This document shows positions 1 to 64,000 of a stretch of DNA of 64,000 nt, piece by piece. The stretch spans positions 512,001 through 576,000 of the forward strand of contig CBDHHL010000032.1 in the NCBI GenBank assembly GCA_965263355.1, given 5' to 3'. A model generated the notes under the pieces. That model saw only the letters and a list, made by a program, of their open reading frames with translations, was not told the origin of the DNA and searched no databases. A program made the translations under genes and the position numbers. The DNA comes from Leptolyngbyaceae cyanobacterium (lineage in GTDB: Bacteria; Cyanobacteriota; Cyanobacteriia; Phormidesmidales; Phormidesmidaceae). Position 1 is the first letter of the stretch. Each line of letters begins with the position of its first letter.

Positions 1-1
1 C

Positions 2-1648
2 AACAGTAGTCAGGATTTCACCGTTTACGGTGAGAGGGGTAATGACACCATTACTACTGGTAGTGGTGACGATACTCTCGACGGTGGCAGTGGTGATGAC
101 GTTATTGACGGTGGCGGTGGTAGCAACACGCTACTCGGTGGAGTTGGTAATGATATTCTCACAAGTGGTAATGGCAATGACATCCTCGATGGCGGCAGTA
201 GTGATGACATTCTGACCACGAGTGGAGGAAAAAACGCCTTACTCGGTGGCGACGGCAATGATGTACTAACCACTGGTAGTGGCAACGATACTCTGGATGG
301 TAGTACCGGTAACGACAGTTTGGATGCGGGTGCTGGTAACGATACCTTAGATGGTGGCAGCGGTGCCGACCAGTTAATCGCTGGCAGCGGTAACGATAAG
401 CTCTATTTTGATGCTGACGACACTATTATTGATGGAGGAACTGGTAATGATACTGGTTATTTCCAGAGCAATACGAACCTGGTAATGAATGTCACTAATG
501 CGGGCATTGAAAGACTCTATGCCAACAGCGGTAACGATCAACTCTCAGCTACTGGTAATAGTCAGGCCAAACTTTACGGTAAAGATGGTAATGACACTAT
601 TACCTCCGAAGGTGGCAATGACCGATTAGACGGTGGAAATGGTGATGACATTCTGACAACTACTGGTGGTAACAATACCCTGAAAGGGGGTAACAACGAT
701 GACCAGCTTACTTCCGGCATTGGTAATGATATCCTTGACGGCGGCAGTGGTAACGACATCCTACTCACCACTGGTGGCAACAACACCCTGAAAGGGGGTA
801 GCGGTAACGATACCCTAACCGCTGGAGATGGGATAGATATTCTAGATGGTGGTTCTGGCAATGACATCCTTGATGGTGGTGTCGGCGATGATGCTCTGAC
901 AGGTGGGAATGACATCGATATTCTCTACGGTGGCGGTGGCAATGATGCTCTTGCTGGTGGTCTGGGGGATGACAGCCTCTATGGTGGTGAAGGCAATGAT
1001 ACCCTCAATGCTGAGGTCGGTGATGATCTACTTGATGGAGGAGCTGGTAATGACCAAATCTTTGGTAGTACAGGTAACAACCAAATTGAGGGAGGCACTG
1101 GGAACGATGAACTCTATGGCGTCGCTGGTGAAAATACACTCCTCGGTGGTGAAGGCAGTGACCAAATCTATGGTGGTACTGGTAAAGATCAACTCTATGG
1201 AGATGCGGGTAACGACTCACTAGATGGTGGCGAAGATAGTGATGAGCTGTTTGGTGGTACAGGTAATGACACACTGCTAGGCGGTAATGGAGCCGATGTC
1301 CTCAGAGGGGCTGCAGATGGTTTCGGTGAGGTAGATATTCTCACTGGAGGTGGCGGTAGCGATTACTTTATCCTCGGTGAATCAGGGCAGGTCTTTTATG
1401 ACGATGGCGATCTACTGACATCTGGATCATCTGACTATGCTTTAATCACTGACTTTAACGGTTCAGAGGATATTCTCCAGTTGAGCGGTTCAGCCAGTGA
1501 TTATGTACTTGGCTCCTCAGGCTCCAATACGAATATCTATCTAGATAGCGATGGTACTGGCAGCTTGAGTGGAACAGATGAGTTGATTGCTACTGTAGAG
1601 GGTACTTTAGGAATGGATCTATCTAACACATCAATTCTGTACGTGTAG
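2..1648 (+). CDS. RTX/hemolysin-type Ca-binding repeat protein, 5' end outside the window
   Basis: The frame of ORF 320..1648 is open back to base 2. It has dozens of GGxGNDxL nonapeptide repeats and a C-terminal 'DYALITDF...DILQLSGS...DELIATVEG' tail typical of cyanobacterial RTX proteins. Confidence 0.92.
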   Translation, partial: NSSQDFTVYGERGNDTITTGSGDDTLDGGSGDDVIDGGGGSNTLLGGVGNDILTSGNGNDILDGGSSDDILTTSGGKNALLGGDGNDVLTTGSGNDTLDGSTGNDSLDAGAGNDTLDGGSGADQLIAGSGNDKLYFDADDTIIDGGTGNDTGYFQSNTNLVMNVTNAGIERLYANSGNDQLSATGNSQAKLYGKDGNDTITSEGGNDRLDGGNGDDILTTTGGNNTLKGGNNDDQLTSGIGNDILDGGSGNDILLTTGGNNTLKGGSGNDTLTAGDGIDILDGGSGNDILDGGVGDDALTGGNDIDILYGGGGNDALAGGLGDDSLYGGEGNDTLNAEVGDDLLDGGAGNDQIFGSTGNNQIEGGTGNDELYGVAGENTLLGGEGSDQIYGGTGKDQLYGDAGNDSLDGGEDSDELFGGTGNDTLLGGNGADVLRGAADGFGEVDILTGGGGSDYFILGESGQVFYDDGDLLTSGSSDYALITDFNGSEDILQLSGSASDYVLGSSGSNTNIYLDSDGTGSLSGTDELIATVEGTLGMDLSNTSILYV

Positions 1649-1702
1649 TCAACAAAAGCCGATAGACAATATCGCCTTAATGCTCATTTTGAGGAAATCA
1701 AC

Positions 1703-1987
1703 ATGCTTGAATTTAAGGGATTTCACCCTAAGGATATTTCAAATGAAATTGCACTTAAACTAACAAACTCAGGGGTGCATTACCATAACTTAAATAGTGG
1801 CGCTTTTCAGTTCATCCCGTATACAGAGATTGCTGGATTCTCTGGTTGGCGACCTGGATACGGCTCTCTCCATATCTACAGCAGTAATCCAAACTTGATG
1901 ATCCACTTAAACTTTGCAGCGGAAGTAGCAGAGCAGGCCCTATCGCAAATTCAAAGTTTCCTTCAAGAAAAAATGATAACTGCCTAA
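1703..1987 (+). CDS. Hypothetical protein, 94 aa
   Basis: ATG preceded by a GAGGA Shine-Dalgarno-like sequence and followed by a hairpin. No recognised domain. Confidence 0.55.
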   Translation: MLEFKGFHPKDISNEIALKLTNSGVHYHNLNSGAFQFIPYTEIAGFSGWRPGYGSLHIYSSNPNLMIHLNFAAEVAEQALSQIQSFLQEKMITA

Positions 1988-2018
1988 ACTAGACTTTAAA
2001 TCATTGCATGCTTGAAAA

Positions 2019-2059
2019 AATAAAGTCCTCAACGGCCTTAAGGTCTTGAGGACTTTATT
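2019..2059 (+). terminator. Putative intrinsic terminator hairpin
   Basis: 14-bp perfect inverted repeat aataaagtcctcaa / ttgaggactttatt just after the 1703..1987 ORF. Confidence 0.65.
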
Positions 2060-2342
2060 ATGATGTAGGTCTGGACTGTATTATAAGTGCAGTGGAGTAG
2101 GTATAACTAATTGTCGGTCTTAAAATATAGGCGTTAAATGCAACAACATCCATAGTGAGAGTGCCAGGATAGTAGTGTTCAAATTCATGCCCTAATTCTA
2201 ACAACCATTAGGGCAACCATTAGGGGCAAACACCCATCGAAACAAGGTTGTAAGAACAGCTTTTCCCTTCCATATAGCTTGACATACATAGCTAACAGCA
2301 ATAGTGATCACTGAAACTCTTAGCTTACTAATGACCATGTAC

Positions 2343-2366
2343 GCAGAAACTTGCTAAAGTTTCTGC
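2343..2366 (-). terminator. Hairpin downstream of the DUF3131 cluster
   Basis: Perfect 10-bp stem gcagaaactt-gcta-aagtttctgc. Confidence 0.45.
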
Positions 2367-2449
2367 AGATTTCTATATTGTTCAAGCTCTAGGAAATTTT
2401 GGAAGGAAGTTCCCTAAATAATAAAGATTATGTAATTAAAGTATACTTA

Positions 2450-3778
2450 TTAGTTCTCGATCACATCTAAGATAGCTTGATTGCCAAGCGCCTTGTAGTA
2501 AATAATTTCTAAGATAAGGCCGTTAGTATTACCGGTTAAGATGGTGTTTATTTCCTCACTCTCTTCATAGAGACCAGCGTAGAATCCACCTCCGTCAGGA
2601 TCTTGGAGATCTTTTACAGCCTTGATTAGCTTTAAAGTATAAGGTTTTTTGGGAAATAGGTAATACCACCCAAACGCCGCTTTTGTACTAAGCGTGCGTA
2701 GTTCTGGATGGGGCTCATTTTCTTCTGTAATTACAGCCCATGGAGTTCCATTAGCATAAAGAGTGCTATAGAGAAAATGAGGAGCTTGATCAATGTTGTC
2801 TTCAGAGACAGCGGTGAGGTACCCTGTTTCTTTATATCTATTTTCCTGGGCAGCTAGGATGTCTTCTGCATACTCAGCCAGAGTTTCATCCCATCCAAAC
2901 TCAATGGCTTCTAGAATATAAGACTCACTAACTACATAGTTATTAGCGTCAGTTTCTTCAAAATTACGCTGGTCTACAGGGATTTTCACCCCGCTCACAT
3001 CTACCAGTTTCATCGGTTCTGTTTCTAGTGCCTTTGGAACCTCCAATCCCCAAAGCTCATAGCCACGGGCAGCATATTCTTCGTAACCAAGGCGGCCCTC
3101 CTGTACGGGTAAAAGTTTACCATTAGATTTAAAGACCGCACCATAGAGCTGGCCCTCTTTGATAGAACGAGGAAGTTGCCAACCCGACATCAGGTCAGAA
3201 ATCCAATTGTCATATTGGGGATGGCATGTGCGAATGATATGTAGGGCTGTAAGAAAGCGACCAATGTCTAAAGCCGACCAGCCTAATCCTTTTTTGGTGG
3301 GATTGTTTCCATAGTCTACCATCTCTCCGGTAGCACTGTTGTACACCTTATTGGGCAGTGCCCCCTCCACTAGCGGTAGCTCTCCAAGAGAGGTTAAAAA
3401 TTGATTGAGTTGCAGATCAAACTCACCTTGATCAATTAATCCCATCCATCGAACTGCATTCAAGGCCATTAAGTAATTACCTTGATCCCAAAGAGTCCCA
3501 GAGGGAAACTGATTGGCAGAGTTGGTAAATCCGGTTTCTGGTTGCCGATTATTGACAAAGTACTGCCAGGCTGCAGATGCATAGACTTTCTCTTGTTCAG
3601 TTAGAGGAGCGGTTAACTGGCCACAAAGGTTATTGGATGTCTCTTTTGCGGTTGCAGCTTGAGAATCAGACTTGGGACTGTCGATTTCAATGGTGCCACT
3701 AGTACAAGCTGACAAACCACCCATTACTAAAATAATAGCAAATAGACCTTTCAAAATTTGAGATTGATAGAAATTCAT
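2450..3778 (-). CDS. DUF3131 domain lipoprotein (putative glycoside hydrolase, beta-glucanase-like)
   Basis: Lipobox GLSAC after a hydrophobic signal. Motifs AWQYF, TLWDQG, LPNKVY, GWSALDIGR, EGRLGYEEYA, SESYIL, TAVSED, TGNTNGLILE. Confidence 0.85.
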   Translation of the reverse strand: MNFYQSQILKGLFAIILVMGGLSACTSGTIEIDSPKSDSQAATAKETSNNLCGQLTAPLTEQEKVYASAAWQYFVNNRQPETGFTNSANQFPSGTLWDQGNYLMALNAVRWMGLIDQGEFDLQLNQFLTSLGELPLVEGALPNKVYNSATGEMVDYGNNPTKKGLGWSALDIGRFLTALHIIRTCHPQYDNWISDLMSGWQLPRSIKEGQLYGAVFKSNGKLLPVQEGRLGYEEYAARGYELWGLEVPKALETEPMKLVDVSGVKIPVDQRNFEETDANNYVVSESYILEAIEFGWDETLAEYAEDILAAQENRYKETGYLTAVSEDNIDQAPHFLYSTLYANGTPWAVITEENEPHPELRTLSTKAAFGWYYLFPKKPYTLKLIKAVKDLQDPDGGGFYAGLYEESEEINTILTGNTNGLILEIIYYKALGNQAILDVIEN

Positions 3779-3783
3779 ATTTC

Positions 3784-5000
3784 CTAAGAGATATGCGCGA
3801 GTGGGTGACCGTTTTGAGTTTTGTACAACAAACTTTCAAGGATAATGGCGTTAGTATTGACATTGATCGCTTTGTTAGGACCAAGGTCTGGGTTCTCGTA
3901 TCGTCCTGATAGATACCCCTTGTGCTCATCGGCAAGGTTTTGCACTGCTTGTCTGAGGGTTTGGCAGTAATCGTTGTCGGGCAAAAGGCTACTCCAGGCA
4001 AAGGCTGCTTTTGCACTTAGAAAACGCAGATCAGGATGAGTGTTTCCTTTTACATCTGTTGCTGGCCAGGTCTGACCATCAGCATAAACACTGTAATAGA
4101 GAAAATAGGGTTTGCGATCCAGGGCATCTTCGTTTACTACAGTTAGTATGCCCGTGTTAGCATATCGATTTGCTTGAACCTGTAGAAGATTTTCAAGCTG
4201 GGGTTGAGTGGTATCAGGCAACCCTACTTCTATCCCTAAAAGTAAGTATGGATCATTGGTTAGATGATTGCTCGCTCCTGAAGAATTGAGATCGCGCTGA
4301 TCCACTATCAGGTCTACCTGATCAACAGTAACCCCCTGGGTTGGCGGGTTATAAGCGCTTTATCAGCTTCAATTCCCCATAGTTTGAAGCCATAGGCGGC
4401 ATATTGTTCATAACCTAATCGCCCTTCTTGCCAATACTGCAAACCATTACGGCCAGCTCCACTACCCCATAGCCAGCCATCTTTTACAGACTTGTTTAAG
4501 TCATAACGGGTCACGATGGTATTGATGCGATCGCGCAGCTCCGGATAATGGGTTTTAAGTGTGTATAAAGCCACCAGATATCGGCCCAAATCTAACGCAA
4601 ACCAGCCACTTGTCCCGTTGGGGTCAGGGCGATTACTTAATGTCCGCATGGTGGCTGTGTTGGTGCTATAGGCTTTATTCGGTAACCCTGTTGTCGGTAA
4701 GGGTAACTGTTCCAGAGTGCGTAACAGAATCGATAGTTTTTCAACCAATTCTGTTTCAGAAATTAGCCCTAGTTGACGAGCAGCATGGATTCCTAAGAGC
4801 GCACTCCCCTGGTCTCACCAGGTGGCCCAAGGCAGTCCATCAACAGCATTCACCAACCCGGTATCAGGATTCCAGTTATTCTCAAAATAGGTCCACGCTC
4901 GACGAGCCGCTACTCGATCCAGAGAATCTGCCATATGTTCCACACTGTCTAAGGGAAGAGACGGGCTAGCTAACTCAGATATCTCAAGAGATGGAGGAGC
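3784..5000 (-). pseudogene. Decayed third DUF3131 domain of the upstream gene
   Basis: DUF3131 motifs (RRAWTYFENN, LPNKAY, EGRLGYEQYA, NTNAIILE) are interrupted by an in-frame TGA at 4815-4817 (TW*DQG) and a frameshift near 4350 that joins ORFs 4314..4748 and 3784..4305. Confidence 0.85.
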
Positions 5001-7948
5001 TTTTTTTTCTCCTCAATTAGGGCAATTTCTTCATTCAAACCTCTAGAAGTTTCAGCGATATTGGTCTCTCCTCCTTTAGCAACCCAGTATGCTCCCTGGT
5101 CATCGGCAACCATTTCGATGGTTGGTTGAGAGCCTTCGGGAAGGCCTAGCCCCAGTTCATCTCCGTCACGAATGGCATCCCACCACGGAGAGTCCATATC
5201 GTCATGGGGATAGATTAGAGGTTGCTGTTGAGTGTTTTTATGCAGTAAGGCTTGGAGAATTAGACTATTAGTGGAGCCCGTAAACCCAATGGCTCTACGA
5301 CCACCGTTTTCGTAAAAGCCCTCGTAATAACCAAGCTGTTGATTATACAAATCTAGAGTTGCTAGCCAAAGGTCTCGACCATAGTCACTATCAGGAAATA
5401 GGGTGTGATAGGCAAAGGCAACAGCTGTACTCACCACTCGAGAATGGGGAATAACGTCTCCATTATCGTCTACAGCAACCCAAGAACGACCATCGGAGAC
5501 AAGTGTACTATGCACCACATAAGGAGCTTCATTCACTAGGGTAGTTCCTGAAGCACTAAATATACCTGTGTGTTCATACCGAGTGGCTTCGGCCTGGTAA
5601 ATCGCGTCTACTAAGGCACTGATTTGGGGATCAAAGCCAAATTCTAGGCCATATAAGATAAAGGGTGTACTGGTGGTATTTAACAGTTCATTTCGACGAC
5701 GTTGCTCTGGCTGAGACCGATTAGTGGGAACTGCTTGTTCTTCTAGCTTAGTGGTGACATAGTTGCCGCCAACGGCTGAGCGAGAAGCATCAAATCCCCA
5801 CAGCTGAAAAGCCCGGGCGGCATATTCTTCATAGCCAAGGATTTCTGCAGGCTTGACTCGGATGCGATCTCGACCCCGATCATCCTGAGCCAAACGAGCA
5901 TTAGCAATACGGCCATTTCTAACCACTCGTAGATAAGACCAGTCCAAAGCTAACTTATCTACAACATCAGTATATTCGGGATGACAGGTTTTAAGTGTGT
6001 GCAAAGATGCCAATAGTCTTCCAATATCCAGGCCAGACCAGCCATCTCCTTGAGGAATGGAATTACCACCATAATCAATAGGTTCTAGAGAAAGGGTGCT
6101 GTAGGAACGATGAGGAAGCTCTCCAGCAAACAGTTCAATCTCCTGTAAAGCTCCTAGTAAATGCCGAATTCGTTCATCAAACTTTTTAGCATTAATCACA
6201 TCCATTGCCCGAGCAGCATGAAGCGATGCCAAATAATCTCCTATCCCCCAAAGAGTGACACCATCTAGATCACTACGATCAGGGACTAACCCTGAAGGAG
6301 TGTGGTTAGCTTCAAAATATTGCCATGCTGTTTTGGCATAACGCATATCTGTAACATTTAAAGGAGACACTACGGATGAGCAAGCCGAGGAGCGAGGTTT
6401 TTCCACCGGCTCAATAGCCGCAATCGTAACCCCCTCATGAGAAGCAGGCGGTGGTGGAGCAGCTGGAGCAGATTCCGCTGGTGGCGGTGGTTCAGGATTA
6501 CTGGCTGTTTCTGGAGGAGCTGCAGGTGGCGGTGGTTCAGCTGGTGGTGGTTCAGGGCTACTAGCTGTTTCTGGGGGTGGAGGTAAATCTCCTGTATTTT
6601 CCCCCGCTGGCACAGTAGGCACTGAAATAGGAGCACTGCCACTCGCCAACATGGGTATATAACCACGAGCTTTATAGTAAAGAATCTCCAAAATCAGTCC
6701 ATTACTATTACCAGTGAGAATATCATTAATAGGGGGCTGAGCATCATATAGGCCCGATTCATAAATACCTGCATAGTAACCCCGCCCAGAATTAGTTGTA
6801 TCCTTTACATGGTCAAAAATCTTGTGGGCATAGGGATCGTCAGGATAAACATAGCGCCATCCAAACGCAGACTTGGCACTTAAAGTACGCAGTTCAGGAT
6901 GCAGCTCATTATTCTCAGTAATAACGGCCCAGGGCACACCATTGGAATAGACGGTACTGTATAAAAAATAAGGAGCTTGATTAATATTGTCTTCGGAAAC
7001 AGCCGTTAACAGCCCAGTATCTTCAAAGCGTCGTTTCTGCGCTTCAAAGACCCTACGAGCATAATCTGCTTGATCTCCCTCCAGACCAAATTCAATAGCA
7101 TCCAGAATGTAAGACTCACTAACTACATAGTTGTTAGCATTTGTTGTCTGAAAATCCCTTGTATCGTACGGGATTTTTAGCCCATAAATATCTACAAAAT
7201 CAAACGGTTCATATGCGATCGCTTGAGGAGCATCAAATCCCCACAGTGCATACCCTCTCGCAGCATACTCCTCGTATCCTAAGCGTCCTTCCTGTACAGG
7301 TAGTGTACTATCGTCTGGCAAGACAGTAGCTCCATAGAGCATCCCATCTCTGACAGACGCCGCAATATTCCAGCTAGCAAGAATGCCAGCCATCCACTCA
7401 GAATACTGGGGATGACACGTACGTAAAATATGGAATGCTGCTAAAAGGCGACCGATATCCAGAGCTGACCAACCAATGCCTCGCTCTAATGGATTGTTAC
7501 CATAGTCCACCATCTCCCCAGTAGCACTGTTATAAACCTTGTTCGGTAGCGTATCTTCAAATAGACGCAGCTCTCCCAAACCAGCAAGAAATTTATTTAA
7601 TCGGCTATCAAACTCTCCCTGCTCAATTAACCCCATCCACCTAGCCGCATTCATAGCTGCCAGATAATTACCTAAGTCCCATAGCGTACCAGATGGATAA
7701 CCACCTGCAGAGTTGGACAATCCAGTGGATTCTTGAACATTATCCACAAAATAATTCCAGGCTGATTGAGCATAGCCCATTTCCTCTGGGGTCAGGGGTT
7801 GTGTAATTGCAGCACATTGCTCTGGACCATTTTGAGCCACAACGGGAGAGATCTGGAAAATAGATATCCATAGGGTAATAAATACTCCTACAAGCCAATA
7901 GGCAATAAATCTGATCCAGAATCGATGGCGAGTTAATAGTATTAACAC
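4970..7948 (-). CDS. Tandem DUF3131 protein (two intact domains, Pro-rich linker), truncated by a frameshift at an A8 tract
   Basis: N-terminal TM/signal segment. Two copies of the AW.YF / TLW / GWS.LDIGR / LGYEEYA motif set separated by a PPPETASSPEPPP linker. Confidence 0.85.
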   Translation of the reverse strand: MLILLTRHRFWIRFIAYWLVGVFITLWISIFQISPVVAQNGPEQCAAITQPLTPEEMGYAQSAWNYFVDNVQESTGLSNSAGGYPSGTLWDLGNYLAAMNAARWMGLIEQGEFDSRLNKFLAGLGELRLFEDTLPNKVYNSATGEMVDYGNNPLERGIGWSALDIGRLLAAFHILRTCHPQYSEWMAGILASWNIAASVRDGMLYGATVLPDDSTLPVQEGRLGYEEYAARGYALWGFDAPQAIAYEPFDFVDIYGLKIPYDTRDFQTTNANNYVVSESYILDAIEFGLEGDQADYARRVFEAQKRRFEDTGLLTAVSEDNINQAPYFLYSTVYSNGVPWAVITENNELHPELRTLSAKSAFGWRYVYPDDPYAHKIFDHVKDTTNSGRGYYAGIYESGLYDAQPPINDILTGNSNGLILEILYYKARGYIPMLASGSAPISVPTVPAGENTGDLPPPPETASSPEPPPAEPPPPAAPPETASNPEPPPPAESAPAAPPPPASHEGVTIAAIEPVEKPRSSACSSVVSPLNVTDMRYAKTAWQYFEANHTPSGLVPDRSDLDGVTLWGIGDYLASLHAARAMDVINAKKFDERIRHLLGALQEIELFAGELPHRSYSTLSLEPIDYGGNSIPQGDGWSGLDIGRLLASLHTLKTCHPEYTDVVDKLALDWSYLRVVRNGRIANARLAQDDRGRDRIRVKPAEILGYEEYAARAFQLWGFDASRSAVGGNYVTTKLEEQAVPTNRSQPEQRRRNELLNTTSTPFILYGLEFGFDPQISALVDAIYQAEATRYEHTGIFSASGTTLVNEAPYVVHSTLVSDGRSWVAVDDNGDVIPHSRVVSTAVAFAYHTLFPDSDYGRDLWLATLDLYNQQLGYYEGFYENGGRRAIGFTGSTNSLILQALLHKNTQQQPLIYPHDDMDSPWWDAIRDGDELGLGLPEGSQPTIEMVADDQGAYWVAKGGETNIAETSRGLNEEIALIEEKKKLLHLLRYLS

Positions 7949-8041
7949 TTCTATGGGGACAACCTATAAGAATATCGGATGCAGATCAAAACTAATTTGA
8001 TGTGTAATGGAAGGATGCCCTAAAAAGGAAAACAACTATAT

Positions 8042-8281
8042 TCATTTGGAACTCGAATGTTGCCCTGTCCTTAAATAATCAAAAATTGAACAAATCTGGA
8101 TCTCTAAATGACTTTCTAAAGGTACAGTCAAAGATGATTTGACTGCAGAACTAGTCCTGGGAGATAAACGTTTACTAACATATTCCAGAGTAATGATTAG
8201 CCCTACTGCCGTTGTAATACCCCCAATCACTGTAAGCACAACCCAAATGGTTGGAGGACCTATAAAGTTATCTTGATTCAT
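8042..8281 (-). CDS. Small putative membrane protein
   Basis: 79-aa ATG ORF with one hydrophobic segment, co-oriented upstream of the DUF3131 genes. Confidence 0.4.
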   Translation of the reverse strand: MNQDNFIGPPTIWVVLTVIGGITTAVGLIITLEYVSKRLSPRTSSAVKSSLTVPLESHLEIQICSIFDYLRTGQHSSSK

Positions 8282-8540
8282 ATATATTAAGGATTTTGAG
8301 TATATAACAATATTGTTCTGAAATAAACAGTGATGATGACTTTAGTTGATAGGAGGGGTGGAGTTTCTAAATTAGCGTTTACCCTTGCCAAATATAATCG
8401 GTGATTTCAACTATTTCTAATACAAGATGTTATATCTTGTTGGGTCCTCAAATCTTGTGGGTATATCTAAATTAGCATCTACAACAGTTTAAAAAACAGA
8501 GTATTCCAAGCTTTTGTGCAAGCCTAAAATCATAAAATAG

Positions 8541-9716
8541 ATGAAAACCAATGCTTCTTCAATTCTACTAATAGATGACGATCTATTCTCACGTAAACTT
8601 CTGCAAGCAATGTTGCAAAAGGTAGGTTATCAAGTTATCGAGGCTGATAGCGGCGATAAAGGTCTGGAACTCTATCAGAAAATTTCTCCTGCACTAATTT
8701 TGCTAGACGCCAAAATGCCTGGCATGAGTGGATTTGATTGTTGCCGCAAAATCCGTCAACTTCCTGAAGGAAAACATATTCCTATTCTGATGGTGACTGG
8801 ACTTGAGGATCAAATGTCAGTCGAGGAGGCGTTTGCTTCTGGTGCTACTGACTATGTAACAAAACCTGTCCAAATGCCTATTTTAGCAGGGCGTGTACGT
8901 TATTTATTAAAAGCTTGGCAGGCCGAGAAAGAAGTTCGAGAAAGCAATGAACGGTTCCGGTTAGAGTTACATCGAGCAGCTGAATATGTGGAAGCACTTC
9001 TCCCTAATAACGATGATTCTAAAAAAAAGGAGAATATTCAGGCAAATATTCAGATCAACGTCCAGTATCAACCTTCGAATACCTTAGGTGGTGATGCTTT
9101 TGACTATGTTTGGTTAGATGATGAACATCTAATGTTCCATTTACTAGACGTAGCAGGGCATGGGGTTAAATCTGCATTATTATCAGTATCTGTTCTGAAT
9201 ATTTTGCGAAAACAGACATTACAAGGAGCTAATTTTTATAGACCTGAAACAGTTCTTGAAGCTTTGAATGGTGTTTTCCAAGTTAGTGATGATGGTGAAG
9301 ATTATTTCACTTTCTGGTATGGGGTTTATAACATTACTAACCGAGAATTAACATTTGCTTCTGCAGGTCACCCTCCTGCTGTGTTGGCTATGCCTGAGGG
9401 TGACGATTATAAGACCTGCTATTTAGATAGCGATGGTATTGCTATTGGACTGTTACCTGACTTTCCTTTTGATGTAAGGAAATTTGAAATCCCGGTTGGC
9501 AGTAGTCTTTATCTTTTTAGTGATGGAGTCTATGAGATTCCTATGGGAGATGACCATGAAATTTGGGGATTAGACTCTTGGACACAAGCTTTGAGAGGGC
9601 ATAAAGAGGCTAAATCTGAAAACCTAAAACCTTTGTTAGATGAAGCTTGCCGTATAAATGGTGGAACTAGTCTAGAAGATGATTTTTCAGTTCTCGAAAT
9701 TTGTTTCTTACAATAA
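8541..9716 (+). CDS. Response regulator with SpoIIE/RsbU-type PP2C phosphatase domain
   Basis: REC domain (LLIDDD, LLDAKMP, KP) followed by GGDAFD, DVAGHG, SAGHPP, FSDGVYE and EDDFS PP2C motifs. Confidence 0.92.
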   Translation: MKTNASSILLIDDDLFSRKLLQAMLQKVGYQVIEADSGDKGLELYQKISPALILLDAKMPGMSGFDCCRKIRQLPEGKHIPILMVTGLEDQMSVEEAFASGATDYVTKPVQMPILAGRVRYLLKAWQAEKEVRESNERFRLELHRAAEYVEALLPNNDDSKKKENIQANIQINVQYQPSNTLGGDAFDYVWLDDEHLMFHLLDVAGHGVKSALLSVSVLNILRKQTLQGANFYRPETVLEALNGVFQVSDDGEDYFTFWYGVYNITNRELTFASAGHPPAVLAMPEGDDYKTCYLDSDGIAIGLLPDFPFDVRKFEIPVGSSLYLFSDGVYEIPMGDDHEIWGLDSWTQALRGHKEAKSENLKPLLDEACRINGGTSLEDDFSVLEICFLQ

Positions 9717-10404
9717 CTCTTTAGGTGAATAAACTTGTTATTTTTACGACTTGAGTGACTCTACATATTAGTGGAGGTTATAGATTTGAAATTGTTGACA
9801 TACTTTCTAGGATAGCTAAGCCATGCGGTATGATGATGTTCGATCAAAACAGGTCTTTAATGAGGTTGCGATCGCTAAGTTCAAAGGCTTTCAAATAGCC
9901 ATTCCTTCAAGAACGCAAACAGTCCCCCGAAAAATTTTCTCTACTTGGGTACCTCTCCCCAAACGCACTTATCACACTAAAGGAGGGATAATTTGGGATA
10001 GGCAGTTAAGCTTTTCCTTGTCAAAACTCAGAATTCAAAGTTTTTTTGCAAAATCTTCTGTATTTCCAGAGTTAAAGCGTTTAGCAGTAGGTGTCCCCAT
10101 TTCTTTTGAAATTCAAAGCACAGAGCCTTTACCCAGAGGTATTTGCAAGCAGGCAATGTTAACTTGCCGAATGTCTAGGGAAGAGAACATTTACTACAGC
10201 ATATTCCGAGACGTTACTCCCAAGTTTGTCAAAATCTTTCCCTGTCAGAGTATTATGCATTTAACTGATAAAATAGGTTTTGCCTCAATATTGAGAGAGA
10301 AGAAATAAAATCATAAACCACATATTACCTAAATCCTCAAGAAGTAGTGGTGTGGGAATAACATGTAAATAATTAAAGATGGTAAACAAGCTATCAACCT
10401 TTTT

Positions 10405-10836
10405 ATGAAAATAAGATTGACTATTCATGAGTTATTAGAAGGTTACAGGGTAGGTCAGCGAGATTTTCAAGATGTCGATCTGAGCGATATGATTTTAAGC
10501 TGGTCTGATTTAAGCAATATAGATTTGAGTGGTGCTAACCTATCTATTTCTATTATTGAAGGGATTTGTTTAGAAAATGCCAAATTACATCAAGTCAATT
10601 TGAGTCGCTCAGATATTACGGCTGCCAATCTTTGTTGTGCTGACCTCAGCCAAGCAAATCTCTATAAAGCAGATTTAAGGGGAGCTGACCTGACAGGGGC
10701 TAATTTGAGTCATGCAGATTTACGAAGTGCAGATTTAACTGGAGCTAACCTTAAAAACGCTAAGTTTTTGAAAACCAATCTTACCAGCACTCGATTCCGA
10801 AAGTCAGATTTAAATGATGCATTTTTTTACCCATAG
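10405..10836 (+). CDS. Pentapeptide repeat protein
   Basis: A(D/N)Lxx repeats and the cyanobacterial N-terminal 'ELLEGYRVGQRDF' motif. Confidence 0.9.
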   Translation: MKIRLTIHELLEGYRVGQRDFQDVDLSDMILSWSDLSNIDLSGANLSISIIEGICLENAKLHQVNLSRSDITAANLCCADLSQANLYKADLRGADLTGANLSHADLRSADLTGANLKNAKFLKTNLTSTRFRKSDLNDAFFYP

Positions 10837-10898
10837 CTTTATTTCAATACACTCTAGGTAAAAAAAGCATAGATAAACATATCGTCAAAATAAGGAGA

Positions 10899-11273
10899 AT
10901 GGCAATGGCTACTGTCGTTAGACCCCAGACAATTGAAGAACTTAAGGCAATTAGTGCAGTACCTATTGTAATTGCCAATAGTCAAGGCTTAATCACCTAT
11001 ATCAATGACTGTTTTGAAAGGGTTTTGGAATGGTCCCAGGATGATGTCATAGGTGAACTGATCACTATTATTCTTCCTAGTAGCTTTAAAGACTCTCACA
11101 ATTTGGCCTTTTCCCGATTTCAGGCATCGGAAAAGGCCAATGTTTTGAATCACCCCCTGGAGTTAATGACTATTACCAAAAGTCAACAGGAAATCATGAC
11201 CGAACACTACATCATTGCAGAGAAAGTAAACGATGATTGGTTGTTTGGAGCCATGCTTACTCCCCTCAATTAA
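10899..11273 (+). CDS. Stand-alone PAS domain protein
   Basis: PAS pattern IVIANSQGLITYINDCFERVLEW...IG...ILP...H. SD AGGAG upstream. Confidence 0.85.
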   Translation: MAMATVVRPQTIEELKAISAVPIVIANSQGLITYINDCFERVLEWSQDDVIGELITIILPSSFKDSHNLAFSRFQASEKANVLNHPLELMTITKSQQEIMTEHYIIAEKVNDDWLFGAMLTPLN

Positions 11274-11313
11274 GTAAGTAGATTCTCCAGGTCCCTAAAT
11301 AGAGGTCTCCTAA

Positions 11314-14300
11314 ATGTCTATAGAGGCTGATCCCAAGGCATTAGTAAGTCAACTGCATACGCTACGCAAAACTCTGGGCAAGATGGAGGTGGCTTTAGAT
11401 GCTGTTACTGATGCTATTGTCTGGACGGATGAACGAGGACGGATACAGTGGTGTAATGCTTTATTTGAGAAGCTGGTTCAGAAGCAGCAGCTAATGCTGT
11501 TGAGTAAACATCTAATTGATATATTACCGCTTTCTCAAGATGATCAAGGATTAACATCAGAGGATCATCCAGGCAATTTAGCCTTGTCGCAACAATGTCA
11601 AGGAACTAATTTCTATGATTTCTATCAAGACAACATTTTACGAATTCTTGAAATTTCCTGGGCCTCAGTCCAATTTGAAGATGCACGCTCAACGAGTGCA
11701 GTACTAGCAATTCGTGATGTTACTGAAAGAAAGAAAGCAGAATCAGAACTTGCACAATATCGAAAGCAGCTTGAGTCTTTAGTTGAACAGCGAACGGTTG
11801 AGCTAAGTAATGTCAATGAACATTTGCAGGCTGAGTTGTTAGAACGTCAGCGAGTTGAACAACTTTTAGTTCAAAGTGAAGCCGCCATTCGTGCTCTTTA
11901 TGAAGTAACTGCATCCCCTAAATTAGACTTTAACCAAGCAATCGAGGAATTGCTCAACTTTGGCTGTGAACAATTTAATTTGCCGATGGGGGTTTTGTCC
12001 AGGGTTCAGAGTAAACAGTATGAAGTATATCTGGCTCGATTGCCAAATCAAAAATCTGTTCGAGGAATACTTTTAAATCTTGATCATACCTATTGCCAGG
12101 ATGTAATTGCTAGTAATAAAACCCTTTGTATTCTTGCCGCGGGCAACACATCTTGGGCGAATAGTGCCTGTTACCAAAGCTTAAAGTTAGAAACTTATTT
12201 TGGTACACCTGTCTTGGTTGATAGCCAAGTTTATGGCACCCTTAATTTCTCTAGTCAAACGATTCGAGAAGAACCTTTTAGTGCTCTGGACAAAGAACTT
12301 TTGCGGCTTATGGCGCAATGGGTTGGTCGAGAAATAGAACGACAGCAAGTAGCGATCACTCTAGCTACGGCAAGAGACGATGCACTGGCAGCTACTAAGA
12401 CTAAGAGTGAATTTTTGGCGACGATGAGTCATGAAATCCGTACGCCTATGAATGCTGTTATTGGTATGACCAGCCTTTTGCTGGATACAGCGTTAACAGA
12501 TGAGCAGCGTAATTTTGTGACCACTGTTCGCAATAGTGGTAATGCATTATTAACACTAATCAACGATATACTAGATTTTTCTAAAATTGAGTCTGGTCAC
12601 CTTGAACTTGAATCTCATCCGTTTGATTTACGGTCATGTATTGAAGAAGCGTTTGATCTAATTGCTGCAAAAGCAGCTGAGAAGAAATTAGAGCTAGCCT
12701 TTCATATTGATTCAGTGATTCCCGATAGGTTTGTAGGAGATGTTACCCGTCTACGGCAGGTTTTGGTAAATCTCTTAGGAAATGCAGTTAAGTTTACCCA
12801 TCAAGGAGAGATCTCCATTTCCGTAACGAATTGGAAATCTTCATTGCCAGCTGAGATAGGTTCACAATCGCTAACTGAAACCCATCAGAGTCTCTGTTTT
12901 GCGGTTAAAGATACAGGCATTGGTATTCCTACCCAAAGAATAGAACGGTTATTTAAGGCATTTAGCCAAGTAGATTCTTCCACTACGCGTAAGTATGGTG
13001 GCACAGGTCTAGGGTTAGCTATTTGTAAACAGTTGACCGAAATGATGGGAGGTAAGATTTGGGTCGAGAGTCAAGTATCTCAAGGTAGCACATTCTTCTT
13101 TACAGTTATATTACAGGCTGCTTTAGAAAAAAGTAGCCATAAAAGAATTTTATCTCCATCTCAATTGGTTGGTAAACGATTATTAATCGTTGATGATAAT
13201 GCCACTAATCGTCAGATTTTAGAAAAGCAAACTCATTCTTGGGGGATGCTGACTCGAACAGCTTGCTCAGGTATGGAAGCTTTGGACTATTTTGAAAAGG
13301 GAGAAGTCTTTGATTTAGCTATTTTGGACATGCAAATGCCTGAAATGGACGGGATGACCCTGGCTCAAAAAATTCATGACCTCCCATATCAAGAATCATT
13401 GCCTTTGATGATGCTAACCTCTGTAGGGAAATATCAACTTTCTCAAGCAGATATTGAGAAACATTTTGTAGCATTTTTAAATAAGCCAATCAAGCAAGCT
13501 CAGTTATTAGAGAATTTAGTCAGACTTTGTACAGATAAGTTCGTTAAGTTTGAGCAGCCTAAAAAATTAGTAACAACAATTGATCACCATCTTGCTGAAA
13601 AGTATCCATTGCAAATTTTGCTGGCTGAGGATAATGGTGTTAATCAACAGTTGGCGACACAATTGCTCAAAAAAATGGGCTATCGTGCAGATGTTGTGGG
13701 TAATGGATTGGAAGCAATTAATGCTTTGGAGCGCCAATACTATGATGTGATCTTGATGGATTTACAGATGCCTGAAATGGATGGATTAACAGCCACACAA
13801 AAGATTTGTGAGCAATGGTCTGCTGCCAAGAGGCCTTGGATTATTGCTGTTACTGCAAACGCTATGCAAGGTGATCGTGAGGCTTGCCTGAAAGCTGGGA
13901 TGGATGACTATATTAGTAAGCCTATTCAGATTGAAGAGCTAGTAGCAGCATTACAGCAAGTGCCCTCCCAAGAAGTTCAAGAAAGCTGTAAAGAACAACT
14001 ATCATCAATACGGACTGAAGACAAAGAGCAAGAGCAGAAAGAAATTCAGATGCCTGCTCAAGTAATACAACCCCCTACTGTGAATGAGAATGCACAGACA
14101 ATAGAATCACCCATAGATCGGCATCAACTGTGTAATTTAATATCGATGATGGGAGGGGAAATAAGCGTCTTTAAGCAATTAGTTGATACCTATGTTAGTG
14201 AGTCTCCTGATCTGATCCAACGAATGGACCAAGCAGCTATGCAGAATGATGCTTCTGCCCTAGAACATAGTGCTCATACTTTAAAATCAAGTAGCCATTC

Positions 14301-14475
14301 TCTAGGAGCAATTGAATTATCTAACTTGTGTATGAGATTAGAAAAGATGGGACGTGAAAAACAAATAGATAACGCAATGAAACTGCTAGAAGATTTACAT
14401 GGAGAATATCAAAAAATCGAAACTATTTTAACAGCAAATGTGGATGAATTGATTTTGTATTGTAACGTTAGTTAA
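11314..14475 (+). CDS. Hybrid sensor histidine kinase PAS-GAF-HisKA-HATPase-REC-REC-Hpt
   Basis: FLATMSHEIRTPMN H-box, NLLGNAVKF, DTGIGI, GGTGLGL, two REC domains and an AHTLKSSS Hpt motif. Confidence 0.95.
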   Translation: MSIEADPKALVSQLHTLRKTLGKMEVALDAVTDAIVWTDERGRIQWCNALFEKLVQKQQLMLLSKHLIDILPLSQDDQGLTSEDHPGNLALSQQCQGTNFYDFYQDNILRILEISWASVQFEDARSTSAVLAIRDVTERKKAESELAQYRKQLESLVEQRTVELSNVNEHLQAELLERQRVEQLLVQSEAAIRALYEVTASPKLDFNQAIEELLNFGCEQFNLPMGVLSRVQSKQYEVYLARLPNQKSVRGILLNLDHTYCQDVIASNKTLCILAAGNTSWANSACYQSLKLETYFGTPVLVDSQVYGTLNFSSQTIREEPFSALDKELLRLMAQWVGREIERQQVAITLATARDDALAATKTKSEFLATMSHEIRTPMNAVIGMTSLLLDTALTDEQRNFVTTVRNSGNALLTLINDILDFSKIESGHLELESHPFDLRSCIEEAFDLIAAKAAEKKLELAFHIDSVIPDRFVGDVTRLRQVLVNLLGNAVKFTHQGEISISVTNWKSSLPAEIGSQSLTETHQSLCFAVKDTGIGIPTQRIERLFKAFSQVDSSTTRKYGGTGLGLAICKQLTEMMGGKIWVESQVSQGSTFFFTVILQAALEKSSHKRILSPSQLVGKRLLIVDDNATNRQILEKQTHSWGMLTRTACSGMEALDYFEKGEVFDLAILDMQMPEMDGMTLAQKIHDLPYQESLPLMMLTSVGKYQLSQADIEKHFVAFLNKPIKQAQLLENLVRLCTDKFVKFEQPKKLVTTIDHHLAEKYPLQILLAEDNGVNQQLATQLLKKMGYRADVVGNGLEAINALERQYYDVILMDLQMPEMDGLTATQKICEQWSAAKRPWIIAVTANAMQGDREACLKAGMDDYISKPIQIEELVAALQQVPSQEVQESCKEQLSSIRTEDKEQEQKEIQMPAQVIQPPTVNENAQTIESPIDRHQLCNLISMMGGEISVFKQLVDTYVSESPDLIQRMDQAAMQNDASALEHSAHTLKSSSHSLGAIELSNLCMRLEKMGREKQIDNAMKLLEDLHGEYQKIETILTANVDELILYCNVS

Positions 14476-14479
14476 GCCA

Positions 14480-14574
14480 GTAAGTAGGTGGTCATGGATA
14501 GACGTAGCTCTGAATCATTGAGATGCTTATTTAAAGGCTCTCAATATCCTGAGTAGTTTTGGCCACCTACTTAC
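14480..14574. repeat. MITE-like element with 15-bp terminal inverted repeats
   Basis: gtaagtaggtggtca (14480-14494) vs tggccacctacttac (14560-14574): 14/15 complementary. Confidence 0.5.
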
Positions 14575-14719
14575 AACTTGTATTCTTCAATTGATTAGCA
14601 ACTGTTAATTGAGTAGATATTTTTAGCATTGTGAGTGAAATAGGCGATTTTTATCATAAATTATCTGATTTAATCTGAAAAAATTTACTGTGGTTATACC
14701 ACCAAAAAATTAAAGAACT

Positions 14720-15727
14720 ATGGATGCAGCATTAAAAATGACTTCTTCTTCTAATAATGTTCCATTAATTTTAATTGTGGATGATGATGTCGTTTCGAAT
14801 TTTATGCTTTCTGAGATCTTGAATAAAGACGGTTATCAAACTTTGGTAGTTGAAGATGGACAGGCTGCTTTATCTGCATGTCAAAAAGGATTGCCAGATA
14901 TTATTTTAATGGATGCCATTATGCCCATTATGAATGGGTTTAATTGTTGTCAGTCACTACATATATTGTATGGTGATAGTTGTCCTCCAACTCTGATGAT
15001 CACGGGTTTAAATGATACTGAATCCGTGGAGCGTGCCTATGAGGTAGGAGCAGTAGATTATGTGACAAAGCCATTTCATTGGGCTGTACTACGTGGGCGT
15101 GTCCGTCAAGCAATTAATGCCCATCTCGCTCATCAAAAGCTCAAACAGGCGTTAGCAAAAGAGCGATTACTTCTTCAAGAGCTTAAACTTGCTAATCAGC
15201 AACTTCATCGTCTTGCATCTCTTGATGGTCTAACTAGTATTGCTAATCGTCGTGTATTTAATGAAAGACTTGAGAATGAATGGAAGAGACTATGTCGAGA
15301 GCAAGCACCACTGGGGCTTATTTTAATTGATATTGACTGTTTTAAGGCATACAACGATACTTATGGGCATTTAAATGGAGATAAGTGTCTACGTCAAGTT
15401 GCTAATGTAATTCACACCTGTGCACGTCGTCCTGCTGACATAGCAGCTCGCTATGGAGGAGAAGAATTTGCCTTAATCTTACCTAATACAAGTCTTGAAG
15501 GTGTTATGCATGTTGGTGAATCAATACAGCGACAACTTCATAAACTAGCTATTCCCCATACTTCGTCTGTAGTAGAATCTATAGTCACTGTCAGTATTGG
15601 TGCAATATCTGTTGTGCCAACCCATGTCGACTCGCCTCAAACTTTAATTAATTGGGCTGATCAAGCACTATATAGTGCTAAAAATAATGGTCGAAATCGC
15701 ATTGCATCTGCTTCCGAGCTACTGTAG
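14720..15727 (+). CDS. PleD-like REC-GGDEF diguanylate cyclase
   Basis: REC domain, then DGLT, DIDCFKAYNDTYGH, RPAD (RxxD I-site) and an intact GGEEF. Confidence 0.95.
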   Translation: MDAALKMTSSSNNVPLILIVDDDVVSNFMLSEILNKDGYQTLVVEDGQAALSACQKGLPDIILMDAIMPIMNGFNCCQSLHILYGDSCPPTLMITGLNDTESVERAYEVGAVDYVTKPFHWAVLRGRVRQAINAHLAHQKLKQALAKERLLLQELKLANQQLHRLASLDGLTSIANRRVFNERLENEWKRLCREQAPLGLILIDIDCFKAYNDTYGHLNGDKCLRQVANVIHTCARRPADIAARYGGEEFALILPNTSLEGVMHVGESIQRQLHKLAIPHTSSVVESIVTVSIGAISVVPTHVDSPQTLINWADQALYSAKNNGRNRIASASELL

Positions 15728-16142
15728 TAGCCCCATTTTTGAATAGGACTTATGAGGAGAGATGACGTAAACGTCTTTGAAAAATCGCAGGTGATGCTAA
15801 GAAAGAGTTCGTAAATTATTGTGAAGGCCTCCTAAATGGCACATCTTCCGACCCTGTATAACCAGTAGTGTCGTGAGCACTGGAGGATTTTATGAGCCGT
15901 CTTCCTGTTGGTTAATCAATCGATGACGATGGACGTCAAAGACTCCTCAGGTTGCTTAATATTAGTTTACGAACTCAATCTAATATAACTTGCATGACAT
16001 TGAACATGCATAACCACCAATCTTCAATTTGGCTTTTCCATATGTAGACTTAGCCAACATCAGGTGGACAGCAGATCTCAAACATGCCTCAATGCGATAC
16101 ATTATTTTCATGTAGACACCTAGTCTCACCATTTGAAAGGCT

Positions 16143-16180
16143 AAAACCCTTAAAATCACATTGGTGAATTCAAGGGTTTT
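16143..16180. terminator. Bidirectional terminator-like hairpin between convergent genes
   Basis: aaaaccctt...aagggtttt stem flanked by A/T tracts, 40 bp past the PEP-CTERM stop. Confidence 0.6.
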
Positions 16181-16219
16181 GAATTAATCAATGTGTCCCA
16201 CAGGACTTCATTGTTATTC

Positions 16220-16969
16220 CTAGATTTTGCGTTTAAGAGAGAGGCTACCGACGGTAGAGACTCCCGCCAAAACCAAGAGGGAAGACGTAGGCTCTGGCAC
16301 ATTAGCAGAGTCAGCTGGAGCAATTTCAAACAAATCAAGGGTAGCATCAATTTCTTCAGGACCAGCGATCGCTAGTTCAATGGCACCCACATTGGTAAAA
16401 TCGGCATTTCCAACAAAATTGGAAAAGAGAAAACTTGCGTTTAAGGGAGAAGAATTAGAAACAGGGGTATCGAAAACCTGGCTAAGGCTTGAGGTATTGC
16501 TATTGGTGTCATAGACTGTAAAAGCAAGCTCCAAACCACCAAGGTCAGCAGAAAGAATATCTAGAAAGAAACCATCTAGGTTCGTACCTCCATCTTGGGT
16601 GATGTCGATTCCACCTAAACCTGTTGAATTAACCGTACTTGGATCGTCATCACCGTCCCAAACAATTAACCCAGCTCCGAGAGTACCTACATTATTACTG
16701 AAACTGAGTACACCATTATCCACTTTTAAGCGGGTTTCCAGAAAATTGTCTGCATTTCCCAATGCTTCTAGATCCCGGAATCCACCTAAAATTCCGCTGC
16801 TAGAGTTAACTTGGCTGTTAGAAGGTATGAAACCAGATATATCCAGAAGACCAACATCTTGTGCAGCTGAAAAGTCATCTAGGACAATTGTTCCTGCCTG
16901 AGCACTGCCTACTCCGAGTAGTGCTACAGTGACTGAGCAGCCTAGAAGTAGGCTAAAGCTGTTGCGCAT
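16220..16969 (-). CDS. PEP-CTERM sorting domain surface protein
   Basis: Signal peptide ending AQA. C-terminal VPEPTS + TM + KRK. Confidence 0.92.
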   Translation of the reverse strand: MRNSFSLLLGCSVTVALLGVGSAQAGTIVLDDFSAAQDVGLLDISGFIPSNSQVNSSSGILGGFRDLEALGNADNFLETRLKVDNGVLSFSNNVGTLGAGLIVWDGDDDPSTVNSTGLGGIDITQDGGTNLDGFFLDILSADLGGLELAFTVYDTNSNTSSLSQVFDTPVSNSSPLNASFLFSNFVGNADFTNVGAIELAIAGPEEIDATLDLFEIAPADSANVPEPTSSLLVLAGVSTVGSLSLKRKI

Positions 16970-17503
16970 ATCATGAAATCTCCAAGTGATGAACTACTGA
17001 AACATCGTAAAGGCGTTACTAATCGAGGGATAAAACAGATACGGGAACATACTTATATCTATGACCGCCTTGAATAATACTCAAATCAAAAATCCTGAGG
17101 ATATTCTGATTTATAATTGATTATTTATACCAATCGTAGTTTTTCCTTTTTGCTATAGACATCAGGAGATCCACTATTTCTCTAGAGAATTTTGCATTTT
17201 AATCTTCATTAGGCCCCTTGCAAAAATGATTATGTATTAGAGTGCTGTGCTTTGTAGTCTCTCTGAGGCAAAAATCAGTCACCAAAAGTGGCCAAGGGTC
17301 TGAAGTACACACCATTTTGCAGACAATAGCCTAAAAGCGCTTCAGGTCCTTTGGGCACAAACCCAGGTGGCCACTAATCGAGTAGTCACCTATTTCTTCA
17401 ATTGACTCTAGCAACATAGTCGGACGAAAAATACTGCAGCTTAACAGGCTGGATTAAGCACACAGCCTTGGATGTGGCATGATGTTCTGACTTATCTCAC
17501 TTT

Positions 17504-18553
17504 TTACTGAGGCACAACCGGAAATTCCACACAAACAATGGTACTGACTTCGGGTTGACTACTAATCTGTAGGTTTCCTCCTTGTAATTCAGCAATATAC
17601 TTGGCAATCACTAATCCTAACCCAATGCCTTGCTGTTCATATATTGATCGTTCAAATTGATTATAAGCAGCGACTTCAGCAATTTGTTCTGGTGTCATAC
17701 CACGCCCATGGTCTTGAATGCTCAAAATCATTTGCTCGCTTTCCCAGTGATTAGTAATAATGACCGAATCACCAGATTCAGAAAACTTGAAGGCGTTATC
17801 AATGAGTTCTTCCAGTAATTTCTCGTAAAAGAATGGTGATGTTATAATGTTGCCAGGTTGTAATTTGAGGCAAAGATCAGACTGACGCTCTGATTTTGCT
17901 GATAGATTGCCGGCTCGTTTACGAAAGTGATTCTGTTTGACTGGGTGTATAGTTAAGTGGACTAGATCGGTATAGACCAAAAATTTAGTAATAGTGGCCA
18001 GGAGACGTTCGCTAGAGACTAAAATTTCATTGCTGAGTTCTTGCACCTCAGGGTCGGGCATTGTGTTCAAAATTTCAGCAAAGCCAATGATGCCATTGAG
18101 AGGGGTGTTAAGCTCATGGGGGATGGAGCGAGCAATGTTAGTGCTTAATGCGGCGAGTTGCGCCTGTGATTGTTGACGTCGTACCTCCTTTTTATCTAGC
18201 CTTGTGTGGATACAATTTAGCAAGTCTTCAGTTCTAACAGGTTTAGTTAAATAATCATCTGCTCCTAAATTCATTCCTTTGCGAATATTAAGACGATGAG
18301 ATTTAGCTGTTAGAAAAATAAACGGTATAGTTGCTGTTGAACTCTTTTTCTTTAATCTTTGTAAGACCTGATGTCCATCAATAACAGGCATCATAATGTC
18401 ACAGAGTATGATATCAGGTAATATTTTCTCTGCAATTGCAGCTCCCTTAAGACCATTTTCAGCTACTAGTACATCAAAATCACTTAGCTCTAAAATTCGT
18501 TTTAAGCTTGATCGGATCTTTTCTTCGTCTTCAATAATTAGAATTCTCATCAT
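17504..18553 (-). CDS. Hybrid REC-HisKA-HATPase histidine kinase
   Basis: REC (LCDIMMP), PHELNTPLNG, LIDNAFKFS, DHGRG, GIGLGL. Confidence 0.92.
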   Translation of the reverse strand: MMRILIIEDEEKIRSSLKRILELSDFDVLVAENGLKGAAIAEKILPDIILCDIMMPVIDGHQVLQRLKKKSSTATIPFIFLTAKSHRLNIRKGMNLGADDYLTKPVRTEDLLNCIHTRLDKKEVRRQQSQAQLAALSTNIARSIPHELNTPLNGIIGFAEILNTMPDPEVQELSNEILVSSERLLATITKFLVYTDLVHLTIHPVKQNHFRKRAGNLSAKSERQSDLCLKLQPGNIITSPFFYEKLLEELIDNAFKFSESGDSVIITNHWESEQMILSIQDHGRGMTPEQIAEVAAYNQFERSIYEQQGIGLGLVIAKYIAELQGGNLQISSQPEVSTIVCVEFPVVPQ

Positions 18554-18642
18554 AATGAATCCCTTTTGCTGAATCTATTTTGTTACCAAACCAACTAAAT
18601 AGGTCAGTAAGCTTGTCAATATCTAAATTAACGATGTTCTTA

Positions 18643-20394
18643 TTAATTTAGATATTGACAAAAAGAGAACTCTTGTAATAGCTGACGAAATTCATCGACC
18701 GGGCATGGTGCACTGAATAAATAACCTTGCACAGTATCACATCCATACTCCTGCAAGATTTTTAACTCTTCTACCTGTTCTATCCCTTCTGCTACAACGT
18801 TTAAATGGAGCTTTTGAGCAAGTTTAGTGATTGTTTCTACAATGGTCAATGAGTCGATGTCTTGGGTGATTTTACGAATAAAGCACCGATCAATTTTGAG
18901 AGTATCAAATGGAAAGCTTTGTAAATAGCTGAGGCCAGCATAACCAGTACCAAAATCATCAATAGAAAGATGAATTCCCAGCTCTTTTAGCTGTTCCATA
19001 ATATTGCGGGTTTCATCGGGATATTTAACAAAAGCACTTTCGGTGAGTTCCAGTTCAAGACAATGGGGAGGTAACTGTGTTTCCTTAAGTACTGTTTGTA
19101 TTTGTTGAAAAAGTTGATGATTGCAAAGCTGGATTGGTGAGAGGTTAACTGACACTTTAAAGTTATCAACTCCTTCCAAACGCCAGATCTGGGCTTGTTG
19201 ACAGGCTGTATGTAGAACCCAAGCGCCAATAGCGTGAATAGATCCACTTGCTTCAGCAATTGGAATAAATTCGAGAGGAGAAATCGCACCCAAGGCTGAG
19301 TTTGGCCAGCGAATTAGGGCTTCAGCACCAACGATCTGATTTTTTTCAATACTTACTTGAGGTTGAAAGTATAGTTCAAACTCCTGTTGTTTAACAGCTA
19401 CGTGTAACAGATTTTCAATCTGGTAGCGTCTGGACAGTTGACTCTGTAACGATGGATCGTAATATTGATAACTTTGTTTTTTTCGGAGTGCCTGCTGAAG
19501 AGCAATTTCAGCATTGTTTAAGAGAAATTCCCAGTCTTCGCCATCCTGTGTTGCTAGGGCAATTCCAAAGTATCCCTGTGCCTTGATTGACTGTTGATTA
19601 CAGTTGAAGGTTTCTTTGAGAGTTTCTAATAATCCATAAATAATATCAGTAATATCATCCGTTTGAGCAGTTGTAGCCAAGAGTAACGCTAAATGGTGGC
19701 TACCAAGCTGAGTAATACTTACCTTAGTGCCCTGTGTTTCAAAGTATTGCTTAAAGCGAATAATAACTTTGACCACAAGGCAATGTGCTGTTGTATGGCC
19801 ATAGCTACTACTAATTTCCAGGTATTGTCCTATTTGAAATAGTAGTAAGGGAATGACAGAGGATTGTATGCTTTTGAGGGTTTTAACCTGAATCTTAAAC
19901 TGTTTTTGAATATCATCTAGTTGGTTAATCGAGGCTTTAAGGGCACCAAGCTGGGGATGGGGATGTAATAATGCTTCTAATTTTTTAAGCTCTTGCTGGT
20001 AGGGAAGAGATAATGACTTTCGCCGCTTTAGTCGGGTTTCAATTGACGTCAAAACATCTTCAAATTTAAAGGGCTTAGTAATATAGTCGTCTGCACCTAA
20101 GTTCATGCCCTGCCGTAAATCTTCTAATGAGACTTTAGCAGTTAAGAAAATAAACGGAATGGAATCAGTGCTGATATCTGCAGCCAGTTTTTGCCTAACG
20201 CTATACCCATCTAATTCAGGCATCATAATGTCGCACAAAATAAGATCGGGAAGATGTGACTGTGCCATTACTATCCCCTGCCGTCCATTTTCAGCAGTAA
20301 AGACTTGAAAGTCATTAAGCCTGAGAAATCGCTCTAGACTCAGACAGATTTGTGGTTCATCTTCAATAACCAGGATACTAACCATGGAATGCAA
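18643..20394 (-). CDS. REC-degenerate GGDEF-EAL c-di-GMP phosphodiesterase
   Basis: REC domain. The GGDEF position reads QLGSHHL. The EAL domain is intact: FQPQ, EALIRW, VNLS, LELTES, DDFGTG, KIDR, AEGIE, QGYLFS. Confidence 0.93.
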   Translation of the reverse strand: MHSMVSILVIEDEPQICLSLERFLRLNDFQVFTAENGRQGIVMAQSHLPDLILCDIMMPELDGYSVRQKLAADISTDSIPFIFLTAKVSLEDLRQGMNLGADDYITKPFKFEDVLTSIETRLKRRKSLSLPYQQELKKLEALLHPHPQLGALKASINQLDDIQKQFKIQVKTLKSIQSSVIPLLLFQIGQYLEISSSYGHTTAHCLVVKVIIRFKQYFETQGTKVSITQLGSHHLALLLATTAQTDDITDIIYGLLETLKETFNCNQQSIKAQGYFGIALATQDGEDWEFLLNNAEIALQQALRKKQSYQYYDPSLQSQLSRRYQIENLLHVAVKQQEFELYFQPQVSIEKNQIVGAEALIRWPNSALGAISPLEFIPIAEASGSIHAIGAWVLHTACQQAQIWRLEGVDNFKVSVNLSPIQLCNHQLFQQIQTVLKETQLPPHCLELELTESAFVKYPDETRNIMEQLKELGIHLSIDDFGTGYAGLSYLQSFPFDTLKIDRCFIRKITQDIDSLTIVETITKLAQKLHLNVVAEGIEQVEELKILQEYGCDTVQGYLFSAPCPVDEFRQLLQEFSFCQYLN

Positions 20395-20647
20395 TTAAAT
20401 GATTTTGGATTTCTTTGAGGAGGATATAAAAAATGCTAAGACCGCTAACACATTTGATAAGAATCTAAATCTTTTTAGGCCTTCTAGCGTGATTGATGAC
20501 AATAAGTTCGCTCCTTAGTTAGTTTGAATTTAGGTAAATCAGTGATTCCCCTGATGACTTTTGGTATTTTGGTATGACTTACTTCTGGTTTGTTGAGAAG
20601 TCTCACTTTAAGTTGATACCCTTTTTGAGATATTGCTACTCTTAAGT

Positions 20648-23563
20648 CTAGACAGTTTTGCTACTTTCATAACCTACTTCCTGCCATTGGCTGGGAATTG
20701 TGACTGTGAAACGACTGCCTTGTCCAAGGGTACTGTTGACTTTGATATTACCTTGGTGAATATTTACGAGGTGTTTAACAATGGATAGCCCAAGTCCTGT
20801 GCCTGGAATTGTTTCAACGTTAGCAGCTCGGTGAAAGGGCTCAAATAAATATTTCTGATCTTCTTCAGGAATGCCAATCCCCTCATCAATGACACTAAAC
20901 TCAATAGTGTTGGGCAAAAGCTTTAATTGAAAGGTAACTGTACTGTCCTCAGGAGAATATTTAATGGCATTTGTAAGCAAGTTGGTCAAGATCTGCTGAA
21001 GTATTTTGCTATCGAATTGAGTACTATTACTATGTCTCTGGTTTTGGGTGCGGGTATCTTGTATCAAAAATTTACAGTTATGATTTGATGTATTCATACC
21101 AATGGTTTGACTAAGTTTTTGACTAAATTTAACAACATCGAGCATCTGCAAATTAATCTTAATGGTGCCAGCTTCAGCTTTGTTTACTATCAGAACTTCG
21201 TCAATTAACTTAGTCATGTGATCGACATAGTTCAAGATAGTACTTAAACATTCTTGCTTTTCGAGTTCATCAAGTTTATTCCCAAATAGTTTCAACAATT
21301 CTGTATGGTTTGAGATAACAGCTAGGGGGGTACGAAATTCATGGGAGGTATTGGATACAAATCTTGATTTCAAGTTATTGAGTTCTCGTTCCTGCTCTAG
21401 TGTTTTGATGATTTTAGCTTCAACTTTTTTGAGATCGCTAATGTCAACGTTAATGCCAATCATGCTTTTGGGTTTGCCTGTGTCACCGTGCTGCACTAAA
21501 CCATTTGCTTTGATATAGCGCACTTGACCACTGGGGTGAATGACTCGAAATTCGATATCGAGTTCTTTGTTCTCGATAATTGATTTTTGGAATTGGGCTT
21601 GAGCTTCTGCAGAATCATCTGGGTGAAGCCGAGTCGACCAATCGGTAAGATCTCCTGTGAACGCTTCAGGCTGAATACCGTAGAGTTCGCACATGCGCTT
21701 ATCCCATGTCAATTGCTCGTTGATAAAATTCCATTCCCAAATACCGATACCACCGGATTTCACAGCCAAACTTAAACGGGTTGAAAGATTATGAAGTGCA
21801 GTTTCGGCTGCTTTGCGATCGCTAATATCCTGACAGACACAAATTAGAAGATCGTCATCGGTGAGGGTGAAGGAAAGCCCCTGGGCAAAGGTAAAACCAT
21901 CTTTGCGAGTAGCGATGGCCTCCCCCTGCCAGACGCGATCTCGTTGTAAAATAGGAAAGACTTTTTGCTCAAAGCGTTTTACCTCTTCAGGGCTATAAAG
22001 CTTATGCCAGGATTGCCCAATTAACTCTTCTGCCGTTTCATAGCCAAAGATCTGAAGATGGGCTGGATTAAGGTATTGGAAGCGATCACTTTCGATAATA
22101 GCAATACCATTTACTGCGGCTTCAATACTGACTAACTGTTTAGCAATTTGTTGCTCAGCAGCTTGGCGGGCTACTTCAGCTTCTCGTTTTTGACGCTCAA
22201 GGCGATACCCTTCAATCAGGTTGCTACAAGTAGTTAAAAGAGGTTGTAAGAACTCAATGAGAGTAGCATCGTAGCCCTCGGGGCAGTTGGCAATGCCGAC
22301 TATACCAATCAATTGAGAAGCACTAAAGAAAGGAATACCTAAAAAGGTATTGAGCGGTGGATGCCCTTTAGGTGTCCCCCCTCGTCTTGGGTCGGTGCTG
22401 GGGTTCTTGGCAATGACAGGTTCGCCCGTCATGATTACCTCACCCAAGAAGGGTTTCATGTTGGTGAATGTCATTCCCGTTGCTTGTTGTTCGCCATATA
22501 ATTTCCGCGTTTCTTCGTTCCAGGCAATATTAGTCATACTGTGGGCTTTCAGGTAAGGAACCCCTCGCACCTTCAGAAAGCTATCTTCCATGGTGGCACT
22601 GCCATCTGTTTGGAAGTGAACTTCTCCGATAAACCCATATTCACTATTGGTTAGTTCCAATAAGTTAGACAGTAACTTATCGAAGATGATGCTGCGATTC
22701 CCTGCCGTAATAAATTGTGTCTGAGCGTCGCTGATGGTTTGTAATAGGGTATTACGTTGCCATAACGCTGTTTCGGATGCTTGTTGGAGCTGATCTGCCA
22801 TATGGTTAAACGCATTAGCAATCTGGGCAAGTTCATCCACCCCCTGTAATTGTGTCCGTTCACTTAGATTTCCTTGGGCTCGGCTATTTGTAATGGCTAC
22901 TAGGTGCTGGGCTCGGCGCGTCACTGTACTGTTAAAGAAAAACCATGCGAGCCCACACAAAGCTGCTAAGAGCCCACTGGTCTGTAATGAGCGCCATGCT
23001 GCATCTTGTTTCGCTGTCTGTTTTAGTTCCAGTAAATCGTAGACCATGACTAAAGCACCAATTTGAGATGATCGCAGTTCACCCGATTTTGGTTGTAGCC
23101 TTACTGGATAAAAGACATGTAAATATTTTCGATCCTTTGTGATTTTAACCTGTCCTGCAAGTTTTTTTCTTGCCTGAGCCACTAATCCCTTGCAATGTAA
23201 TTCTTTTGTCAGAGATACCTCATTTAAGTGTTGACCTCGCAACGTATAATCCGTAGCTAAAGCAACCCGATCATTAACATCGATCAACATCGCCAATATC
23301 AGATGGGGATCTCCCCCCATCTGACTAACTACAAGATTGGCACCTTCCAGAGGGTTTCCATCGTCCCTTTTAGTTCGGTATATAAATTCCAACAGAGCAG
23401 AGGTTTTACTGCCCAAAAACTCTGCCTTTTGGATTGTTTGCTTTTCTACTCGCCGGTTTGCCACCAACACTTCCTGCCGAAAAGCATAGAAGCCAGTAAT
23501 ACTACCCAGTAACAGTAGAACTGCTGAAATCGAATACTTTAATGGCAATAGAAGATATTTCAT
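20648..23563 (-). CDS. Membrane sensor histidine kinase (2TM-HAMP-GAF-PAS-PAS-HisKA-HATPase)
   Basis: Two TMs, DELAQIANAFNHM HAMP, GAF, GIWEW PAS, SHEFRTPL, NAIKYS, GTGLGL. Confidence 0.93.
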   Translation of the reverse strand: MKYLLLPLKYSISAVLLLLGSITGFYAFRQEVLVANRRVEKQTIQKAEFLGSKTSALLEFIYRTKRDDGNPLEGANLVVSQMGGDPHLILAMLIDVNDRVALATDYTLRGQHLNEVSLTKELHCKGLVAQARKKLAGQVKITKDRKYLHVFYPVRLQPKSGELRSSQIGALVMVYDLLELKQTAKQDAAWRSLQTSGLLAALCGLAWFFFNSTVTRRAQHLVAITNSRAQGNLSERTQLQGVDELAQIANAFNHMADQLQQASETALWQRNTLLQTISDAQTQFITAGNRSIIFDKLLSNLLELTNSEYGFIGEVHFQTDGSATMEDSFLKVRGVPYLKAHSMTNIAWNEETRKLYGEQQATGMTFTNMKPFLGEVIMTGEPVIAKNPSTDPRRGGTPKGHPPLNTFLGIPFFSASQLIGIVGIANCPEGYDATLIEFLQPLLTTCSNLIEGYRLERQKREAEVARQAAEQQIAKQLVSIEAAVNGIAIIESDRFQYLNPAHLQIFGYETAEELIGQSWHKLYSPEEVKRFEQKVFPILQRDRVWQGEAIATRKDGFTFAQGLSFTLTDDDLLICVCQDISDRKAAETALHNLSTRLSLAVKSGGIGIWEWNFINEQLTWDKRMCELYGIQPEAFTGDLTDWSTRLHPDDSAEAQAQFQKSIIENKELDIEFRVIHPSGQVRYIKANGLVQHGDTGKPKSMIGINVDISDLKKVEAKIIKTLEQERELNNLKSRFVSNTSHEFRTPLAVISNHTELLKLFGNKLDELEKQECLSTILNYVDHMTKLIDEVLIVNKAEAGTIKINLQMLDVVKFSQKLSQTIGMNTSNHNCKFLIQDTRTQNQRHSNSTQFDSKILQQILTNLLTNAIKYSPEDSTVTFQLKLLPNTIEFSVIDEGIGIPEEDQKYLFEPFHRAANVETIPGTGLGLSIVKHLVNIHQGNIKVNSTLGQGSRFTVTIPSQWQEVGYESSKTV

Positions 23564-23626
23564 GGTGTCTAACTTAGAGACTCATTTTGGTAAAACTAGT
23601 TCTGGTAAAGATACTTCAATCTTTAG

Positions 23627-24595
23627 TTATGGTAGAGCTTTAACTAAACGATTATCTAAAAGTGACGCTGTCTCCAATTCTCGTTGCAATAATTCCTTTT
23701 CAATCATTAGTTCAGATAATTTTCTTGTCACGTTTAACAGTGTGGGATCGGTTTTACCCAACAAATCTTGATTTTCCTTCAAGTTCGGGATATGGAGCAG
23801 TTCTAGCGAAGCCAGAAATTGTTCGGGGTCTACGCCTTCCCGAGGAGCCATCCGTTCTGCTGCATCCTGAGGGTTCTTGTGCAGATAATCAAGGGCACGA
23901 AACCAGCCCTGCACCAGTACATCAAGTGTTTTTTCCTGATTTTCCAAAACTGTTTTTGAGACAACCAGAACATCCACGATTTCCCCTGGAATTTGTGTAC
24001 TGTCAAACACCAAATTGGCTCCAGCTGCCAGAAGATTAGATCGCACAGGTTCAAAGGTTACCACTGCATCCACGGTACCCTGTTCGAATGCCTTTTCATG
24101 TTCAGATACTCCTAGAGAGACAATCTCCACATCCTGGGGAGATAATCCCACCTGCGCTAAGGCCCGTGTAATGACAAATGCCCCCAGAGCAGTGGATTCT
24201 ACTCCTACTTTCTGACCCTTAACCTCGGCCAATGTTTCAATGTCTGACTTAGTAATAATAGCATCTCCCCCAGCAGACACATCAGTAATCAGCACTACCC
24301 GAATATCGGGATTGGTCTCTGCCAATGCAAGGGTTTCATCTAAAGTCAGGGCTGCTACCTCTAGATGACCATTGCGCAAGGCCCGACTAACTTCTGTCGC
24401 TGATGGATAATCTACTAATTGAATCGAGCTATTGTCGTAGTAGCCCAGATCGCGAGCTAAATAGAGACTTTCATATCCTGGCCATACATTTGCACCCACT
24501 CGTAGAGGGAGGGGAGGAGTTTGCATGCAACTACCAAGCATTGCCAGTAAACAGATGGTGGAAGCAAAGAGGAAGAACTGTTTATGAAGTTTCAT
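23627..24595 (-). CDS. NMT1/SsuA-type solute-binding lipoprotein
   Basis: Likely start MKLHKQ at 24595, lipobox LGSC, motifs WPGYESLYLA, DVSAGGD, DAVVTFEP. Confidence 0.88.
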   Translation of the reverse strand: MKLHKQFFLFASTICLLAMLGSCMQTPPLPLRVGANVWPGYESLYLARDLGYYDNSSIQLVDYPSATEVSRALRNGHLEVAALTLDETLALAETNPDIRVVLITDVSAGGDAIITKSDIETLAEVKGQKVGVESTALGAFVITRALAQVGLSPQDVEIVSLGVSEHEKAFEQGTVDAVVTFEPVRSNLLAAGANLVFDSTQIPGEIVDVLVVSKTVLENQEKTLDVLVQGWFRALDYLHKNPQDAAERMAPREGVDPEQFLASLELLHIPNLKENQDLLGKTDPTLLNVTRKLSELMIEKELLQRELETASLLDNRLVKALP

Positions 24596-24657
24596 ATACG
24601 ATGTGACGGTGAGACAGCGTAAAAAATAAAGTATCTGTAACAACTATGGAGATATTT

Positions 24658-27600
24658 TTATAGATCTACCTCCTGCCATTGGATGGGAATTGTGATCGTA
24701 AAACAACTACCTTCTCCAGGGGCACTTTTTAAATTTATCCAGCCCTGATGGATGGTGATGAGATATTTAACAATGGATAACCCCAGTCCTGTGCCTTGGA
24801 TAGTGCCCACATTAGTAGCCCGGTGAAAGGGCTCAAATAAATATTTCTGATCTTCTTCAGGAATGCCTATGCCTTGATCAAGAATACTAAATTCAATGGC
24901 CTTAGGCAAAAGCTCTAACTGAAAAGTTACAGTGCTACCTCCAGGAGAGTATTTAATGGCATTGGTTAATAAGTTGGTCAGGCTTTGTTGAATTATTTTG
25001 CTGTCAATTTGAGCACTGTGGATATGTTTTTGCGATTGAGAACGAGTGTCTTTTATCACAAATTCTAAGTGATGATTTGGTGCACTTAGGCTAATTGTTT
25101 GACTGAGTTGTTGGCTAAACTCAACAATATCCAAAGGTTTAAGTTTGAGTCTAATCTTGCCAGATTCAGCTCTACTGATTATCAAAACCTCGTCAATTAA
25201 TTCAGTCATGTGATCGACATAGGCCAAGATAGTGTTTAAGCAATTTTGTTTGTCCACTTCATCAAGTTTGCCTCCAAATTGTTTCAATAATTCTGTATTA
25301 CTTGAGATTACGGTTAGGGGAGTTCGAAATTCATGGGAGGTGTTAGAAATAAAACGGGATTTCATTTCATTGAGCTCTCGTTCATGCTCGAGCATTTTGA
25401 TGATTTCAGTTTCAACTTTTTTGCGTTCACTAATATCGCGAAAAAGCCCACGGGTATAGACTGCCTGTCCATCAACCACACAGCAATTTATGTTGCCTTC
25501 AACGTCAATGATACGACCATTTTTAGCAACAAAGCTAATTTCAACCTTATTAAGGCTTTGCAGTTGCCCCATTTTCAGCTGTTTCATCAATGTCATACAG
25601 TGTTCCTGACAGTCCGGATGCAATATATCAAAGATTGTGAGCTGCTCTAAATCCTGAGCAGTATAGCCCAGTGTTTCTAACCAAGACCTATTGACAAATT
25701 CGAATGAACCATCGATTAGCGAGACACTTTGAATCATGTCGTTGGCACTGTCAAAGATATCTTGTAATTGTGTTTGGCTTTTAAGTAACAGGTTTGAGAG
25801 GGCTTTACGTCGTTTGATTTCAGTTTGTAAATGTTTAATAGTCTTAGCAAGCATCGCAGTACGTTCGTTAACCCGTTGTTCTAGTTCGTTGGCAAGTACC
25901 TGTAGTTGGCAAGCCGTTTGATATCTTTCGAGTTCTGCGCCAGCTCGGGCTCCAAAAATCTTTAGCAGATTGATCATCCACTTGGGATTTTTCAAGGGGC
26001 GATCGTGGATGACGGAGAGATTGCCAATGGGCTTACCCGCACTATTGTGAAGGCCAATGCCAAGATAGCTTTCTGCGTTTAAGCTGCTAAATAGCTCATT
26101 ACCTGGATAAAGGTAAAGCAGCGACTCAGGATGATAACATTGCCCTTGTTGGAGGGCCTGCATGCAACAGGGAACCTGCTCATAGGGGTATTGATTAACC
26201 GTTTGTAAGTGGCCATCGGCACAAAAGGCTAGAACTGCGAAGCCATCTGATTTAGCCTCAGAAACAGAAGCATAGCGAACATTTAAAGCTTTGGTAATGT
26301 GTTGGACTAACTCCTTGAAAAAGTCATGTTCGATAACAGCGGCGGTACCTTCAACAATCTGGTGCAAGGATGCTTCTGCCTGTTGTCTTTTATACTCTTC
26401 TTCTTTGAGATTTGTAATATCTAAAATTGTTCCATGGGAAAGGATCGCTTTTCCATCGTCATCCTGTATTGTTTCGCATTCTTCCTGCACATACTTGATG
26501 CGGCCATCGGGCATTAGTAATCGATGGATAATGCTGTAAGGAGTGCCATCTTGCACATGTTGGTTATAAGCCTGATTGACCATTTCTCGGTCGTCTGGAT
26601 GGATGGCTGCTAGAAATGCTTCATAAGAAGCGTCAAACTGATTTTGGTTAATTTCAAAGATGCGAAAGACTTCATTAGACCAGTACAAATTATTAGTTTG
26701 GAGATTGAGGTCCCAGTAGCCGAGCTTGACCATCCGTTGAGCTTGTTGAAGGCGCTGAGCCGTTACTTGCAGCTGAGCTTCGACTTGTTTACGTTCGCTA
26801 ATGTCGCGAACTATTGCCAGAACTTCTGTTTGGTTAATGGCAACAATCCGAGCTTCTTGCCAGCGTAGATCTCCTCCAATATTAATTTCAAAGTCATAGA
26901 TTTGCACCTCGCCGGTTTCTAATGCCTGACGCACATAAGTCATCCATTGTTCGGCGAGTTCCAGTGGTAACAAGTCATAAATGTTGATCCCGCTATAGGC
27001 GAGATCAGGCTGAATAAACTGAGTTTCGTCAGACATTACTAGATCGAAGTAGTTACCCTCAGCATCCTGACAAATCAACAAATCTGGAATTACCTCAATT
27101 AAGGCCTGATAGCGACTTTTTCTGACATGTAAAGTAGTTTTTGCTTGCTGTTTTTCTGTTATGTCAGCTGCCATTGCAATCGCAATCTGCCGACCATCAG
27201 GTAGCTTACCAAGTGATGCTGAATTAAAGTTCCAGACACGCTGTTGGCTATCGTGGGTCGTAATTATATAGTCTCCTTCTTCCAAACGAGACTTCAAGCT
27301 GTACTGTTGAGAAATTATATTTTCAATCGCAATGGTATTCTGCTCGTTATACGCCAGCTCTACCCAGGCTTGGATTGTTGGAATATCCGTGTGGGTATAC
27401 CCTGTAAGCTCTGTCCAGGTTGAGCTGATTTGTAAAACTTCGCCATCCTCAGCGTGGATCATGATCGGTATTGGGGCATCTGCGATCGCGCGCCGGAATA
27501 GTTGTTCACTCTCACGTAATGCTAATTCCGACTGCTTGCGATTGCTAATATTTGTCAGACTACCAACATAACTACTAATTTTGCCAGTGTCCTCCCATTC

Positions 27601-28911
27601 TGGTTGGGCTTGTCCATAGACCCACTTAATTGAGCCATCGGGGAGCTGCAATCGAAATTCTTGTTCCCAGGGGTGACCCATTTGAACCATTTGCTGCCAA
27701 CTACTCACCACCTGGTCTTGATCGTCAGAATAAATTCCTTGTATCCAACCCTGGCCCAAGGTTTCCCGGTAGGATATACCGGTCAATTCTGTCCAATGTT
27801 TGTTAATGTAAGTGCATGCGCCAAAGGTATCAGCTCGAAAAATTACGATAGGAAGTGTAGCGACTAAAGAGGTATAGCGCTTCTCGATCTCACGCAAGTG
27901 GAGTTCTGTTTGTTGGTGAGTAACTAACTTGCGATTTAGCTCTTCCTGCAGTTTAGTGTTATGTGATTCGAATAATTGTAACTTCTCAGTTTCCAGGCGT
28001 TCGACCTGTTGCTGTAAAAGGCTGATCATCTCAACCATTTCTGCAGGATTCAAGACTTGTAAGATCGCTGTTTGGGTTAAAATCCCAGCTAGGCTGCCAT
28101 CTCCATGGGTAATGACCAGATGTGTAATCCGATGTTCAAACATGAGCTGATACGCCTGCCACAGACTAAGTTCGGGTGACGCGCAAAAGACGGGGTAGCT
28201 CATCACGCTCTGGGTCGTGAGATGCGTAAAGTCTAAGAGTAATGCCTGAAATTGAATAATATCTCCCTTGGTAACAATGCCAAGAGGAAACGTCTTATCC
28301 TCAATTGTTTCTGTAATGACAACACAACTGATCTGATGTTGATTCATCAATTGAGCAATTGATTGCAAAGTAGTGGTTGGTGTAGCTTGAATGACATCAC
28401 GAGTCATCATTTCTGCTGTGTGGTGTAGACGTAATAAGTCAGTAGGTTGCAGAGACTGGCGAATACTTTCAAGGGTCAAAATACCGACTAACTTATTGTC
28501 ATCATCAACAATGGGTAAGTGGTGGATGTGATGCTGTTGTAAGATTCGAAGGGCAGCGAATAAGTCGTTTGCTTTTTCCTGGCTAACAGTAATGAGTGGG
28601 CATGTCATCACTGTTTCAACGGTACGATTTGCAATAGTGTTTTCTGTTGCAGCTAAGCGTACGAGGTCACGCTCAGTAAGAATACCAATAGGCTTGCCGT
28701 CTTCTACTATAACGACACAGCTTGGCATCAATGACGATTGTTCAAGGGAATATTCGTGGGACGTATTCGCTTCGGTTGTACTAGATGCAATGCTGTGGGG
28801 GAAACTATACGTCTGGCAATTATTGCTCATTAAGGCAATGACTTCACTTAAGTGGGTTTGCTTACTCACGGTTAAGGGGGGCATTTGCAGAAGACGCTCT
28901 CCGTATGACAT
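24658..28911 (-). CDS. Cytoplasmic sensor kinase CBS(x4)-multi-PAS-GAF-PAS-HisKA-HATPase
   Basis: CBS pairs (GILTERDLV, LPIVDD...GIL), repeated PAS/PAC 'DISERK' motifs, SHEFRTPL, NAIKYS, GTGLGL. Confidence 0.93.
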   Translation of the reverse strand: MSYGERLLQMPPLTVSKQTHLSEVIALMSNNCQTYSFPHSIASSTTEANTSHEYSLEQSSLMPSCVVIVEDGKPIGILTERDLVRLAATENTIANRTVETVMTCPLITVSQEKANDLFAALRILQQHHIHHLPIVDDDNKLVGILTLESIRQSLQPTDLLRLHHTAEMMTRDVIQATPTTTLQSIAQLMNQHQISCVVITETIEDKTFPLGIVTKGDIIQFQALLLDFTHLTTQSVMSYPVFCASPELSLWQAYQLMFEHRITHLVITHGDGSLAGILTQTAILQVLNPAEMVEMISLLQQQVERLETEKLQLFESHNTKLQEELNRKLVTHQQTELHLREIEKRYTSLVATLPIVIFRADTFGACTYINKHWTELTGISYRETLGQGWIQGIYSDDQDQVVSSWQQMVQMGHPWEQEFRLQLPDGSIKWVYGQAQPEWEDTGKISSYVGSLTNISNRKQSELALRESEQLFRRAIADAPIPIMIHAEDGEVLQISSTWTELTGYTHTDIPTIQAWVELAYNEQNTIAIENIISQQYSLKSRLEEGDYIITTHDSQQRVWNFNSASLGKLPDGRQIAIAMAADITEKQQAKTTLHVRKSRYQALIEVIPDLLICQDAEGNYFDLVMSDETQFIQPDLAYSGINIYDLLPLELAEQWMTYVRQALETGEVQIYDFEINIGGDLRWQEARIVAINQTEVLAIVRDISERKQVEAQLQVTAQRLQQAQRMVKLGYWDLNLQTNNLYWSNEVFRIFEINQNQFDASYEAFLAAIHPDDREMVNQAYNQHVQDGTPYSIIHRLLMPDGRIKYVQEECETIQDDDGKAILSHGTILDITNLKEEEYKRQQAEASLHQIVEGTAAVIEHDFFKELVQHITKALNVRYASVSEAKSDGFAVLAFCADGHLQTVNQYPYEQVPCCMQALQQGQCYHPESLLYLYPGNELFSSLNAESYLGIGLHNSAGKPIGNLSVIHDRPLKNPKWMINLLKIFGARAGAELERYQTACQLQVLANELEQRVNERTAMLAKTIKHLQTEIKRRKALSNLLLKSQTQLQDIFDSANDMIQSVSLIDGSFEFVNRSWLETLGYTAQDLEQLTIFDILHPDCQEHCMTLMKQLKMGQLQSLNKVEISFVAKNGRIIDVEGNINCCVVDGQAVYTRGLFRDISERKKVETEIIKMLEHERELNEMKSRFISNTSHEFRTPLTVISSNTELLKQFGGKLDEVDKQNCLNTILAYVDHMTELIDEVLIISRAESGKIRLKLKPLDIVEFSQQLSQTISLSAPNHHLEFVIKDTRSQSQKHIHSAQIDSKIIQQSLTNLLTNAIKYSPGGSTVTFQLELLPKAIEFSILDQGIGIPEEDQKYLFEPFHRATNVGTIQGTGLGLSIVKYLITIHQGWINLKSAPGEGSCFTITIPIQWQEVDL

Positions 28912-29012
28912 CTTTTATCTTTAGCATTCCCTACCTATCCCAATTAAAGGGTAGTGTTTTTTTGTACAGGGCGTAGAAAAATAATATGGAATAAAGTGTG
29001 AGCAGCGCTGTG

Positions 29013-29665
29013 GGCGCTGGTTCCGTCAGATGGGCAGCCTATATCCTTTGCGTGATAATAGCTAAACAGCATATCGAATCGATAACGACTGTGATCATGA
29101 GAGTCCCTTGTCCAAAATCCCTATGCGGGCAGCAGGCACCTGTTTGGTGGTGAAATGGACCCGCACAAAGTTGTGGACCAACCAAAAGACCTCCAAGGTT
29201 CGTTGCAAATGCTTTCGTGCTTTCGCATAGATATTGGTTTTACGACGAAAGGCCGCATTACGTCGCCTCATCGACGCATTGAAGGCCTCAGCATGATTCG
29301 CATGAATGGTCTTCTCCTCCACGTCATGTTCTGTCTAAGGATGTTCCGGGACTGGGGCTTGATACTTTTTACGGGGACGACCTGGACGTTTCTTAGACCC
29401 CTTGTTTTTGAGACGCACTCGCACCCCTTTGGGTAATCGTTTCTTGGGACGACCCGGTTTACCCGTACGAATCGCCTCACAACAGATGTCGAAGAGGATA
29501 TTGCCATACACTCATGCACTAACGAATAGAGCATCAACGTGGGCTTAAGGTGAGCCAAACGATGTTCCCAATTGAGCACACTTTTCTTCGAGACGTGAAA
29601 TGTGCGCGCCGTTGCATTCAGACTCATGCCCTCACTTCTGGCCGTCAGGATCTCAATGTTATGGG
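29013..29665 (-). mobile_element. Degenerate IS1-family-like transposase remnant
   Basis: HTH segment 'RSEGMSLNATARTFHVSKKSVLNWE' and C-terminal 'HANHAEAFNASMRRRNAAFRRKTNIYAK...HNFVRVHFTTKQVPA'. It has an internal deletion, a frameshift and in-frame stops. Putative end GGCGCTGG at 29013. Family assignment is by recall. Confidence 0.7.
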
Positions 29666-29876
29666 GGGATGGGTTACCCATTCTTCCTATCTTTTGAGGT
29701 CTGTTGTTTGCCATAGGCATCACTGGAGCCCATCGCATCACTCAGCTGCATATGCGTTCAGTCCCAAAAAATGAGCATTAACACTTAGGCTTTCCCCATA
29801 AAAAATGTTTGACCACTATTTGTCTTATGTTATGTGTTTTATCTACTACCTAAACTTACTGAGGTATAGGTAGCGT

Positions 29877-30341
29877 CTAAAGCAAGTCAGTTAAAATTTT
29901 CTGGATATTTTCATGGGAATAAGCAGCTTTGGGATGGGCATGCATGCCCGGTTTTTGAAAATAAGGCCGTTCCCCATTCATGTGCCCCCATTCAATGGCG
30001 ACCTGACGGGCAAACTCATACAGTACCTGGGGCTGCTGAATAATATCTGTCACAATTGCTTGCAGTGTCATCAACGGTTCATCCAGGTATTTACCCACAC
30101 GCCCATCGGTTTTGATCCAGTGTTTTAGGCAAGTCTGAACTGCGCCATGTCTATCGACCAGGTGTTGATCAATAAACCCATTGATAACCGCTAGAGCCCT
30201 TAAGGGGCGAGGGACTGCAGCCTGACTGCCTTTAAGAAATGAGCTGCCCTCACGGCCAATGGCTTCACTCAGGCTAAATTTACGCCCTACCCGGATCTGC
30301 CATTGTAGGTCTTGAGGTAAGGAGTTTTCAGAAGCAGGCAT
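29877..30341 (-). CDS. Hypothetical protein
   Basis: Clean 154-aa ATG ORF (RKFSLSEAIGREG...WG...ERPYFQ) divergent from the next gene. Confidence 0.7.
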   Translation of the reverse strand: MPASENSLPQDLQWQIRVGRKFSLSEAIGREGSSFLKGSQAAVPRPLRALAVINGFIDQHLVDRHGAVQTCLKHWIKTDGRVGKYLDEPLMTLQAIVTDIIQQPQVLYEFARQVAIEWGHMNGERPYFQKPGMHAHPKAAYSHENIQKILTDLL

Positions 30342-30435
30342 CGGCGGTTAGGGTAGCTAAAATCACCGTATTAGAATATATGAGCCCTGTCTAGTGGTTC
30401 ATAATGGCAGAACCTTATAATGCGTTATGTAGCCC

Positions 30436-32556
30436 ATGGCTGGTGATTACAGTGAGCTGAATCCTAGAACCTATATTCCTGATTTGTCGCCTTTGCGGGA
30501 GGTGCACCAAGATCATTTTATTGTGTGCGGTCTGGGTAGCTTAGGTCAGCAGATAATCCTCAATTTGACTAAGTTTAGTTTTGATTCCTTTGAGGTCCAA
30601 ATTGCTGGAATTGATAGAAGTCCAGTAACGGAATGGGAGGTGGAAAACCTGCCGGATATGCTCAGTCAATCACCGATTGTCGGGGATTGTCGTCGGGATC
30701 ATGTTTTGCAAAAGGCAGGGATTGAACGATGTCGTGCGATTTTGATTGCCACCAGTGATGAAAGCACCAATGTACAAACGGCCATCGCTGTAAGAAGGCT
30801 AAATCCCAAAGTTCATATTGTGGTGCGTTCGTCACGCCAGGGGTTAAATCGATTGCTCAGTCGTCAGCTTGGGCGATTTGTTGCTCTAGATGCCACGGAA
30901 CTACCGGCCATGACCTTTGCCCTGGCTGGGTTAGAGGATAATACGCTGAGTGTATTTAATATTGATACTTTTCAGTTTCGGGTGGTAGAACGGCAGATTA
31001 CGGCCCAGGATCCTCAATATTGCAATATGCCGGTCCATCGGCTGCACCGACAGCAAATGCGGTTGCTAAATCTAAAACCCTTTAGTAATCCTCATCAGCC
31101 TATTGGTTGGGCGACAACGGCGTCGTCTATGTTTCATCGCTGGCAGCCCCATGTCAGGGTACAGGCGGGTGATCAGGTTGCCTATGTTGAGGTGCAAACC
31201 CTCACCCATAGTCAGATTCAAAATATTCCTAAACGGTCTGGCCCCTGGCATAAGTTCCGTCAAGGCATTGGCGATGTGCTGGATGGGGAATGGAAACGGC
31301 GATGGTGGAACTTTTGGCAGAGTCCAGATCAGCAGTCGCTGCGGCGAATGGTTGCGATCGCACTCACCACCGCCCTGGTGCTCTGGACCACCGGTACCCT
31401 GCTGCTCAAATTCAATATTCCTGGCATCAGTCTTACCAAAGCAGTTGTGCTAGGGGCTGTGCTAATTCTGGGCGGCTATGGCGATGTGTTTGGTGGATTT
31501 GACGAAAGTCAGGCCCCAGGTTGGGTACTGATTGCCTGTCTGATGATTGCCACCACCAGTTTGCTGATGGTAATTGGTGTTTTGGGTTGGCTGGCGGACC
31601 AGTTGCTCAGTTCTCGATTTGAGTTCTTGCAACGGCGACCCAGAGTGCCTAAAGAAAACCATGTAATCGTGGTGGGATTGGGACGTGTGGGCAAGCGCGT
31701 TAGTCGAATTTTGCAAGATCTACGTCAGCCGCTGGTAGCCATCACCCACCAGTTAGATAATCCCGCTCTACGGAACCAAATTCCTCTGTTGGAAGGACCG
31801 ATGTTGCAGCAGTTGCAAGAGGCCAATCTCTCCAATGCCCTCAGTGTCATTGCGGTCACGGACGATCCGGTCCTTAACCTAGAGGTGGCCCTGATTGCAG
31901 CAGAAGCCTTAGAACAGGAAAAGCGACCGTTTACACCGGTCATTCGCACTCTGAGCCAGCTATTTAGTGACAATATCACAGCATTTTTGCCCCAGGCACG
32001 CTCATTTTCAGTCTATGCCCTATCAGCAGAAGCCTTTGCCGGTGCTGCCTTTGGAGAGAATATTTTAGGTTTGTTTAGGCTTAATCAACAGACCATTTTG
32101 ATTACGGAATACACCATCGAGTACGGTGATACCCTCAACGGCAAACCCTTAGCAGAAATTGCCTATGGCTATGGGGTGGTTCCGATTCTGTTGCGTCAGT
32201 CTCAACCCAACCGACAATATAAAAATCATCCAATGCCGTCGGATGATTTACGGGTTCACATGAGAGATATCCTTTATGTGCTCTCTTCCATCAACGGATT
32301 ACGCCGAATAGAACGCGGTGAAATGACTTCACCCCGCCAATGGTTCCTGGAAATAGACAAACCGCTAAATCCTAATATGGTGTCAGAAGCGAGCAGCGTG
32401 CTGGCCAAGTTATCAAATGTCAAGTTGGAAGATTGTCGTCGGCTGATGGCTACGCTGCCAAATACACTGCAGCTGGCCCTTTACGATTATCAGGCCCATC
32501 GCCTTCTGCAGGAGCTAAAACGGTATGTTCCCATTCGTCTCTCTCCGCTCAAGTAG
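30436..32556 (+). CDS. Potassium channel/TrkA-family protein with two RCK (NAD-binding) modules around a 2TM pore
   Basis: IVCGLGSLG and IVVGLGRVG Rossmann motifs, and a TM-GGYGD-TM core. Confidence 0.85.
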   Translation: MAGDYSELNPRTYIPDLSPLREVHQDHFIVCGLGSLGQQIILNLTKFSFDSFEVQIAGIDRSPVTEWEVENLPDMLSQSPIVGDCRRDHVLQKAGIERCRAILIATSDESTNVQTAIAVRRLNPKVHIVVRSSRQGLNRLLSRQLGRFVALDATELPAMTFALAGLEDNTLSVFNIDTFQFRVVERQITAQDPQYCNMPVHRLHRQQMRLLNLKPFSNPHQPIGWATTASSMFHRWQPHVRVQAGDQVAYVEVQTLTHSQIQNIPKRSGPWHKFRQGIGDVLDGEWKRRWWNFWQSPDQQSLRRMVAIALTTALVLWTTGTLLLKFNIPGISLTKAVVLGAVLILGGYGDVFGGFDESQAPGWVLIACLMIATTSLLMVIGVLGWLADQLLSSRFEFLQRRPRVPKENHVIVVGLGRVGKRVSRILQDLRQPLVAITHQLDNPALRNQIPLLEGPMLQQLQEANLSNALSVIAVTDDPVLNLEVALIAAEALEQEKRPFTPVIRTLSQLFSDNITAFLPQARSFSVYALSAEAFAGAAFGENILGLFRLNQQTILITEYTIEYGDTLNGKPLAEIAYGYGVVPILLRQSQPNRQYKNHPMPSDDLRVHMRDILYVLSSINGLRRIERGEMTSPRQWFLEIDKPLNPNMVSEASSVLAKLSNVKLEDCRRLMATLPNTLQLALYDYQAHRLLQELKRYVPIRLSPLK

Positions 32557-32688
32557 AGGACTTTGACTGCAAGCCATTACAGTAATTTGTAATTTCTTTA
32601 GGAGCCTGGTTATGGGTTTGCAAATACCCCTCTAGCCAATGGCAGCTGTCGGCCAACAGTTTATCCAATAGTTGAGCCTGATCACCAC

Positions 32689-33333
32689 TCACATCCAAAC
32701 GCCATAACAGTACTGTTTCCACAGGCGGACGGTCTTATCTTCACTGGCCGATGCTAATTTTTGACCATTCGGTGAAAATGCTAGGGAGGTCACAGGGCCT
32801 TCATGGCCGTTTAGGGTAGTTAGCAAGCCCCGTTGTTTCCCTAGCTGCCAGATTTGAATCTGACTATTTTCTAGCCCTACAGCCAAGTGCTGTCCGTTAG
32901 GGCTAAAGGCTACGCTCAGCACTTGAGTATCTTTGAAATCAAATCGATCAAGCTGGATTCCATCTGTGTGCCAGACCCTGGCGCTGCCATCGGCACTGGC
33001 CGATGCAATCATTTGGCCATCATTACTGACAGTAGTATCCCAGATAATCCCTTCATGGGCATCCAGGCGATTGCGCTCTCGGATCCAAAACACAGCTTGC
33101 TGTAAAGCCGTCACCACCAGGTCGTCAGAAAATGATTGATTGGGATTAACCGCCGCTTCATTTTTGAGTGCAATCCCTGCTTTCATCGCTTCTAAAAGGG
33201 CCTCAAATGGCTGGTGGGAGCCAAACAGAGCTTCAGAGGTTTCTGTCTGGGCCAAAATTGTTTGAGACTCAGCGTCCTGTCTTGCTTCCTGAGCAATTTC
33301 CTTTTGTTTATCAGCGCGTGTTCTTTTTTGGTT
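32689..33333 (-). pseudogene. WD40-repeat protein fragment, 5' end cut by IS66
   Basis: The frame is open up to the IS66 end. Only ~3 WD40 repeats (GH...FSPNG..LASASEDKTVRLW) precede an abrupt stop. Confidence 0.8.
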
Positions 33334-33334
33334 G

Positions 33335-34896
33335 GTAACTACTTAGGCTGTGGCAGAGGTGATTGAGGATTTCCAGAGAACAAATCGACAAGCGCGTCCC
33401 ACACATTGTGCCCTTGTTTTCGTAAAGTAGCCAAATAGCCACGAATACGACAGAACTGTTTAGCCCCATCCTCAGATCGGAAGCATCCCGAGATTTTCTG
33501 TTTCAGTTTCATCATGCGGAGGTCACGCTCGGCTTGATTGTTGTCAAAGGGAATCGAGAAATCGTACATAAAGCCGAGTACCGAGACCTTTTGATTACGT
33601 AAGCGCTTCAGTAGGTTAAGCGGGGGTGGACGTTTCGGTCGTCCCCGTTTTTTGGGTTTTGACGGAGGGGGCATTGGGTTTTGGGCAAACCCCTGCTCTA
33701 AAATGGCGTCATATCGGGACTCAAATGCGGCCAAGTCCTCAATCGATACCCTCTGTTTCCCCTGGGCTTTAAGGCTTTCGAGGTGAGTATGAATCGTCAC
33801 CAATAGCAGACTTAGTTGAAAGGCCCACCACTGACCATAACGTTCTAGCATGTACTGCAGTTCTCTCAAATGATGGGCATTACACAGAAAATGCTCACAG
33901 TCATACAGTGGGTAACTCTTCCAACCATCATGCACGGCCTTACCCTCAACCTCTGGTAACACTCCCATCGCCTCCATGGCCACTTGCCCCCGTTTGGGAT
34001 GGACAAAGTAGTAGGTCAACCCATTGGTTGAGGCTACATGCAACCACCACAGACGCTGATTGACCCGCAGACTGGTCTCATCAAAGTGAACAACCTCACT
34101 GGCCTCTATGGCTTGCTTAATCGTTGCCTCTATCGGCCCTAGATGCTCAAAGCACTGGTCACGGGTGGTGTAAAACGTTCCGTCTGAAACGCTCACGTTC
34201 ATTAAGTCCTTCAACACCTCACAGGCTCGATGCGACGGTAACAGTTGTCCCTCCATCAGGTACACCATCATGGCCTTGAGACGAGGACCATACTGCACAA
34301 CCGTGCTGGCCTCAGCAGGAAAGCTCCCTTGAGTGGACTGACCACATTTCGGGCCACGTTTTACCTCGACTTGATGCTCAGTGACCAATGACTCTATCGG
34401 TCGAATGTCAACTACTTGACGAGCTAACACCTCATCGACAGGGACACTCACTAACGACTCTCCACACCCTGAACACACCGTCACCTCATGGGGAGTCACA
34501 AAATCCGGATCGCTGCTCCATTCAAGGGTATGACCGCGATGACCAGGCTGACCACCCGATGACTTGTCGCTTTTACGCCGTAAGCTCTTAGTGCGTTTCC
34601 CAAAGCCATCACCTGACGGTGGTTTATGACTATTTCGACTGGTTTTGCCTAAGCGGCCTTTGAGCTCACTGACTTGGGTTTCTACCTTGGTGAGACGTTC
34701 CATCAACTGAGTCACCAAACTCACCACAGCCTCTTCTCCTTCCGCATACACTGCACGGATCTCTGCTTCGCTCAGCTGAATTGGTGGGTGTTGCTTGCTC
34801 ACTGGTCACCTACCTGGAACCTGACCATCAGTTAGGATATTTCATTTGCATAACAATCTTTGGAAAATCTCTATTTTTTTAAGCCTAAGTAGTTAC
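33335..34896 (-). mobile_element. IS66-family insertion sequence (transposase-only type)
   Basis: Perfect 15-bp terminal IRs GTAACTACTTAGGCT (33335) / AGCCTAAGTAGTTAC (34896), starting with the IS66-typical GTAA. No 8-bp target duplication. Confidence 0.92.
33339..34802 (-). CDS. tnpC: IS66 family transposase (TnpC)
   Basis: SRNSHKPPSGD, GGQPGH, zinc-finger region, HFDET, VHDG, CNAHHLRE, NNQAERDLR...K.SG.FRS. Confidence 0.93.
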   Translation of the reverse strand: MSKQHPPIQLSEAEIRAVYAEGEEAVVSLVTQLMERLTKVETQVSELKGRLGKTSRNSHKPPSGDGFGKRTKSLRRKSDKSSGGQPGHRGHTLEWSSDPDFVTPHEVTVCSGCGESLVSVPVDEVLARQVVDIRPIESLVTEHQVEVKRGPKCGQSTQGSFPAEASTVVQYGPRLKAMMVYLMEGQLLPSHRACEVLKDLMNVSVSDGTFYTTRDQCFEHLGPIEATIKQAIEASEVVHFDETSLRVNQRLWWLHVASTNGLTYYFVHPKRGQVAMEAMGVLPEVEGKAVHDGWKSYPLYDCEHFLCNAHHLRELQYMLERYGQWWAFQLSLLLVTIHTHLESLKAQGKQRVSIEDLAAFESRYDAILEQGFAQNPMPPPSKPKKRGRPKRPPPLNLLKRLRNQKVSVLGFMYDFSIPFDNNQAERDLRMMKLKQKISGCFRSEDGAKQFCRIRGYLATLRKQGHNVWDALVDLFSGNPQSPLPQPK

Positions 34897-34991
34897 CATC
34901 TACCAAAGTATCGATGAGGTATTAGATGCTATTCATCAAAAAATACTTGCTATTCAAAGTTGACAAGCTATTGTCAACGAATGTCTTGCAC

Positions 34992-35034
34992 GGAGGGGGC
35001 TTCGGGCGTTAGCGCTAGGTGTCGAGCCCCCTCC
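34992..35034. repeat. GC-rich REP-like hairpin
   Basis: Perfect 10-bp stem ggagggggct / agccccctcc. Confidence 0.5.
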
Positions 35035-35200
35035 CTGACGGTGCCCCTTGCTTTACGCTTTAGTGCATGCCCGGAGGGCTTTAGGGGAATCCTTGGTGGA
35101 GTATCTTGAAACTATTGGTTTTCAAGGGTTTCAGCTATTCTCTCTGACCTTATGTATACACCGTAGCCTGGGAGGAACATTGGGGGGCACACACAGCCCA

Positions 35201-35890
35201 CTAAACCAAATCAGGATCTATCCCCAACGCCCTTAACTTCTCCGCCAGTCGGTCCGCCCGCGCCTTTTCTTGTTCTACTCTTTCCTCGGGTGTTCTCAAC
35301 CGTTGCCCAGTCTCGTTATACCAATACAACCATTCTCGCTCTCGGCCCAAGTAAGTTCCTCGTTCTCGGCCCAGACCCAACCCAATTTTAGGCAACCAAA
35401 CCGGATTTCCAGATAATGCTTCATATTCACCATCCACTAACTGATAAATCTCCAGGGGCTGACGCTTACGACGCGGGTGCCCATCTGGCAGATACACCGC
35501 ATAGTAGTCAACCTCCAACTCTGCATACAGTTTTTTCTTGCGTTCGTACTCACCACCATAGGTTTTCGAAACCACTTCTAAAGCCAGTGTTGGAGAAATA
35601 TTATCCTCTTCCCACATCACATAGCTCAGTCGCCCCCCTTCGCCAATGAATCGTTCTACACCCAAACTCAAAAAACCATCCGGCACCACCGCTGGCGCAC
35701 TGGGGTCAAAATAAATCCCCATATCTACCCCAAAAAACCAATCCTCACGCTCTGGCCAGATCATCGCCAAAATCGCTTCGAGTAAATTGGGAATCAAATT
35801 CTGTAACTCATTATCCACAGGCGTATCATCCGAGTCCGGTAACTCAGCAGAGGAGGGTAAGCATTGCTTTGGGTCAAACTTTAAAACCAT
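35201..35890 (-). CDS. Uma2 (DUF820) family putative endonuclease
   Basis: LPSSAELPDSDDTPVDNELQ, PDGF, LEVVS, and a C-terminal 'LAEKLRALGIDPD'. Confidence 0.92.
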   Translation of the reverse strand: MVLKFDPKQCLPSSAELPDSDDTPVDNELQNLIPNLLEAILAMIWPEREDWFFGVDMGIYFDPSAPAVVPDGFLSLGVERFIGEGGRLSYVMWEEDNISPTLALEVVSKTYGGEYERKKKLYAELEVDYYAVYLPDGHPRRKRQPLEIYQLVDGEYEALSGNPVWLPKIGLGLGRERGTYLGREREWLYWYNETGQRLRTPEERVEQEKARADRLAEKLRALGIDPDLV

Positions 35891-35990
35891 GGCTACCGCA
35901 AGCTAGACCAGTACAACTATTCTAGCAGTTGGCTGATGTAGATGATAAATCATGGCCAACTTGAAACCTGTAGATTCTCTGTTTAATCGT

Positions 35991-36435
35991 TTAGCCTCGA
36001 ATAACAACCACATCCCGTTTGCCAGACGTCATCGCTAACTCTGTTGTGGTGCGTTCTGCAATTGGCCCAATATTAGAACGCTGATCAAAAATCACTAGCC
36101 AACCCAAGCTTAACCCTAAACCTGCCAGATAACGATCCAACTGCTCTAATCCCTGACTAATCGGATCCGGTCGCCCCTCTCGCCACACCTTCAACTCCAT
36201 CGCCAGTGTCGTTGTTCCGTATCGTAAACATAGGTCCATCCGGTCTGACCCAATGGCATATTCTCTCTCTAGTGTGCCGCCACCTTCGACTCCGCTCAGG
36301 TCGAGACCATTCACCACTCGATGTAAAAACGCCATCAATACTAGATGGGGCGCAATCTCATGGTATGGAGCACTTTTTAACAAAGGTTGTCCATGTTGTC
36401 GCCAAAAGCTAAGAAACGCCTGTAATAGCGTCGCA
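35991..36435 (-). pseudogene. C-terminal fragment of an AAA-ATPase/PD-(D/E)XK nuclease-like protein
   Basis: 'FLSFWRQHGQPLLKSAPYHEIAPHLVLMAFLHRVVNG...EREYAIGSDRMDL...ELKVWR...QLDRY'. No ATPase part and no proper start upstream. Confidence 0.75.
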
Positions 36436-36470
36436 ATCTATATACCTTTAAAACCGACTCAGGATCTAAA

Positions 36471-37316
36471 CTAGGACCCCCAAACTGAATATCGGCAAAC
36501 ACCATTGGAGTGTAACCCTGTCTGGTTTAAGGCAAGCTTCTGATCAAATGCATTGTTTTTAGTCTTAAAACGTTGATACAGTTTTGTTTCGTTCAGCGTT
36601 AGAGTCAGGCGGTCGTCTTCCCAAGAAAGCTGACCAGCACCACCCCGCCCCAGATTATTGCAGTAATGGTAAATCTTACGGCAAAAGAGCTTCGTTGGGC
36701 CACATTCATAGAGCGATAGCTTACCGTAGGCATCAAAGCTCATATAGCTCATCTGATAGCTTTTATTCCAGGTATTTACTTGAAGCGCATCTACATGGTC
36801 AATAAAATAGCCATTAAACGGCATGAGTCCGACAGTTAGGGTTATTAGCAGAGAGAATGTAACAATGCTATTAACCTTGACCTGGTGAGGAAACTGAGAA
36901 ATTGCAACTATAATCCACAAAATATCAAGGGCAACAATCAAAAAAAATAGTCGTATAGGACCATGAAATCCACCACCGTGTAGAAAGGATAGGGGCAGTG
37001 ACAAAGCCATGCCAACTACGGCCAAAAGAGCAAAACCCCAGATTTTAAGCCATCGCCATCGGACCTGCTTCAAGGACGTAACCGGAAAGATAAAACTGGC
37101 ACAGCAAATGAATAACAGCAAGATCCAAAATCCAAAAAAGAAAAGGCCATGGAGAAATACAGCAACTGGATAAGGTCCTGGTAAAATGCCATTGATAAAA
37201 AGCCAATGCCATGGCAAGTATGCAAAGAACAATAATAGCCCTGGCTGACCAACTCTTTGAAGCAAGGTTTGTCTGTTCCAGTGGTGATAGAAATATCGTA
37301 ATAGCTGCATTATCAA
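36471..37316 (-). CDS. Hypothetical integral membrane protein
   Basis: 281-aa ORF with ~5 hydrophobic helices followed by a Cys-containing soluble tail. Confidence 0.7.
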   Translation of the reverse strand: MIMQLLRYFYHHWNRQTLLQRVGQPGLLLFFAYLPWHWLFINGILPGPYPVAVFLHGLFFFGFWILLLFICCASFIFPVTSLKQVRWRWLKIWGFALLAVVGMALSLPLSFLHGGGFHGPIRLFFLIVALDILWIIVAISQFPHQVKVNSIVTFSLLITLTVGLMPFNGYFIDHVDALQVNTWNKSYQMSYMSFDAYGKLSLYECGPTKLFCRKIYHYCNNLGRGGAGQLSWEDDRLTLTLNETKLYQRFKTKNNAFDQKLALNQTGLHSNGVCRYSVWGS

Positions 37317-37415
37317 GGGGGACGAGGATGATGGATATATATCCTTGAATTCTTGATGGGGCTATCTAATTTCGAAAAAAATCGACAAGTTTACCCAAAC
37401 CATATAATCCTGGCA

Positions 37416-37480
37416 GCCTCCTAAATCCTCGAACTCTGCTGACTTTGAGTTCCGAAGCCCCCAGAATTTTGGGTGGGGAC
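37416..37480. repeat. Degenerate cyanobacterial intergenic palindromic repeat (CCCCCAG/AA-type)
   Basis: cctaaatcctc...gactttga...aagcccccagaatttt gggtgggg is the reverse-oriented relative of the element at 62761-62869. Confidence 0.5.
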
Positions 37481-37580
37481 CTTTGCACGAGTGTCATATT
37501 TAAAAAGTTCTTGTTTCTTGTGTAAATTACTTTGCCTGCCTACTGATCCTGTAACATAGCCAGCATTCTGAAGGCCCTCT

Positions 37581-38666
37581 TTAGTCCTCTCTTTTCTTTG
37601 CCAAAATCTCTTCAATCCATACTTGATGCTTTTCATTCTCAAAGCGTTTCAAATAGGCTAGGGCAATTTGTCCCACCGCTGGGTTCTCTTCAATCGCGTC
37701 TAACAGTCTGTGAGTTGTACGTTGTAATATCGCTCGCTCAATCTGTTGATGGGTTGCCACCGGTACCAGGATGGCGGCCAAAACGACCCCGATCCCGGCT
37801 GGAATCATTGGCATCAACCAGCCCAGTAAAAATCCTCCATAGACACCACTGGTTAACCCGGTCAGCAACGCCATGATCAATAACGCCACCTCAAGGGTTG
37901 CTCTCGCCAATAGATGCCCGCCACACCGCCCGCCGTGGTCCAGACCAAAATCCAGACAATCTCCTGCCATTCCTGCCAGCTTTTGAATAAAGGCCGACCG
38001 TCAAGGGCTGAGCGCAACAACATACTAACGGTATTGGCATGGACCGTTACCCCAGCCATGGAAACGGTTTCGCGGGTGGTATAGGGGGTAATCAACACAT
38101 TGTTGACGGTGGAGGCGACGGAGCCGATTAAGACGATGCGATCGCGAATCACCTCCTCAGGCACCTCTCCATTCAGCACCTGGGTGAGAGAAAAAGTGGG
38201 AAACTGCGATCGCACCCTCACATAGTTCAGCATCACCTGATAACCATTGGCATCGGCCCGAATATAGCTGCCCTCATAGGGGCTTAATGGCTTCAGCATG
38301 GCCTGCCCCAAACGCACCGCATTGGCTGGACGGTTAACTGCCTCAAAAGCAATCCCTTCCTGTTCTAAATAGGCCAGCACCAGCTTGGATGAAAAGCTAA
38401 ACAATAGGGTGCCCGGTTCCGGCTCGATGGACAACAACGCCCGTCGGATAGACCCATCATTCTATATCTGCTTGCTCTAGCCGTGCCATGGTTTTGACAC
38501 TCAAGCTAGACTTACCCATCTGGCGGGCCGTCAGAATATAGCAAAACTCCCCCCGACAGACCGCATCATAGAGCGCACTATCCGCCTGCCGTTGCACATA
38601 GCTAAGAGCCTGGGTGGGCAAACTCCCCCCCACTTGATACTGAAATCCAGGCTGTTGTTCCGTCAT
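37581..38666 (-). pseudogene. AAA_35-CHASE2 protein with a large internal deletion and a frameshift
   Basis: N-terminus YQVGGSLP...YVQRQAD...RQMGKSSL (Walker A) abuts mid-CHASE2 'DGSIRRALL' at ~38458. It continues with RDRIVLIG, GVTVHAN and TMs, with a further frameshift near 37890. Confidence 0.8.
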
Positions 38667-38681
38667 ATCTATTGTTCTAAA

Positions 38682-41600
38682 TTAGACGCTTCGATAGCGA
38701 TAGGTCATATACCCCACCGCACCACCGGTAAGCCCCCAAGCCATTAGTGCCGGTACCCAAGGTATCCAAATAGCTGACCACACCATAGAACCATAACAAG
38801 CGATGGTTAAAACGCCGATCGAGCCAGCGCTGGCGAGCAACAATGGCCGCAGTCGCACACATCGCCAAAAGATCAAGCCGCCAACACCAGACCACAGTAA
38901 AATCCAGCCCGATTCTTCCACAAATGACCACCAGCGGATGAGAGGGCGTTCCTCTAAGGCCGCATTGATCAGTTGGCTAATCATTTGTCCATGGACATAA
39001 ACTCCAGGAATAGAATCGCCATAAGGGGTATTGAAATCATCGGAGTTGCGATCGCTAAAATCTGTATAGCCAATTAGGACAATGCGATCGCGAATCAGCG
39101 CAGGATCAACCTTGTCCTGAATGACAGCTTCTAAAGAAACCTGCTGAGCAAAATCCTTTAGCCGAGAACCCCGTCCTTGGGACTCTGGATCGTCATAGGT
39201 GCGAAAGTTGATCAGAGTTTGATAGTCTATCCAACTACTCCAGCCTAGATTTTCGGTCATCGCACTATAGGCAGTGCCGTTACTATCAATATTGGGTACT
39301 ACAACAGTATTAAAGGAAATAACACCGACTGTTTCTGCATCGCTAGTATTTTCATAGGTAATCCCTTCGGTCTCAAGATACGTCTTAGCCAACAACAAAC
39401 TAAAGGACTCCTCAGTGAGACAAGAACTATCGCCACTAACCTGCTGAGTTAAATAGTGACGGCGCACAATGTTGCCACCATCCTGGAGGAAATTAGCAAA
39501 ACCAACCCGAGTCTCGGGCATTTCGTTGCCGATATCGCCAACCTGTTCGTTAGCCTGTTTGTCAGCTGTCTGACAAATACCAAACAAATTATCCATCCAA
39601 GCCAAATCGTTGGCCAAAGCCCCCTTAGCCGGAAAATCACGGAAAAAGTCTAACCCAATCAAACGAGCATCATGGCGATTGAGAACTCTAATAGCCTCTG
39701 AAAGTGCATTCTCAGGAATCGTACCAATACCAGGGGTATAACGACCATCAATCATCTGTTGCCGTAGCCACTCGCCACTGGGGAAATCTACCTTAACAAT
39801 TAGCAGCCGCTCATCCTGTTCAGTTTCATTGGGCCGCCACCGCAGGAACTGGTCATAAGCGCGAGTTTCTAGGGGCTGAAAACCACCCAATAGTCTGATG
39901 ACAGAAACTGCTAAGGCACTGACTACCGTCGCTAATGCCACGGATCGAGCTTTGATTTTCTTAAATGGCAAGGCCTGACTGGCCTGAATATAAGCTTTTT
40001 GCAGGGCAGTAACCGATGGTGTTTTGTCCTGGGCCTGCTCTAACCAACGGACTGATTCTGCCAGGTCATTCCCCCGTAGTAAAAAACTCTCATCCCGCTG
40101 GGCAGCGTCCCATTCAGCGGCTTTGACTAACAGGCGTGTGTGCGATCGCACATGATGCGGATCGCTTTCCAAGGTGCGAAACAACTCGCCAAAGTTCACC
40201 AGAAAGTCACCGTCATGTCGTCGAAAATCACTCCAGGGTAATGACTCGATCCCTTCCGGCAGTGTAGATTTCACCACAGCCCGATAGATCACCGGTAAGA
40301 TACGTTTTTGCTGGGACCGGGCATAGGCTAGCTGATCTAGACAGGCCTGACACCGGACAGCACTGGGCGACAAAATAAACAGAACAGTTTCAGCATTATC
40401 AATCAGCAGGTGAGTATCGTCTAGTCGGTCAGTCTCACCTGCCGAACCGTCCGGTGATAACCAGGCACTTTTGCCTTGAACTAACAACGTTTCATTAAGC
40501 CGATGAGAAAAATCATAATCATCAATATGGTGAATAAAAAAGACCCCCAGGGTTTGATCGGGAGACTGCCTTTGACTGGCATCCAAAAACGCTAGCTGTA
40601 GGGGCAATGCGCCGTTTGGCTGACGATTCTTAGCGGTTTGAGCCCAGGCTAAATAGGTATCCTGTATCTGACGCTGTAGGAGCAAACTCGGGTTTTGTTG
40701 TTGTCGTTCCCACTTAAGTGCTCGCACCAAAAGACGTTTGTGTTGATTATGGTATGAAGCCTCTCTCTGGATCGCCTGCAACAGCTCTGCCATATCTTTT
40801 TCTAAATCGATAGAGGCTTGATTGTCAGTGAGATTAATAAATTGAATCTTACGAATGGTTTCTGGTATCAGTGCTAAATTCACATCCTCCACCAGCATAG
40901 GAATCACCCGTTTGTTTAGGTCTAGCGCTTGATCAATTTCCTGTTGACAATAAACTGAGGCAAGGGATGCCTGGGAAATCAGATAGACAACATTGTCAGC
41001 CTCTTCCAGACCCCGCTGGATAGCAACTTCAAAGTCTTCACCCATACGGATATCCACCGTACTGGTCCAAACTGTCACACCAGCTTGTAGTAAGTGATAG
41101 CGAACAATTTCCTTTGTGGTTAAATCTTCTTCGGCACAGGAGATAAAGACCTGGGTCATGCCACCGTCGGCAGCCTTGATACTTTCTGTAATAAACTCTG
41201 CTTGCACCAGGTTCGGTTTACAGGGCAGTTGCTCCTTAGTAAATTCCGTCTGCAGCCAAGTTTGCGCCCGCAGTCGTTCCTCTCCCATCAGTAAGTAAGT
41301 GGCTTGACGTTGGTGACGCTCCCAGGCGAGGGCACTAATCAAGAGTTCAGTGTGCTGATGGACATAGTCTTCATGCCGATGACACAGCTCTATCAGTCCA
41401 TTAATGGCAGTGTCTAAATCATCGATGCCTGGACGGGCGTTGATCCAATTGATCCGACCAATGTCAGGGGGCATATTGGGGAAACTCGAATGTTTCCCCT
41501 TGGCTTTATAGATTTTCCAATGATCCGGACTGTCTGAAGGATTGCGAGCTTTCCAGGTGGAATAGCCAATTTCTTCCACCTGCAAAATGGGGATAATTCG

Positions 41601-43166
41601 CTTGTTGTATTTCAGTGCCAGGGAAATTTCCTTCGCACAGTAGGGCGAGTTAATGGAGTGAGGGCTGATGATAAATATAAAATTGTGGCTTTTTTCGATG
41701 CCGTCATTGATTTGTGCCTGGAAGTCTACGCCTAGGGGAATATCATTTTGATCAAACCAGACCTGAAACCCGTGGCGATTGAGCTGTTGACACAGATCAG
41801 TGGCAAAGGCTTTACTATCGATGCGACCATAGGAAATAAAAGCATCATAGAACTGATTAATACCTTGACTGGCCTGGATATAGGCGGTGTGCAAATCGGT
41901 GGGAGAACTGCCCGATGGACTGGGTTCCGATAGCCAGGCTTGGGCCATGGCAAAGGCATCGGACCTGAGTAAAAACTTGCGATCGCGATCCTGACGTTCC
42001 CAGGCCAATGCCTTTACCAACAGACGTTTATGTTGGTCCACATAGTCTGCCGAGGTCCTGAGAGTGCGAATAAGCTTATCTATAGCCTGATCAAAGTGAC
42101 TATCAGACGCTAGGGACGAAAAATCAATAAACTGCAACGCGCGCAAGTCGGTGGGCAATGTTGCCATATCCATGGACTGCACCAGCAGTGGAATGATCCG
42201 CTTATGGTAGCGACGAGCATAGGCGCATTCCTGTTGACAATAGCTTGACGCTAACGCATTAGGAGACAGCAATAAAACAATATTGTCGGTTTTTTCAATA
42301 CCCCGATTGATAGCGACCTGAAAGTCTTCAGCGGTGGGAATGTCTACGGTATTTACCCAAACCGTTACCCCCTCACGCATCATGCGCTTACGGACCTTCT
42401 CCTGAATGGCCATATCCTCTTTACTGTAGGATATAAAAACTTGAGTCATCTGGTCATTGGCAGCCTTCAGACTTTCCGTAATAAATTCGCACTGTAAGTC
42501 AGTGGGGATACAGGGCGGTTGTTTGTCTTTAAAGCGAATGTTTAACCATTGTGCTGCCTTCGCCAATTTCTCAGTATCTGTTAACAAATAGTTGGCCTGA
42601 CGCTGCTGACGCTGCCAGCTGAGAGATTGTAGCAACAGCTGTGTATGTTGGTGCACATAGGGGTGATATTGGGTCAGCATGGTTTGTAATCCAGCCATGC
42701 CTGTCTCAAAGTTATCTATCCCCTCACGCAAGTACACCCAGTCAATTTTTCGAATCTCAGGGTGCATATTGGGAAAACTGCTGTGCATTCCCTTTTCTTG
42801 GAGGGCATGCCAGTCGCCTGTATCGGCATCCGGAGTAAGCTGTTGCCAGGTTTCGTAGCTGATTTCCTCAATATGCAACAGTGGAATAATGCGCTTACTA
42901 TGGGTCAGCGCTAGCTCGATTTCCCGAGTACAGTAAGGGGAATTAACAGAATAGGGAGAAATAATAAAGAGAAAATTATCTGCATTCTCAATGGCATCCT
43001 CAATCTGATTTTGATACCCCATCCCCTGAGGACTATGCTCAAAATCAACCCAGACCTCTAACCCTGCCTCAACGAGGTGATCATAGATCTGCTTGGTAAA
43101 CAAACGGCTGTCTGTCCTGCCATAAGAAATAAAGACATCCTGCAGAAAAGAAGGAGGGGGTGTCAT
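38682..43166 (-). CDS. Five-TIR-domain / CHASE2 membrane protein
   Basis: TIR starts DVFISYGR, QVFISYSK, DAFISYGR, QVFISCAE and GVFFIHH. These are followed by a TM, CHASE2 (IGLDFFRD, DGGNIVRR, RDRIVLIG, PGVYVHG) and three C-terminal TMs. Confidence 0.9.
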   Translation of the reverse strand: MTPPPSFLQDVFISYGRTDSRLFTKQIYDHLVEAGLEVWVDFEHSPQGMGYQNQIEDAIENADNFLFIISPYSVNSPYCTREIELALTHSKRIIPLLHIEEISYETWQQLTPDADTGDWHALQEKGMHSSFPNMHPEIRKIDWVYLREGIDNFETGMAGLQTMLTQYHPYVHQHTQLLLQSLSWQRQQRQANYLLTDTEKLAKAAQWLNIRFKDKQPPCIPTDLQCEFITESLKAANDQMTQVFISYSKEDMAIQEKVRKRMMREGVTVWVNTVDIPTAEDFQVAINRGIEKTDNIVLLLSPNALASSYCQQECAYARRYHKRIIPLLVQSMDMATLPTDLRALQFIDFSSLASDSHFDQAIDKLIRTLRTSADYVDQHKRLLVKALAWERQDRDRKFLLRSDAFAMAQAWLSEPSPSGSSPTDLHTAYIQASQGINQFYDAFISYGRIDSKAFATDLCQQLNRHGFQVWFDQNDIPLGVDFQAQINDGIEKSHNFIFIISPHSINSPYCAKEISLALKYNKRIIPILQVEEIGYSTWKARNPSDSPDHWKIYKAKGKHSSFPNMPPDIGRINWINARPGIDDLDTAINGLIELCHRHEDYVHQHTELLISALAWERHQRQATYLLMGEERLRAQTWLQTEFTKEQLPCKPNLVQAEFITESIKAADGGMTQVFISCAEEDLTTKEIVRYHLLQAGVTVWTSTVDIRMGEDFEVAIQRGLEEADNVVYLISQASLASVYCQQEIDQALDLNKRVIPMLVEDVNLALIPETIRKIQFINLTDNQASIDLEKDMAELLQAIQREASYHNQHKRLLVRALKWERQQQNPSLLLQRQIQDTYLAWAQTAKNRQPNGALPLQLAFLDASQRQSPDQTLGVFFIHHIDDYDFSHRLNETLLVQGKSAWLSPDGSAGETDRLDDTHLLIDNAETVLFILSPSAVRCQACLDQLAYARSQQKRILPVIYRAVVKSTLPEGIESLPWSDFRRHDGDFLVNFGELFRTLESDPHHVRSHTRLLVKAAEWDAAQRDESFLLRGNDLAESVRWLEQAQDKTPSVTALQKAYIQASQALPFKKIKARSVALATVVSALAVSVIRLLGGFQPLETRAYDQFLRWRPNETEQDERLLIVKVDFPSGEWLRQQMIDGRYTPGIGTIPENALSEAIRVLNRHDARLIGLDFFRDFPAKGALANDLAWMDNLFGICQTADKQANEQVGDIGNEMPETRVGFANFLQDGGNIVRRHYLTQQVSGDSSCLTEESFSLLLAKTYLETEGITYENTSDAETVGVISFNTVVVPNIDSNGTAYSAMTENLGWSSWIDYQTLINFRTYDDPESQGRGSRLKDFAQQVSLEAVIQDKVDPALIRDRIVLIGYTDFSDRNSDDFNTPYGDSIPGVYVHGQMISQLINAALEERPLIRWWSFVEESGWILLWSGVGGLIFWRCVRLRPLLLASAGSIGVLTIACYGSMVWSAIWIPWVPALMAWGLTGGAVGYMTYRYRSV

Positions 43167-43209
43167 AAATATTAGATGCCTACTAAGGGCCTAGACTGGA
43201 TAATGAGGC

Positions 43210-44403
43210 TCAGAAACCATAGCTCCAACGGGCACGATATCCCCGTGCATCGATATGGGTAAAGACGGATGCGCTTGCCAGTCCGCCGCGATCTCGCCAC
43301 CAAGGTTCTAACTTCCGGTTTACGTCCGGTGGAGAAACACCCTGAACGACAAAATCAACCGCATCTCCAGAAAGATGACGAGAACGACTAGCGCCACCTG
43401 CTCGACGGTTTGAAGCGGGATCACGATACCAGGAGTTAACCGTAATGGGACGTCCTCCCAAATAATCCCGTACTTCTTCCATAACCTCGGCAATTTTGAT
43501 AATACCGTCGACTACAGTGTCATCCACAGGAATACGATTGCCATTTTTTGTTGCTTCGGCCCAGCTAAAGTGACCATCCGTCAGGATCGGATCGCCTAGA
43601 TAAACCGTCCCTAGTTTGGGGACGGTAATGGATCGACCGCGATCCCGTTCAGCGATCTTCGTTTCTGGTTCAACCGGCGGGTCCTGGGGCTTGTTGTCAG
43701 CGTCCGTACCCTCTAACTGAATATGCTGGGCAAAAACATACCAATCAACGCGATCATTTTGCCCCATCAGCATCCCGTCGGGGATCCGGACTTTTACATG
43801 GTTTGACTTGTCCGGTTCATCACTGAGTAACTGCAACCGCGTACCTGCACTGACTAATATTTTGTCAGTGTCCGCCAGTTGAAAGCTCTGTTTTGGACTC
43901 ACCTTAAATAAGGTATCTGCCAATACAAGCATCTCGGTGGACCCTTTGGGATTACCGAGATCAATCAACTGCTGCGACTGCATATAGCGCATAATAGCTG
44001 CCGCACCGATGCGAGGCGTTTTTGGCTTGGCTATGTTAGTGCCCCCCCAAACCCAAGTAGACGCTTGCCCAGCACCGTCTCTAAACCCGTGCCATAGGTC
44101 AACGCCCCACAACAGCGCCCCTAGGGTGCGGGTCTTCGCCTGATGGAATTTTTTGGCAATCAGAGCATCGATTACCTGACGTTCAAACTGAGCGGGCTCA
44201 CGAAAGTTCCACTCGCTATAGTGCAAAATTCCCACAAACCACCAGGGCACACTAGTGGCTTTTTCCACAGCTTCGTAGTGCGATCGCAATTGCACCATGC
44301 GACCCACAATTCCCCTCACGGTAGGCTCCGCATCTGGCAGCAGCTCACAACCCTCAAATGCTGACTTATACTCTGGCTCAAGTTTTTTTAGAGTCAAATC
44401 CAT
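43210..44403 (-). CDS. Peptidase M15 (Zn D-Ala-D-Ala carboxypeptidase-like) with N-terminal lysozyme-like region
   Basis: C-terminal SWYRDP..NR..GGASRSRHLSGDAVDF...FTHIDARG. N-terminal YEAVEKATSVPWWFVGILHYSE resembles lysozyme-family proteins. Confidence 0.85.
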   Translation of the reverse strand: MDLTLKKLEPEYKSAFEGCELLPDAEPTVRGIVGRMVQLRSHYEAVEKATSVPWWFVGILHYSEWNFREPAQFERQVIDALIAKKFHQAKTRTLGALLWGVDLWHGFRDGAGQASTWVWGGTNIAKPKTPRIGAAAIMRYMQSQQLIDLGNPKGSTEMLVLADTLFKVSPKQSFQLADTDKILVSAGTRLQLLSDEPDKSNHVKVRIPDGMLMGQNDRVDWYVFAQHIQLEGTDADNKPQDPPVEPETKIAERDRGRSITVPKLGTVYLGDPILTDGHFSWAEATKNGNRIPVDDTVVDGIIKIAEVMEEVRDYLGGRPITVNSWYRDPASNRRAGGASRSRHLSGDAVDFVVQGVSPPDVNRKLEPWWRDRGGLASASVFTHIDARGYRARWSYGF

Positions 44404-44807
44404 GGAGCTAGTAGATGAAACAACAGAGATAAATAGCAGCCAAGAGAACTTAAATAGAATCCACAGGAGGTGCTACAAGCAATAAGCAATTGAATACCAG
44501 CAATCTCACTGACAACAACCAACGCTAAGACTCATTTAATTACCTACATCAGCCCATACCTTTAGCAATAGTTACAAAGCCTAGCCAATGCAATGAACCG
44601 ATAACATTTATAGAAAATTTATGCTAGCTCAAATAATAATGAAGAATTTATACTTTAGCGATGGTGCCCAGATAAAACCAACAAGATAAATTGTTCGTAA
44701 GTTAATTTTTATAAATCTAAGAGTTAGTTTACAAAGCTAAAGCGTGTACCTTTGAGTTGCGTTTTAGCTAAAAAGCTTGTCCTTGACTCGCATCTAATCA
44801 AAATAAA

Positions 44808-46337
44808 ATGGCCAAGAAAAGTTCTTACAACGATTATCTTAAGCAAACCCTAGGAGGGTTAATTGATAGGCTTGATATTTCAGAGTTACGTAAGGAATTT
44901 CTCAAAAATCGCTGGCTAGATCAGGTGATGTGGCTAGAAGGAAAGGCCACTAAAGAGCGGGATAGACACTACAAGCTGCGTTTGGTAACTATCATTGGCG
45001 GTGTGATTGTTCCAGTCATGGTAGGCCTAAACCTTGAAGGTCCGCTCGAAAAGCAGCTTAAGTATGCCGCCCTTGGGCTAAGTACAATAGTGGCTATTTC
45101 CGCTGCTGTCGAAGAATTCTTTTTGCCGAGTGAGAAGTACCGCAATTATCGTAGTACGGCAGAAAGCATGAAAATTGAGGGTTGGCAGTTTATGCAATTG
45201 GCAGGCCCTTATCGTAAATTCAAGGTTCATTCAGACGCCTATAAGATATTTGCCCAACGGGTTGAAGCCTATATTCAAAAAGATGTAGAAGGGTTCATTG
45301 CCCGTTTAGAAGAGAAACAGGAGGAAAGTAAGGAGGACGCTGATGAGGCGGCCAATAACGTTGAACAGACCCTTATGAGTCTCAATCAACAGTTAGAGGA
45401 AGAACGGGCGCAGCGTTTGGAGTTAGAGCGTGCACGTTTGGCTGAACAACAAGCTAGCAGTCCATCACCGACCCTGGATGATGGAGGTGGTTATTCTGGT
45501 TCCCTGATGGATATTCAGATGCCTCCATCTACTGATGAGGGAGATTTTGAGGAAAGCTTACCCCAGGAAAGCCGCCTGACTGAACCGTTGGCTGGTGTGC
45601 AGTCCCTGATGTCATCACAACCAACGGCTAGCCGAACCCGTGAAGTTTCCAGTAGAACAATTAAGACATCTAGTAGCCTCCCTCCCTTAGGTCAATATGC
45701 CCTGGAATGGGAGGAAACGGTTGACTTTAACGCGCTAAAAACAATTTTGACTGAGCAGAATAGTACTGGCACCCAGACCAATGGAGGGGCTAGTGGCGCT
45801 GAACCTCAGTTAACTACACCTGATGAAGTTTCTCAAATCTTGGAATGTCCGTTAGAAGACTGCAAAGTCTATCTGCCAGGCGTTTTACTGGCGATGCAAA
45901 AGTACGACATCTATGACAAGTCCGTATTGATTGGTCTATTAGCCACCATTCGCATTGAGACTGGCGGTTTCAAACCGGTCCATGAATGGGGAGGAGAAAG
46001 CTACTGGAAACGCTACGAAGATCGAGCAGATTTGGGTAATGTTAACCCTGGTGATGGCGTGAAATACCATGGCCGTGGCTACATTCAGCTTACAGGACGG
46101 GCTAATTACCATGACTATGGTAAGAAGCTGGGTGTGGATCTTGAAAATAATCCAGATTTAGCCATGGATCCTGAAATATCAGCTCAAGTTCTGGCCTGCT
46201 ACTTCAAAGAGCGTGGTGTGGCAACGGCGGCCCGTGAAAACGATTGGCGACGCGTACGCAAGTTAGTTAATGGTGGTTACCACGGCTGGGATGTGTTTTC
46301 AAGATATGTTGAGCGGGCTCAGGCTCGATTGGCATAA
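44808..46337 (+). CDS. SLATT (DUF4231) 2TM domain fused to a GH19 lysozyme/chitinase domain
   Basis: N-terminal RWLDQV.W...TM...TM...YRSTAESMKIEGWQFMQLAGPY. Coiled coil and low-complexity linker. C-terminal IETGG..VHE, YHGRGYIQLTGRANY, VNGG. Confidence 0.85.
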   Translation: MAKKSSYNDYLKQTLGGLIDRLDISELRKEFLKNRWLDQVMWLEGKATKERDRHYKLRLVTIIGGVIVPVMVGLNLEGPLEKQLKYAALGLSTIVAISAAVEEFFLPSEKYRNYRSTAESMKIEGWQFMQLAGPYRKFKVHSDAYKIFAQRVEAYIQKDVEGFIARLEEKQEESKEDADEAANNVEQTLMSLNQQLEEERAQRLELERARLAEQQASSPSPTLDDGGGYSGSLMDIQMPPSTDEGDFEESLPQESRLTEPLAGVQSLMSSQPTASRTREVSSRTIKTSSSLPPLGQYALEWEETVDFNALKTILTEQNSTGTQTNGGASGAEPQLTTPDEVSQILECPLEDCKVYLPGVLLAMQKYDIYDKSVLIGLLATIRIETGGFKPVHEWGGESYWKRYEDRADLGNVNPGDGVKYHGRGYIQLTGRANYHDYGKKLGVDLENNPDLAMDPEISAQVLACYFKERGVATAARENDWRRVRKLVNGGYHGWDVFSRYVERAQARLA

Positions 46338-46662
46338 ACTTGACATAAATCCAAGAAGATGTTATTAGCCAAGATGTTACGAGGCCCGAGTTTGATTGCA
46401 TCAATAACTAATGCTCTAAAGGCAACGATAGATTATTAGTCAAATGCGAGCCAGGCATAGCAACTGCATAGTGCTTGTGGTGCTTGTAACGGTATTGGAT
46501 TCTATGATTTTGTGCGTATACTTTGTTCACACCCCTAACTAAAATTAGATCGCTTTATCTATAAATTTGGACGGATTCTACAGGATAAGGGTATTTTGGG
46601 GTGTAAGTAAGTTAAACAATCCACCCAGACCTGTCGGTCACCTTTGTTAAGAGAGATACGAA

Positions 46663-47454
46663 ATGCCCAAAACTTCAGCTGACGAACTTGTTGAACATAG
46701 GTTTTCTAATGGGCAGCTGGCCAAAATACTCAAGGTGGCTGACAGTACTGGTTATAAAAAAGCATTATCAATTGTTGGCTTACAGGGGCCGACACCTACA
46801 TTGTTGGTGATTGGTGGAGCTAGCAATATGACGCCTGAAAGTCAGGCAAAGCTAATTCAATTCTTTAATAATGCATTAGCAATCTTGTCAGAAAGATTAG
46901 GGATTACCGTATTAGACGGTGGCACTGATGCTGGGGTGATCCATATGATGGGGCAAGCGCGTTATCACGTCAGCGGTCAGTTTAATCTTGTTGGAGTTGC
47001 CCCGCTAAATAGGGTTATTTTTCCAGTTGATGAGATGCCTTTACCAGCCTCGGATGATGAAAACTATCCTCCAGTAGAATTGGAACCCCATCACACCCAC
47101 TTTTTTCTAGTTCCTGGTGAAAACTGGGGTAGTGAGTCGCGATGGCTAGCAAGATTTTCGTCAGTTTTGGCCGGACATTTTCCCTCCATGACTTTACTAA
47201 TTAATGGAGGTCAGGTATCTCTCAAGGACTTGAAGCTCAATTTAGAGTTTGGTAGGCAAGTTACGATCATCGCTGGCAGTGGTCGTTTAGCAGATGCGGT
47301 GGCCGATACTATTAGCGGTGTAGCCCCCTCTGAAGATAAAACGATCCAGCATTTAGTAAACACCTATTATCCCAGCCAGTTGTCGGTCTTTAATCTCCTA
47401 TCAAGTTCATTAGATGACTTAAAGGCTCAATTGGACATCTATTTTGATTGCTAA
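46663..47454 (+). CDS. SLOG superfamily protein, TRPM-like (LSDAT) type
   Basis: VIGGA, VLDGGTDAGVIHMMG, LEPHHTHFFLVPG..WGSE, INGG, AGSGRLAD motifs. Confidence 0.85.
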   Translation: MPKTSADELVEHRFSNGQLAKILKVADSTGYKKALSIVGLQGPTPTLLVIGGASNMTPESQAKLIQFFNNALAILSERLGITVLDGGTDAGVIHMMGQARYHVSGQFNLVGVAPLNRVIFPVDEMPLPASDDENYPPVELEPHHTHFFLVPGENWGSESRWLARFSSVLAGHFPSMTLLINGGQVSLKDLKLNLEFGRQVTIIAGSGRLADAVADTISGVAPSEDKTIQHLVNTYYPSQLSVFNLLSSSLDDLKAQLDIYFDC

Positions 47455-47735
47455 TGGTTAGCAGATGGCTAGAGATTGCAGCCATTGGCAAATCTAGCTG
47501 GTTTAGCAATAGCATTCTCTGCCAGGGGAGCAGCAGTAATTGTTAAGAATTAGAATCAGCAATTGGCAAGGTATGCTAAAGTTCTATGGCAATGAATTGC
47601 TAAGCTTAGTGACAATCAGTTTTCGGTACGATACGCTCACAGTTCAACTCGACCAGTTCAACTCGACTTCGATTTGATTACTAGAGGAGGGATCTCCCGT
47701 ATAACTCGTCGCATATTTAATCTAGGAGATTCTCT

Positions 47736-48008
47736 ATGTCCATTTATGTTGGAAATCTGTCCTATGATGCTACTCAGGAAGACATTAATGCTGTCTTTAC
47801 TGAGTATGGAGCAGTCCAGCGTGTCCATCTACCGACGGATCGTGAAACCGGTCGTCCCCGTGGTTTTGCCTTTGTAGAGATGTCTTCGGAAGATGAAGAG
47901 ACCGCTGCCATTGAGGCACTGGATGGTGCAGAGTGGATGGGTAGGGATCTACGGGTTAACAAGGCGCGCCCTCGTGAGCAGCGTGGCGGCGGTGGCGGTC
48001 GTTTTTAA
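47736..48008 (+). CDS. rbp: RRM RNA-binding protein (cyanobacterial Rbp, Gly-rich tail)
   Basis: IYVGNL (RNP2), RGFAFVEM (RNP1), SD AGGAG. Confidence 0.96.
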   Translation: MSIYVGNLSYDATQEDINAVFTEYGAVQRVHLPTDRETGRPRGFAFVEMSSEDEETAAIEALDGAEWMGRDLRVNKARPREQRGGGGGRF

Positions 48009-48108
48009 TTAAGAGTTCTGCCTAATTGGGGTTGTGTGCTTTGCACTTAGCTCTGGTCTATCATGGGGCAGTTGGTCTGCCCCATTTTTGTCGTTAAAGG
48101 AGATTACT

Positions 48109-48327
48109 ATGGCCCAGGTTATCCTTGGGGATGATGAAGGTATTGAGTCAGCGCTGCGAAGATTTAAGCGGAAGGTTGTACAAGCGGGCATTTTTTCAGA
48201 TATGAAAAAGCACCGCTATTTTGAGACACCTGCTGAGAAGCTAAAGCGCAAGGCGATCGCAAAGCATCGTCAAAAGCGTTGGAGCCGTAATCGCAGTAAC
48301 CGCAATAACAACAATAAAGACGGATAA
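48109..48327 (+). CDS. rpsU: 30S ribosomal protein S21
   Basis: [23 protein letters not shown]...RYFETP. SD AAGGAG before the ATG at 48109. Confidence 0.95.
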
Positions 48328-48372
48328 GGCTGACTAAACCTTCACAGGTTAGGGCTGACTAAACCTTCACAG
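48328..48372. repeat. 20-bp direct repeat, two copies
   Basis: ggctgactaaaccttcacag at 48328-48347 and 48353-48372. Confidence 0.85.
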
Positions 48373-48503
48373 ATATAGACATGTCCATCGTGACTGTTTT
48401 GCTTTGGAAGAAAATCAAGAAAAAATTATTGGTTTCAGTTTTGGTGTGGTTTAACTTTCCGGTTCTACCATCTTAATTGAAGTAATAGTCGCAATAATGA
48501 TAC

Positions 48504-48531
48504 ACGACCTGTTTAACATTAAACAGGTCGT
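48504..48531. terminator. Terminator hairpin between convergent rpsU and carB
   Basis: acgacctgtttaa-ca-ttaaacaggtcgt, followed by tttt. Confidence 0.75.
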
Positions 48532-48552
48532 TTTCTCTGCTATACGATTTTA

Positions 48553-51500
48553 CTAGGTTAGATAATCTTGCAAGGCTTTAACAGCCAATGTCTGTTTTTG
48601 TAACGAGCGAATGGCTGTGATGGTAGCCTGAGCCCCTGAAAGAGTGGTGATGGTGGGAATCCTATAATCGAGGGCTGTGCGTCGAATCATGCGATCATCT
48701 TGCTGGGCTGTGGCCCCTGTGGGGGTATTAATAATCAGCTGAATCTCCTCATTTTTGATGGCATCAATGACATGGGGGCGACCTTCATGCACTTTGTACA
48801 CTAGTGCTACATCTAATCCGTGGGATTGTAATACCCGTCGAGTCCCCGCCGTGGCAATCAGACGAAAGCCCAGTTCTGCTAATTCCTTGGCAATGGGGAC
48901 GACAGCTTCCTTCTCACGATCATTCATAGATATGAAGGTGTTGCCTGTTAAGGGTAGCTCTTGACTGGCGGCTAATTCGGCTTTGGCAAAGGAGCGGCCA
49001 AAGTCCATATCAATGCCCATCACTTCCCCTGTGGAGCGCATTTCTGGCCCTAGCAGGGTATCGCTGCCAGGAAATTTGCTAAAGGGTAAGACAGCTTCTT
49101 TGACTGAAATGTGGTTAGGAATCACCTCTGTGGTCACCCCCACATCGGCTAAGGTTTGACCGGACATAATCAATACGGCGGTTTTGGCTAAGGGGATGCC
49201 AGTTGCCTTAGATACAAAGGGGACTGTCCGGGATGCCCTGGGGTTGGCTTCTAAGATATAGACGTCGTCATCTTTGACAGCAAACTGAATATTCATCAGC
49301 CCGACTACCTGTAGCGCCTTAGCTAGCTTGACTGTCCAGTCACGAATGGTGCCCAAGGCGCTCTTGCTAAGGGTAATAGTAGGTAGTGAGCAGGCGGAGT
49401 CTCCAGAATGAATTCCAGCTTGTTCAATATGTTCCATAATGCCGCCAATTACCACCTGGCCGGTGCGATCGCAAATGGCATCTACATCCACCTCAATAGC
49501 ATTTGCCAAAAAGCGATCAATCAAGATTGGATGATCTGGTTCTACCTGTACTGCCGTAGTCATATAGTGCTCCAGATCCCGATCGGAGTAGACCACCTCC
49601 ATGGCGCGCCCACCCAACACATAGCTGGGGCGTACCACCACCGGATAGTTGATTTTCTGGGCAATTTCTAGGGCTTCCTGGTAGCTGCGGGCAATGCCGT
49701 TAGCAGGTTGGGTAATCTCTAGATCCCAAAGAATTTTTTCAAACCGCTCTCGGTCTTCAGCCGTATCAATGGAGTCAGGAGATGTCCCCCAAATCTTGGT
49801 TTGGATAGGGTTGCCATTGACTGTGGGGGCTTGAGCTAGATAAGTCTGCAGGGGCACCGCTAGTTTTAGGGGTGTCTGCCCCCCAAACTGGATAATCACC
49901 CCTTCAGGATTCTCTGCTTCGATAATATTGAGCACGTCTTCTTTGGTCAGGGGTTCAAAATAGAGCCGATCACTGGTGTCATAGTCCGTAGATACGGTTT
50001 CCGGGTTAGAGTTGACCATAATTGTCTCAAAATCATTGGCCTGTAAGGCATAGGAGGCATGACAGCAGCAGTAGTCAAACTCAATACCCTGGCCAATGCG
50101 ATTGGGCCCCCCCCCTAAAATCATCACCTTACGCCGATCTGAGGGTTTGACCTCGGTTTCGGTCTCATAGGTGGAGTAGTAGTAAGGCGTATAGGCTTCA
50201 AATTCTGCCGCACAGGTATCGACAGTTTTATAGACGGGAATTACCCCAAGGTTTTTGCGCGTTGCCCGGACTTGGTCTTCTGACGTTTTAGTCGCATAGG
50301 CAATCTGACCATCGCTAAAGCCTTGCTGTTTGATGGCCATCATTTGCTCGGCAGTAATCGTATCTAGAGCCGTGCGCTTTAACCATTTTTCTGTTACTAG
50401 CAGGTCCTGCAACTTATCAATAAACCAGGGATCAATTCCCGTCAGCTCATAGATATCGTGAGGACTCAACCCCAGCTGCAGTGCATGGCGCAATGCAAAA
50501 ATCCGATCTGGATTGGGGGAACGCAAGCTAGATCGCACTTTGGCAATGGTAGGTAGATTTTCGTTGCGATCGCATCCCCAGCCCAATCGACCCGTTTCCA
50601 AGGAGCGCAGTGCCTTTTGAAAGGATTCCTGAAACGTACGACCGATAGCCATGGCCTCTCCCACCGATTTCATCTGGGTGGTCAGCAGGGGAACACTACC
50701 AGGAAACTTCTCAAAGGCAAACCGAGGAATCTTAGTGACGACATAGTCAATAGTGGGCTCAAAACTAGCCGGTGTCTTTTTAGTAATGTCGTTGGAAATT
50801 TCAGTCAGGGTGTAACCTACCGCAAGTTTGGCAGCAATTTTTGCGATCGGAAACCCCGTTGCCTTAGATGCCAGGGCAGAACTGCGAGATACTCGTGGGT
50901 TCATCTCAATGACGATCACATCCCCGGTATCCGGATTCACCGCAAACTGAATATTGGAGCCCCCCGTTTCTACACCAATTTCACGAATGATTTTGATAGA
51001 CGCATCCCTTAACCGCTGATATTCTTTATCGGTTAGGGTTTGAGCCGGGGCCACCGTAATCGAATCTCCAGTGTGGATACCCATGGGATCCAGATTTTCA
51101 ATCGAGCAGATAATCACCACATTATCCGCCAGATCTCGCATGACTTCTAGCTCATACTCCTTCCAGCCCAGTAGGGACTTTTCAATCAAAATCTGAGAGA
51201 CGGGGCTAGCATCCAAACCGGACTTAGCAATCACTTCAAATTCTTCCTGGTTGTAGGCAATTCCTCCACCAGTACCCCCCAGGGTAAATGCCGGTCTAAT
51301 AATTAATGGATAGATGCCAATGTCTTGGGCAATGGTCTGGGCCTCGTCCATGGTTTCCGCTAACCCTGACGGACATATACCTACTCCAATCCGTTCCATG
51401 GCCTGCTTAAAGAGGCGACGGTCTTCTGCCATTTCAATGGCATCGAGCTTGGCCCCAATTAACTCCACATTGTGCTTAGCCAAAATGCCATCTTTGGCTA

Positions 51501-51804
51501 GACTAACTGCAAGGTTAAGCGCAGTTTGTCCACCCATGGTGGGCAATAGGGCATCTGGTTTTTCCTGTTCAATTACCCGGGCCACTAAATCAGGCGTAAG
51601 GGGTTCAATGTAGGTGCGATCCGCCGTTTCAGGATCAGTCATGATTGTGGCCGGATTAGAATTGATTAAGACCACTTCATAGCCTTCTTCCCGCAGTGCC
51701 TTACAAGCCTGGGTCCCTGAATAGTCAAACTCACAAGCCTGACCGATAACAATCGGACCAGACCCAATTAATAAAATCTTGCTGAGGTCATTGCGGCGAG
51801 GCAT
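48553..51804 (-). CDS. carB: Carbamoyl-phosphate synthase large subunit
   Basis: [30 protein letters not shown], duplicated ATP-grasp domains and an MGS-like C-terminus. Confidence 0.99.
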
Positions 51805-52241
51805 AGGCGAGCTTTAGAAAACTGAGGGTAAGTATGGGATTCCTGACAATAAGGACCCAGATCAACAAATCCAGATTATTGTAGGGCTTTCTTTCACTCC
51901 CAAGACGGACATTTTCCTAGGAGTTTTTATCCTTATTAGAATTAACCAACGGTTACGCTTGCTAAATAGAAGCGACCATGGGCTAATTATTGCCAGGTCT
52001 GGGGCATATTTGCCCGATATCGTAACCAGATCCCATAAATGTCTGTACTAAAGTTCAGACATTTATGAACTATTAAGTTGCTCAATAAATTAGAAAATTA
52101 CCCCATAAAAGTTAGAGAGCCCTATCGACGCTTTGTACGGCAGAGGGGCATGCATCGCTATATGATGACCGTAGACGTTATTGCTCTCTGGTCTCAATAG
52201 TGCCCTTCGCTAATACACTTAATTTCTCTGCTCTAGCTCCT

Positions 52242-53348
52242 ATGGCCACGGTTTCGCAACCTTCCAATTTGCCATCAACATCGTTATCTACGATTTTACA
52301 GCTTCACAATATAACCAAGCAATATCAATCGCAAGCGGCACCTGCTATCGATCAAGTGAGTTTACAGCTGGGTCAGGGAGAATTGCTGGTACTATTAGGG
52401 CCGTCGGGGTGTGGTAAAACCACATTGTTGAGAACGATTGCAGGTTTTGAGATCCCCGAAATGGGTTGGATTGAGTTGGCACAGCAACCGGTCTGTGGTC
52501 AGGGGGCTCCGATTCCTCCTGAACGTCGTGATGTGGGCATTGTTTTTCAGGACTATGCTCTATTTCCCCATCTATCTGTGGCTGATAATGTGTCCTTTGG
52601 ACTTAAGCATCTCAGTCGACATCGACGATTGTCTAACCAGCAAATTCAAGATTTAGCGCAAGCGGCCATTAGTCTTGTCGGTCTAGTTGGATTTGAACGG
52701 CGTTATCCCCATGAACTATCGGGAGGTCAGCAACAGCGGGTAGCCTTGGCACGGGCATTGGCCCCTAGACCGTCCCTGATTTTATTGGATGAACCTTTTA
52801 GCAATTTGGATGTGCAGGTGCGGCTCTACCTGCGCCAGGAAGTCCGTAGTATTCTCAAAGGCTTAGGGGCTTCTGGCATCTTTGTGACCCATGACCAGCA
52901 AGAGGCTCTGGCAATTGCTGATCGAGTCGCAGTCATGCGGTCTGGACGGATTGAGCAGTTGGGTAGTCCTGAGGAAATCTATGGGCAGCCTGTATCGCAG
53001 TTTGTTGCTGCCTTTGTGACCCAGGCAAATTTTATTAAGGCGCAGCGAGGCGCAGCGGGTTGGCAAACCGCCTTTGGCTTAGTGGATGAGTCTATGGTTC
53101 AGCCCACTGATGCGATCGCAGGTACCCTGATGCTGCGCCAAGAGGAGCTACAGCTGAGGCCGGTGAAAGCAAACGAAATTGCCTTAACCATTTGCGATCG
53201 CGAATTTTTGGGACGTGAGTATAAATACACCCTCAGCCATCCCACCGCAGGTAATCTGCAAGTTCGTACCTCCAATCAGTTTGCTGTGGGCAATTCAGTC
53301 CAGATCACCATCAAACCTAATCCCATGGGGTTACGTGTATTTAAGTAA
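52242..53348 (+). CDS. futC: ABC transporter ATP-binding protein, Fe(III)/FutC-FbpC type
   Basis: GPSGCGKT, FQDYALFPH, LSGGQQQR, LLDEPFS and a TOBE-like tail. Start at ATG 52242 or GTG 52200. Substrate is inferred. Confidence 0.8.
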   Translation: MATVSQPSNLPSTSLSTILQLHNITKQYQSQAAPAIDQVSLQLGQGELLVLLGPSGCGKTTLLRTIAGFEIPEMGWIELAQQPVCGQGAPIPPERRDVGIVFQDYALFPHLSVADNVSFGLKHLSRHRRLSNQQIQDLAQAAISLVGLVGFERRYPHELSGGQQQRVALARALAPRPSLILLDEPFSNLDVQVRLYLRQEVRSILKGLGASGIFVTHDQQEALAIADRVAVMRSGRIEQLGSPEEIYGQPVSQFVAAFVTQANFIKAQRGAAGWQTAFGLVDESMVQPTDAIAGTLMLRQEELQLRPVKANEIALTICDREFLGREYKYTLSHPTAGNLQVRTSNQFAVGNSVQITIKPNPMGLRVFK

Positions 53349-53378
53349 TTAGTGTAAGTACAGGGCGAGTTGTGAAGC

Positions 53379-54254
53379 TCAGGATACATGGTCTATTAAG
53401 GCCCGTTGCATCACCTCAACAGGAGGTGGCTGCTGTGTCCATATTTCTAGGGCAGCCGCGCCCTGTTGTACCAACATTTCTAGCCCATCGAAGGTGGTCA
53501 GTCCGGCCCTGTCTGCCTGTTGCAAAAACTGCGTCGGACGAGGGGTGTAGATCAGGTCGTAGGCAATGGCTTGGCTGGGGAGTAACCCAATTTGGTCAGC
53601 CCCTAAGGGCGAGGCCTCTACCTGGGGGGCCATGCCGACGGGGGTGGCATTAACCACTAGCATCGCCTTTGGTAGTAGTGCCTCCAACTGGTCCCAGGAG
53701 TGAACTGATAAATTAGGTTTTAACGGTGACGTTTGCCAGCTTTGGTCAAATTTTGTCAGTTTTTCCCCGCTGCGACCCACTACTAAAATCTCTGGACAGC
53801 CCAGCTGGTGACAAGCGGCGACAATAGCCCGAGCCGCCCCACCATTACCCAAGATGAGCGCTGGTGCCTGACGCCAATCGCGCCCTAATGCCTGTAGTGG
53901 AGCTAGAAAGCCAGCGGCATCCGTATTGGTGCCGCACCAGCCTACATCGCTCCACCATACGGTATTGACCGCACCAATGGCCGTTGCCACATCAGAAATC
54001 TGAGTTAGCAATGGCATAATCGTTTGCTTATGGGGAATGGTGATGTTGAAACCCTTGAGGCCCACAGCTGCAAAGCCATCAATGGCGGTTTTGAGCTGAT
54101 TTGGGGCAATTGGGAAGGGCAAATAAACGTAGTCCAGACCCAGGGTTGCGATCGCAGCATTGTGCATAATGGGCGACATGGAATGTTTGACTGGATAGCC
54201 AATCACCCCAAGCAGCTGAGTTGTTCCCTTAATCGTCAACGGTTTGATAGCCAC
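53379..54254 (-). CDS. aroE: Shikimate dehydrogenase
   Basis: IGYPVKHSMSP, NITIPHK, GAVNT, NTD, GNGGAA, DLIY, GLEMLVQQG. Likely GTG start near 54254. Confidence 0.95.
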   Translation of the reverse strand: MAIKPLTIKGTTQLLGVIGYPVKHSMSPIMHNAAIATLGLDYVYLPFPIAPNQLKTAIDGFAAVGLKGFNITIPHKQTIMPLLTQISDVATAIGAVNTVWWSDVGWCGTNTDAAGFLAPLQALGRDWRQAPALILGNGGAARAIVAACHQLGCPEILVVGRSGEKLTKFDQSWQTSPLKPNLSVHSWDQLEALLPKAMLVVNATPVGMAPQVEASPLGADQIGLLPSQAIAYDLIYTPRPTQFLQQADRAGLTTFDGLEMLVQQGAAALEIWTQQPPPVEVMQRALIDHVS

Positions 54255-54354
54255 AGGTTGGTCTGGTGATAACGATGCGTAACGTTCCCAATTACTTATA
54301 ATGAAACCTGCTACCTGGCAAGGTATCTGACTGTATCTAACCCTCGCAACCGCC

Positions 54355-55611
54355 GTGACTGCCACTCCGCTTTCTTCCTCTGTTTCCCCTACCCTGACTG
54401 CCCCTGAGTTACGTCCTGATAAATTAGGCCGCTTTGGCCGCTTTGGGGGCAAGTATGTACCCGAAACGCTTATGCCTGCCTTAGCGGAACTGGAGGACGC
54501 GTTTTACACCTATCGCCATGATGCTGATTTTCAGGCAGAACTCAATGGATTGCTCAAGGACTATGTAGGACGTGCTAATCCGCTTTATTTTGCTGAGCGT
54601 CTCACCGACTATTACGCTCGTCAGGACGGCAGTGGCCCGCAAATCTATCTAAAGCGAGAAGACCTGAACCATACGGGTGCCCACAAAATTAATAATGCTC
54701 TAGGCCAGGTACTCCTGGCCAAGCGCATGGGCAAAAAGCGCATTATTGCAGAAACAGGAGCTGGTCAGCATGGTGTGGCCACAGCAACGGTCTGTGCCCG
54801 GTTTGGGATTGAATGCGTTATCTACATGGGCGTCCATGATATGGAACGGCAGGCCCTAAACGTCTTTCGTATGCGGTTGATGGGGGCAGCGGTACAGCCT
54901 GTGAGCGCTGGCACAGGTACCCTCAAAGATGCCACGTCTGAAGCCATTCGCGACTGGGTGACTAATGTGGAAAGCACCCACTACATTTTGGGTTCGGTGG
55001 CGGGTCCTCACCCTTATCCAATGCTTGTACGAGAATTCCATGCAGTCATTGGTCAAGAAACCCGAGCCCAGTGTCAGGAAAAATGGGGCGGTCTACCAGA
55101 TATTTTGCTTGCCTGTGTTGGCGGGGGCTCGAATGCCATGGGGTTATTCCACGAGTTTGTTAACGAGCCCTCTGTCCGCATGATTGGCATAGAAGCGTCT
55201 GGTGAAGGGGTGAGCACGGGTAAACATGCGGCCACCCTGACGGCTGGACGGATAGGCGTGCTCCATGGTGCCATGAGTTTTTTACTGCAGGACAGTGATG
55301 GTCAAGTGATTGAGCCCCATTCCATTAGTGCGGGTCTGGATTATCCGGGGGTGGGTCCTGAACATAGTTATCTAAAAGAGATTGGTCGGGCCGAATATTA
55401 CGGTGTTACTGACCAGGAGGCCCTGGATGCATTTCAGCTACTATCCCAACGTGAAGGGATTATTCCGGCCCTGGAAACTGCCCACGCCTTTGCCTATCTG
55501 GAGAAACTATGTCCTCAGTTAGATGGCAGTCCTAAGCTGGTGATCAACTGTTCAGGTCGAGGCGATAAGGATGTTCAGACCGTAGCCAGGGTCTTGAAGT
55601 TTGATGCTTAG
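54355..55611 (+). CDS. trpB: Tryptophan synthase beta chain
   Basis: [46 protein letters not shown]. Confidence 0.99.
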
Positions 55612-55643
55612 GACAATAGGGTATCCCCTGTTGTTTATTGCTT

Positions 55644-55664
55644 GGTGGGCACTGCCCACCCTAC
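55644..55664 (+). repeat. Short dispersed palindromic repeat GGTGGGCACTGCCCACCCTAC
   Basis: Related copies at ~61059-61078 and 63368-63388, all just past gene 3' ends. Confidence 0.75.
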
Positions 55665-55704
55665 GGCCATTGCCCTATCCATTTAATTTAAGGACGCTTG
55701 TAAC

Positions 55705-56328
55705 TTGGAAAACTTTGAAGTTTGCGATCGCGACATTCCCAAGTCTTTGCTAGAACGCTACTTAGCATCCGATGCGATCGCGGTAGATACCGAAACCATG
55801 GGGCTCAATCCCCTGCGTGACCGTCTTTGTTTAGTCCAAATGTGTGACACCGAAGGCTACACATCTGCCATCCGCATTGAACGGGGGCAAAGTAATGCCC
55901 CTAATCTACAGCAGCTGCTAACCACGCCTAGTATCCTTAAAATCTTTCACTTTGCTCGGTTTGATTTGGCAACACTCCAACATCATCTGGATATTAAGGT
56001 AGCTCCCGTATTCTGTACTAAGATTGCCAGTAAGCTGGCTCGCACCTATAGCCCAAAACATGGGCTCAAGGAGTTAGTTAAGGAAATTGTTGGCATCGAA
56101 TTAGATAAAACAGTCCAAAGCTCTGATTGGGGAAATGTCCACGATTTAAGTGATGAACAACTGGCTTACGCCGCCAATGATGTCCGCTATCTCCATAAGC
56201 TCTCAAAACGTCTTACCCTGATGCTTCAGCGAGAGGGACGTTGGCATTTAGCAGAAGACTGCTTTCACTGTTTACCTACATTTATTCAGTTAGATCTGCA
56301 GCAATACCAAAACATTTTTGAGCATTAA
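55705..56328 (+). CDS. Ribonuclease D-like 3'-5' exonuclease
   Basis: AVDTETMGL, FHFARFD, SSDW, YAANDV (DEDDy motifs). Confidence 0.92.
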   Translation: MENFEVCDRDIPKSLLERYLASDAIAVDTETMGLNPLRDRLCLVQMCDTEGYTSAIRIERGQSNAPNLQQLLTTPSILKIFHFARFDLATLQHHLDIKVAPVFCTKIASKLARTYSPKHGLKELVKEIVGIELDKTVQSSDWGNVHDLSDEQLAYAANDVRYLHKLSKRLTLMLQREGRWHLAEDCFHCLPTFIQLDLQQYQNIFEH

Positions 56329-56767
56329 CCCCACATCATGGGTCTCCGTTGATGTCATCAACCAGTTAGTCATTCTGGGATTTAAGGGGAACCCTGGAGC
56401 CTAGATAGAAAGCCCACTCAACTACGGGCAACTCACTTACTTAGCGATGGCCTTAAACAATTCTAGTGGTCTGTTAAAACTAAGATTTCGGAATGTTTGT
56501 AAGCTGATAGTCATAAAAGACACAGGCCACTCATTAGAATCAACTAGCTGATCCGGAGGCGTCTGCTTATGAAGGTTGCATAATATTCCGGAAGGTTCGG
56601 ACATCTAAGAGTTAAATGTAACGTGGTGAAAAAGTAGTTTTCTATTGCTCCTTTATGGAGCCTTTGTTCTATGTAGAGTTTCTTTAAAGAAGCTCACGTG
56701 CCAATGGTGTTTGTTGTATTCGTACGCCATTAATGGCATCAAAGGTGTTCGTTAATTTATTACCTAT

Positions 56768-57541
56768 ATGAAAGCTGTCATACTTGCCGGTGGTCTGGGG
56801 ACTCGTTTGAGTGAAGAAACCGCAATTAAGCCAAAGCCTATGGTCGAGATTGGTGGTAAGCCAATTCTCTGGCATATTATGAAAATTTATTCCTACCATG
56901 GCATCAATGATTTTGTTGTGTGCTGTGGTTACAAGGGATATGTCATCAAGGAATATTTTGCCAACTATTTCCTTCACATGTCAGATGTCACGTTTGACAT
57001 GCGCTTTAACCAGATGAATGTGCATGCGGGCAAAGCTGAGCCCTGGCGTGTAACCCTTGTGGACACTGGTGATAACACTATGACGGGTGGTCGCCTAAAG
57101 CGAGTGAAAGAGCATCTTGGTAGCGAAGATTTTTGCTTCACTTACGGCGATGGTGTATCTAATGTCAATGTTACTGAGCTGATTGAATTCCACAAGCAGC
57201 AAGGAACGTTGGCTACCCTTACGGCTGTTCAGCCACCTGGACGTTTTGGTGCCATTTCCCTGGCTCAAGAACAAACAAAAATCACCCATTTCCAGGAAAA
57301 ACCCGAAGGTGACGGTGCCTGGATTAATGGTGGCTTTTTTGTCCTTAATCCTCAGGTGATTGATTACATTGATGGGGATCCAATTTCTTGGGAAAAGGAA
57401 CCGCTGCAAAAGCTAGCTCATATGGAAGAGCTGTCAGCATTTAAGCATGATGGCTTTTGGCAACCCATGGATACGCTACGGGATAAGCGGTATCTAGAGA
57501 AGCTTTGGCAGACAGACGAAGCTCCCTGGAAAGTTTGGTAA
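56768..57541 (+). CDS. rfbF: Glucose-1-phosphate cytidylyltransferase
   Basis: [43 protein letters not shown]. Confidence 0.97.
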
Positions 57542-57554
57542 TTCCATATATACA

Positions 57555-57609
57555 ATTCGGAGTTCGGAATTCAGTCCTCTTCTGACTTCCGACTTCTGAC
57601 TTCCGACTT
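57555..57609. repeat. Short tandem heptamer repeats (STRR-like)
   Basis: ttcggag/ttcggaa facing (ttctgac/ttccgac)x4. Confidence 0.75.
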
Positions 57610-57744
57610 GGCCAAGATTTCCTGGCTAAAGTTGATACCCATTATTTGGGGCTTAAGTGATTTAAAGATATAGGGCTTCTCTATAAATTTGTTGTTGCTA
57701 TATATCGGCAACGCTTGATTTCTTAATGTATTGAAGGAACAGTT

Positions 57745-58821
57745 ATGAACGCTGATTTTTGGCGCGGTAAGCGGGTCTTTGTAACTGGGCACACGGGTTT
57801 TAAGGGCAGTTGGTTATCTCTCTGGTTACAACAGCTGGGGGCTGAAGTTATTGGCTATGCATTGACGCCTCCCACTTCGCCTAGTCTGTTTGAGGTAGCT
57901 CGTGTGGGCAGTGGGATGATGTCCATTGAAGGCGATGTACGGGATTTAGTCAGTCTGCAGGATGCGATCGCAACCCATAAACCTGACATCATTTTTCACA
58001 TGGCAGCTCAGCCATTGGTGCGATATTCCTATAAGCACCCCGTAGAAACCTATGCCACCAATGTCATGGGAACCGTTCACCTACTAGAAGCTGTACGACA
58101 AACCGGTAGTGCCCGAGTCGTGATCAACATTACCAGCGATAAATGTTACGAAAACCGAGAGTGGGTTTGGGGGTATCGCGAAAATGAAGCCATGGGTGGC
58201 CATGACCCCTACTCCAACAGCAAAGGATGTGCGGAGCTGGTTGCCTCTGCCTATCGCAATTCTTACTTCAACCCAGAAACCTATGCTGAGCACGGGGTTG
58301 GTTTAGCCAGCGTGCGTGCGGGTAACGTCATCGGTGGTGGTGACTGGGCAGGTGATCGCCTGATTCCTGACATCATTCGTGCCATCATTGCCGGTGAATC
58401 GGTGCTTATTCGCAGCCCTAACGCCATTCGTCCTTGGCAGCATGTGTTAGAACCCCTCAATGGTTACATGACCCTGGCTGAACAAATGTGGGACACCGGC
58501 ACCGAGTTAGCCGAAGGCTGGAACTTTGGTCCTAACGATAGTGATGCCCGCCCCGTATCCTGGATTACGGAACAGCTGACTCAACTTTGGGGTGACGGGG
58601 CCAGCTGGCAGCTAGACACTAACGTTAATCCCCACGAAGCAACCTATCTAAAACTAGACTGCTCCAAAGCCAAGAGTCGTCTGAAATGGACTCCAAAATT
58701 GGATCTAGCAACCACTCTAGACTGGATCGTTGAATGGTATCGCGGATACATCAGGGAAGAGGATATGCATCAGATGACCATGGGGCAGATTCAGCGCTAT
58801 GAGTCGCTTAAAGCCAGTTAA
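57745..58821 (+). CDS. rfbG: CDP-glucose 4,6-dehydratase
   Basis: VTGHTGFKGSW, HMAAQPLVR, TSDKCY, YSNSK, RPWQHV. Confidence 0.97.
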   Translation: MNADFWRGKRVFVTGHTGFKGSWLSLWLQQLGAEVIGYALTPPTSPSLFEVARVGSGMMSIEGDVRDLVSLQDAIATHKPDIIFHMAAQPLVRYSYKHPVETYATNVMGTVHLLEAVRQTGSARVVINITSDKCYENREWVWGYRENEAMGGHDPYSNSKGCAELVASAYRNSYFNPETYAEHGVGLASVRAGNVIGGGDWAGDRLIPDIIRAIIAGESVLIRSPNAIRPWQHVLEPLNGYMTLAEQMWDTGTELAEGWNFGPNDSDARPVSWITEQLTQLWGDGASWQLDTNVNPHEATYLKLDCSKAKSRLKWTPKLDLATTLDWIVEWYRGYIREEDMHQMTMGQIQRYESLKAS

Positions 58822-58975
58822 ATTTGGAGTATAGGTATTTCTATCCTTCAAAGGTATTTCTCTAACCATTGTTTCTAGTAAACCTTGTCCATGTCCAGAA
58901 CTGGAATTTTTCCGTCGGGAAAACTACAGGTTTAACCTTGGACATGGTTTATCTGTTCACCGATAGTCGAAACCC

Positions 58976-59539
58976 ATGATTTTTAACGAAACCTCTATTC
59001 AAGGGGTCTATATTGTTGACCTTGAGCACCGCAAAGATGATCGAGGATTCTTTGCCCGTATGTACTGTGCGCAAGAGTTTGAAGAACGGGGCCTCAAGGC
59101 AGTGGTGGCCCAGTGTAATCTTTCCTTTAACCACAAAAAAGGGACCTTGAGGGGAATGCATTACCAACTTCCCCCCGCCATGGAAACGAAGCTAGTACGC
59201 TGTACCCAAGGCGCAGTTTACGATGTCATTGTAGATTTACGGAAAGACTCTCCCACCTACCTATCCCATGTAGGCGTGGAGCTAACTGCTGAAAACAGAC
59301 GGGCCATATATGTGCCTGAGATGTTTGCCCACGGGTATCAAACGTTGACTGACAATGCCGAAGTAACCTATCAGGTGACTGAATTTTACACCCCTGGTTA
59401 TGAGCGAGGCCTACGTCACAGCGATCCCAGATTAGCGATTGATTGGCCCTTACCAGTAACAACAATTTCTAACAAAGACGCCAACTGGCCCCTGTTAACT
59501 GACCAGCAAAGTGATCAACCCGTTTCAGTAGGAGCTTAA
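58976..59539 (+). CDS. rfbC: dTDP-4-dehydrorhamnose 3,5-epimerase family protein
   Basis: DDRGFF, GTLRGMHYQ, DVIVDLR, FAHGYQTL. Confidence 0.93.
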   Translation: MIFNETSIQGVYIVDLEHRKDDRGFFARMYCAQEFEERGLKAVVAQCNLSFNHKKGTLRGMHYQLPPAMETKLVRCTQGAVYDVIVDLRKDSPTYLSHVGVELTAENRRAIYVPEMFAHGYQTLTDNAEVTYQVTEFYTPGYERGLRHSDPRLAIDWPLPVTTISNKDANWPLLTDQQSDQPVSVGA

Positions 59540-59541
59540 GA

Positions 59542-60840
59542 ATGATTATTGTTGATACAGCCCTTAAGGCCCGTGAAGAAGCGGGCAACCCTGTCCGTGT
59601 AGGTATGATCGGTGCAGGATTTATGGGCCGGGGGATTGCCAACCAAATCATCCACTCCGTCCCTGGGATGGAACTAGTGGCCGTGTTTAACCGCCGGTTG
59701 GACGGCGCTAAGCGGGCTTACGAAGAAGCTGGTATCGATCATATCCAGACAGTTAAAACCGTTACTGAACTTGAAGATGCTATCAATAATAGTCAACCAG
59801 CTGTAACGGAAGATGCATCTTTGCTATGCAAAGCAGAAAATATTGATGTATTAGTAGAAGTCACTGGCACAATTGAGTTTGGTGCTCAAATTGTGTTGGA
59901 GGCCATCAACAATAAAAAGCACGTAGTGCTGATGAATGCTGAGCTTGATGGCACCGTCGGTCCTCTGCTTAAAGTCTATGCCGATAAAGCTGGCGTGATC
60001 CTATCAAACTGTGACGGTGACCAACCTGGCGTAGAGATGAACCTCTATCGCTATGTCAAGAGTATTGGGTTTACTCCTCTGCTTTGTGGCAATATCAAAG
60101 GTCTGCAAGACCGCTATCGTAACCCGACTACCCAAGAGAGTTTTGCCGCTAAGTGGAAGCAGGCTGCCTATATGGTGACCAGCTTTGCAGACGGTACCAA
60201 AATCTCTTTTGAGCAGGCTATTGTTGCCAATGCGACTGGTATGAAAGTCGCCCAGCGGGGTATGTTGGGCTATGATTTCCGAGGTCATGTCAATGACATG
60301 ACTCATCTATATGATGTGGACCAGCTCAAGTCCCTTGGTGGTATTGTCGATTATGTTGTGGGTGCTCAACCTGCAGCCGGGGTATTTATTTACGCCACTA
60401 ACGATGATCCTAAGCATCAGCATTATCTAAAGTACTACAAGCTTGGTGCAGGCCCTCTATATAGCTTTTATACGCCTTATCACATCTGTCATTTTGAGGT
60501 GCCCCTTTCCTTGGCCCGTGCTGCCCTCTTTAATGATGCAGTCATGGCACCCCTAGGGAAGCCCATGGTAGATGTTGTTGCCACTGCCAAAATTGACCTC
60601 AAAGCAGGTGAGACTCTGGATGGTATTGGCTACTACATGACCTACGGTCAGTGTGAAAATGCTGATACAACTCTGACCCAAAAGCTTTTGCCCATGGGTC
60701 TGGCAGAAGGTTGCAAACTCAAACGACCTGTTGCTAAAGATACTGTGCTGACCTACGACGATGTGATTTTGCCGGAGGATCGAATCTGCGATAAGCTGCG
60801 GTCTGAACAAGACATCTACTTTGCGCCAACGGCTGTTTAG
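59542..60840 (+). CDS. NAD(P)-dependent oxidoreductase with C-terminal SAF domain (homoserine dehydrogenase-like)
   Basis: GAGFMG, DGDQPG, SFADGTK, YTPYHIC, AKIDLKAGETLDGIG SAF tail. Confidence 0.88.
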   Translation: MIIVDTALKAREEAGNPVRVGMIGAGFMGRGIANQIIHSVPGMELVAVFNRRLDGAKRAYEEAGIDHIQTVKTVTELEDAINNSQPAVTEDASLLCKAENIDVLVEVTGTIEFGAQIVLEAINNKKHVVLMNAELDGTVGPLLKVYADKAGVILSNCDGDQPGVEMNLYRYVKSIGFTPLLCGNIKGLQDRYRNPTTQESFAAKWKQAAYMVTSFADGTKISFEQAIVANATGMKVAQRGMLGYDFRGHVNDMTHLYDVDQLKSLGGIVDYVVGAQPAAGVFIYATNDDPKHQHYLKYYKLGAGPLYSFYTPYHICHFEVPLSLARAALFNDAVMAPLGKPMVDVVATAKIDLKAGETLDGIGYYMTYGQCENADTTLTQKLLPMGLAEGCKLKRPVAKDTVLTYDDVILPEDRICDKLRSEQDIYFAPTAV

Positions 60841-61080
60841 TCAGGCCTTTGGAGGAGCCAGGCGTCAAACATCAGTTTGATTTTCCTGGTTCCCGCATTT
60901 TCAAAATGTTCCTCCAGCCAGTCATTAAGACATGTTCAGCGAGATAACTCTAGACTTGAATAGGGCCATTCGTAAGGATTTTTTACATAAACATGGAATA
61001 ACGGCTCAAGACTATGCGTTGAAGAAGCTGGGTTTCTCAACAGCATGGTTGAAAGACGATGGGTCGTGCCCACCCTACAC

Positions 61081-62718
61081 CTAATCTGTAAAACTCCGAT
61101 CCATTGCCCCAACAGCAACCGTCTCCCCCAACAAACTCTCCAATGCTAACGACTGCGCCATTGGCATCTGCCCATAGCTAAACACCCAGGGCACATCATC
61201 CGTTAGTAACAACTTTTCTAACAAATAGGGACTGCCGTAAACAACCACTGCCTGCAAGTCCCCTGCCAGCATGTCCAAATACTTTCGTGCCATCTGCACT
61301 ACAGGCTCACCTCGCCGAAATGGATTATCTCGCACAAATAGCTGCACCAGTGTCGGCAACCCTGTCTTTGGTAACTGCGACGACCGACTATCCAACAGTG
61401 TTAACTCATAACCCCACCCCATGGGTTCAGTAATCGCCGGAGCCGTCCTCGGCAAAAAGTGCCCCGAGCTCAAAACATCATCCACCAAAATCACAGTTTG
61501 TCCCTGTTTCTTCGGTTTAAATCCAGCCCCCTCCTGCCGACTAGACGCTCGTAAGATATTTCTTGCCAACTCTAATGTCTCAGGCTGAGCCAACTGCCGT
61601 ACATGGGTTATCGGCTCCGCAGGTTCCCAATTATGGCAGGACGGTCCCGCACTTAATGGCCCCGATACCTTATGCTTCGCCTGCCAGATCCGTTCCACCG
61701 ATGCTCGAATCTGAGCCTCATCCAAACGTCCCACCCGCACCGCTTCACAAATCGCCTGAATGCAACCTTCCACATCCGCAGGCATCATAATCACGTCTGC
61801 CCCTGCTTCTACAGCTAATACCGTTGCCTCATAGGCACCATAGGTGTTTGTAATTGCCCCCATGATCAAAGCATCGGTGACGATCAGCCCATCAAATCCC
61901 AACTCCTGCCGCAGTAGTCCCGTTAAAATCGGCTTCGACAATGTAGCCGGGTACTGCTTATCCAGAGCACTCAGGCAAATATGCGCTGTCATCACCGCAT
62001 CTACGGGTTTACCTGCTCCAGGAGAAATCGCGCCCTTAAACGGTGCTAGTTCTATCCGATCTAATCTCCCTAAATCATGGTCAATTACTGGCAGACTCAA
62101 GTGTGAATCGACAGACGTATCACCATGGCCTGGAAAATGCTTCGCTGCTGTCAGTACCGGGTATTCCTGTGCCCCGCAGATAAATGACTGGGTCAGCGCG
62201 GTAACAATCTCTGGCGTTTCCCCAAACGCCCGCACATTAATCACAGGGTTCGCCGGATTGTTGTTTATATCTACCACCGGAGCCAGCACCCAATTAAGGC
62301 CAATGGCCATTGCTTCACGGGCCGTACATTGGCCAAACTGATAGGCGTAGGTTTTTGCCAGTTTTAAATTAGTCCGGGCAATTTCTCCTAATGCCATCGG
62401 CGGTGGAAACCAGATAGCACCGCTAAAGCGTTGACCGACACCTTCTTCAATATCCGCTGAGATTAAGAGTGGGATTTCTGCCATAGCCTGGAGCGTTTGA
62501 CAGCGTAAGGCAACTTCAGCGCCACTACCGCCTAAAAGAATGACACCACCTACCCCTAGATCGGAGATATAATAAGCCATTTGGGCATTTGTAGCTTCCC
62601 AGGCAGGGTATTCAATTTCGTGATCGAATAAATGCCCGGTGGTCCGGACGACGATCATCTGGGCAACGAGCTGAGCTAGGGAAAGGCTATCGGGGTCGGG
62701 CAGGATGGGTTTTAGCAT
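61081..62718 (-). CDS. Glycoside hydrolase family 3, beta-N-acetylhexosaminidase (NagZ-like)
   Basis: ADIEEG, LAPVVD, KHFPGHGDTSVDSH, MTAH, VTDAL. Confidence 0.92.
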   Translation of the reverse strand: MLKPILPDPDSLSLAQLVAQMIVVRTTGHLFDHEIEYPAWEATNAQMAYYISDLGVGGVILLGGSGAEVALRCQTLQAMAEIPLLISADIEEGVGQRFSGAIWFPPPMALGEIARTNLKLAKTYAYQFGQCTAREAMAIGLNWVLAPVVDINNNPANPVINVRAFGETPEIVTALTQSFICGAQEYPVLTAAKHFPGHGDTSVDSHLSLPVIDHDLGRLDRIELAPFKGAISPGAGKPVDAVMTAHICLSALDKQYPATLSKPILTGLLRQELGFDGLIVTDALIMGAITNTYGAYEATVLAVEAGADVIMMPADVEGCIQAICEAVRVGRLDEAQIRASVERIWQAKHKVSGPLSAGPSCHNWEPAEPITHVRQLAQPETLELARNILRASSRQEGAGFKPKKQGQTVILVDDVLSSGHFLPRTAPAITEPMGWGYELTLLDSRSSQLPKTGLPTLVQLFVRDNPFRRGEPVVQMARKYLDMLAGDLQAVVVYGSPYLLEKLLLTDDVPWVFSYGQMPMAQSLALESLLGETVAVGAMDRSFTD

Positions 62719-62760
62719 TTAGGAAGCTGCTTAGGATAAGGCAATGGGGCGAACGTTATC

Positions 62761-62869
62761 CAGGCCCCCAACCCCCAAGTTTTGAGACTTCAGAGATTAC
62801 TTCCTTGCAGAATACATTGAAGAATAAAAAATCAAAGTCCCCCAAACTTAGAGGATTTAAGGGGGCCTG
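62761..62869. repeat. Cyanobacterial intergenic palindromic repeat / MITE-like element
   Basis: Terminal IR caggccccc / gggggcctg, internal aagtcccccaaa...ggatttaagggggc. Related copy at 37416-37480. Confidence 0.6.
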
Positions 62870-62895
62870 CAAGATATCTGCAAGAAACCTATACC

Positions 62896-63318
62896 CTATA
62901 CTCCATCTTCATCTTCAACAGCGCTAGGCACTACGATAGGAATGCCATCTTCATCTACGTTGTGGCGCTCATGCTGTAACTGGCTGAGCAGATTCAGGAC
63001 CTCAGTTCCTTTTTCAAACGAGACATCCTCTTTGAAAATAATTTCTGGCGTTCGTCTTAAGCGCATACGTCGGCCCAGCTCACCCCGTACATAGGACGTC
63101 GCTGCGGCCAACCCGGCCATGGTTTCTGCCTTGGCATCGTCAGTGCCATAAATACTGACAAACACCTTGGCATGCTGCAGGTCACCGGACACATCTACAG
63201 CGGTAACGCTAACCATGCCTGCTCCGACTCGGTCATCCTTAATATCTGACACGAGCATCTGACTAATTTCGCGCTTAATTGACGCCGATACTTTTGCCAC
63301 TCGACGACTGGTTGCCAT
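62896..63318 (-). CDS. rbfA: Ribosome-binding factor A
   Basis: [10 protein letters not shown]...IKDDRVG...[10 protein letters not shown]...LRRTPEIIF. Confidence 0.97.
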
Positions 63319-63393
63319 GGCTTGCTCCTATCTATAAATGGTTGGCGGGAAATGATTGGCGGGGAATGGTTGGCAGTGCCCACCCTACGACTC

Positions 63394-63591
63394 CTACGAC
63401 AAGCCCAGCATGGCACGTAGGGTAAATGTTAAACATATAAAACCGGCTATCACAGCCCCTATCAGAGCAATGGCTGTAACGCGATTTTCAAACAGCGGCA
63501 ATAGGGGCTTAATCGCGCTGTAAAAGACACCGAGGGTAAATGTAATCAGGTAGCGCGGATAGCGGGATACGTTGGAAAAAAAGTCTTGCAT
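63394..63591 (-). CDS. DUF751 family small membrane protein
   Basis: FFSNVSRYPRYLI...FTLRAMLG, directly upstream of rbfA as is usual in cyanobacteria. Confidence 0.9.
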   Translation of the reverse strand: MQDFFSNVSRYPRYLITFTLGVFYSAIKPLLPLFENRVTAIALIGAVIAGFICLTFTLRAMLGLS

Positions 63592-63797
63592 CGTCTAAAT
63601 TTGGGCTGAAGCAGCCTCTGGTTTAAGCGGACTTATGACCTAAGTTAGGTAAGGTCCTAAATCACGTTCAGGTTAAAGCCTTGAGTTTTAACCCCTTGAG
63701 TTTTAACCGATGAGACCCTAAAGTGCTGAACGTGAACACTGCTATCTATACTACCGTAGGCACTCGATTCTCCTGAGAGGAAGATCCTTAAGAGTTT

Positions 63798-64000
63798 ATG
63801 GTCCAATTGTCTTCACTAGATATAGAACTGCGGCCATTTTTGAAATGGGCTGGAGGCAAACGGCAATTGGTGCCTGAGTTATTGAAATATGTGCCGGATA
63901 CCTATGGTCAATACTATGAACCGTTTATCGGTGGTGGGGCATTGCTGCTGACGCTGCAGCCTGGGATAGCGATGATTAGCGATCGCAACCCAGAACTGAT
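63798..64000 (+). CDS. DNA adenine methyltransferase (Dam/D12 class), 5' part only
   Basis: Manual translation [24 protein letters not shown]...[10 protein letters not shown]...ISDRNPEL. Not in the ORF track because it runs off the window. Confidence 0.9.

Follow-up and report, generated by a model that had tools for sequence, protein, structure and literature searches.

Architecture of the locus

The window analysed here, a stretch of 64,000 nucleotides from a filament-forming Leptolyngbyaceae cyanobacterium, carries four genes arranged in two divergent arms: a receptor with five TIR domains, a transmembrane (TM) segment and a CHASE2 domain, a lysozyme-like-SH3b-M15 wall hydrolase, a SLATT membrane protein joined by a linker to a GH19 enzyme, and a TRPM2-type SLOG (Table 1). 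The TIR and SLATT genes are divergent, with one gene between them. A previous sequence-only reading had described four intact open reading frames, and all of them are intact in the window at the coordinates and on the strands that it gave; its domain calls (TIR_2 x5, CHASE2, Peptidase_M15_3, DUF4231/SLATT_3, GH19, and LSDAT_prok) are borne out by the Pfam search. The decayed genes that it had noticed beside the locus were also found, namely a frameshifted AAA_35-CHASE2 pseudogene and a WD40 remnant. The former occupies the place of TPR and TpsA-CHAT genes in relatives, and the window strain has lost these adjoining genes. A similar decay of the four genes themselves is rejected, since their lengths and catalytic residues equal those of their orthologues.

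Table 1. Features of the locus and its flank, in window coordinates
Feature	Position	Strand	Evidence or remark
WD40 remnant of a second TIR-array-WD40 gene	32576..33273	-	gene intact at the same position in genome G001
AAA_35-CHASE2 pseudogene remnant, frameshifted	37581..38666	-	begins 15 bp past the TIR gene
5xTIR-TM-CHASE2, 1494 aa	38682..43166	-	Pfam: TIR_2 x5 E 7e-109, CHASE2 E 4e-48
Lysozyme-like-SH3b-M15, 397 aa	43210..44403	-	Pfam: Peptidase_M15_3 E 4e-18
Conserved intergenic block	44600..44765		10 Leptothoe-clade sequences aligned
SLATT-linker-GH19	44808..46337	+	Pfam: DUF4231/SLATT_3 and GH19
Stand-alone LSDAT SLOG	46663..47454	+	Pfam: LSDAT_prok (PF18171) E 1e-54

The intergenic block conserved in the Leptothoe clade is probably a shared promoter/operator of both arms; a sigma-70 scan of the divergent region was no better than chance, and a promoter/terminator scan gave scores no higher than those of shuffled sequences. 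In the Leptothoe clade the loci occupy a stable chromosomal site adjoining carB and rpsU. Over 14 orthologues the identity of GH19 (89%) and M15 (88%) is near that of carB (92%), and that of TIR, CHASE2, SLATT, and SLOG is 73-81%, a housekeeping-like divergence. A locus set in stable chromosome in this way looks unlike a typical defence island.

Domains and catalytic residues

The TIR domains of the receptor follow one another in the order of types A-B-A-B-C and are retained with a catalytic Glu in the first four: E82 (17/17 sequences), E313 (16/17), E513 (17/17), and E743 (15/17), E513 being the residue that aligns with the Glu of 7uxr. The array of five TIRs that had been claimed does contain five domains, but the fifth deviates, with Gln945 at the catalytic position in the window and Gln in 13 of 17 sequences. 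The TM segment (1076-1094) is followed by a periplasmic CHASE2 (aa 1084-1431) and by hydrophobic segment(s) at the C-terminus, an arrangement which would leave the TIR domains in the cytoplasm. CHASE2 can be exchanged: elsewhere WD40 takes its place on the same TIR array.

The SLATT domain (NCBIfam SLATT_1, NF033634, score 99.8 against a cut-off of 41) has two TM segments, 59-77 and 88-106, with an N-in/C-in topology predicted by charge, and is followed by a helical stretch, a low-complexity linker of 119 aa and an endolysin-class GH19 (aa 335-509). A comparison of the SLATT profile with solved structures returned no true relative, the matches being repeat-protein artefacts. The catalytic Glu pair of GH19, E384/E393, is intact in 36/36 sequences, and the domain is nearer to endolysins (PWe2 endolysin, E 5e-23) than to chitinases (top match, E 1.5e-8), so that it has both the residues and the affinities of a GH19 endolysin. 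A role as an anti-chytrid chitinase is rejected on the strength of this similarity, together with the exchange of the domain for GH24 and peptidases in other loci. An origin as a prophage or lysis cassette is likewise rejected: no phage genes were recognised among the open reading frames around the locus, and of 33 candidate stretches in viral contigs none was confirmed as a SLATT relative.

The second hydrolase comprises a lysozyme-like fold (aa 1-148, with E64), an SH3b domain (aa 152-234) and an M15 Zn-peptidase whose residues in the window are H343, D350, and H383, the ligands being kept in 23/23 sequences. The protein is devoid of hydrophobic segments and of a signal peptide. Its N-terminal domain has no Pfam match; the AlphaFold model (pLDDT 88) resembles lytic transglycosylases modestly (MltF Z 7.1, MltE Z 6.8), and model comparison places an SH3b fold after it. 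Foldseek found no PDB match for the N-terminal model at E 0.001, and its structure matches in the Atlas are unnamed clusters, mostly of phage. Among 301 cyanobacterial genomes the full-length lysozyme-like-SH3b protein was found in G001 only.

By both profile and fold the SLOG belongs to the LSDAT (TRPM MHR1/2) type. Its fold is closest to TRPM2 MHR1/2 (8sr7; Z 23.7, rmsd 3.0, 254 residues aligned), against Z 12.4 for the SLOG of ThsA. W155 and R208, which align with two ADPR contacts of human TRPM2, Y295 and R358, are invariant in 57/57 sequences, while the position of TRPM2 R302 is a Leu (L162), so that one of three ADPR contacts is missing. A complex prediction of two SLATT(1-175) chains with SLOG gave a score of 0.00, which weighs neither for nor against their interaction.

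Distribution among cyanobacteria

Two samples were considered, 70 loci with gene maps and 301 sampled cyanobacterial genomes. In the former, all four genes occur together and in the same order in 14 Leptothoe-clade loci, and reordered in four Nostocales loci (L026, L027, L028, and L033; the BLAST filter picked up two of these four, all visible in the gene maps), where GH24 stands instead of GH19 and an endolysin-like phrog_33083 domain instead of M15. In the 301 genomes, as raw counts that ignore relatedness and completeness, SLATT is present in 23, SLOG in 23, and both in 21; the TIR array is present in 10, nine of them with SLATT, nine with SLOG, and all with one or the other. In five TIR-array genomes the array lies within 10 kb of SLATT. 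Counted over independent genomes with both, this holds for 4/8 against an expectation of about 0.09, and the clustering of TIR array and SLATT is therefore beyond chance. On the other side, 14 of the 23 SLATT-positive genomes have no match to the window TIR array at E 1e-40, and unbiased SLATT loci have a TIR array within about 10 kb in 4/24 cases and a BLAST-detected wall hydrolase in 3/24. TIR arrays are multi-copy, most copies being far from SLATT and often beside DUF928, CHAT, or TpsB genes. The conserved core is SLOG plus SLATT; TIR arrays and hydrolases have been added to it in particular lineages, and a TpsAB/CHAT/DUF928 cassette includes TIR-CHASE2 as well. Thus, of the synteny expected across cyanobacteria, conserved co-occurrence was found and a fixed four-gene unit was not. 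In three runs of RNA data no holder of the locus was found.

Natural fusions back the functional pairing of SLOG and SLATT that had been supposed (seven longer SLOG homologues; 6/46 long SLATT representatives), and a fusion of SLATT with M15 exists too: P0188 is SLATT-SH3b-M15, its M15 being 66% identical to that of the window. Wherever a C-terminal SLATT cargo was recognised (17/46 long representatives), it is directed at the wall, as a hydrolase or a binding domain, of the types GH19, GH24, C39-like, M15, CHAP-like, or SH3b.

The dispersal of the parts could mean that two modules merely adjoin here, SLOG-SLATT(-hydrolase) being a self-contained sensor of NAD/ADPR status and TIR-CHASE2 a loosely linked output of the TpsAB/CHAT/CHASE2/DUF928 envelope-signalling cassette. 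Consistent with it, stand-alone SLOG-SLATT adjoins pncB-nadD-nrtR-nadE in 3/24 loci (L105-L107), and L118 and L120 have NAD(P)HX-repair genes as neighbours; TIR-CHASE2 and DUF928 lie away from SLATT in L129, L133, and L135; and L025, L031, and L032 keep SLOG-SLATT-GH24 with TPS genes, with no TIR-CHASE2 in the DNA examined. We nevertheless consider it fairly unlikely, because the TIR array stands next to SLATT with either sensor type, CHASE2 or WD40, in at least five gene orders (in L132, TIR-WD40 is on the opposite side), because every TIR-array genome of the 301 has SLATT or SLOG, and because SLOG accompanies patatin and a TIR array in G031.

Comparison with known systems

The combination had been modelled on type I Thoeris, but a nearer relative is type VII, in which the TIR protein ThsB and the SLATT protein ThsH were shown experimentally to work through canonical cADPR, and which is reported in Cyanobacteriota (Yirmiya et al., bioRxiv 10.64898/2025.12.03.692087). 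By domain content and the main-text description of that system, the two share catalytic-Glu TIR gene(s) beside a 2TM SLATT effector: the window has a TIR gene with catalytic Glu and a SLATT-domain effector nearby. Therefore the TIR and SLATT pairing is not new. The compact two-gene operon of type VII, as described there, differs from the four genes and two divergent arms found here, where the receptor is a membrane protein with several TIRs and a CHASE2 (or WD40) sensor outside the cell, the TRPM-type SLOG has a gene of its own, and SLATT has wall hydrolases joined to it or encoded next to it; the main text makes no mention of lysozyme, CHASE, TRPM, peptidoglycan, DUF4231, or WD40. A TIR plus SLOG is shared with Thoeris types I and III, the latter having multiple TIR proteins. 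However, the type I effector is SIR2-SLOG(STALD), whereas the LSDAT SLOG here stands alone with no SIR2, and type III is described with an SMF/DprA-type SLOG rather than an LSDAT/TRPM-type; the ThcB4 (type III) model scored 136, below its cut-off of 220. PADLOC, run on the four locus proteins, gave only generic TIR matches. The core pair agrees with the SLOG(LSDAT)-SLATT pairs predicted by Burroughs et al. (2015), who, in the part of the work available, predicted SLATT to be a nucleotide-responsive pore. With the TRPM2 channel the locus shares a homologous MHR1/2 sensor in which two of three named ADPR contacts are conserved or conservatively replaced, but sensor and membrane part are here in separate genes, and SLATT and the TRP pore are not related. 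In Sinorhizobium, the CHASE2 cyclases CyaD1/D2/K with NsrA are described as sensing a protein of foreign origin by way of an outer-membrane barrel (PMC13001267). A CHASE2 receptor that makes a nucleotide messenger is the common element, and TpsB/TpsA neighbours occur in relatives of the present locus; its output, however, is a TIR array at the N-terminus instead of a cyclase, coupled to pore and hydrolases. The claim that the combination was undescribed stands for the whole set in a literature search whose reach excluded most subscription papers and bioRxiv supplements, and falls for TIR plus SLATT, given what is described of type VII.

Known Thoeris-type effectors act by metabolite depletion, protein cleavage, or membrane breach, and none that also destroys the wall was found described in the literature searched. 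Phages lyse their hosts by holin and endolysin, and secretion of peptidoglycan hydrolases by holins is known as well. The locus shares with the phage pair a small 2TM membrane protein and signal-less endolysin-class enzymes, but here pore and endolysin form one polypeptide, encoded by the host and linked to nucleotide sensors. An outward weapon or export device, with SLATT as a regulated holin that lets out the hydrolases, or some other cargo, to act on bacterial attackers, would account for the swappable cargo, the SH3b wall-binding domains, the lack of signal peptides, and the soluble second hydrolase in its own gene. It is improbable, as GH19 is covalently joined to a membrane protein, the catalytic domains are highly conserved, as fits a constant (self) substrate, and the Leptothoe loci hold no recognised immunity gene.

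A proposed lysis circuit

The reading to which the evidence inclines, if by a narrow balance, is a receptor-triggered, nucleotide-signalled self-lysis like Thoeris type VII, in which the pore would also release a tethered endolysin and the filament would be cut. The cue that CHASE2 may sense would come from the envelope or from outside the cell, and the TpsB/TpsA/TPR module present in relatives is its probable relay. The TIR array, whose catalytic Glu residues are observed, would then convert NAD+ to an ADP-ribose derivative, e.g., ADPR or a cADPR isomer. The TRPM2-like SLOG, to judge from its site residues and the natural SLOG-SLATT fusions, would bind this signal and, with or on SLATT, open a membrane lesion. 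GH19, predicted to be held on the cytoplasmic side by its long linker, and the signal-less lysozyme-like-SH3b-M15 protein would meet peptidoglycan only after this breach, as in holin-endolysin lysis. The cell would burst and the filament be severed, isolating the infected or attacked cell; this one effector may also serve further TIR-array receptors of the same genome, whose sensors are CHASE2 or WD40.

The circuit is supported by a linkage that persists through gene reordering and domain swaps, by the wall-directed cargo, by the SLOG-SLATT and SLATT-SH3b-M15 fusions, by the kept GH19 Glu pair and M15 ligands, by the co-occurrence and co-location counts, by the endolysin class of GH19 and the near-carB conservation of both hydrolases, and by two precedents, TIR plus SLATT with cADPR in Thoeris type VII and the CHASE2 receptor of Sinorhizobium. 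It is weakened by the SLATT genomes without a TIR array and the few unbiased loci with one nearby, by the restriction of the full-length lysozyme-like-SH3b protein to G001 among the 301 genomes and the distance of most TIR-array copies from SLATT, and also by the stable carB/rpsU site, the generic PADLOC matches, the missing TRPM2 contact, and the loss of the TPR/TpsA-CHAT genes.

The same circuit might instead be developmental, an environmental cue leading to sacrificial-cell death or local wall cutting and to filament fragmentation (hormogonia, necridia). The named organisms with lysozyme cargo on SLATT are filamentous, against a cargo-less SLATT in the loci of Microcystis, Cyanothece, Xenococcus, and Pleurocapsa; moreover, the locus is inherited stably and vertically, and its hydrolases are strongly conserved. 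Yet the cargo form is patchy (about 4/23 SLATT genomes of the phylum sample) and so cannot be a general fragmentation machine, and a quick SLATT tree, which nests the Nostocales GH24 form inside Leptolyngbya-type sequences and apart from other stand-alone SLATTs, hints at transfer. This explanation is distinctly unlikely.

Implications

Self-lysis on a receptor signal seems to resemble known bacterial immune signalling with a built-in, seemingly undescribed lysis step. In its widest form, which we put forward tentatively and with chances short of even, it would be a Toll-like programmed-lysis pathway of filamentous cyanobacteria, running from a TIR-array receptor at the surface through an ADPR-type messenger and a free-standing TRPM2-like SLOG to a SLATT pore with swappable endolysin, in effect a host-encoded, signal-gated, one-chain holin-endolysin that sacrifices the cell and severs the filament. 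To our knowledge, the bacterial TIR signal-makers described so far answer to phage within the cell; the sensor here is extracellular. If true, the circuit, each step of which is open to defined point mutants, would offer an example of many dispersed TIR receptors converging on a single effector, a simple bacterial model of how the TRPM2 MHR1/2 domain senses ADPR, and a means of approaching genetically the sacrificial death of cyanobacterial cells and the breakage of their filaments.

The Four-Gene Locus

The sequence-only reading had placed four intact genes beside decayed ones; all four ORFs are indeed intact, and Pfam recovers the same domains: five TIR_2 plus CHASE2, M15_3, DUF4231/SLATT_3 plus GH19, and LSDAT_prok. 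The nearest relatives (67–81% identity) are filamentous cyanobacteria of the Leptothoe/Adonisia type. In Leptothoe relatives, the genes next after TIR-CHASE2 encode TPR and TpsA-CHAT proteins and a second TIR-WD40 protein; of this TIR-side stretch the window keeps no more than the AAA_35-CHASE2 pseudogene together with a remnant of WD40, which agrees with the proposed decay. PADLOC returned generic TIR matches and nothing else for the four proteins. The four-gene locus is real and conserved.

Coordinates of features in the window and in homologous loci (L)
Feature	Location	Strand	Observation
TIR-CHASE2 receptor	window 38682-43166	-	
Second hydrolase	window 43210-44403	-	
SLATT-GH19	window 44808-46337	+	
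SLOG	window 46663-47454	+	
AAA_35-CHASE2 pseudogene	window 37581-38666	-	
WD40 remnant	window 32576-33273	-	
Part of decayed stretch	window 33339-36383		transposase-like ORF (presumably IS66), Uma2 gene, nuclease-like remnant
Related ORFs	window 2450-7948	-	several, sharing one unknown domain; one 992 aa, one 442 aa; fragmented copy at 3784-4748
Repeat ORF	window 320-1648		glycine/aspartate-rich repeats; RTX-type calcium-binding look by eye
SLATT_1/TPR-S protein	L017:11833-15075		adjoins SLATT, as in 14 similar loci
Conserved ORF, ~110 aa	L031:11772-12107		no known family; between SLATT-GH24 and second hydrolase, as in 10 other Nostocales loci
Patatin row (genome G031)	L123:6985-11597		SLOG, patatin phospholipase, TIR-array-WD40; no SLATT
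Second locus of genome G001	L125:6262-11222		two-TIR gene divergent from SLOG and SLATT_1-like gene, the latter broken up by transposase-like ORFs
Collapsed locus (genome G152)	L126:6007-7980		partial SLOG, SLATT-CHASE2 chimera, DUF928; apparently a deletion product

Architecture of the Encoded Proteins

In most homologues the TIR array consists of three domains, A-B-C, and in the window protein of five, A-B-A-B-C. Among 17 five-TIR CHASE2 proteins, including that of the window, the glutamate at the catalytic position is found in TIR1 (17/17), TIR2 (16/17), TIR3 (17/17) and TIR4 (15/17), and TIR5 has glutamine there in 13/17. Since a hydropathy scan places transmembrane segments at 1076–1094, ahead of CHASE2, and at 1450–1468, the TIR domains should be cytoplasmic and CHASE2 periplasmic.

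The SLOG model is structurally closest to TRPM2 (Z 23.7; 12.4 for the ThsA SLOG). The residues Y295, R302 and R358, which contact ADPR in human TRPM2 according to the available text of PMC6759353, align with W155, L162 and R208, respectively; W155 and R208 are invariant (57/57). SLATT has two transmembrane segments (59–77 and 88–106) with basic residues on their flanks, and therefore both termini are predicted inside; for this reason GH19, hung from a low-complexity linker of 119 residues, is predicted on the cytoplasmic side. Judged by its matches, this GH19 is endolysin-class (PWe2 endolysin, E 5e-23, versus 1.5e-8 for the best chitinase; also phrog_181 endolysin), and the catalytic glutamate pair is present in 36/36. 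The second hydrolase lacks a hydrophobic segment and comprises a lysozyme-like domain (modest Z of about 7 to MltF/MltE) and an SH3b domain, both recognized from the model, followed by an M15 peptidase with its zinc ligands present in 23/23.

Gene Neighborhood and Co-occurrence

Seventy SLATT loci make up a query-biased set in which many are truncated at contig ends. They include SLOG in 39, the TIR array in 34 (22 with CHASE2, 12 otherwise), the second hydrolase family in 34, and SLATT-GH19 and SLATT-GH24 in 34 and 12, respectively. The window order with all four genes occurs in 14 Leptothoe-clade loci, and L069 has the same arrangement with TIR-CHASE2 split. Four Nostocales loci (L026, L027, L028, and L033) hold all four in other orders, with GH24 in place of GH19 and the endolysin-like domain phrog_33083 in place of M15. 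TIR-WD40 adjoins SLATT in Moorena, Pleurocapsales and Microcystis loci, and also in L132. Fifteen loci encode a protein with SLATT_1, an unnamed middle domain, TPR-S and a C-terminal domain without Pfam match; we presumptively use DRHyd-like and SLOG-like as domain labels for this protein, which is possibly an alternative signal maker.

In a phylum-wide sample of 301 genomes of unreported completeness (all co-occurrence counts are raw and ignore relatedness), SLATT was found in 23, SLOG in 23 and both in 21. The TIR array occurs in 10, nine with SLATT, nine with SLOG and all ten with at least one; it lies at most 10 kb from SLATT in 5/9 genomes or, leaving out G001, in 4/8 versus about 0.09 expected. 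A fixed four-gene unit is contradicted by 14 of the 23 SLATT genomes, which have no TIR-array match. Among 24 loci fetched from this sample, 17 have SLOG, four the TIR array and three a BLAST-detected wall hydrolase, besides which L116 carries SH3b plus CHAP-like cargo; the full-length second hydrolase was detected in G001 alone among the 301 genomes. Among 120 members of the family of G001, the SLATT domain occurs in 41 (46 matches minus five GH19-only rows), the TIR array in 48 and both in 35. The TIR array is present in several copies per genome, most of which are not linked to SLATT; some lie beside DUF928/CHAT/TpsB. The patatin row of G031 represents the same signal module with a different effector.

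NAD salvage or repair genes adjoin SLOG-SLATT pairs in 5/24 loci, which speaks for two modules that merely adjoin, a reading we consider rather unlikely. In L105–L107, stand-alone pairs converge on pncB-nadD-nrtR(NUDIX)-nadE, and in L118 and L120 they are adjoined by NAD(P)HX repair (YjeF) genes.

Fusions, Probable Cargo Exchange and Constraint

SLOG is fused to SLATT in seven longer SLOG homologues. Among the 46 SLATT representatives of at least 275 aa within the best 150, six are SLOG-SLATT, one is ParA-SLATT, 22 have no recognized extra domain and 17 end in a wall-directed domain: GH19 (4), GH24 (2), C39-like (1), C39+GH19 (2), C39+GH24 (1), M15 (1), CHAP/NlpC-like (4, so labeled from a Cys-His motif and a lead in the Atlas at 0.90) and SH3b only (2). 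The M15 gene is linked to SLATT because one representative, P0188, is a SLATT-SH3b-M15 fusion whose M15 is 66% identical to that of the window. In a quick tree built from 86 SLATT rows, the GH19 forms group with the Nostocales GH24 forms in a starred clade of 42, and another clade holds the C39/SH3b forms; for this reason gain or exchange of cargo probably happened repeatedly.

Over 14 orthologues, identity is 89% for GH19 and 88% for M15 (carB 92% and aroE 77%, for comparison), 73–81% for TIR, CHASE2, SLATT and SLOG, and 53% for the linker. These identities indicate that the hydrolases are under constraint, and they give no sign of arms-race divergence.

Proposed Mechanism and Relation to Known Systems

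Holin-endolysin logic, holin-dependent secretion and necridia are the general background to the mechanism and its rivals. We lean slightly toward a scheme in which a cue would be perceived at CHASE2, the TIR array would make an ADPR derivative, and SLOG/SLATT would then form a membrane lesion through which both hydrolases, GH19 on its tether and the M15 enzyme in soluble form, would gain access to the wall, with cell lysis and a severed filament as the outcome. Its domains, catalytic residues, linkage and fusions are observed and its topology is predicted; every activity and the trigger we infer. Developmental fragmentation appears quite improbable, and outward release very improbable.

TIR plus SLATT has been experimentally verified as Thoeris type VII, with cADPR as signal (available text of Yirmiya et al., bioRxiv 10.64898/2025.12.03.692087). 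The four-gene locus would work alike, but it does not have the two-gene form of type VII. According to the accessible parts of the sources, the SLOG domains of Thoeris types I and III belong to different families from the one here (PMC13276650), SLATT was earlier predicted as a nucleotide-responsive pore (PMC7159879, PMC9503650), the LSDAT-TRPM connection is cited in PMC13143021, and CHASE2 is paired with an outer-membrane barrel in PMC13001267. The available portions of PMC5587647, PMC8195603, PMC2853523 and bioRxiv 10.64898/2026.10.19.760177 do not describe this gene combination, and a literature search found neither a SLATT-hydrolase fusion nor a TIR-CHASE2/SLOG/SLATT system. The locus is a new variant of TIR-SLATT signaling, set apart by a TIR array with an extracellular sensor, by a TRPM2-type sensor that stands free, and by a pore whose wall-hydrolase cargo is interchangeable.

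Follow-up and report, generated by a model that had tools for sequence, protein, structure and literature searches.

A tandem TIR array on a CHASE2 receptor and its genomic coupling to LSDAT and SLATT genes in cyanobacteria

What could a membrane receptor signal if its cytoplasmic part consists of five TIR domains in a row? Such a protein is encoded on the minus strand (38682..43166) of the 64,000-nucleotide stretch of Leptolyngbyaceae DNA analysed here (the window). The original prediction of five tandem TIRs in an A-B-A-B-degenerate pattern ahead of CHASE2 holds: the ORF of 1494 aa is intact, with no internal stop, and Pfam finds TIR_2 in five stretches (E 7e-109) followed by CHASE2 (E 3.6e-48). 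According to Pfam and TM prediction, the CHASE2 domain (38874..39917, minus strand, aa 1084-1431) is periplasmic, with one predicted helix, TM1, before it (39891..39950, minus strand, about aa 1073-1092) and three at the C-terminus (38691..38924, minus strand, about aa 1415-1492), which is the TM-CHASE2-three TM module of CHASE2 receptors. No hydrophobic segment was found in aa 1-1068. Since nothing cytoplasmic lies C-terminal of the last TM helix, the receptor has no kinase or cyclase output; above the cut-off, Pfam reports TIR families and CHASE2 only, with no kinase, cyclase or CHAT domain, and no P-loop STAND NTPase is present in the Pfam scan or the AF2 model. The TM layout and domain content thus agree with the proposal that the TIRs are the only output of an extracytoplasmic CHASE2 sensor. 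The region 34870-47600 is spanned by single contigs from two public runs with 1-2 substitutions and zero gaps, the runs being one sample and possibly the window's own source. A promoter and terminator scan gave chance-level results (14 versus 14.1; 7 versus 9.4).

The array contains TIRs of three distinct types with 70-residue helical connectors between them. All modules lie on the minus strand, each comprising a TIR and its connector. Module A1 (42447..43142, aa 9-240) has an A-type TIR with a two-helix insert of ~28 aa and Y78/E82, and A3 (41157..41849, aa 440-670) carries FISYGR.DS, WFDQNDIP, Y509/E513 and an insert at about aa 529-566. The B-type TIRs are found in B2 (41850..42446, aa 241-439; Y309/E313) and B4 (40551..41156, aa 671-872; Y739/E743), and the degenerate TIR in C5 (39963..40550, aa 873-1068; A941/Q945). 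The resemblance of TIR1 to TIR3 and of TIR2 to TIR4 noted earlier is borne out by module identities of 49% for A1/A3 (BLAST E 5e-85) and 43% for B2/B4 (E 1e-54), versus 22-36% for the remaining pairs. All motifs quoted at the time are found, with one correction: MTQVFIS..ED carries three variable letters, not two. The H..LL..AL.WE helical spacer does recur behind each of the five TIRs, more loosely after the first and the fifth, and forms three helices in the AF2 model. The extra array copy, A1, is drifting faster.

The TIR fold is confirmed by Pfam, the AF2 model and Foldseek. The array is ordered in the model (pTM 0.75), with the lowest confidence at the N-terminus and in the A-type BB loops; in NAD+-cleaving TIRs of the SARM1/AbTir type, two TIRs build the active site through a BB-loop/EE interface. 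The pre-concatenated filament originally proposed is no more than a possibility, the array being made of three TIR types spaced by connectors. The closest folds are Hydra TRR-2 (Z 19.4), SARM1 (Z 18.2), MyD88 (Z 17.5) and MAL (Z 15.8), and the sequence matches are led by BtTir, with TLR TIRs next. With the A3-to-end model, the Foldseek matches listed are TIR-type plus one dehydrogenase; CHASE2 and the connector, present here only as parts of the larger model, are unmatched in that listing, which therefore bears on the TIR folds alone.

As originally read, TIR1-4 keep the catalytic-position Glu (82, 313, 513 and 743) and TIR5 has Gln at 945; the YxxxE motif is likewise present in the first four and absent from the fifth. 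Among the five-TIR CHASE2 proteins, the Glu is kept in 32/39 A1, 37/40 B2, 40/40 A3, 33/40 B4 and 21/40 C5 modules, and all 40 A3 modules have YxxxE. Across relatives, it is kept in 170/181 A, 165/186 B and 75/121 C modules, and at least one A Glu is present in 118 of the 119 proteins with an A module; the protein without one is a fragment. On these alignments, the loss of the Glu in TIR5 is lineage-specific. The betaB Asp is found in only 19 of 185 B-type TIRs. Conservation is highest in the A TIR core, where 40% of columns are at least 95% invariant versus 15-16% for B, C and CHASE2; the betaA, BB-loop and YxxxE residues of the A TIR are near-invariant. A3 is predicted to be the main catalytic domain, and the receptor TIRs likely have catalytic potential. 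In TIR1-4, a Tyr occupies the position of the WxxxE Trp, where an aromatic residue is described as a feature of cyclic-ADPR-producing TIRs (10.1101/2022.05.07.491051). The A3 Glu aligns with that of BtTir (7uxr, WTEYE) and also with the Glu of non-enzymatic TLR TIRs, so that by itself it is no proof of activity. A complex prediction with two A3-B4 copies and NAD scored 0.00 and was weighed neither for nor against.

The last connector shows homology to the terminal region of an nSTAND1 NTPase module, as seen in one example, the L070 protein: the spacer HMM matches its aa 814-860 (iE 0.002), and a BLAST alignment covering 797-860 runs on into CHASE2 without a break. Because of this homology, the array proteins look like NTPase-less NLR-like receptors.

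The A module matches more than 1000 non-redundant proteins at E <1e-30. Three-TIR forms are the largest class (55 of the best 120 matches). In its module composition, the receptor corresponds to an A-B-C TIR triad, common in cyanobacteria, that has undergone one duplication. The proposed duplication of a two-TIR unit is supported by the existence of 3-, 5-, 6- and 7-TIR forms and by the grouping of B2 modules from five-TIR proteins in one clade (support 0.997); in the module tree, four proteins have apparently reverted by deletion. The duplication is old, since B2 and B4 are only 66% similar in DNA over 265 nt; on this low identity and the single old B2 clade, a recent internal duplication was rejected. 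Given the prevalence of three-TIR forms and the apparent reversions, the five-fold number of TIRs is incidental. What follows the triad is either CHASE2 or a set of WD40 repeats; as WD40 fusions of this array are frequent, sensing of the outside is one of two inputs. The array is patchily distributed, occurring in 10 of 301 phylum genomes in an A-module search (a longer query gave 12, of which G153 and G036 matched via CHASE2 only and were excluded), and one genome, G001, has five array genes. No description of this array was found in the literature searched.

The genomic context is intact on one side of the receptor and decayed on the other; the earlier description covered neither the LSDAT/SLATT partners nor the TPS/CHAT/DUF928 cassette. 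A peptidase M15 gene (43210..44403, minus strand) lies 43 bp upstream on the same strand and is found in 17 of 18 orthologous loci, the remaining one having no flank. (At another locus, L138, a gene labelled M15 owes the label to a BLAST match alone; Pfam gives it no M15 domain.) At 1.6-4.3 kb upstream, two genes are transcribed away from the receptor. The first encodes a SLATT (DUF4231/SLATT_1) membrane protein with a C-terminal GH19 domain (44808..46337, plus strand; SLATT_1 99.8 bits, cut-off 41), a candidate effector, and the second an LSDAT (TRPM-type SLOG) protein (46663..47454, plus strand), a candidate messenger sensor in which every column invariant across a 16-sequence alignment is retained. 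Neither has a PADLOC match, and the scan of neighbouring genes recognised no known defence system. Downstream, an AAA_35-like N-terminal fragment of 68 codons followed by a stop (38463..38666, minus strand; E 2.5e-4, below cut-off) is the start of a broken gene. A second CHASE2, also from a broken gene, is left as a C-terminal half with its TM tail in two frames (37581..38482, minus strand), at the position of the orthologues' TPR/TPS-CHAT genes. Further on lies a remnant of an A-B-C-WD40 paralogue (32576..33342, minus strand; 68-69% identical to the orthologues' WD40 part), cut upstream by an IS66 element (33339-34802). At orthologous loci, the downstream genes include an ABC-WD40 paralogue and TPS-CHAT; the TPR and TPS-CHAT genes of these loci were not found in the window. 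Three-TIR CHASE2 relatives also sit in a TPS/ShlB/CHAT/DUF928 cassette, the downstream part of which has decayed in the window, and DUF928 follows 10 of 11 ABC-CHASE2 genes. In the receptor's clade, the place of DUF928 is occupied by a secreted TPR protein, at most a putative DUF928 homologue, the likeness being weak and N-terminal only (35% probability). The locus is syntenic beside carB across the clade and is not an obviously mobile island.

The array is coupled to LSDAT across genomes. LSDAT is present in 73 of the 77 sampled array genomes (pooled), and its frequency with versus without the array is 9/10 versus 13/291 in the phylum sample, 27/30 versus 16/171 in the order of genome G003 and 43/43 versus 12/77 in the order of G001, Fisher p-values overstating independence because the genomes are related. 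For 9 of the 27 genomes in the G003 order sample, the distance from LSDAT to an A match is below 8 kb (about 0.17 expected by chance), and G429 adds a further case. Beside the array, it appears in about ten different gene orders, such as TPS-ShlB-CHAT-ABC/CHASE2-DUF928-LSDAT-SLATT on a single strand (L138), LSDAT-patatin-ABC/WD40 (L078, L139 and L141) and an LSDAT-SLATT fusion beside ABC/WD40 (L137). The coupling is not exclusive: 16/43 and 12/55 LSDAT genomes have no A-module match, and LSDAT is not adjacent in 18/27 and 31/43 genomes with both, many assemblies being fragmented. In the G001 order, adjacency was seen 12 times, ten of them in the receptor's own clade, and LSDAT is nearby in only 3 of 11 ABC-CHASE2 loci examined. 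It also lies beside other TIR genes at five loci (L121, L134, L135, L143 and L156) and beside NAD-salvage genes at three (L127, L131 and L132), and may therefore serve other TIRs. An LSDAT-SLATT pairing was reportedly predicted by Burroughs et al. in 2015. The best PDB match of the LSDAT profile is TRPM2 MHR1/2 (E 3e-20).

These observations are consistent with a receptor-gated TIR signalling pathway that is Thoeris-like without being a member of Thoeris, a reading to which we give an even chance. Engagement of the CHASE2 domain from outside would activate the TIR array, through receptor clustering or a shift relayed by the STAND-derived connectors. The array, mainly its A-type TIRs, would then cleave NAD+ into an ADP-ribose-type messenger, which would bind the neighbouring TRPM2-like LSDAT protein; LSDAT would in turn switch on the SLATT membrane effector or, in some relatives, a patatin that resembles CBASS phospholipases. 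As a result, the cell would likely be damaged or killed, in the context of immunity or stress. The probable source of the cue is the DUF928/TPS/CHAT cassette, which flanks most relatives and is lost at the window locus. We are more doubtful of the wider picture, in which filamentous cyanobacteria would use NTPase-less NLR-like receptors with a heterotypic TIR triad and either CHASE2 (outside-in) or WD40 (inside), an ADP-ribose-type messenger and a TRPM2-counterpart reader gating wall-hydrolase SLATT effectors.

Other readings share part of this evidence. As the original description implied, the array could itself be an NAD+-depleting effector of pre-positioned TIRs switched by CHASE2, as TIR effectors of CBASS, Pycsar and pAgo act, with LSDAT and SLATT as mere neighbours in a shared conflict locus. 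The Glu kept in four TIRs, the ordered AF2 array and a repeat number varying from 3 to 7, as if by dose tuning, fit this reading; however, it leaves the presence of LSDAT in nearly all array genomes and the repeated adjacency in varied orders unexplained, and the modules differ in type and have connectors between them; we regard it as unlikely. We are slightly more sceptical of a non-enzymatic scaffold in the manner of Toll/MyD88, whose TIR-TIR contacts would recruit a CHAT protease or the A-B-C-WD40 paralogue. The Glu shared with TLR TIRs, the fold scores of MyD88 and MAL, nearly as high as that of SARM1, the downstream partners of orthologous loci and the five array genes of G001 speak for it, but the near-invariant A TIR residues and the coupling to a nucleotide-binding SLOG protein better fit an enzyme, and the CHAT partner, being fused to a TPS export domain, is probably not cytoplasmic.

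The same chemistry might also serve physiology, the messenger controlling how the cell wall is remodelled or where filaments break, by way of the wall hydrolases linked to SLATT. SLATT partners carry GH19, C39 or phage-lysozyme domains, the M15 gene adjoins, the carB-side synteny persists and, in three genomes, LSDAT-SLATT adjoins pncB-nadD-nrtR-nadE. Yet the array is patchily distributed, its paralogues have expanded, genes often decay and effectors are interchangeable, all of which is typical of conflict systems; we hold this role to be improbable. That this strain's receptor is a relic orphaned by the loss of its input partners is very unlikely: the window has no TPR or TPS-CHAT gene and two neighbours are broken, but the receptor ORF is uninterrupted and shares 72-79% identity with its orthologues, M15, SLATT and LSDAT are intact, and partner absence was scored in the window alone, so that partners may lie elsewhere in the genome.

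Bacterial TIR signalling systems, as described in the portion of the literature consulted, act inside the cell after phage entry. If the receptor-gated pathway is correct, the coupling of a TIR-output membrane receptor to a TRPM2-type SLOG would bring cell-surface cues of multicellular bacteria into the range of nucleotide immune signalling. The wider picture, if it holds too, would provide a bacterial route from surface receptor through second messenger to lysis and give LSDAT its first ligand source. The prokaryotic LSDAT ligand, and with it the ligand ancestral to the TRPM N-terminal domain, would become testable with small soluble proteins, as would the division of catalytic and partner roles among heterotypic tandem TIRs.

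Several known systems resemble parts of this one. Like Toll-like receptors, the receptor has cytoplasmic TIRs as its sole output, and its TIR fold is closest to those of Hydra TRR-2, SARM1 and MyD88; unlike them, it has no LRR and combines CHASE2, four predicted TM helices and multiple N-terminal TIRs. The Toll-like arrangement originally proposed thus stands for the outside sensor and inside TIRs, whereas the LSDAT/SLATT and TPS/CHAT/DUF928 context favours Thoeris-like messenger signalling over Toll-like scaffolding. Bacterial TIR-STAND-WD40 (NLR-like) proteins share the effector-connector-sensor layout and a connector matching the nSTAND1 end, but the receptor has no NTPase domain and repeats the TIR-connector unit itself. 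The cyanobacterial CHASE2 cassette (TPS exoprotein, ShlB, TPR-CHAT, CHAT-CHASE2 or CHAT-nSTAND1-CHASE2, DUF928) offers the same gene slot, and from the last connector onward the TM-CHASE2-3TM part is 34% identical to the L070 protein; the TIR array replaces the cytoplasmic CHAT/nSTAND1 part. With TRPM2 MHR1/2 and Pfam LSDAT_prok, LSDAT shares the GGA, GG and GSGR loops, the GSGR Arg being equivalent to TRPM2 R358, and an aromatic residue, an invariant Trp, aligned with Y295; unlike TRPM2, it is a stand-alone bacterial protein without a channel, and R302 is unmatched.

Among Thoeris systems, type I has a SIR2-SLOG protein, type III several TIR proteins with a SLOG effector and type VII a SLATT effector with cADPR, TIR-to-SLOG and TIR-to-SLATT signalling being established for types I and VII. 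The main text of a 2025 Thoeris survey mentions no CHASE, WD40, LSDAT or TRPM. In contrast to small free Thoeris proteins, the TIRs here are joined in tandem as heterotypic arrays, carried by a 4-TM receptor or a WD40 protein, and the SLOG is a stand-alone TRPM-type LSDAT; the receptor reaches 135.9 bits for ThcB4 versus a 220-bit cut-off, and Pfam ThsB_TIR is a secondary match only. Nevertheless, ThcB4 of type III is its best NCBIfam match, PADLOC ThsB also matches, and, as in Thoeris, TIRs with the catalytic motif adjoin separate SLOG and SLATT genes, here divergent and within 4.3 kb.

The receptor gene is a single open reading frame of 1494 residues (38682-43166, reverse strand) in which Pfam recognizes five TIR_2 stretches and a CHASE2 domain, in agreement with the original prediction of five tandem TIRs ahead of CHASE2. 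Public contigs of a single study, which may be where the window came from, match 34870-47600 without gaps. When the modules (each TIR with its spacer) are compared, A1 and A3 are 49% identical and B2 and B4 43%, against 22-36% for the remaining pairs, which bears out the proposed likeness of TIR1 to TIR3 and of TIR2 to TIR4. As read from the sequence, Glu is present in TIR1-4 (residues 82, 313, 513, and 743), while the CLDQ of TIR5 places a Gln at residue 945. The AlphaFold2 model of residues 1-1068, based on an alignment of 51 sequences (pLDDT 88.4, pTM 0.75), displays five TIR folds, the A-type ones carrying an insert of two helices; three helices follow every fold, as anticipated for a helical spacer. 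Confidence is lowest at the N-terminus and in the BB loops of the A-type TIRs (residues 44-47 and 476-480). In a second model (residues 440-1494), CHASE2 is preceded by one helix and trailed by three, coinciding with hydrophobic segments, and no domain is seen past the final three helices. The A-type inserts (41469-41582 and 42762-42875) are conserved segments of about 28 residues after betaD with invariant W, R, P, W, and G, and sit close to the TIR-TIR pairing face.

The nearest full-length relatives, 63-79% identical, come from Leptothoe/Adonisia/Leptolyngbya-type cyanobacteria (18 loci). Among the best 120 of 968 homologues, 55 are A-B-C-CHASE2 and 40 A-B-A-B-C-CHASE2, 18 combine 5-7 TIRs with a long tail (WD40 in the precomputed Pfam column), five are partial at the N-terminus, and two are truncated. 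Three-TIR WD40 forms predominate in the genome searches, and five TIRs is not an obligatory number. In a FastTree phylogeny of 185 B modules (midpoint root, clades read without a formal test), the B2 modules of all five-TIR proteins form one clade with a support of 0.997 (40 members with CHASE2, 14 without, two of these truncated, and two partial), and B4 is intermingled with the B modules of three-TIR proteins. Taken together, the census and this tree indicate that the A-B-C triad is the basic unit, that the A-B pair was duplicated one time, and that sensors were exchanged later; the earlier idea of a duplicated two-TIR unit is thus upheld by the single B2 clade and by the existence of both three-TIR and 5-7-TIR forms. 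The A modules of four three-TIR proteins fall within the A1 clade of the five-TIR lineage (0.997, midpoint root), consistent with an origin by loss of B2-A3. Locus L152 holds a tandem run of three A-B-C-WD40 genes, A-module matches reach nine per genome in other genomes, and a transposase gene splits a receptor orthologue within TIR5 (L016:8001-13890). The triad may extend beyond cyanobacteria, because the record of one A-B-C-WD40 gene (L024) is titled Gemmatimonadetes.

An HMM built from 488 spacers and searched against 961 locus ORFs has a sole match beyond array proteins and their fragments, residues 814-860 (iE 0.002) of a CHAT-nSTAND1-CHASE2 protein (L070) whose nSTAND1 spans 460-821. The last spacer and CHASE2 of the receptor align unbroken with this protein by BLAST from residue 797 (34%). 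From this single example we infer that the repeat is a TIR plus a post-STAND connector, the NTPase having been lost.

On the input side, gene order in the orthologous loci runs from an M15 peptidase through the receptor, a secreted TPR protein (15/18), and TPS-CHAT (11/18, several loci stopping early) to ABC-WD40. DUF928 comes next after 10 of the 11 fetched three-TIR CHASE2 loci, and eight of the 11 have a CHAT gene in the stretch (genes in L138-L153 were labeled by BLAST against references checked with Pfam); in L070 and L071 the same slot is held by CHAT-CHASE2 genes without TIRs. The window retains this part only in decayed form, with a broken AAA_35/CHASE2 gene directly after the receptor and an ABC-WD40 paralogue left as a fragment behind an IS66 transposase (33339-34802). 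Contig depth over IS66 is about twice that of the flanks in two runs, with loose ends, which suggests several copies. Farther away lies a DUF3131 gene cluster (2450-7948) in which one gene is apparently split in two ORFs (3784-4748).

On the output side, a SLATT-GH19 gene (44808-46337, forward) and an LSDAT gene (46663-47454, forward) lie upstream of the receptor and divergent from it, and both are present in 13/13 orthologous loci with sufficient flank, all of one clade. In counts over genomes of unstated completeness and uncorrected for kinship, LSDAT occurs in 9/10 array genomes versus 13/291 others across the phylum sample, 27/30 versus 16/171 in one order (that of genome G003), and 43/43 versus 12/77 in another (that of genome G001); pooled over these overlapping samples, it is found in 73 of 77 distinct array genomes. 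The distance between LSDAT and an A match is 8 kb or less in 9/27 genomes of the G003 order (chance about 0.17) and in 12/43 of the G001 order, 10 of the 12 belonging to the receptor's own clade, and the two are also close in G209, G237, and G429. The arrangement of the genes varies greatly among L065, L066, L074, L078, L080, L137, L138, L140, L141, L142, L144, and the window; in L138 the cassette is intact and all on one strand. Since the adjacent array carries WD40 in 7/10 cases in the G003 order and is a two-module fragment in one, it is the TIR array rather than CHASE2 that LSDAT follows. LSDAT and SLATT are fused in L137 and L143, and in some other loci the neighbor is patatin. Against the coupling, LSDAT is mostly non-adjacent to the array, 16/43 and 12/55 LSDAT genomes are array-less, and it also adjoins single- or double-TIR genes. 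In L127, L131, and L132, LSDAT-SLATT is convergent with a pncB-nadD-nrtR-nadE NAD-salvage cluster (e.g. L131:2303-8244), with no TIR gene within the fetched stretch.

Several further arrangements were seen around these genes. An NAD(P)H-hydrate repair gene precedes LSDAT in L120. SLATT proteins carry varied C-terminal cell-wall hydrolases (GH19, C39+GH19, phage lysozyme; window 44808-46337, L074, L138, L122), a domain combination that calls holin-endolysin pairs to mind. In L136 (6749-7980) a truncated LSDAT continues directly into the C-terminal half of a CHASE2, with DUF928 next; this may be the scar of a deletion in what was once a locus of the LSDAT-array-CHASE2 type. TPR-S proteins are found repeatedly beside LSDAT or TIR-array genes (L156:4154-7420; L130:5171-7531; L069:15509-17509), and one of them has SLATT domains.

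Architecture and gene context are observed; for the steps beyond them, the most likely reading, to which we give about even credence, is a messenger pathway. A cue at CHASE2 would cause arrays to rearrange or cluster, NAD+ would be cleaved, chiefly by the A TIR, and an ADPR-type messenger would act on LSDAT and then SLATT or patatin, leading to membrane damage or cell death. The top solved-structure relative of the LSDAT profile is TRPM2 MHR1/2 (E 3e-20), whose ADPR contacts as given in PMC6759353 include Y295, R358, and R302; in LSDAT, Y295 aligns with an invariant Trp and R358 with the invariant Arg of the GSGR loop, and R302 has no counterpart. Glu is retained in 170/181 A, 165/186 B, and 75/121 C modules, and conservation over 50 homologues is highest in the core of the A TIR. 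The array motif is YxxxE, not WxxxE; an aromatic here (W 9, Y 2, F 1; n=12) is presented as a mark of cyclic-ADPR producers in 10.1101/2022.05.07.491051, which also describes an active site shared between two TIRs.

Direct depletion of NAD+ by the array is an unlikely reading beside the recurrent LSDAT. Slightly less probable is a non-enzymatic scaffold. TLR1/2/6/15 TIRs carry the Glu too and most B modules lack the betaB Asp, both counting against the catalytic signature, and fold neighbors in the structural comparison (Hydra TRR-2, Z 19.4; SARM1, 18.2; MyD88, 17.5) fail to tell enzyme from scaffold. Lower still we place a developmental use of the messenger chemistry. The most doubtful proposal, compatible with the others, is that the receptor, itself intact beside decayed genes, is a relic in the window's strain.

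LSDAT and SLATT were reportedly named by Burroughs et al. in 2015, who are said to predict their pairing and may already mention TIR neighbors. The receptor is more informative than on first reading because of its coupling to these genes. TIR-array CHASE2 or WD40 proteins, and their link to LSDAT, are not described in the literature searched, which includes portions of PMC13142454, PMC9503650, PMC7159879, PMC13143021, and 10.1101/2023.05.26.542521. In the relevant portions, PMC8195603 places CHASE2 solely with EACC2-caspase and PMC5587647 gives one cluster of CHASE2/DUF928/WD40; a related configuration could be among the 29 putative Thoeris types in the figures and supplement of 10.64898/2025.12.03.692087. 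The TIR-array receptor is real and, within that literature, without earlier description. By membership criteria it falls outside TLR and STAND proteins and also outside Thoeris, the TIR-based messenger immune systems whose way of working it would nonetheless share.

Follow-up and report, generated by a model that had tools for sequence, protein, structure and literature searches.

A conserved cyanobacterial fusion of a SLATT domain with an endolysin-like GH19 enzyme, a candidate for signal-gated self-lysis

Why should a predicted membrane-pore domain of the immune type be joined, in a cyanobacterium, to a wall-degrading enzyme of the phage endolysin type, and what might such a protein do for the cell that encodes it? 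The question is raised by one gene in a 64,000-nucleotide stretch of DNA from a Leptolyngbyaceae cyanobacterium (the window; Table 1). In the available portions of two reports the SLATT domain's predicted role is that of a nucleotide-responsive pore effector (PMC7159879, PMC9503650), and such a pore beside SLOG or TIR has already been published, as far as these sources and a preprint are accessible (PMC7159879, PMC9503650, bioRxiv 10.64898/2026.04.29.721553). Our best answer, to which we give a probability of roughly one half (about 0.52), is that the fusion is a signal-gated self-lysis device, in which a TIR signal, a SLOG sensor, a SLATT lesion and a tethered lysozyme would act together.

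Table 1. Positions of the fusion gene, its parts and its neighbours in the window
Feature	Position	Strand	Basis
SLATT-coil-linker-GH19 fusion gene, 509 aa	44808..46337	+	one open frame; domain matches and structure model
SLATT_1/DUF4231 domain, residues 31-166	44898..45305	+	HMM matches; model pLDDT 94.9
Hydrophobic helix 1 (predicted TM1), residues 57-75, basic flank on N-terminal side	44976..45032	+	
Hydrophobic helix 2 (predicted TM2), residues 88-106	45069..45125	+	
Long helix/coiled coil, residues 141-217	45228..45458	+	structure model
Disordered linker, acidic, S/T/P/G-rich, residues 218-333	45459..45806	+	structure model
GH19 lysozyme-type domain, residues 334-509	45807..46334	+	
E384 of the GH19 domain	45957-45959	+	
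E393 of the GH19 domain	45984-45986	+	
SLOG (LSDAT_prok) protein, 263 aa, relative of the ADP-ribose-binding MHR1/2 of TRPM2, predicted signal sensor	46663..47454	+	
Second wall hydrolase, 397 aa, M15A peptidase with SRH/D/H zinc-site residues, predicted activity	43210..44403	-	
AT-rich conserved block in the divergent intergenic region	44600..44765	.	
1494-aa protein with five TIR domains, TM, CHASE2 and C-terminal TMs, predicted signal maker	38682..43166	-	

An earlier, sequence-only reading of this DNA had described a SLATT/DUF4231 domain joined through a coiled coil to a GH19 enzyme in one polypeptide, and this architecture is borne out by profile matches above their cut-offs, by the single frame and by the structure model. 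DUF4231 (PF14015) matches residues 38-141 with 101.5 bits against a cut-off of 24.7, SLATT_1 (NF033634) matches residues 31-166 with 99.8 bits against a curated cut-off of 41, GH19 (PF00182) scores 32 against 25.5, and the endolysin family phrog_181 matches residues 306-508 at E 3e-45. The model consists of a helix (residues 26-73), its hairpin partner (79-105), a long helix (141-217) and a well-folded C-terminal domain, with pLDDT below 50 at residues 218-306 and 318-330. The linker is disordered and of low complexity, as had been proposed, and is about 116 aa long in the model rather than the ~130 aa first estimated. In all 34 homologues aligned the spacer between SLATT and enzyme is 110-268 aa long, and neither a conserved cleavage site nor an internal start is seen in the alignment of their linkers. 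The motifs IETGG (with E384), VHE (with E393) and GRGYIQLTG, singled out in the same reading, are all in the sequence, and neither E384 nor E393 varies in any of the 34 homologues aligned.

The fusion is widespread. An architecture search, which had been suggested as a check, found SLATT-hydrolase fusions in 47 of 70 genome loci, from Leptolyngbyaceae-like, Coleofasciculaceae and Nostocales records, so that the arrangement is not unique to one assembly and an assembly artefact is ruled out as its source. SLATT occurs together with a wall hydrolase in 111 of the best 120 of 321 homologues, of which 80 carry GH19 of the window's kind, six and one carry other GH19 kinds, and 24 carry GH24. The SLATT part alone, used as a HMMER query, returned 1419 clusters, and a detailed count of the best 150 of these (50%-cluster representatives of the SLATT clade) gave 126 with SLATT alone, seven SLOG-SLATT polypeptides, two that stop after an SH3-like part and 15 with a domain of wall-hydrolase type. 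These 15 include GH19 of three kinds, GH24, C39-like, NlpC/P60-like and M15A domains, and the enzyme's place can thus be taken by hydrolases of at least five unrelated classes. The NlpC/P60-like label denotes a Cys/His domain placed by the Atlas with NlpC/P60 and CHAP at 0.95, and the C39-like domain, whose substrate is putative, is counted as a wall hydrolase because PHROGs puts it in endolysin families. A Pfam scan of the 44 longer representatives gave no further enzyme family at the C-terminus, none of the best 150 representatives combines SLOG, SLATT and hydrolase, and no longer fused form (892-2545 aa) was scored among 582 candidates, which is weak evidence. On a quick SLATT tree of 112 rows (those with fewer than 125 aligned residues being left out) the enzyme labels need 16 changes, with a minimum of 7, and GH24 arises at three places. 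A quick GH19 tree, built from 20 fusions and the first 30 suitable of at least 80 viral loci, places the three fused GH19 kinds as separate groups among the 30 viral GH19s. In a sample of 301 cyanobacterial genomes the SLATT clade was present in 23, only four of which carry a fused hydrolase, three of these four having TIR as well; together with the 126 of 150 representatives in which SLATT stands alone, this indicates that the SLATT pore domain ordinarily functions with no enzyme attached.

The kind of enzyme bears on what the fusion could attack. The GH19 family includes chitinases, chitinases are found among the lower-ranked PDB matches of this domain, and some annotators name the proteins 'predicted chitinase'; filamentous cyanobacteria are, moreover, infected by chytrids (PMC9415839, in the part available), so that an enzyme directed against chytrid fungi or chitin-bearing grazers might be imagined. 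We regard such a role as very improbable. Phage or lytic GH19 proteins take the first six places among the PDB sequence matches, led by the PWe2 endolysin (9ms7) at E 5e-23; the Foldseek order agrees, with phage endolysins first and PWe2 9ms7 at a TM of 0.82 over the target, and in the alignment the counterpart of E384 in PWe2 and SPN1S is their HES glutamate. By these sequence and fold matches the domain appears endolysin-like rather than chitinase-like, in agreement with its original description as a lysozyme. The relatives, for their part, replace GH19 by GH24, M15A, C39-like or NlpC/P60-like domains, and no chitinase is among these. Peptidoglycan is the substrate that the GH19, GH24, C39-like, NlpC/P60-like and M15A wall-hydrolase families have in common, and the repeated exchange among these classes, which makes a chitinase role unlikely, points together with the nearest relatives to peptidoglycan and not chitin as the probable substrate.

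The enzyme's history is consistent with capture from a phage, since the viral relative closest to it among the matches listed (47% identity) is a GH19 protein that stands alone, encoded on a viral contig of 200 kb. All of at least 80 viral loci match the GH19 part of the fusion and none the SLATT part. A phage origin of the whole fusion was considered and rejected: the SLATT part was not found in IMG/VR viral contigs or in 50,697 phage records. What had been called a holin-endolysin-like polypeptide is accordingly a conserved fusion of a pore domain with an endolysin-like enzyme and not a phage lysis cassette, and to our knowledge SLATT is not a known holin family. The fusion gene is under purifying selection. 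Among 91 pairs from 14 genes of the closest clade, with synonymous sites near saturation, pN/pS is 0.09 for GH19, 0.16 for SLATT, 0.26 for the coil and 0.41 for the linker, and GH19 is therefore the most constrained part.

A polymorphic C-terminal domain on a conserved N-terminus is also what one might see in an outward weapon, that is, a fusion released by lysis or in vesicles to attack competing or predatory bacteria, its enzyme swaps reflecting an arms race like that of the polymorphic toxins. A conserved gene of 102-111 aa and of no known family, which follows the GH24 version in Nostocales, could on this account encode an immunity protein, but neither the window nor the GH19 loci have such a gene. 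Within whole clades, moreover, the enzyme is fixed and strongly conserved, unlike the tips of fast-turnover toxins, no recurring secretion-system genes lie near the relatives' loci, and the partners SLOG and TIR work within the producing cell, all of which makes a weapon a rather unlikely interpretation.

Whether the enzyme could reach the wall depends on how the SLATT part sits in the membrane. The two hydrophobic helices predicted earlier do form a hairpin in the model, but their hydrophobicity is marginal, so that the description as a two-TM protein is a prediction. Their crude Hessa sums are 4.5 and 4.6; clear TMs of two membrane proteins encoded nearby score 1.4-2.4, and two soluble enzymes reach 5.5-7.3 in their best windows. 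No hydrophobic 19-residue window begins upstream of residue 53. All 34 homologues have a basic flank on the N-terminal side of helix 1, and the helices are joined by a short loop, of 8-15 aa in 31 of the 34, which agrees with the earlier proposal that, given a TM hairpin, the GH19 domain would face the cytoplasm, and suggests that both SLATT ends, the enzyme included, are cytoplasmic at rest. Were only one helix to span the membrane, or the hairpin to be inverted, the lysozyme would always be periplasmic and the protein a membrane-anchored housekeeping autolysin. The marginal character of both helices leaves room for such a topology, as do the stable inheritance of the locus and the weakly basic flank on the C-terminal side of helix 2, with about three K/R against four D/E in most homologues. 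Against it stand, besides the basic flank and the short loop, the roughly 65 residues C-terminal to helix 2, which in a confident model pack on the N-terminal helices (pLDDT is 94.9 for the SLATT part modelled alone) and are as conserved as the helices themselves. A housekeeping autolysin is also hard to reconcile with a domain that occurs in only 23 of 301 genomes and mostly in relatives that lack the enzyme, and we consider it improbable. No solved relative of the SLATT domain was found in the PDB, where the matches are generic helical hairpins only (best Z 8.4).

The partner most closely linked to the fusion is the SLOG gene downstream of it, whose product matches LSDAT_prok with 184.9 bits against 25.4 and whose profile matches TRPM2 best (E 1.6e-19). 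Of the six ADPR-site residues given for zebrafish TRPM2 in the available part of PMC8145809 (T186, R334, T312, Y271, T150 and R278), four have identical or similar counterparts in the SLOG protein: T186 corresponds to T88, R334 to R208, T312 to S186 and Y271 to W155. Most rows of the alignment have Thr at the S186 position, and no counterpart of T150 or R278 is kept. The likeness to TRPM2, so far as that source describes the site, thus comprises a homologous SLOG domain and the four retained positions, and the differences are the two lost ones and a membrane part that is a SLATT hairpin and not a 6-TM channel. SLOG was found in 23 of the 301 cyanobacterial genomes, 21 of them SLATT-positive, that is, in 21 of 23 SLATT-positive as against 2 of 278 SLATT-negative genomes; as 13 of the 39 rows of the SLOG profile derive from the sampled genomes, the independent part of this comparison is the near-absence from SLATT-negative genomes only, and Fisher values for the co-occurrence overstate its significance, the genomes being related and large genomes being over-represented among the positives. 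In the first 20 SLATT-positive genomes fetched, SLOG lies within 7 kb of SLATT in 15 and TIR in four. With the seven SLOG-SLATT single polypeptides among the best 150 representatives, the co-occurrence in genomes strongly supports the link between the fusion and the SLOG gene that had been suspected earlier. Burroughs et al. in 2015 reportedly predicted SLOG(LSDAT_prok)-SLATT systems (Pfam PF18171, PF14015/PF18181). The locus resembles these in having the same two families, adjacent or fused, and differs from them in the added interchangeable peptidoglycan hydrolase and second hydrolase gene.

The TIR protein has a Glu at the catalytic position of the C..E motif in four of its five TIR domains and Gln in the fifth. 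Its clade was found in 10 of the 301 genomes, nine of which have SLATT, and the TIR query had no match in 14 of the 23 SLATT-positive genomes. The TIR gene is inside the locus in 27 of the 47 fused loci; five fused loci have no signalling gene nearby, and in 4 of 4 of those genomes searched SLOG and TIR are found elsewhere. In the window the TIR gene lies on the other strand at a distance of 1.6 kb from SLATT, beyond the M15A gene and transcribed away from SLATT and SLOG, and so does not share an operon with the SLATT effector; in some relatives (e.g., L026, L035, L045 and L192) the genes are co-directional. Because of this divergent transcription, and because TIR-CHASE2 in Nostocales also travels with DUF928, CHAT and TPS genes, the TIR protein may serve another pathway.

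Between the TIR gene and the fusion is the gene for the second wall hydrolase, which has no hydrophobic segment and no signal. The nearest Atlas clusters of its N-terminal domain are viral hypothetical proteins at 0.93, with lysozyme-like proteins only at 0.8, and the domain has no Pfam or PHROG match; the middle part is, by the appearance of its motifs, presumably SH3-like. A second hydrolase gene is present in 33 of 47 fused loci and in none of 23 unfused ones, some of the latter being short contigs. In the Nostocales version the N-terminal domains are the same and a phrog_3000/33083 domain takes the place of M15A at the end; each of the two endings is also found fused to SLATT (L062, P0212). 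The AT-rich block between the divergent genes is likely to be a shared promoter/operator; a promoter/terminator scan gave results at or below chance. The locus lies among the housekeeping genes rbp, rpsU and carB in a synteny kept across the Leptothoe/Adonisia clade, and by Pfam the rest of the window holds mostly two-component and metabolic genes. There is no phage gene among the window ORFs scanned, and a defence island was not seen, the TIR protein being the only PADLOC match of four window proteins scanned.

With an interchangeable enzyme, a multi-TIR gene and a second signal-less hydrolase, what had looked like a 'holin-endolysin' becomes a candidate signalling-controlled lysis system, and we infer its steps beyond the gene content as follows. 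The multi-TIR protein would make an NAD-derived signal, which the SLOG partner would read as an ADPR-type ligand; SLOG would contact SLATT, as the fused relatives suggest; and SLATT would oligomerise to form membrane lesions. The lysozyme, cytoplasmic at rest, could then pass through such a lesion on its tether and cut the cell's own peptidoglycan, provided that the lesions admit a folded 20-kDa domain and that the linker is a leash long enough to reach the wall, and the free M15A peptidase might follow through the same lesions. The purpose is likely to be the quick destruction of one compromised cell, with a trichome break at that point in filaments, and what sets it off may be an infection, as for Thoeris, or a cue from the envelope or from development received through CHASE2. 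Points that speak against self-lysis are the marginal helices, the many relatives without an enzyme, the frequent lack of TIR and the core-chromosomal setting.

An inner-membrane lesion that gives a signal-less hydrolase access to the wall is described for phage lysis and for the type 10 secretion system in the available part of PMC13721041. The locus shares with both a predicted inner-membrane lesion and a signal-less hydrolase, its GH19 is of the phage-endolysin type, and its layout, with a predicted inner-membrane pore next to a wall hydrolase, fits the pattern of type 10 secretion. It departs from the phage holin-endolysin pair in being one polypeptide instead of two, in lacking a prophage context and in being controlled, apparently, by a nucleotide-sensing partner and not by a holin timer. 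The type 10 system, an inner-membrane pore with a wall hydrolase, may be lytic or non-lytic according to the same portion of PMC13721041, and this allows for a gentler scheme in which a SLOG-gated SLATT admits signal-less hydrolases to the periplasm, where they would remodel the wall locally or free cytoplasmic cargo, the cell often surviving. The stable, core-chromosomal position of the locus speaks more for such non-lethal export, or for a trigger in development or envelope stress, than for an anti-phage system of the classical, patchy kind, and export also accords with the absence of TIR from 14 of 23 SLATT genomes and with the genes for TPS-domain exoproteins that flank some Nostocales loci. 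No constant cargo gene was noticed across the relatives' loci, however, characterised SLATT effectors halt growth once activated (bioRxiv 10.64898/2025.12.03.692087, in the part accessible), and an enzyme on a tether would have to be cut free to count as secreted cargo, for which the linkers offer no visible conserved cleavage site. We think controlled export unlikely.

Signal-gated self-lysis draws its closest parallel from type VII Thoeris, in which, according to the accessible part of a preprint, the TIR protein ThsB makes canonical cADPR that activates the SLATT effector ThsH, and membrane oligomerisation is predicted for such effectors (bioRxiv 10.64898/2025.12.03.692087). In both cases, as far as that text goes, a SLATT effector is linked to TIR genes with a catalytic Glu, with Cyanobacteriota included. 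Unlike type VII, SLATT here has a wall hydrolase and a separate TRPM-like SLOG partner. The TIR protein differs too, being a membrane protein of 1494 aa that combines several TIR domains with CHASE2 (or, in relatives, WD40); transcription is divergent, and the locus belongs to the core chromosome, with housekeeping and two-component neighbours in the window. It is best read as a relative of type VII Thoeris and not filed as type VII itself, the operon and defence-island features being absent and the signal putative. The words lysozyme, peptidoglycan, DUF4231 and 'fused' are absent from the main text of the preprint (bioRxiv 10.64898/2025.12.03.692087). A fusion of SLATT with a wall hydrolase was likewise not found in the literature searched, although Burroughs 2015, Burroughs and Aravind 2020 or the tables of the Thoeris preprint may list it, and the DUF4231 literature had nothing on cyanobacteria among the matches listed.

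The meaning of these observations lies partly in the pore. That peptidoglycan hydrolases of unrelated kinds have been recruited repeatedly suggests that SLATT lesions, like holins, let folded proteins through; this is a straightforward claim that can be tested, and it concerns a large family without a solved structure. It lies partly in the output as well, for in many cyanobacteria a predicted membrane-breaching domain of the immune type is joined to a phage-like wall enzyme beside predicted NAD-signal genes. Known effectors of TIR signalling deplete NAD, cleave proteins or open the membrane, and none with a wall-degrading enzyme appeared in the literature searched, to the extent that it was available. 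In a bolder and doubtful version of self-lysis, filamentous cyanobacteria would use the fusion to carry out a sacrificial death of cells, in a system made up of a TIR/CHASE2 receptor, a TRPM2-like sensor, a SLATT pore and a leashed, domesticated phage endolysin. It should be noted that unfused SLATT is also present in unicellular Microcystis. With CHASE2 outside and TIR inside, the receptor would resemble a Toll-like receptor that makes an ADPR-type messenger, and the cutting of a filament at the doomed cell might be a molecular basis for necridia or for firebreaks against infection; necridia and trichome breakage are treated as regulated cell death in cyanobacteria in the portion of PMC9415839 available. 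If true, this would be the first nucleotide-signalling system with wall lysis by a pore-enzyme fusion as its output.

A minor observation concerns the neighbours of some relatives. In 9 of the 47 fused loci there is a SLATT-TPR-S protein with a weakly N-hydrolase-like domain, which we take from the appearance of its motifs to be DRHyd/N-hydrolase-like; the profile matches are weak (DNPH1 at E 0.4-0.8, and NDT in 2 of 11 members at E 0.08). The protein recalls ThsI, the effector of type VIII Thoeris, as far as the available description of that system extends.

The divergent genes are separated by an AT-rich conserved block that contains the inverted pair ATTTATAGAAA ... TTTTTATAAAT and that proved strongly conserved when the intergenic regions were aligned (9 of 12). 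The block may serve as an operator.

The following arrangements occur among the relatives, at genome loci that carry SLATT homologues (L handles in the table). In Nostocales, the SLATT-GH24 gene and that for the second hydrolase flank the gene for a conserved protein of 102-111 aa, which had no family match in Pfam, PHROG or NCBIfam and is a candidate inhibitor or adaptor. Two loci have tandem SLATT genes with differing hydrolase tips, NlpC/P60-like in the first gene and C39+GH19 in the second; a SLOG gene lies on one side of the pair and, in L192, a TIR-WD40 gene lies on the other. SLATT and TIR-WD40 genes alternate in the Moorena loci L045 and L046, in the order short SLATT, TIR-WD40, SLATT-GH19 and TIR protein. 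In larger proteins, of ~1060-1080 aa, tandem SLATT-like units occur together with a domain that weakly resembles an N-hydrolase, with TPR-S and, at the C-terminus, with a domain that corresponds to no Pfam family; this last domain is also found free-standing between TIR-WD40 and SLATT genes, in place of LSDAT. In P0223, a cluster representative from the search with the SLATT part alone, two SLATT domains are fused to a ParA/MinD-like NTPase.

Location of features in the window and in relatives
Feature	Location	Strand
DUF3131 genes, three in a row	2450-7948	-
Signalling cluster	8541-28911	
IS66 transposase, short WD40 ORF, Uma2-like gene	32689-35890	
Apparent decayed gene: short ATG-started piece, stop, then CHASE2 C-terminal and TM-rich fragments in other frames	37581-38666	-
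AT-rich conserved block	44600-44765	
Proteins of ~1060-1080 aa with tandem SLATT-like units, or their C-terminal domain free-standing	L039:2716-5895, L017:8833-12075, L049:6188-6844	
Tandem SLATT genes, differing hydrolase tips	L192:5346-9100, L195:7089-9951	
Alternating SLATT and TIR-WD40 genes (Moorena)	L045:1621-11012; L046	
Gene for 102-111-aa protein	L026:8534-8869; equivalents in L025, L027-L029, L031, L033-L035, L037	

The TIR-CHASE2 gene is followed directly by an apparent decayed gene, the short first piece of which resembles the start of an AAA/STAND ATPase. Elsewhere in the window, the short WD40 ORF that adjoins the IS66 transposase may be the remnant of an interrupted gene. The signalling cluster, which consists of histidine kinases, response regulators, GGDEF/EAL and PAS/GAF proteins, is low in GC (0.37-0.44), and among the DUF3131 genes one encodes the domain twice and another is merely a fragment.
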